DNA of 14,155 nucleotides, taken from Chlamydiia bacterium (lineage in GTDB: Bacteria > Chlamydiota > Chlamydiia > Chlamydiales > Parachlamydiaceae). Every line of letters starts with the position of its first letter. The first letter of the stretch is position 1. Positions 1 through 14,155 of this stretch are shown here, one piece after another. The notes under the pieces were generated by a model. It was not told the origin of the DNA. It did not search any database and saw only the letters and a list, made by a program, of their open reading frames with translations. The translations under genes were made by a program, and so were the position numbers. The stretch spans positions 1-14,155 of the forward strand of contig JBBSJT010000063.1 of the NCBI GenBank assembly GCA_038257035.1, read 5' to 3'.

Positions 1-27
1 AGAAGTCAACTTCCCTTTATCAGACAT

Positions 28-54
28 TATACTCATGCTACTTGAAATTAGAAA
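28..54. mobile_element. MITE-like terminal repeat next to P1
   Basis: TATACTCATGCTACTTG (28-44) matches TATACTGATGCTACTTG (13651-13667) at 16/17 positions. The latter is the left TIR of the 13649-13853 element. Confidence 0.65.
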
Positions 55-56
55 GT

Positions 57-174
57 TTTAGATTTTTTACCAGTGAGACAGTGAGTAAGACATGAGATCA
101 GTGAGAAGTTGTGAATTCATTGCCTCTCACTGTCCTCATGTCTTTCTCACTGTCTCACTGGTAAAAAATCTAAA
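57..174. repeat. Long intergenic palindrome P1 (AGTGAG-type REPIN/MITE-like element)
   Basis: Arms 57-106 and 125-174 are reverse complements at 47/50 positions, with an 18-nt spacer. The arm starts TTTAGATTTTTTACCAGTGAGACAGTGAG. It is closely related to the element at 5318-5425. Confidence 0.92.
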
Positions 175-210
175 TGTGTATATCTGGAATCGGTATGTTT
201 ATTTTTGGGC

Positions 211-249
211 AAAAAAAAGCCCGGGAATCTTTAAAAAGATGCCGGGCTT
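211..249 (-). terminator. Rho-independent terminator of the NTT gene
   Basis: Stem AAGCCCGG..ATCTTT / AAAGAT.CCGGGCTT. The A8 run at 211-218 is the U-tract on the minus strand, and the hairpin lies about 20 nt past the stop at 269. Confidence 0.85.
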
Positions 250-268
250 ATAAGAGACAACTAACTGC

Positions 269-1867
269 TTATGAAGCAGCAGCTGCTTCTTGGTTTTGTG
301 CATTTTCAGCAGGAGCTGCTTTAGCTTCTGCTTTCTTCTCTGTAAGAGCTTTAAAGCGTGTGCTTAAGCCGAATACTGAGAGGATCCACAAGAATACAAC
401 ACCAACTGCAATTGGAGCAATAATTGGTACTAGCTGATAAAGTGCGCTTCCTGAAAACAGTGTGAGCAAGCCCATCTGAATGTAAGAACCTGCAGATTTA
501 CCACCACGACCGCCGATTACGTCAACAGCAGCTTTACCTTTAACCTTTAATTCAGGATCTAAAGGAATGTAGGCCATTTCTTTTGTCGGATCAAAAAGAG
601 AGTATTTAACAGCTTTACCGAATGCGTTAACAAACAGGCCAAGACCTACTGCGTAAACGATCAGTTCTTTGTTAATAACACCTTCCTTAATCGCTGTAAT
701 AATAGACATTCCTTCAGGAAGTAAAGTATTGTTGTAATAAATTACGCCAAAGAATGCTAGGATTCCTGTGATTAAAACAGCAGGTGTAATAAGAGCACAT
801 GTACGCCAGCTAAGAGCACGTAGAAGATTGCTTCCAACTAACATTAAGATAATAGCAATACCACCTGTTACAGTCGATAGTCCGCCCATAACTTTGTTGT
901 ATTCAAGTTCTGTTGGGTAGGCAATCTTAATTTGACCTTTCCAAACTGCTTCAAATAGGTTAATTGACATACCGTAAGCTAATACAAGCATTGCAATCAA
1001 ACCAAGGTATGGAGATTGAAGGATCAGTTTAAAACTGTCAGCCATTGAAAGTTTAGCTTTCTTCTTCTTAGATTCGCCCATAGCTTCCGGGTTGTAATAA
1101 CGAAGATCTGTTAAGACATAACGGTTCATGTAGTAAAATGTTGAGAAAAGAACGATACCGGCAGCGATAACAAATGCCATCAACCACTGTAACATAAGAC
1201 CTGTAGCAGCTGAACGCTCTAGACCCATTCCATCAATTGTATGCGCAACATACATAATTCCAGGACCTGAAAGCAATAGGCCAAAGTTACCTAAAAATCC
1301 GAACATTCCGTAGAATCTACGAGCTTCGACAACCGGTGTGATTGCATTAGCAAATTGCCAGAAAAGTAGAGAAAGAATAGCACTTCCCCAAAGTTCAGAT
1401 AAAATGTAAAACAGTGTATATGTCCAGTTACCAACAAGCGGAATGATCCAAGTAAGTGTTGGATAAAGGGCTTGGTAGTGGTGAATTGTTTCTAAGCTCA
1501 TGTGAAGAGAGTCAACAAATGGATAGATACAGTAAGGATATAATCCAAAGAACACTAAGAAAGGTAACGCAGTTGCGTAAAATAGACCTTCGCGATTAAA
1601 CAAGTTAGCAGCTTTAGTGTATAGAATCATAAACAACACTGCTGATGCTGTTACGCCAATTCCCTTAGCAAAAGATAAACTTTCTGCGCCGGCACCCGGA
1701 GCATTAACCAAGATCGCATCTTTAGTGTCGCGCAATACTGTATAAATAAACAGAATGCAAAACATCATGATGCCCATTGGCAAGAATTTCTTAATTTCGT
1801 AAGAGTGTATTGGCCACACTAGCTTTCGCCAACCAGTAAACTCTTGATGATCAATTTTTTGTGACAT
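269..1867 (-). CDS. npt1: Nucleotide transporter of the NTT/TLC family (ATP/ADP translocase-like)
   Basis: 532-aa multi-pass membrane protein with NTT motifs WPIHxxExKKFLPM, LRDTKD, ELWGS, FWQFAN, RFY, KYSLFDPTKEMAYIPLD and KGKAAVDV. It occupies the CT065 position next to ddbA and ytg. The family is certain, but the npt1 symbol rests on synteny. Confidence 0.9.
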   Translation of the reverse strand: MSQKIDHQEFTGWRKLVWPIHSYEIKKFLPMGIMMFCILFIYTVLRDTKDAILVNAPGAGAESLSFAKGIGVTASAVLFMILYTKAANLFNREGLFYATALPFLVFFGLYPYCIYPFVDSLHMSLETIHHYQALYPTLTWIIPLVGNWTYTLFYILSELWGSAILSLLFWQFANAITPVVEARRFYGMFGFLGNFGLLLSGPGIMYVAHTIDGMGLERSAATGLMLQWLMAFVIAAGIVLFSTFYYMNRYVLTDLRYYNPEAMGESKKKKAKLSMADSFKLILQSPYLGLIAMLVLAYGMSINLFEAVWKGQIKIAYPTELEYNKVMGGLSTVTGGIAIILMLVGSNLLRALSWRTCALITPAVLITGILAFFGVIYYNNTLLPEGMSIITAIKEGVINKELIVYAVGLGLFVNAFGKAVKYSLFDPTKEMAYIPLDPELKVKGKAAVDVIGGRGGKSAGSYIQMGLLTLFSGSALYQLVPIIAPIAVGVVFLWILSVFGLSTRFKALTEKKAEAKAAPAENAQNQEAAAAS

Positions 1868-1960
1868 AAAAATTTCCTTATATTTTGTTCTAGACTAAAA
1901 AAATCTTTTATATGATCTGATAAGTCATAGTCGGCGACTTTATCGCCTTTTAATGCTTTA

Positions 1961-1989
1961 ATTATCACACAAACAAGAATAATTGTCAA
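1961..1989 (-). promoter_or_regulatory. Sigma66/sigma70-type promoter for the NTT gene
   Basis: On the minus strand: TTGACA (1989-1984), 17-nt spacer, GATAAT (1966-1961), with an extended -10 TG motif (TGTGATAAT). Confidence 0.7.
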
Positions 1990-2121
1990 TTAAAAATTGA
2001 AAAACTGAAGATCCGGTGTAACCAATTCTCTCTGAAAAACACCCTAATAATTTTAACCAAAGAGTTGTTAATTTTAAAAAAAATAATCTTACTATTTTGA
2101 AAGGGTAAAAGAAGAGAGGAT

Positions 2122-2174
2122 AAAAAAAAAAAGAAGCTTTAGGGCGAAAGTTACTTTCGCCCGTAAAAGCTTCT
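2122..2174 (-). terminator. Rho-independent terminator of the ddbA-like gene
   Basis: Stem AGAAGCTTT.GGGCGAAAGT / ACTTTCGCCC..AAAAGCTTCT, with an 11-nt A run (U-tract on the minus strand), just past the stop at 2197. Confidence 0.85.
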
Positions 2175-2196
2175 AAAAGATAAGACTTAATATAAA

Positions 2197-2709
2197 TTAA
2201 GCAACAACCGGTGTAGATGCCAATGCATTAGCGCTATTGACGATTTCTACATATGACTGCCATAGATCATGATCAGTTTGTCCGCGTCTGATTGAAGAAA
2301 GAAGCTCTTTCTTAACTGAACGTAGATCTTTTTTCGGTGTGAGCTTACGGATCATTTCGCGATCGCCTGCATTTCTTGCAATGAAAAGCATTCTATCAAT
2401 ATCTTGCTTCGTGAATAAAATTTGATCACGACGCTTACGTGAACCGCGAGCAGCTCTTGGCTTAGGAGAAACATTAGTCGGCTTATCAACATTAACGATA
2501 TATTTGTTGATCATAGCTTGTAATTTTTCAGGCTCTTCAGTTCTCATTTTTCTCATTGTAAAATGGTGAATGTAGCCAACTCCTGTAGGGGAAGGAATAT
2601 AACGGCAAATGTCGTTTTCTTTCTTTCCGCTAACTTTTTTTGTTGCATTAGCAATTAGACTGTCTAATTGTTTTAAGTCGATTTTTGTTTTTTCTTGTGT
2701 TGAGCTCAT
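2197..2709 (-). CDS. ddbA: Chlamydiae-specific basic protein, CT066/DdbA-like (putative DNA-binding)
   Basis: 170 aa with KENDICRYIP, GYIHHFT and PKPRAARGSRKRRD, which I recognise from the chlamydial CT066 family. It lies between the NTT gene and the ytg operon, as in Chlamydia. Confidence 0.78.
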   Translation of the reverse strand: MSSTQEKTKIDLKQLDSLIANATKKVSGKKENDICRYIPSPTGVGYIHHFTMRKMRTEEPEKLQAMINKYIVNVDKPTNVSPKPRAARGSRKRRDQILFTKQDIDRMLFIARNAGDREMIRKLTPKKDLRSVKKELLSSIRRGQTDHDLWQSYVEIVNSANALASTPVVA

Positions 2710-2820
2710 TGGTCTAACCTACCTATATTTTTGGTTTACTTCTATTTTAATAATATTCAAAAAGATTATGCGTCTTTTAACAACACCTTTTTTTAATCGA
2801 ATCTTAGTTTACTAATGTCA

Positions 2821-2849
2821 ATTATATGGATATATCTTTTTTTTTGCAA
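2821..2849 (-). promoter_or_regulatory. Sigma66-type promoter for the ddbA-like gene
   Basis: On the minus strand: TTGCAA (2849-2844), 17-nt spacer, TATAAT (2826-2821). Confidence 0.6.
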
Positions 2850-3108
2850 CATAAAAATAATTAAGTATCTATATTTTTATAAAAGTTATGTATGCCTATC
2901 TACTAAATTTCATTATCAAACTATTAAAACAGAGTTTTCAATCTTGAATCAGACAATTATCGGATCCATATCAATCATTTAAAATTCTCATAAAAAGACC
3001 CTTTCCATAGCTATCCTTTTAGAATTAAACAAATTGCCATAATTATCCAATTATACGCAACATATATTCGCCTTTTTTCTGATCAATTGAAAATCGTTAG
3101 AGTATACA

Positions 3109-3137
3109 TTGATGAGAATATGAGAATAAGATAGAAT
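3109..3137 (+). promoter_or_regulatory. Putative sigma66-type promoter for the mrp-DUF971-ytg operon
   Basis: TTGATG (3109-3114), 17-nt spacer, TAGAAT (3132-3137). A GAGGA RBS at 3157-3161 precedes the ATG at 3167. Confidence 0.55.
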
Positions 3138-3166
3138 TAGAGACAATTAATATAATGAGGAATTAA

Positions 3167-4024
3167 ATGCCTTTGAACATGTACGAAAAAATTGAACCAG
3201 TTTCAAAGATCAAACATATAATAGGAATTGCTGCAGGAAAAGGCGGAGTTGGAAAATCAACAATAACTGTTAATTTAGCATTAAGTTTAAAAAAAATGGG
3301 TTATTCAGTTGCCGTATTAGATACTGATATTTACGGGCCGTCAGTCAGAATGATGCTTCCCGAGGAGCGGATGCCTGTACAAAAAGGTGAAACAATTATT
3401 CCTGCCCTTTGCAAGGGAATTCCTATGATTTCAATGGCTTATTTTAAACCCGACAATCAAGCATCTGTTGTAAGAGCTCCTATTGCAAATGGTATTATTA
3501 AACAATTTTTGAAAAATGTGCAATGGGGAGAGCTTGATTATCTTCTGATCGATTTTCCTCCGGGAACAGGAGACATTCAACTGACTCTTTCCCAAGAAGC
3601 TAATTTAACAGGAGTTGTCATGGTTACAACGCCACAAAATGTGGCGATGATGGATGTTAGAAAAGCGATGAATATGTTTGAACAGGTACGTATCCCGATT
3701 ATTGGGATAGTTGAAAATATGAGTTATTTCTTGGGAGAAAACAGTGAAGAAAAAGTTTACATTTTTGGGAAGGGCGGTGGTGAACTTTTAAGTCGCGAAT
3801 CAGGGGTGCCGTTTCTTGGCAGCGTCCCTCTTCATCCAAAAATTTGTGAGTGCGGCGATCTTGGTAAATCTTTATTTGAAGAAGATCAATTACCTCTTAA
3901 TAACAACTTTAGGGAAATTACAAATCAGATGATTCTCCATGTTAATCTTTTAAAAGATCAATCGAAAGAGCCACTAAAAAGCTTCAATTTAAAATGGAAG
4001 GAAATGTCAAACAATGAATCATAA
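3167..4024 (+). CDS. mrp: Mrp/ApbC/NBP35-family P-loop NTPase (Fe-S cluster carrier)
   Basis: Deviant Walker A GKGGVGKST, plus DTDIYGPS, WGELDYLLIDFPPGTGD, VTTPQ, GIVENMS and IFGKGG, with a good RBS. Confidence 0.93.
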   Translation: MPLNMYEKIEPVSKIKHIIGIAAGKGGVGKSTITVNLALSLKKMGYSVAVLDTDIYGPSVRMMLPEERMPVQKGETIIPALCKGIPMISMAYFKPDNQASVVRAPIANGIIKQFLKNVQWGELDYLLIDFPPGTGDIQLTLSQEANLTGVVMVTTPQNVAMMDVRKAMNMFEQVRIPIIGIVENMSYFLGENSEEKVYIFGKGGGELLSRESGVPFLGSVPLHPKICECGDLGKSLFEEDQLPLNNNFREITNQMILHVNLLKDQSKEPLKSFNLKWKEMSNNES

Positions 4025-4310
4025 AGCTTTTATTGTAAAAAAAATTGATCAGCTAGATAATTATACATTTTCGATAGAATGGGCGGATGGTGTTGTGACA
4101 AAATATCGTTTAAGCGATCTTCAAAGGGCATGTCCATGTGCAAACTGTACGGATGAAAAGTCAGTCACAGCTAAAAAAGACGATCTTAAAAATGATGTTT
4201 CCGCTGTCAATATTACAAGTGTTGGTAGATATGCATTACGCATTCAATTCACAAAAGGCTGCTCGCAAGGAATTTTTGGGTTTGATATGTTAAGAGGGAC
4301 AGCTACATGA
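4014..4310 (+). CDS. DUF971 / gamma-butyrobetaine hydroxylase N-terminal-like protein
   Basis: 98 aa with IEWADG, LQRACPCANC, VGRYALRIQF and GIFGFDML, typical of DUF971. It overlaps mrp by 11 nt and ytgA by 4 nt (ATGA). Confidence 0.85.
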   Translation: MNHKAFIVKKIDQLDNYTFSIEWADGVVTKYRLSDLQRACPCANCTDEKSVTAKKDDLKNDVSAVNITSVGRYALRIQFTKGCSQGIFGFDMLRGTAT

Positions 4311-5284
4311 AGAAATTGATTTTTCTAATGCTGTTGTTTGTTGTTTCCTGCTCAACAGATAGTTCAAGAAGCCACCAGGAGAAGGAGAGAGAATGGAACA
4401 ATAAAAATGGAAAAATCAAAGTGTTATCTTCCATTGCAATGATTAACGAGCTTGTTAAAGAAATTGGTGGCGAATATATAGACAGCAATACTTTAATCAA
4501 GGGAGATCTTGATCCTCATTCCTATCAGTTGGTTAAAGGCGATGATGAAAAACTTAAAAAGGCTGACCTGATTTTTTTTAATGGTCTTGGACTTGAGCAT
4601 GGTCCTAGCTTACAAAAATATCTTTACAACAGTGAAAAAGCTATTGCCCTTGGTAACGAAATCGGTTCTGCAAATCCATCCTTAATTTTACAACAAAACG
4701 GTCAAATCGATCCCCACATTTGGATGGATATTGCCCTTTTTGCAAAATCGATCCCCTTTATTGTTAAAGCTCTTAGTGAAAAAGATCCTGCACATCAGAG
4801 TTACTATGAAAATCGGGCAATTGCATTACAAAACGAGCTGTTGCAAAATGATCAAGAAATTCGTGATTTACTTTTACAAATCCCTGAAAATAAGCGTTAT
4901 CTTGTAACAAGTCACGATGCTTTTAATTATTTTACAAGAACATATCTTGCGACTGAGGCCGAAAAAACCAACAATGATTGGCAAAAACGATTTGCAGCTC
5001 CTGAAGGTTTAGCACCTGAAAGCCAGATTAGTGCATCGGATATTCAATTTATTATTGATTACTTAGCAAAATATCAAATTCATGTTGTGTTTCCTGAATC
5101 TAATGTGAGTCAAGATTCCATTCGTAAAATTGTTCTTGCGGGAAAGGAAAAAGGACTTGAATTAACGATTGCAACAGATTATCTTTATGGCGATGCCATG
5201 GGATCAGAGGGGAGCGATGGAGACACTTATCTGAAAATGATTAGACATAATGCTGCCGTCATTGAAAAGTATTTAAAAAAATAG
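4307..5284 (+). CDS. ytgA: Metal (Fe/Mn/Zn) ABC transporter substrate-binding lipoprotein, TroA/YtgA
   Basis: Signal peptide with lipobox VVSC, and cluster A-I motifs DPHSY, NGLGLEH, DPHIWMD, VTSHDAFNYF and YGD. Confidence 0.93.
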   Translation: MKKLIFLMLLFVVSCSTDSSRSHQEKEREWNNKNGKIKVLSSIAMINELVKEIGGEYIDSNTLIKGDLDPHSYQLVKGDDEKLKKADLIFFNGLGLEHGPSLQKYLYNSEKAIALGNEIGSANPSLILQQNGQIDPHIWMDIALFAKSIPFIVKALSEKDPAHQSYYENRAIALQNELLQNDQEIRDLLLQIPENKRYLVTSHDAFNYFTRTYLATEAEKTNNDWQKRFAAPEGLAPESQISASDIQFIIDYLAKYQIHVVFPESNVSQDSIRKIVLAGKEKGLELTIATDYLYGDAMGSEGSDGDTYLKMIRHNAAVIEKYLKK

Positions 5285-5317
5285 GCTATTAACACTACGG
5301 TAAGGCAAAAGTTTCAG

Positions 5318-5425
5318 ATTTTTTACCAGTGAGTTGTTAAGAAAGACATGAGATCAGTGAGGGGTCTTGAAAGCCTAACTCCTCACTGACCTCATGTCTT
5401 TCTTAACGACTCACTGGTAAAAAAT
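5318..5425. repeat. Long intergenic palindrome P2 (AGTGAG-type) between ytgA and ytgB
   Basis: Arms 5318-5362 and 5381-5425 are complementary at 43/45 positions, with an 18-nt spacer. It shares ATTTTTTACCAGTGAG and AAGACATGAGATCAGTGAG with P1. Confidence 0.92.
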
Positions 5426-5477
5426 ATTATTGATATAATCAAATGAGATCGGCATAGAATTTTCAGAATGGAGTAAC

Positions 5478-6278
5478 GTGAAAAGTATGAAAGAGAAAAG
5501 TGAGACTATGAATAACCCGGTTTTTGAAGTGCATCAATTATCTGTAAATTACGATAAAACCCCTGTTCTTTTTGATATTTCTCTAAAAGTGCCAAACGGT
5601 AAACTTGTTGGTGTAATAGGCCCCAATGGTGCCGGGAAAAGTACCTTTATAAAAGCTGCCTTAGGGATTGTCAAACCAATCAGCGGACGTGTTTTGTTTT
5701 TTGACGAACCTTTGAAAAACGTGCAAAAACGTATCGCCTATGTGCCTCAAAGAGAGTCTGTGGACTGGGATTTTCCAATAACAGTCAAAGACCTTGTCTT
5801 AATGGGGCGCTATGGTCGTCTTGGCCTTTTTCGTTATCCAAAAGCGTCCGACTTAAAAGATTGCGCTCATTACTTAAATGTTGTCGGCATGACAGCCTAT
5901 GCAGATAGACAAATCAGTCAACTTAGCGGAGGACAGCAGCAGCGTGCCTTTATAGCGCGCGCACTTCTTCAAGAAGCTGATATTTATTTTATGGATGAGC
6001 CATTTTCCGGTATTGATATGGCAACTGAAAAAGTGATCATGGATCTTTTAAGAGAGTTAAAATCTAAAGGCAAAACAGTTTTTGTCGTTCATCACGATTT
6101 AAATACTGTTGAGAATTATTTTGATTATATGATTATGCTAAATATGCGTCTTATTGCTTGCGGATCCACAAATGAAGTTTATAATGCTGAAAACATTAAT
6201 GAAACTTATGGAAAACAACATAGTCTTTTTGATGAGGCCCAAAAGCTCATTCATGAGAAATCAAGAGGAATTAATTAA
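5478..6278 (+). CDS. ytgB: Metal ABC transporter ATP-binding protein, TroB/YtgB
   Basis: Walker A GPNGAGKST, YVPQR, signature LSGGQQQR, Walker B YFMDEP and H-loop VHHDL. The start may be the GTG at 5478 (GGAG just upstream) or the ATG at 5487 or 5508. Confidence 0.94.
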   Translation: MKSMKEKSETMNNPVFEVHQLSVNYDKTPVLFDISLKVPNGKLVGVIGPNGAGKSTFIKAALGIVKPISGRVLFFDEPLKNVQKRIAYVPQRESVDWDFPITVKDLVLMGRYGRLGLFRYPKASDLKDCAHYLNVVGMTAYADRQISQLSGGQQQRAFIARALLQEADIYFMDEPFSGIDMATEKVIMDLLRELKSKGKTVFVVHHDLNTVENYFDYMIMLNMRLIACGSTNEVYNAENINETYGKQHSLFDEAQKLIHEKSRGIN

Positions 6279-7651
6279 TGGGGAATAACTTAATCGGTTT
6301 CTCATCTCCTTTAATTTATTTTACTGATGCAGTTTTAAGGGCACCAACGATCGGTTGCATGCTGATGTGCTTAACGGCAGCTTTAGTTGGCGTTATTGTT
6401 TTTTTAAAAAAGCAGTCCCTCCTTGGAGAATCACTTTCTCATGCAGCATATCCAGGTGTCGTTATTGGTGTTCTAATTGCAGGAGTTTTTGGTTTAAATG
6501 AAGAGAATCAAAGCCTGACCGCATTTTTGATAATGGCTTCTGCTTTTTTAAGTGCCTTAGCCGGTCTTTACTGCATCTACTACCTTGTTAATAAAATGAA
6601 GATCAGAACCGATTCTGCCCTTTGTTTTATTCTATCCTCCTTTTTTGGAGTCGGCCTTACATTAGCAAGTCAAGTGCAATTTTCATACACTGCACTTTAT
6701 AGACAAATACAGACCTATATTTATGGTCAGGCAGCAACCATGACCGATGTGCATTCTTATATTTATGGATTTTTTTCATTCATTATTATTATTGTCATCA
6801 TTCTTTTTTATAAAGACATTCAGGTAATGACCTTTGATACAGATTATGCAAAGTCCATCGGTATCAACGTCAGGTCGATCAATACCCTTATTTTTATTTT
6901 AATAACCTTGGCTGTTGTTATGGGGATTCGCTCTGTAGGTGTTATTTTGATGTCAGCAATGTTAATAGCCCCGGCTGTTGCTGCAAGGCAATACACCAAT
7001 AAGTTGTATTTCATGTTCCCTCTAGCAGGTTTTTTTGGTCTTATTGCAGGGTTTTTAGGGAATTATTTTTCAGTTGAGATTAATTCAATTTTAGCAAGGA
7101 AATTTCCTGGAGAGCGTTTGATATTGCCAACAGGGCCTATGATTGTCATGGTAGCTTCCATTATTTGCTTATTGTCTCTTTGTTTTGCTCCTGAAAGAGG
7201 CTGGCTTCTTCGCTTGAGCCGCATGAGGCGCTTTCGAAGCCGCTGTATTTCAGAAAACTTACTAAAAACAATTTGGCGCTACTGCCACGCAGAAAATAAT
7301 GACTTGACCATTTCTTTTAACGAAATTGAAAAGTATCAAAGTTTTTCACCAATTTATCTGCGTTATTTGCTTTTTAAGATGTCTTACAATGGATTTCTTG
7401 AAAAATTAAATGGTGATCAATACAAGCTAACTAAAATGGGAAAATTAAGAGCTGAAAAAATCATTCGTCTTCATCGTTTATGGGAAGTCTACCTTGCGGG
7501 GTATTTGGGGATTGGTGTCGAGCGAGTACATAGAAATGCCGAAGAGATGGAACACATTATAACGCCTGAACTTGAAAGGGAACTTACATTTTTGCTCAAA
7601 GACCCAAAACAAGATCCGCACCATCAACCCATACCCCCACAAACCCTATGA
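6278..7651 (+). CDS. ytgC: Metal ABC permease fused to a C-terminal DtxR/MntR-type repressor (YtgC-YtgR)
   Basis: N-terminal ABC-3 permease (SLLGESLSHAAYPG, GQAAT, VGVILMSAMLIAPA). C-terminal DtxR domain (ENLLKTIW, LTKMG, IIRLHRLWEVYL, VHRNAEEMEH, DPHHQPIP). The start overlaps the ytgB stop (TAATG). Confidence 0.93.
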   Translation: MGNNLIGFSSPLIYFTDAVLRAPTIGCMLMCLTAALVGVIVFLKKQSLLGESLSHAAYPGVVIGVLIAGVFGLNEENQSLTAFLIMASAFLSALAGLYCIYYLVNKMKIRTDSALCFILSSFFGVGLTLASQVQFSYTALYRQIQTYIYGQAATMTDVHSYIYGFFSFIIIIVIILFYKDIQVMTFDTDYAKSIGINVRSINTLIFILITLAVVMGIRSVGVILMSAMLIAPAVAARQYTNKLYFMFPLAGFFGLIAGFLGNYFSVEINSILARKFPGERLILPTGPMIVMVASIICLLSLCFAPERGWLLRLSRMRRFRSRCISENLLKTIWRYCHAENNDLTISFNEIEKYQSFSPIYLRYLLFKMSYNGFLEKLNGDQYKLTKMGKLRAEKIIRLHRLWEVYLAGYLGIGVERVHRNAEEMEHIITPELERELTFLLKDPKQDPHHQPIPPQTL

Positions 7652-7677
7652 GCTACAACATACATAGAGTTATAAGG

Positions 7678-7707
7678 GATTTTTCTACCGCGAAGAATGC
7701 GAAGAAT
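7678..7707. repeat. Orphan half-copy of the P3 arm
   Basis: GATTTTTCTACCGCGAAGAATGCGAAGAA closely matches GATTTTTTTACCGCGAAGAACGCGAAGAA starting at 7727. Confidence 0.75.
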
Positions 7708-7730
7708 GGGTTATAGCGTTAGTGTAGATT

Positions 7731-7926
7731 TTTTTACCGCGAAGAACGCGAAGAAGCGCAAGCTTCGCTGCGGGAAGAAACGCGAAGGAAGCGCGCTTAA
7801 AAGCGCGAAAGAACAATCGAAAGAGTTCTTGCGCTTTTTCTTCTTTTTTTTCGCAGCAAAGCTGCGCTTCTTCGCGTCTCTTCCCGCAGCGAAGCTTGCG
7901 CTTCTTCGCGGTCTTCGCGGTAAAAA
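7731..7926. repeat. Long GC-rich intergenic palindrome P3 (GCGAAG-type) between ytgC and ytgD
   Basis: Arms 7731-7794 and 7864-7926 are complementary except for 2 mismatches and 1 gap. The arm begins TTTTTACCGCGAAGAACGCGAAG. Confidence 0.92.
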
Positions 7927-7997
7927 GTCCTCCTTAGCGGTTGTATTAATTTTTTTTGAGAGGAGTTGAATGTGTGTACTAACAAGAGAGCTGGCAA

Positions 7998-8972
7998 ATG
8001 ATTGACAATCCCTATTCGGGCAATACTTTTTTTGAATTTTTTTATACCCTTTTTATTCGATTATTTGAATTTATAACAGGAAATTTGCCCTTTGAAAATT
8101 TAGCCACAGATGAAATACAAATGATTGTTTTAGCGGGTGTTTCAGCTTCATCTGCCATGGTTGGAACATTTCTTGTTTTAAGAAAAATGACCATGCTTGC
8201 AAATTCCTTGTCTCATACTATATTGCTTGGGATCGTCATCGCATTTTTAATGACTAAAAATAGCGTTCTTCCAAATGCAAACGGCTACGTGGAACCGATT
8301 AATATTTTTGCCATGATGTTTGCTTCCTTAATTATGGGTATTGTCACCACATTTTTAACTGAATTTTTAACAAAGACCGTAAAACTACAAGAAGATGCCA
8401 GCACAGGGCTTGTTTTTACCGGTCTTTTTGCCCTAGGTATTCTTTTAGTTACTCTTTTAACAAGAAATGCCCATATCGGCACGGAAGTTGTAATGGGCAA
8501 TGTGGATGCCTTGCATCTTGATGATTGCAAATTCATTTTTATTATTTTGGGAATCAATACATTTCTTTTTTTGTTATTTTTTAAAGAATTTAAAATCACA
8601 ACGTTTGATCCAGGACTTTCAAGGGCAATAGGTATTTCAACTATTTTCTTTAACTATCTTTTAATGGCCCAAGTATCTTTAACAACCATTGGGGCCTTTC
8701 GAGCAGTCGGCGTTTTAATGGTCTTAAGCTTTATTACAGGGCCACCACTCATTGCAAGGTTGTTGACAGATCATTTAAAATCAATGATTACCTATTCGAT
8801 TATTATAGGGGTAAGTGCATCCATAATTGGCGTTGCCATATCCCGTCATTTCTTGTCAGTGCATGGAATGGCTCTTTCAACTTCAGGCCTCGTTGTCACA
8901 ACGATTCTACTTCTTTTTATAGGAGTTGCCCTTTATTCAAATTTTTCAAAAAAAAACCCATTAAGGACTTAA
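7998..8972 (+). CDS. ytgD: Metal ABC transporter permease, TroD/YtgD
   Basis: ABC-3 permease motifs GTFLVLRKMTMLANSLSHTILLG, EDASTGLVFT, FDPGL and GAFRAVGVLMV. Confidence 0.92.
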   Translation: MIDNPYSGNTFFEFFYTLFIRLFEFITGNLPFENLATDEIQMIVLAGVSASSAMVGTFLVLRKMTMLANSLSHTILLGIVIAFLMTKNSVLPNANGYVEPINIFAMMFASLIMGIVTTFLTEFLTKTVKLQEDASTGLVFTGLFALGILLVTLLTRNAHIGTEVVMGNVDALHLDDCKFIFIILGINTFLFLLFFKEFKITTFDPGLSRAIGISTIFFNYLLMAQVSLTTIGAFRAVGVLMVLSFITGPPLIARLLTDHLKSMITYSIIIGVSASIIGVAISRHFLSVHGMALSTSGLVVTTILLLFIGVALYSNFSKKNPLRT

Positions 8973-8977
8973 GAAAA

Positions 8978-9838
8978 GTGATCCGCTATTTACCCGAATT
9001 TATTCGTAAATCTGATTATATTCGCTGGGAGATACCGTCAGAGGATTCGATTTCTGATCTTGAGACTGAAATCGCTGATATGGTGGCCATCAATTTTTTT
9101 TCTGAAATTTTGACAGATGATATTATTGTTCATGAAATTTTTTCGCGTTTAAAATGCAAAGAACTGCTCAATTTTGGTCTAGTGGATAAAAAAATCCAAC
9201 ATCTGGCAAATGATCCGCTAGTGATGAAAGATAAAATTTATTTGGAAAAAGTTTTTAGTCCTCTTGATTGGCAACACTTTTTTGGTTTTGGCATTGAGGA
9301 TGACACCCTTGCAAGAAATCAATTGTCGAATAACATCGTTGATCTTTTTAAAGAATTTCCACATCAATTTAATAATATCACTTGGATACCGGAAGGGATC
9401 AGCATTAATTTATTTGGTGATCTTATAAAAAAATATTATCGTAACAACAAAGATGGTTATGCGAGTATTGACGAAAAAATTCAGAGTGAATTTGGTAAAA
9501 TTTGCACCTTAAAAGGTCAATGGATATCACTTAACCCATTGGGCCGCATTATTAATCCAGAAATCACCAAAAAATTTAAAGAGATAAATTTTAATAAAAA
9601 TCCAAATATTTTTGAAGTTGTTGTTTTGAAATTTTCAGATTGGTTCAAGTTTGAACGATATATTTTACCCAATAATCGTAAAGTTATTATAGAGTATGAT
9701 AAATTTCAAATAAACGTTCATATAAACAGCTTAGGAATTAATTTGCTAACGGCGCCCCTTCAAACGAATCGGCTCATGTTTATACCTAAAGGTGTTGGTG
9801 GCATTAGAAGACAAGGAGACCAGCCCTTTTTGTATTAA
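8978..9838 (+). CDS. F-box-like domain protein, putative secreted effector (family distinct from the four downstream paralogs)
   Basis: FFSEILTDDIIVHEIFSRLKCKELLNFGLVDKKIQHLANDP fits the F-box pattern LP.EI...IFS.L...EL.....V.K.W..L, without the proline. The start is uncertain (GTG 8978 or ATG 9080). Confidence 0.6.
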   Translation: MIRYLPEFIRKSDYIRWEIPSEDSISDLETEIADMVAINFFSEILTDDIIVHEIFSRLKCKELLNFGLVDKKIQHLANDPLVMKDKIYLEKVFSPLDWQHFFGFGIEDDTLARNQLSNNIVDLFKEFPHQFNNITWIPEGISINLFGDLIKKYYRNNKDGYASIDEKIQSEFGKICTLKGQWISLNPLGRIINPEITKKFKEINFNKNPNIFEVVVLKFSDWFKFERYILPNNRKVIIEYDKFQINVHINSLGINLLTAPLQTNRLMFIPKGVGGIRRQGDQPFLY

Positions 9839-9938
9839 AACTTCTTTTAATATCCCATATTCCAAATTATTCCTAATTTTTTTATTTACTTTAAAAAAAA
9901 ATTATAATATATTAATTTCATTAAAAAAGGATTTTTAT

Positions 9939-10853
9939 ATGATTATTTATAATAGTATTGCTAATTTGATTTTTTCGGAATCTAAAGATTCCAACGATCG
10001 AAAAATTGAAGGTAACTTCTTTACTTTGCTTCCCATCAATGTTTTTGAAAAGATCTTAAGCTATTTATCTCTTGAAGATTTAAGATTATTTAAATTAACA
10101 AGCAGTAATACTCCACCTATTGTGAAGGCGGCAATCACTCAAATTTTTTTAGATAATGTTCAAAATGAGTTAACCGATCTCTATGATGTAAAAATTAGTT
10201 TGAAAAGTTTAAGTATTTATGAAAGATATCATCAGGCACTTGAAAAAACAAAAAAATTTAAAAAGTGTACTTATAAAGGGTTTCAAGCCAAAAGAAGTGC
10301 AATCTCTGCTCTGTTTGAGAATCGCTCAATAGAATATACCTTGGAAAAATTAAAATCATTTAATCTTCAAGACGATAAATTTTTGCTTCCGGAAATTTTT
10401 AAAAATAGAATCCATCACTATGACTCTAAGGTTACTTGGAGAAGAACAGATGAGCAAAATGATAAAAATCTTATCTTATTTTTAAAAGTCTTAAGAAAAA
10501 ATCAATCCGATTTAAGAAAGTTTACTTTGGAAGTTTTCGACACACCTTTAAGTGAAAAAGTGTTGAATGCATTTGTAAGGGCAATTTTTGAGAATCATTC
10601 TTTTAAAACACTCAATGTGAGTATTCAAAATTGGAATGCTATTCATTTAAATTCAATCCTTGAAGCAGTTAAACAAAATAAGAATATCGAGAGATGTTTA
10701 ATTTCAGAAATAAATTATGACCAAAATCTTGCAAATGGCTGGTGGTGGCAACGTCAGGGCCAAGAAAAACATCTTGCTGAATTAAATCGTATCGTTCAAA
10801 ATCATTTGAAAGACGTTTCTTACAATCAAGGAAACTGGCATTGGAAAAAATGA
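9939..10853 (+). CDS. F-box-like protein with predicted LRR/RNI-like C-terminus, paralog 1
   Basis: F-box pattern FTLLPINVFEKILSYLSLEDLRLFKLTS. The C-terminus (AIFENHSFKTLNV..WN..HL..ILEAVKQNKNI) is shared with the next three ORFs. The start is placed at ATG 9939 (AAAGGA RBS) rather than 9792. Confidence 0.72.
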   Translation: MIIYNSIANLIFSESKDSNDRKIEGNFFTLLPINVFEKILSYLSLEDLRLFKLTSSNTPPIVKAAITQIFLDNVQNELTDLYDVKISLKSLSIYERYHQALEKTKKFKKCTYKGFQAKRSAISALFENRSIEYTLEKLKSFNLQDDKFLLPEIFKNRIHHYDSKVTWRRTDEQNDKNLILFLKVLRKNQSDLRKFTLEVFDTPLSEKVLNAFVRAIFENHSFKTLNVSIQNWNAIHLNSILEAVKQNKNIERCLISEINYDQNLANGWWWQRQGQEKHLAELNRIVQNHLKDVSYNQGNWHWKK

Positions 10854-10872
10854 TTTAACAATCAAGAGGTGT

Positions 10873-11709
10873 ATGATTATTAGCCATCCATGTAACGAGA
10901 AACTATCCAATTATCTTTTGGATCTACCCTCTGAGGTGTTAAATGAAATTGAAAACAACTTGTCCATTAAAGATCAACGTTTCCTACATTCCACAAATTG
11001 CAAAATACGCTATTTAAAAATTCAAGAATTCTTGGAAAAGCTAGACCACGATCTATTTAAAAGGCAAGTTTGGGAAGGTGGATATTCAACACCTTTACCT
11101 GCATCGTATTTTAAATTTTTAAGCGAAGCAAAAAGCTTAGAAAATGGCTCTGAAGATAGATGTCAGGCTTTAAGGAATGCAATTTGTTCGGTCTTTAAAG
11201 GCTCTCGAATGGTTTGTTTACAAAATTTATTTTGCCTAAATCCACTTTATAACGATAAACCATTGAGTATTCAACTGCTTACAAATCATAGTGATGTAGA
11301 ATCCTTGCGTTGGTATGAGAATGATAAAGCGAATGGTAAATTTGTTGTTATAATTTATAAATTGTTAGCAGAAAATCAATTAAATCTTAAAAAAGTGAAA
11401 TACATCCAGGAATTTGAAATTCCAACGGATGAAAGAATCATCAAATTGTTTGTCACTGCAATCAGCAATAATCTATCTGTTAATGAAGTTATCTTAAGTG
11501 GGGCACTTTGGAATCTTGAACAATTGAAAGGTATTTTGGAAGCGATCAACAAAAATGAACGCATTGGCCAAGTCTCTATTGTGGAGAATGATCCCGTAAC
11601 ACCTAGTCAAATAGAGAAGGTAAGAGATGTTATCCTTAATACACTTAATAAGGCTTGGGTCTATAAATCCTCATCTTTTGATGGATTCTCTTGGACATAT
11701 AGTAGATAA
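10873..11709 (+). CDS. F-box-like protein with predicted LRR/RNI-like C-terminus, paralog 2
   Basis: LLDLPSEVLNEIENNLSIKDQRFLHSTN, with a GAGGT RBS. Highly similar to 11740-12564. Confidence 0.75.
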   Translation: MIISHPCNEKLSNYLLDLPSEVLNEIENNLSIKDQRFLHSTNCKIRYLKIQEFLEKLDHDLFKRQVWEGGYSTPLPASYFKFLSEAKSLENGSEDRCQALRNAICSVFKGSRMVCLQNLFCLNPLYNDKPLSIQLLTNHSDVESLRWYENDKANGKFVVIIYKLLAENQLNLKKVKYIQEFEIPTDERIIKLFVTAISNNLSVNEVILSGALWNLEQLKGILEAINKNERIGQVSIVENDPVTPSQIEKVRDVILNTLNKAWVYKSSSFDGFSWTYSR

Positions 11710-11739
11710 ATCAAAATTTCAAAGAACTAAAAGATTATT

Positions 11740-12564
11740 ATGTTAGTCGATCTTTCAACAAATCTTCATTTTGTGAATTTCCCTGAAGAAGTTTTTTTCG
11801 AAATAGGAAGGCATTTATCTATCAAAGATCAGCGTTCTTTTCATTCGACAAATTATAAAATACGCTATTTAAAAATCCTAGAACATTTGGAAAAGCTAGA
11901 CCGTGATCTAACTAAAAATAAATTTTATAATTATGGATATCAAACTCCTTTACCTAAGACCTATCACACTTTTATAGCCGAAGCAAAAAGTTTAAAAAAT
12001 GGCTCTGAAGAAAGATGTCAAGCTTTAAGAAATGCGATCTGCTCCGTTTTTAAAGGTTTTAAAATGGTTTGTTTACAAAACACATTTTGTTGGTATTCAT
12101 TTTTTGAAGATAAATCTTTGACCATTCAGTTGCTTTCGAATTACAATGATGAAGAGAGTCTTGATTGGTGTGAGAACGAAGAACCTAATGGTAAATTTGT
12201 TATCACAATTTATAGATTATTAGCAGAAAATCAGTTAAATCTTAAAAAAGTGACGTACATCCAAGATTATGAAAATCCAAAGGATGAAAAGATCATCAAA
12301 TTATTTGTAAGTGTAATCAGCAATAATCTGTCTATTAATCAGGTTGATCTCTTTGGTAGCTTTTGGAATCTTGAACATTTGAGTGTAATTGTGGAAGCGA
12401 TCAACAAAAATGAACGCATTGGCCAAGTTTCTATTGAAGAGGGTGATCACTTAACACGTGATGGATTAGGAAAGGTATATGATTTTATTTATAATATTCT
12501 TAAAAATAAATGGATCTTTAAACCCTCCACCATTAATAGAGGACATTGGACATTCAATAGATAG
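11740..12564 (+). CDS. F-box-like protein with predicted LRR/RNI-like C-terminus, paralog 3
   Basis: FVNFPEEVFFEIGRHLSIKDQRSFHSTN. It shares identical blocks with paralog 2 (RCQALRNAICSVFKG, LLAENQLNLKKV, EAINKNERIGQVSI). Confidence 0.75.
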   Translation: MLVDLSTNLHFVNFPEEVFFEIGRHLSIKDQRSFHSTNYKIRYLKILEHLEKLDRDLTKNKFYNYGYQTPLPKTYHTFIAEAKSLKNGSEERCQALRNAICSVFKGFKMVCLQNTFCWYSFFEDKSLTIQLLSNYNDEESLDWCENEEPNGKFVITIYRLLAENQLNLKKVTYIQDYENPKDEKIIKLFVSVISNNLSINQVDLFGSFWNLEHLSVIVEAINKNERIGQVSIEEGDHLTRDGLGKVYDFIYNILKNKWIFKPSTINRGHWTFNR

Positions 12565-12636
12565 AAATCTAGGTGATCTACCAGATGATCTAAAAGATTG
12601 TAATTGAATTCTGATATGCGACACTAACTCGAGAAA

Positions 12637-12712
12637 TTCGCTAATTTGGAGTGCTAGAGACTTACAAATCGACGAGTCGATTTGTAAGTCTCTAGCACTC
12701 CAAATTAGCGAA
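12637..12712. repeat. Perfect 37-bp inverted repeat with 2-nt spacer (P4)
   Basis: TTCGCTAATTTGGAGTGCTAGAGACTTACAAATCGAC (12637-12673), then GA, then the exact reverse complement (12676-12712). Confidence 0.95.
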
Positions 12713-12746
12713 ATTTATTAATATAAATTTTAAGATTGGAGATCAT

Positions 12747-13637
12747 ATGTTATCGAGTCATTCAACTCATTTTTTGCAAATAGATCCTACAAATTATGTA
12801 TCAACCATTCCCGATGAAGTTTTTTATGAAATTGGCAGTTATTTAGGAATTAGAGATTTACGCTCCTTTTATCAAACTGATCGCAAAATTCAGTTAAGTG
12901 TGGCATCCCTAATCCCTTTTAAAGTTCAAGAGCATTTGGAAATTTTAGAAATGGAACTTTTAGCTGCAAGTATCATAAAGGTTCAATTAAAAAATCCTAA
13001 GACTTTTAAACAGTTTTATACGTGTAAATCCAAAGTGAGTACCTCCAACAATGGCTCTTTGGAGCGTTCTCAAGCATTACGCGATGTGATATGCTCTCTT
13101 TTTGATAATATTAGTTTAAACTCCTTTTTTAATTTAATATGTAATCACCCTTTATCTGAAGATAAATTATTAGCAATGAGTATAATCAAAAATATAAGAA
13201 CCAATCAATCGATTTTGTGGAAAGACAAAAAAGACAATAAAATTTTTATTTTAATTTTGGAATTGTTAAAAAAAAATGAACTTGATCTTGAAGAAATTCA
13301 ATATCAGAAATTCAATAATTCCTTGGATAAAACCATTCTTGAATCAATGGTGAATGCTATTAATGAAAATCAATCAATTGTAAGTATTGATCTTGGTGTT
13401 GAAAAATGGAATCTTATACATTTGGAGCAACTTTTAGTAGCAATAAAAAATAATCAACACATAAAAGAAATCAGCATTTCAGAATATAATTATTCAAATA
13501 GGGTTTTTGATAAAAAAACACCTGCTCCTGAAGATATTGAGCAATTGAAAAAGATAAAAGAATTAATCATTCATCATTTTGGCAATGCTGCAATCGACAA
13601 TACTCTTGCACAAGGCTACTGGCACTGGACCCGCTAA
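12747..13637 (+). CDS. F-box-like protein with predicted LRR/RNI-like C-terminus, paralog 4
   Basis: VSTIPDEVFYEIGSYLGIRDLRSFYQTD, plus NGSLERSQALRDVICSLF and AINENQSI..WNLIHLEQLL shared with the paralogs. GGAG RBS. Confidence 0.75.
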   Translation: MLSSHSTHFLQIDPTNYVSTIPDEVFYEIGSYLGIRDLRSFYQTDRKIQLSVASLIPFKVQEHLEILEMELLAASIIKVQLKNPKTFKQFYTCKSKVSTSNNGSLERSQALRDVICSLFDNISLNSFFNLICNHPLSEDKLLAMSIIKNIRTNQSILWKDKKDNKIFILILELLKKNELDLEEIQYQKFNNSLDKTILESMVNAINENQSIVSIDLGVEKWNLIHLEQLLVAIKNNQHIKEISISEYNYSNRVFDKKTPAPEDIEQLKKIKELIIHHFGNAAIDNTLAQGYWHWTR

Positions 13638-13648
13638 CAAAACTACAA

Positions 13649-13853
13649 TATATACTGATGCTACTTGGAAGTGAAAACTTCTGATGTTCAAGTTTACCGC
13701 TAAAGAATGACCTTTTTAACGCAAAGGCGCAAAGATTAAAAGACCCTTTAAGCATGCGAAGAGTTCTTTTTATTCTTTGCCTCTTTGCGCCTTTGCGTTA
13801 AAAAAAAGGTAAAAAAAGTTCATATTTTCATTTTCAAGTAGAACCAGTATATA
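13649..13853. mobile_element. MITE-like element with outer TIRs and an inner GCAAAG-type palindrome (P5)
   Basis: Left end TATATACTGATGCTACTTGGAAGTGAAAA. The reverse complement of the right end is TATATACTGGTTCTACTTGAAAATGAAAA. TA at both ends is a possible target duplication. The inner perfect 23-bp IR is TTTTTAACGCAAAGGCGCAAAGA (13713-13735 / 13782-13804). No transposase is present. Confidence 0.78.
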
Positions 13854-13867
13854 ACTAGAAGTTGCTA

Positions 13868-14035
13868 GTCGCGGATGCGACGAAAGCATGTAGCCACGGG
13901 TGTCAACCCGTGGTCAAATAAAATATAAAAAATAAGCTGCGTTAGCTGCGACAGAGTCACAACTATACTTCATTTTTCTGTCGCCACCTACGTGGCTTAT
14001 TTTTTGAAAAAGGCATTTAACCACGGGTTGACACC
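13868..14035. repeat. GTAG-type REP doublet (REPIN-like, P6), right copy truncated
   Basis: GTAG (13890-13893) is followed by the hairpin CCACGGGT-GTCA-ACCCGTGG (13894-13913). An inverted copy ACCACGGGTTGACACC lies at 14020-14035. There is an inner imperfect IR (13927-13955 / 13977-14005) and a small hairpin GTCGC-GGAT-GCGAC at 13868-13881. Confidence 0.8.
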
Positions 14036-14155
14036 CATATGCGTTAAGCTAAGCAACTTTCAGCCCTAAGTTGCTGGTTTCCAACTTGTAATAACCTCGA
14101 CCTGCATTAATACTTTGTCTTAATGTTGGTCGCTTTCTTTTATCTTTACAAAGTC
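14036..14155 (-). mobile_element. End of an IS4-family (IS231-like) insertion sequence, partial
   Basis: The terminus CATATGCGTTAAGCTAAG resembles the IS231-type TIR pattern (CAT....AA.TAAG). The preceding 11 bp, GGGTTGACACC, fit the IS231A target consensus GGG(N)5CCC with one mismatch. A minus-strand open frame ends inside this TIR. Confidence 0.62.
14049..14153 (-). CDS. C-terminal fragment of a probable IS4-family transposase (runs off the window)
   Basis: Open frame ...LCKDKRKRPTLRQSINAGRGYYKLETSNLGLKVA* with TAG at 14051-14049 inside the putative TIR. Only 34 residues are visible and no catalytic motif can be seen. Confidence 0.5.
   Translation of the reverse strand, partial: LCKDKRKRPTLRQSINAGRGYYKLETSNLGLKVA

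Follow-up and report, generated by a model that had tools for sequence, protein, structure and literature searches.

Palindromes of a Parachlamydiaceae genome look like empty copies of a cassette with a small GxxExxY nuclease gene

REPIN-RAYT systems, which Bertels & Rainey in 2011 and Nunvar in 2010 are said to have described, consist of REP doublets together with a REP-associated Y1/HUH transposase. MITEs derive from IS elements; they are small and non-autonomous, and their terminal inverted repeats (TIRs) are common to the gene-bearing form. In 23S rRNA intervening sequences a small ORF of the PF05635 family lies in the loop of a long inverted-repeat stem, which is excised at the RNA level. 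In Geobacter metallireducens inverted pairs of four tandem octanucleotide repeats are presented, in the available text of PMC2700814, as "predicted global regulator binding sites". We analyzed a 14,155-nt stretch of contig JBBSJT010000063.1 (the window) from a Chlamydiia bacterium of the Parachlamydiaceae, whose palindromes look like empty copies of a small, widespread selfish cassette with a tiny nuclease gene between mirror-image arms.

An inverted-repeat search of the window recovered the four palindromes of an earlier note at 57-174 (P1), 5318-5425 (P2), 7731-7926 (P3) and 13713-13804 (inner P5), and their sequences bear out the common architecture described there, a T run, A(C/A)C and a hexamer recurring in each arm. 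We use the word shell for what would be two arms joined without the gene, which would therefore fold into a long hairpin. The features are given below, none with an assigned strand.

57..174, no strand: P1, AGTGAG-type gene-less shell; arms 57-115/116-174, 59 nt, 88% complementary
5318..5425, no strand: P2, AGTGAG-type shell of the TCGTTAAG subfamily; arms 5318-5365/5378-5425, 48 nt, 94%
7682..7706, no strand: solo partial GCGAAG-type left arm (TTTCTACCGCGAAGAATGCGAAGAA) upstream of P3; pairs with 7902-7926, 25 nt, 88%
7727..7926, no strand: P3, GCGAAG-type shell; arms 7731-7823/7834-7926, 93 nt, 80% complementary
13713..13804, no strand: inner P5, GCAAAG-type shell; arms 13713-13743/13774-13804, 31 nt, 90%
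13649..13853, no strand: outer frame around P5; arms 13649-13677/13825-13853 (86%), TATATACTG.TGCTACTTGGAAGTGAAAA; blastn depth 10-18

When the window was compared with the genome by blastn, sharp repeat borders were observed at 63-168, 5319-5424, 7727-7926 and 13719-13805. P1 reads T6 ACC AGTGAG..C AGTGAG, and its repeat core (63-168, T6 ACC ... GGT A6, depth ~100) is preceded by a left flank (37-56) with the outer-frame motif CTACTTGAAA, a position also matched in the genome-wide frame search (C63 37 +). P2, which has the same AGTGAG hexamer and carries the TCGTTAAG variant in both arms, is flanked by ZnuA-like and ABC ATPase genes, its repeated flank spanning 5307-5475 in the depth profile. 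P3 (T7 ACC GCGAAG AAC GCGAAG, 'B' variant in both arms, depth ~170) lies between an ABC-3/DtxR-fusion permease gene and the next ABC-3 permease gene, with shared flanks at 7711-7726 and 7927-7941; the solo arm upstream of it has a depth of ~23. The inner P5 reads T5 AAC GCAAAG GC GCAAAG (depth ~48), and the frame around it is a second, MITE-like repeat family which hosts different core types elsewhere in the genome, since its motif has 28 genome-wide matches followed by AGTGAG, GCGAAG, GCAGAG, GCAAAG or AGGATA cores; near-identical copies of the whole composite are present on contigs C69, C84 and C97. Folded as single-stranded DNA, P1, P2 and P5 gave energies of -47.8, -46.0 and -29.4 kcal/mol (z -13.2, -16.1 and -7.9), which 0 of 200 shuffles equalled. 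As the earlier note had said, GTAG is absent from the ends of the four palindromes, and Pfam searches of the 14 ORFs of the window gave no GxxExxY, Y1 or DDE gene; the window likewise had no Rfam match at gathering score and no tRNA. Contigs of three other metagenomes, from a relative ~5% diverged, also show multi-copy peaks at P1, P3 and P5, and stop aligning at 5286 and 7651, which are gene ends.

Genome-wide, the 2.37 Mb assembly holds ~530 element ends of at least eight hexamer types, against 0-2 for reversed-motif controls; halved, this amounts to about 265 element equivalents. Terminal words numbered 183-184 for GCGAAG, 75 for AGTGAG and 46+22 for GCAAAG, with reversed controls at 0, and 111 AGGATA ends were counted. 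The copies thus run to hundreds and far exceed chance expectation, and together with the empty sites of relatives given below they uphold the earlier suggestion of a non-autonomous, REPIN-like family with several sequence types. Paired elements are intergenic in 140 of 150 cases, and convergent spacers are enriched for them (41/124 against a background of 250/1702). Their inverted doublets form long hairpins and are intergenic and multi-copy, as in the REPIN-RAYT family, and their flanks are type-specific (for example ..TGA/CGA ahead of the T run). Nesting is common, GCAAAG-type elements being found inside GCGAAG- and ACCGAG-type loops and RAYT-type REPs inside an AGGATA loop; the loops of nested elements, examined for exact insertion boundaries, are highly variable. 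When the 35+35-nt joined flanks of up to 150 elements were searched against the genome for paralogous empty sites, no match spanned the junction. The shells probably contribute to the fragmented assembly.

The comparison with relatives, which covered P2 and P3, found both sites empty in the two same-genus genomes (G001 and G002), as the earlier note had anticipated for a mobile family. The P2 spacer is 193 nt long here, whereas G002 has ~31 nt and G001 ~23 nt at the same place; the genes on either side of P3 are ~350 nt apart here, with 3 nt between them in G002 and an overlap in G001. The GCGAAG end TTTTACCGCGAAG has 183 copies here, whereas none of 30 relatives has more than one, and AGGATA ends are patchy (12/31 genomes), the second highest number (75) being that of G005, which has an AGGATA-armed gene. 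Judged from these sequence comparisons, the empty sites, GCGAAG copy numbers and patchy AGGATA ends indicate that the elements are dispensable and recent in this genome.

The earlier note had suggested that similar motifs often flank GxxExxY genes in other bacteria. This link holds, as a PF13366 profile search of the 95.8% complete assembly gave two matches, on contigs C7 and C17, one inside GCGAAG-type arms and the other abutting a GCAAAG-type palindrome; both ORFs are intact and have the GxxExxY motif. Two further loci, from a metagenome contig (L190) and from a relative of the same family (G005), complete the set.

C7:1145-1489: GxxExxY gene in element C7:930-1584; arms T7 ACC GCGAAG... and ...CTTCGCGGT A7
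C17:14847-15200: GxxExxY gene; decayed GCAAAG arm upstream, GCAAAG-type palindrome 22 nt downstream (52-nt arms, 98%)
L190: PF13366 gene (E 1.7e-42) between AGTGAG arms
L113 (G005): PF13366 gene (E 9e-39); arms with TTACAGGATATGCAGGATCGC (AGGATA type)

The C7 element has its arms in common with P3, and blastn depth reaches 216 and 173 over these arms and is 0 over the gene between them. The inner P5 shares GCAAAGGCGCAAAGATTAAAA with the palindrome beside the gene on C17, and the arm of L190 starts with GATTTTTTACCAGTGAGACAGTGAG, identical to the start of P1. All four types of the window therefore have a gene-bearing counterpart (GCGAAG in C7, GCAAAG in C17, AGTGAG in L190 and AGGATA in L113), which lends substance to the idea that each type is matched to its own nuclease. 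Against this reading, AGTGAG and AGGATA shells are abundant (75 and 111 ends) in an assembly which has no cognate gene for them, and similar shells enclose other cargo, a weak HTH_3 ORF on C60 and a 23S_rRNA_IVP gene on C166.

Furthermore, we surveyed 73 testable GxxExxY loci from many phyla, with 135 controls shifted by +-800 nt. Inverted repeats embracing the gene were found at score >=15 in 44 of the 73 loci and in 0/135 controls, and at score >=13 in 50/73 and 2/135, respectively; the 29/73 loci without arms at score >=15 count against the reading. Among the relatives and this genome 15 of 21 loci scored >=15. The arms start 10-100 nt from the gene across phyla, and (A/C)(A/C)C with NCNRRG was present in the first 30 nt of 30 of the 44 loci of score >=15. 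The plan of an A/T run, (C)A(A/C)C and at least two tandem units on one hexamer, in inverted pairs, was seen in gene-bearing elements of many phyla. The 64 PF13366 matches of genome G029 were considered as proof of cassette mobility and rejected; they are uninformative because all of them lie inside a repeat of >1.2 kb. Combined together, these observations make it very probable that the palindromes are shells of GxxExxY cassettes.

Like REPIN-RAYT systems, the shells are short, hairpin-forming, intergenic, multi-copy repeats; a genome has only a few nuclease genes (two here), with inverted copies of one repeat on both sides of each, and it can harbour several repeat types side by side, every type having its own gene. 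Unlike in REPIN-RAYT, the enzyme has a PD-(D/E)XK and not an HUH/Y1 fold, the arms are 2-4 tandem hexamer units behind an A/T run and (C)A(A/C)C where a REP is 20-40 nt with GTAG, and this genome's actual RAYT/REP sets form families of their own, with no cognate PF01797 gene flanked by hexamer-type repeats. With IS-derived MITEs the shells share A/T flanks, small size, non-autonomy, TIRs common to a gene-bearing form, patchy strain-specific insertion and nesting, but we found no DDE transposase partner, inspection of 41 gene-bearing elements by eye showed no target-site duplication, and the entire element is near-palindromic rather than its tips alone. The 23S rRNA intervening sequences likewise have a small gene in the loop of a long inverted-repeat stem (one PF05635 gene of this assembly, C166:521-802, lies between inverted repeats of 19 nt and 13 nt), but their cargo family differs, they lie in rRNA and are excised as RNA, and unit-array arms were not seen at them. 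The G. metallireducens repeats resemble the shells in their two arrays, one on each strand, of ~four tandem units of 7-8 nt, and in being multi-copy and intergenic; they differ in their units, GTTGCTYN and MTYCTGA, and in being read as regulator sites, with no GxxExxY link in the available text (PMC2700814).

As a whole, we consider it probable that the palindromes are non-autonomous, MITE- or REPIN-like shells of a nuclease cassette. The full cassette is 420-790 bp long, with a gene for a ~120-aa GxxExxY nuclease (PD-(D/E)XK fold, PF13366/TIGR04256) between inverted arms. Each arm comprises an A/T run, (C)A(A/C)C and an array of 2-4 tandem units, spaced at 8-10 nt, which share one type-specific hexamer (GCGAAG, GCAAAG, GCAGAG, AGTGAG, CAGGAT and others); an inner mini-hairpin often comes next. 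The nuclease is envisaged to bind those unit arrays that match its arm type, and to cut at or near the element ends or at the base of the extruded hairpin, whereupon host replication or repair would copy or re-insert the element. Shells would be mobilised in trans by a cognate nuclease that resides, or once resided, in the genome. Their landing sites would be A/T-rich spacers and the middle of other palindromes, and the nests would follow from this.

That the GxxExxY nuclease is the moving agent is suggested by association, and we regard it as an even call. All 29 aligned GxxExxY proteins have D76, E86 and K88, the putative catalytic D...ExK, as well as E37, and the structure model is confident (pLDDT 91.2). 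A sequence search of PDB gave no match for the protein, and Foldseek against PDB returned only generic PD-(D/E)XK neighbours (Cas4, lambda exonuclease/RecB-type, Hjc; best E 1.9e-3). PD-(D/E)XK enzymes cleave DNA by hydrolysis, and rejoining is not known from them, so that hydrolysis alone would be an incomplete transposition chemistry. Proteins of cassettes with the same unit type are slightly more alike (0.530 vs 0.497, a difference reached by 3/500 shuffles). On a quick protein tree the unit type did not cluster (27 changes, 56 labelled rows), because the first five of 200 label shuffles also gave 27-30 changes.

The earlier note had also held that arms match almost perfectly while copies differ strongly, and had invoked a mechanism that homogenises arms. 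The observation stands between types and fails within a type, where arms of different elements are on average 77-87% alike and arms within one element 78-93%, and where only 7/26, 4/81, 0/19 and 5/24 elements have the partner arm as nearest match; the arms of P3 itself are only 80% complementary. For the mechanism, double (compensatory) changes exceed those of shuffles and speak in its favour, and the comparison of arm identities within and between elements lends it little. Arm homogenisation was accordingly rejected as a necessary mechanism, as it is not needed for these identities. Copies of AGTGAG and AGGATA, the types without a cognate gene here, are more alike (0.87 and 0.84) than those of the two types with a resident gene (0.77 and 0.77), which counts against the nuclease reading.

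An unlikely alternative to shells of a nuclease cassette is that the hairpins are primary and are moved by another enzyme, by replication slippage or by fold-back, GxxExxY and other small genes being captured in loops that serve as preferred landing sites. The frequent nesting in loops, the cargo on C60 and C166, the two abundant types without a cognate gene here and the lack of clustering on the protein tree would all agree with such capture. Yet the arms hug the gene at 10-100 nt across phyla, as the 44/73 loci against 0/135 controls attest; within the arms of the C7, L190 and L113 elements the gene is not accompanied by inverted repeats of its own; the same terminus of A/T run, ACC and unit accompanies a high-GC gene in an unrelated host; and within-type protein identity is in small excess. 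It is less probable that the shells are ordinary REPINs or MITEs mobilised by a Y1 (RAYT/IS200-like) or other IS transposase, for although the genome has nine PF01797 matches and the palindromes are REPIN-like in being intergenic, multi-copy and hairpin-forming, the palindromes near two of the Y1 genes, which they flank, are of another kind and contain GTAG (ACCGGTGGTTGCA...CTATGTAGTACC on C29 and GCAGGCTGTAGGCCTGC on C105), the remaining five Y1 loci have no palindrome within 1.2 kb, no hexamer type ends in GTAG, and no IS transposase lies between hexamer-type arms, ends paired 250-3000 nt apart containing only nested repeats, a GxxExxY gene, or a 361-aa ORF set between two separate elements. 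Marginally less probable still are hairpins serving the host as mRNA stabilisers or processing sites, terminators or regulator-binding arrays, which would suit the enrichment in convergent spacers, the excess of compensatory changes and the regulator reading once given to the Geobacter pairs (available text of PMC2700814), but not the emptiness of the P2 and P3 sites in both same-genus genomes, the 183 GCGAAG ends here against 0-1 in each relative, the coexistence of at least eight types, or the T run before and A run after the stem on both strands, which does not fit the stem-then-T-run order of an intrinsic terminator; 0 of the window's 14 terminator-like sites lie inside the four palindromes.

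Returning to shells of a nuclease cassette, we offer tentatively, at somewhat less than even weight, that GxxExxY nucleases and unit-array arms make up a mobile element of a new class, either a 'hairpin transposon' driven by a PD-(D/E)XK enzyme or a REPIN-like commensal. The nuclease would read the tandem hexamer units, so that each arm type would have its own enzyme specificity, and would act on the extruded or single-stranded hairpin, where arm-to-arm copying would keep the arms symmetric. If so, this genome would hold at least eight specificity types, two of them with a resident enzyme, and unit swaps on a conserved inner module, such as GCGAAG against GCAGAG around AAGCGCGCT.AAAGCGCGA, would record changes of specificity. 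The survey PMC3424549 gives, in its available text, the function of GxxExxY/PDDEXK_3 as 'Unknown'. Neither the gene-in-arms arrangement nor the shell family was found described in the accessible parts of the literature on GxxExxY/PDDEXK_3, in which one paper uses GxxExxY simply to label a domain, and no literature on palindromic repetitive elements of Parachlamydiaceae was found. In this genome shells occur within operons where relatives show gene spacings of 3-31 nt or an overlap. The GxxExxY/PDDEXK_3 proteins form a large family across phyla, and if its members are hairpin-repeat enzymes, they would provide a new enzymatic route to REPIN- and MITE-like repeats, would explain many unexplained tandem-unit palindromes of bacteria, and would constitute a natural collection of small nucleases that go with short, exchangeable recognition units.

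The four long palindromes that the earlier note had described as one family with interchangeable core hexamers were all recovered at their claimed positions by an inverted-repeat scan of the window, and reading of the sequence bore out the claimed architecture, a T run followed by ACC or AAC and a hexamer which is repeated after a C. Using blastn against its own genome, the window was found to hold four repeated stretches with sharp core borders.

Palindromes of the window (arms, complementarity, hexamer) and blastn core borders
P1: 57-174, arms 59 nt, 88% complementary, AGTGAG; core 63-168
P2: 5318-5425, arms 48 nt, 94% complementary, AGTGAG; core 5319-5424
P3: 7731-7926, arms 93 nt, 80% complementary, GCGAAG; core 7727-7926
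Inner P5: 13713-13804, arms 31 nt, 90% complementary, GCAAAG; core 13719-13805
Outer pair around inner P5: 13649-13677/13825-13853, inverted repeat

When P1, P2 and P5 were folded as single-stranded DNA, the real folds were far better than those of shuffled sequences (0/200 as good), and Rfam gave no match in the window. Pfam identified a TLC ATP/ADP transporter, a ZnuA/ABC/ABC-3-DtxR-fusion/ABC-3 cluster and several further ORFs without family; among the window ORFs it found no transposase and, in line with the earlier note's statement that no GxxExxY gene is present, no nuclease. This gene set would fit an environmental chlamydia. An ABC-3 permease fused to an iron-dependent-repressor C-terminal domain and followed by a second ABC-3 permease (6278-7651, 7998-8972) is a layout which we take to be that of chlamydial YtgC-YtgR, and the P3 composite leaves GAGAGGAG upstream of the second permease gene. 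Four ORFs without Pfam family (8978-12564) precede a 296-aa ORF (12747-13637) with a sub-threshold match to NleG, a T3SS effector (E 4.8e-4, 20.5 bits, cut-off 25.3). A near-perfect palindrome at 12634-12715 (arms 40 nt, 98%), flanked by two ORFs without family, is single copy and lies outside every repeat family; contigs of two other metagenome runs (X3 and X4) carry an allele of it without the central 37 nt (12655 to 12693). A separate repeat family with internal GTAG, at a blastn depth of about 20-40, occupies 13862-14036; it contains inverted repeats nested in one another (13898-13919/14015-14036 and 13927-13955/13977-14005) and may belong to one RAYT/REP set of this genome.

The whole genome (2,366,241 nt, 210 contigs, 36% GC) contains 772 inverted pairs, 571 after merging, with arms of at least 20 nt and complementarity of at least 80%. 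A terminal-word scan placed the multi-type family proposed by the earlier note well above chance, as reversed-motif controls yielded 0-2 ends.

Ends per type in the genome, and arm identity for four types
GCGAAG: 184 ends; 0.806 within element, 0.769 between elements
AGGATA: 111 ends; 0.927 within, 0.842 between
AGTGAG: 75 ends; 0.917 within, 0.869 between
GCAAAG: 46+22 ends; 0.780 within, 0.774 between
GCAGAG: 40+4 ends
ACCGAG: 28 ends
ACAGAG: 16 ends
ACGAAG: 6 ends

On a crude ORF map 140/150 elements with both ends paired were intergenic, and convergent spacers were enriched among elements (41/124 vs 250/1702 in the background). The hexamer proved literally interchangeable, since GCGAAG and GCAGAG units stand ahead of one shared mini-hairpin, AAGCGCGCT(T)AAAGCGCGA. 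Two arm variants occur together in many GCGAAG elements, and this lowers the identity between their arms. Elements are nested in the loops of others, and an outer frame, CTACTTGAAAGTAAAAAG..., hosts at least five core types, with both P1 and P5 framed. The flanks directly outside the T run are type-specific, thus the T run is not the outermost end of the repeat. A further palindrome type opens with GATTTTAAAGGACAAAAAGGAC... (e.g. C10:1706-1877, C20:9943-10131); words like AAAGGACAAAAA start 26 palindrome arms, with unit GGACAA/GGACTA and the terminal logic of the hexamer types.

The arms of these gene-less elements, or shells, are common to cassettes in which similar arms enclose a nuclease gene. 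PF13366 (PDDEXK_3) matched two places in the genome, both of them intact TIGR04256 GxxExxY proteins, and the link to GxxExxY genes which the earlier note had named for other bacteria holds here: the gene on contig C7 is bracketed by GCGAAG arms and that on C17 adjoins a GCAAAG palindrome. The two proteins are encoded at C7:1097-1507 and C17:14838-15215. On C7 (930-1584) the brackets are T7 ACC GCGAAG... and ...CTTCGCGGT A7; these arms belong to the gene-less family, reaching blastn depths of 216 and 173, and the enclosed gene is unique. Upstream of the C17 gene lies a decayed GCAAAG arm, and 22 nt downstream of the gene a GCAAAG-type palindrome with 52-nt arms, whose inner part is shared with P5. 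A scan of metagenome contigs for AGTGAG termini matched 106 stretches, and among the 80 examined one (L190) carried a PF13366 gene inside AGTGAG arms, the arm start being that of P1 over 25 nt; this gene is GC-rich, so its host is unrelated. In G005, a genome of the same family, arms with an AGGATA-type terminus enclose a PF13366 gene.

Two loci of related layout were also seen. Inside an ACAGAG/ACCGAG-type shell at C60:4192-4810 (L251) are a nested GCAAAG-type element and, in place of a nuclease gene, an ORF of 69 aa that matches HTH_3 weakly (E 0.0053, under cut-off). The sole 23S_rRNA_IVP (PF05635) gene of the assembly (C166:521-802, L103) sits between short inverted repeats, of 19 nt (84%) and of 13 nt (92%), with AAATTCCAAA-like words; its small-gene-in-inverted-arms layout resembles that of the GxxExxY cassette, but the cargo differs, and its contig may not come from the main organism.

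The arrangement extends across phyla. We surveyed the best 80 of 589 confirmed GxxExxY loci, on one-genome-per-species contigs from many phyla, of which 73 had testable flanks. An inverted repeat embracing the gene scored at least 15 in 44/73 loci vs 0/135 placements shifted by 800 nt, and at least 13 in 50/73 vs 2/135; among relatives and this genome together, 15/21 testable loci scored at least 15. The surveyed arms are arrays of CACAGAG, CACGGAG, CGCAAAG, CGCAGAG, CACGAAG and similar, which follow ACC, AAC or CACC and, ahead of that, an A/T-rich run. Our literature search found no description of a GxxExxY gene between unit-array arms. The relevant passage on Geobacter annotates inverted pairs of tandem octanucleotide repeats as regulator sites and makes no gene link there (PMC2700814), and the entry for PF13366 in PMC3424549 gives its function as 'Unknown'.

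Shells are multi-copy, intergenic and lineage-specific, and are missing from orthologous sites. Empty sites, for which the earlier note had proposed a search, were found for P2, where the ZnuA-ABC spacer measures about 31 and about 23 nt in the same-genus genomes G002 and G001 and 193 nt here, and for P3, where the flanking permease genes are 3 nt apart in G002, overlap in G001 and are about 350 nt apart here. These insertions are dispensable. The word TTTTACCGCGAAG has 183 copies in this genome vs 0-1 in each of 30 relatives. The AGGATA terminus is present in 12/31 genomes, with highest counts here (118) and in G005 (75), and is missing from both same-genus genomes. PF13366 matches occurred in 11/12 genomes with AGGATA ends vs 8/19 without, relatives not being independent, a co-occurrence that weakly backs the cassette link. 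In G002 the 3' end of a C17-like gene survives, at a locus syntenic with contig C76 of this genome and not with C17. Contigs of an about 5% diverged relative from three other metagenomes show multi-copy peaks at P1, P3 and P5, and their alignment ends at gene ends 5286 and 7651.

The earlier note had contrasted near-identical arms with very different copies. This stood between types; within a type an element's own arms are only slightly closer, and the small gap indicates that the contrast is mostly one between types. Double changes in AGTGAG elements, a count inflated by shared descent as is that for AGGATA, numbered 42 cells in 19/51 pairs (shuffle mean 23.5, 0/200 shuffles reaching 42, slid registers 5-18), and in AGGATA elements 20 cells in 15/62 pairs (shuffle 11.6, reached by 1/200). 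This excess implies that some symmetrising force exists; candidates are selection for pairing, copying from arm to arm, and a requirement that both arms offer the same binding sites. The spacer base behind the first AGTGAG unit takes all four bases, the partner mostly matching, and the subfamily to which P2 belongs carries TCGTTAAG on both arms, with one hybrid copy known.

In 29 aligned proteins G32, G34, E37, Y40, D76, E86, K88, Q100, N117, F118 and R129 are invariant; a D...ExK triad is the PD-(D/E)XK signature. The predicted structure is confident (pLDDT 91.2), the solved structures closest to it are generic PD-(D/E)XK ones (Cas4, lambda exonuclease/RecB-type domains, Hjc; best E 1.9e-3), and a PDB sequence search with the GxxExxY protein gave no match.

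Among known systems, MITEs are similar, but the shells have no IS partner. In its working the shell system may be likened to REPIN-RAYT, yet it fails the tests that define that family: shells lack GTAG, as the earlier note had observed, and in this genome the Y1 genes carry separate repeats of their own, not shell arms. A Y1_Tnp (PF01797) gene at C29:8800-9911 lies between its own REP-like palindromes, ACCGGTGGTTGCA...CTATGTAGTACC, and another at C105:2229-2744 has its own, GCAGGCTGTAGGCCTGC; this is classical RAYT/REPIN-style organisation alongside the hexamer-type shells.

Several points count against movement driven by the nuclease. We know of no rejoining chemistry for the PD-(D/E)XK fold; no target-site duplications were seen at gene-bearing elements and no paralogous empty sites in this genome, where two abundant types have no resident gene. 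A quick 56-row protein tree, which lacked statistical power, gave no clustering by unit type; protein identity is slightly higher within unit type, a difference reached by 3/500 shuffles. In a same-order genome (G029, 1.9 Mb; e.g. L244-L250) the 64 PF13366 matches, which also weigh against it, are carried by a longer repeat. Many of these matches are identical C-terminal fragments; the full copies lie within a repeat of >1.2 kb, which ends about 70 nt past a CTCTGTGG-type arm. In the mechanism that we propose, the nuclease would bind the unit arrays and cut at the element ends or at the base of the hairpin, the copying would be finished by replication or repair of the host, and the gene-less shells would be served by the nuclease in trans.
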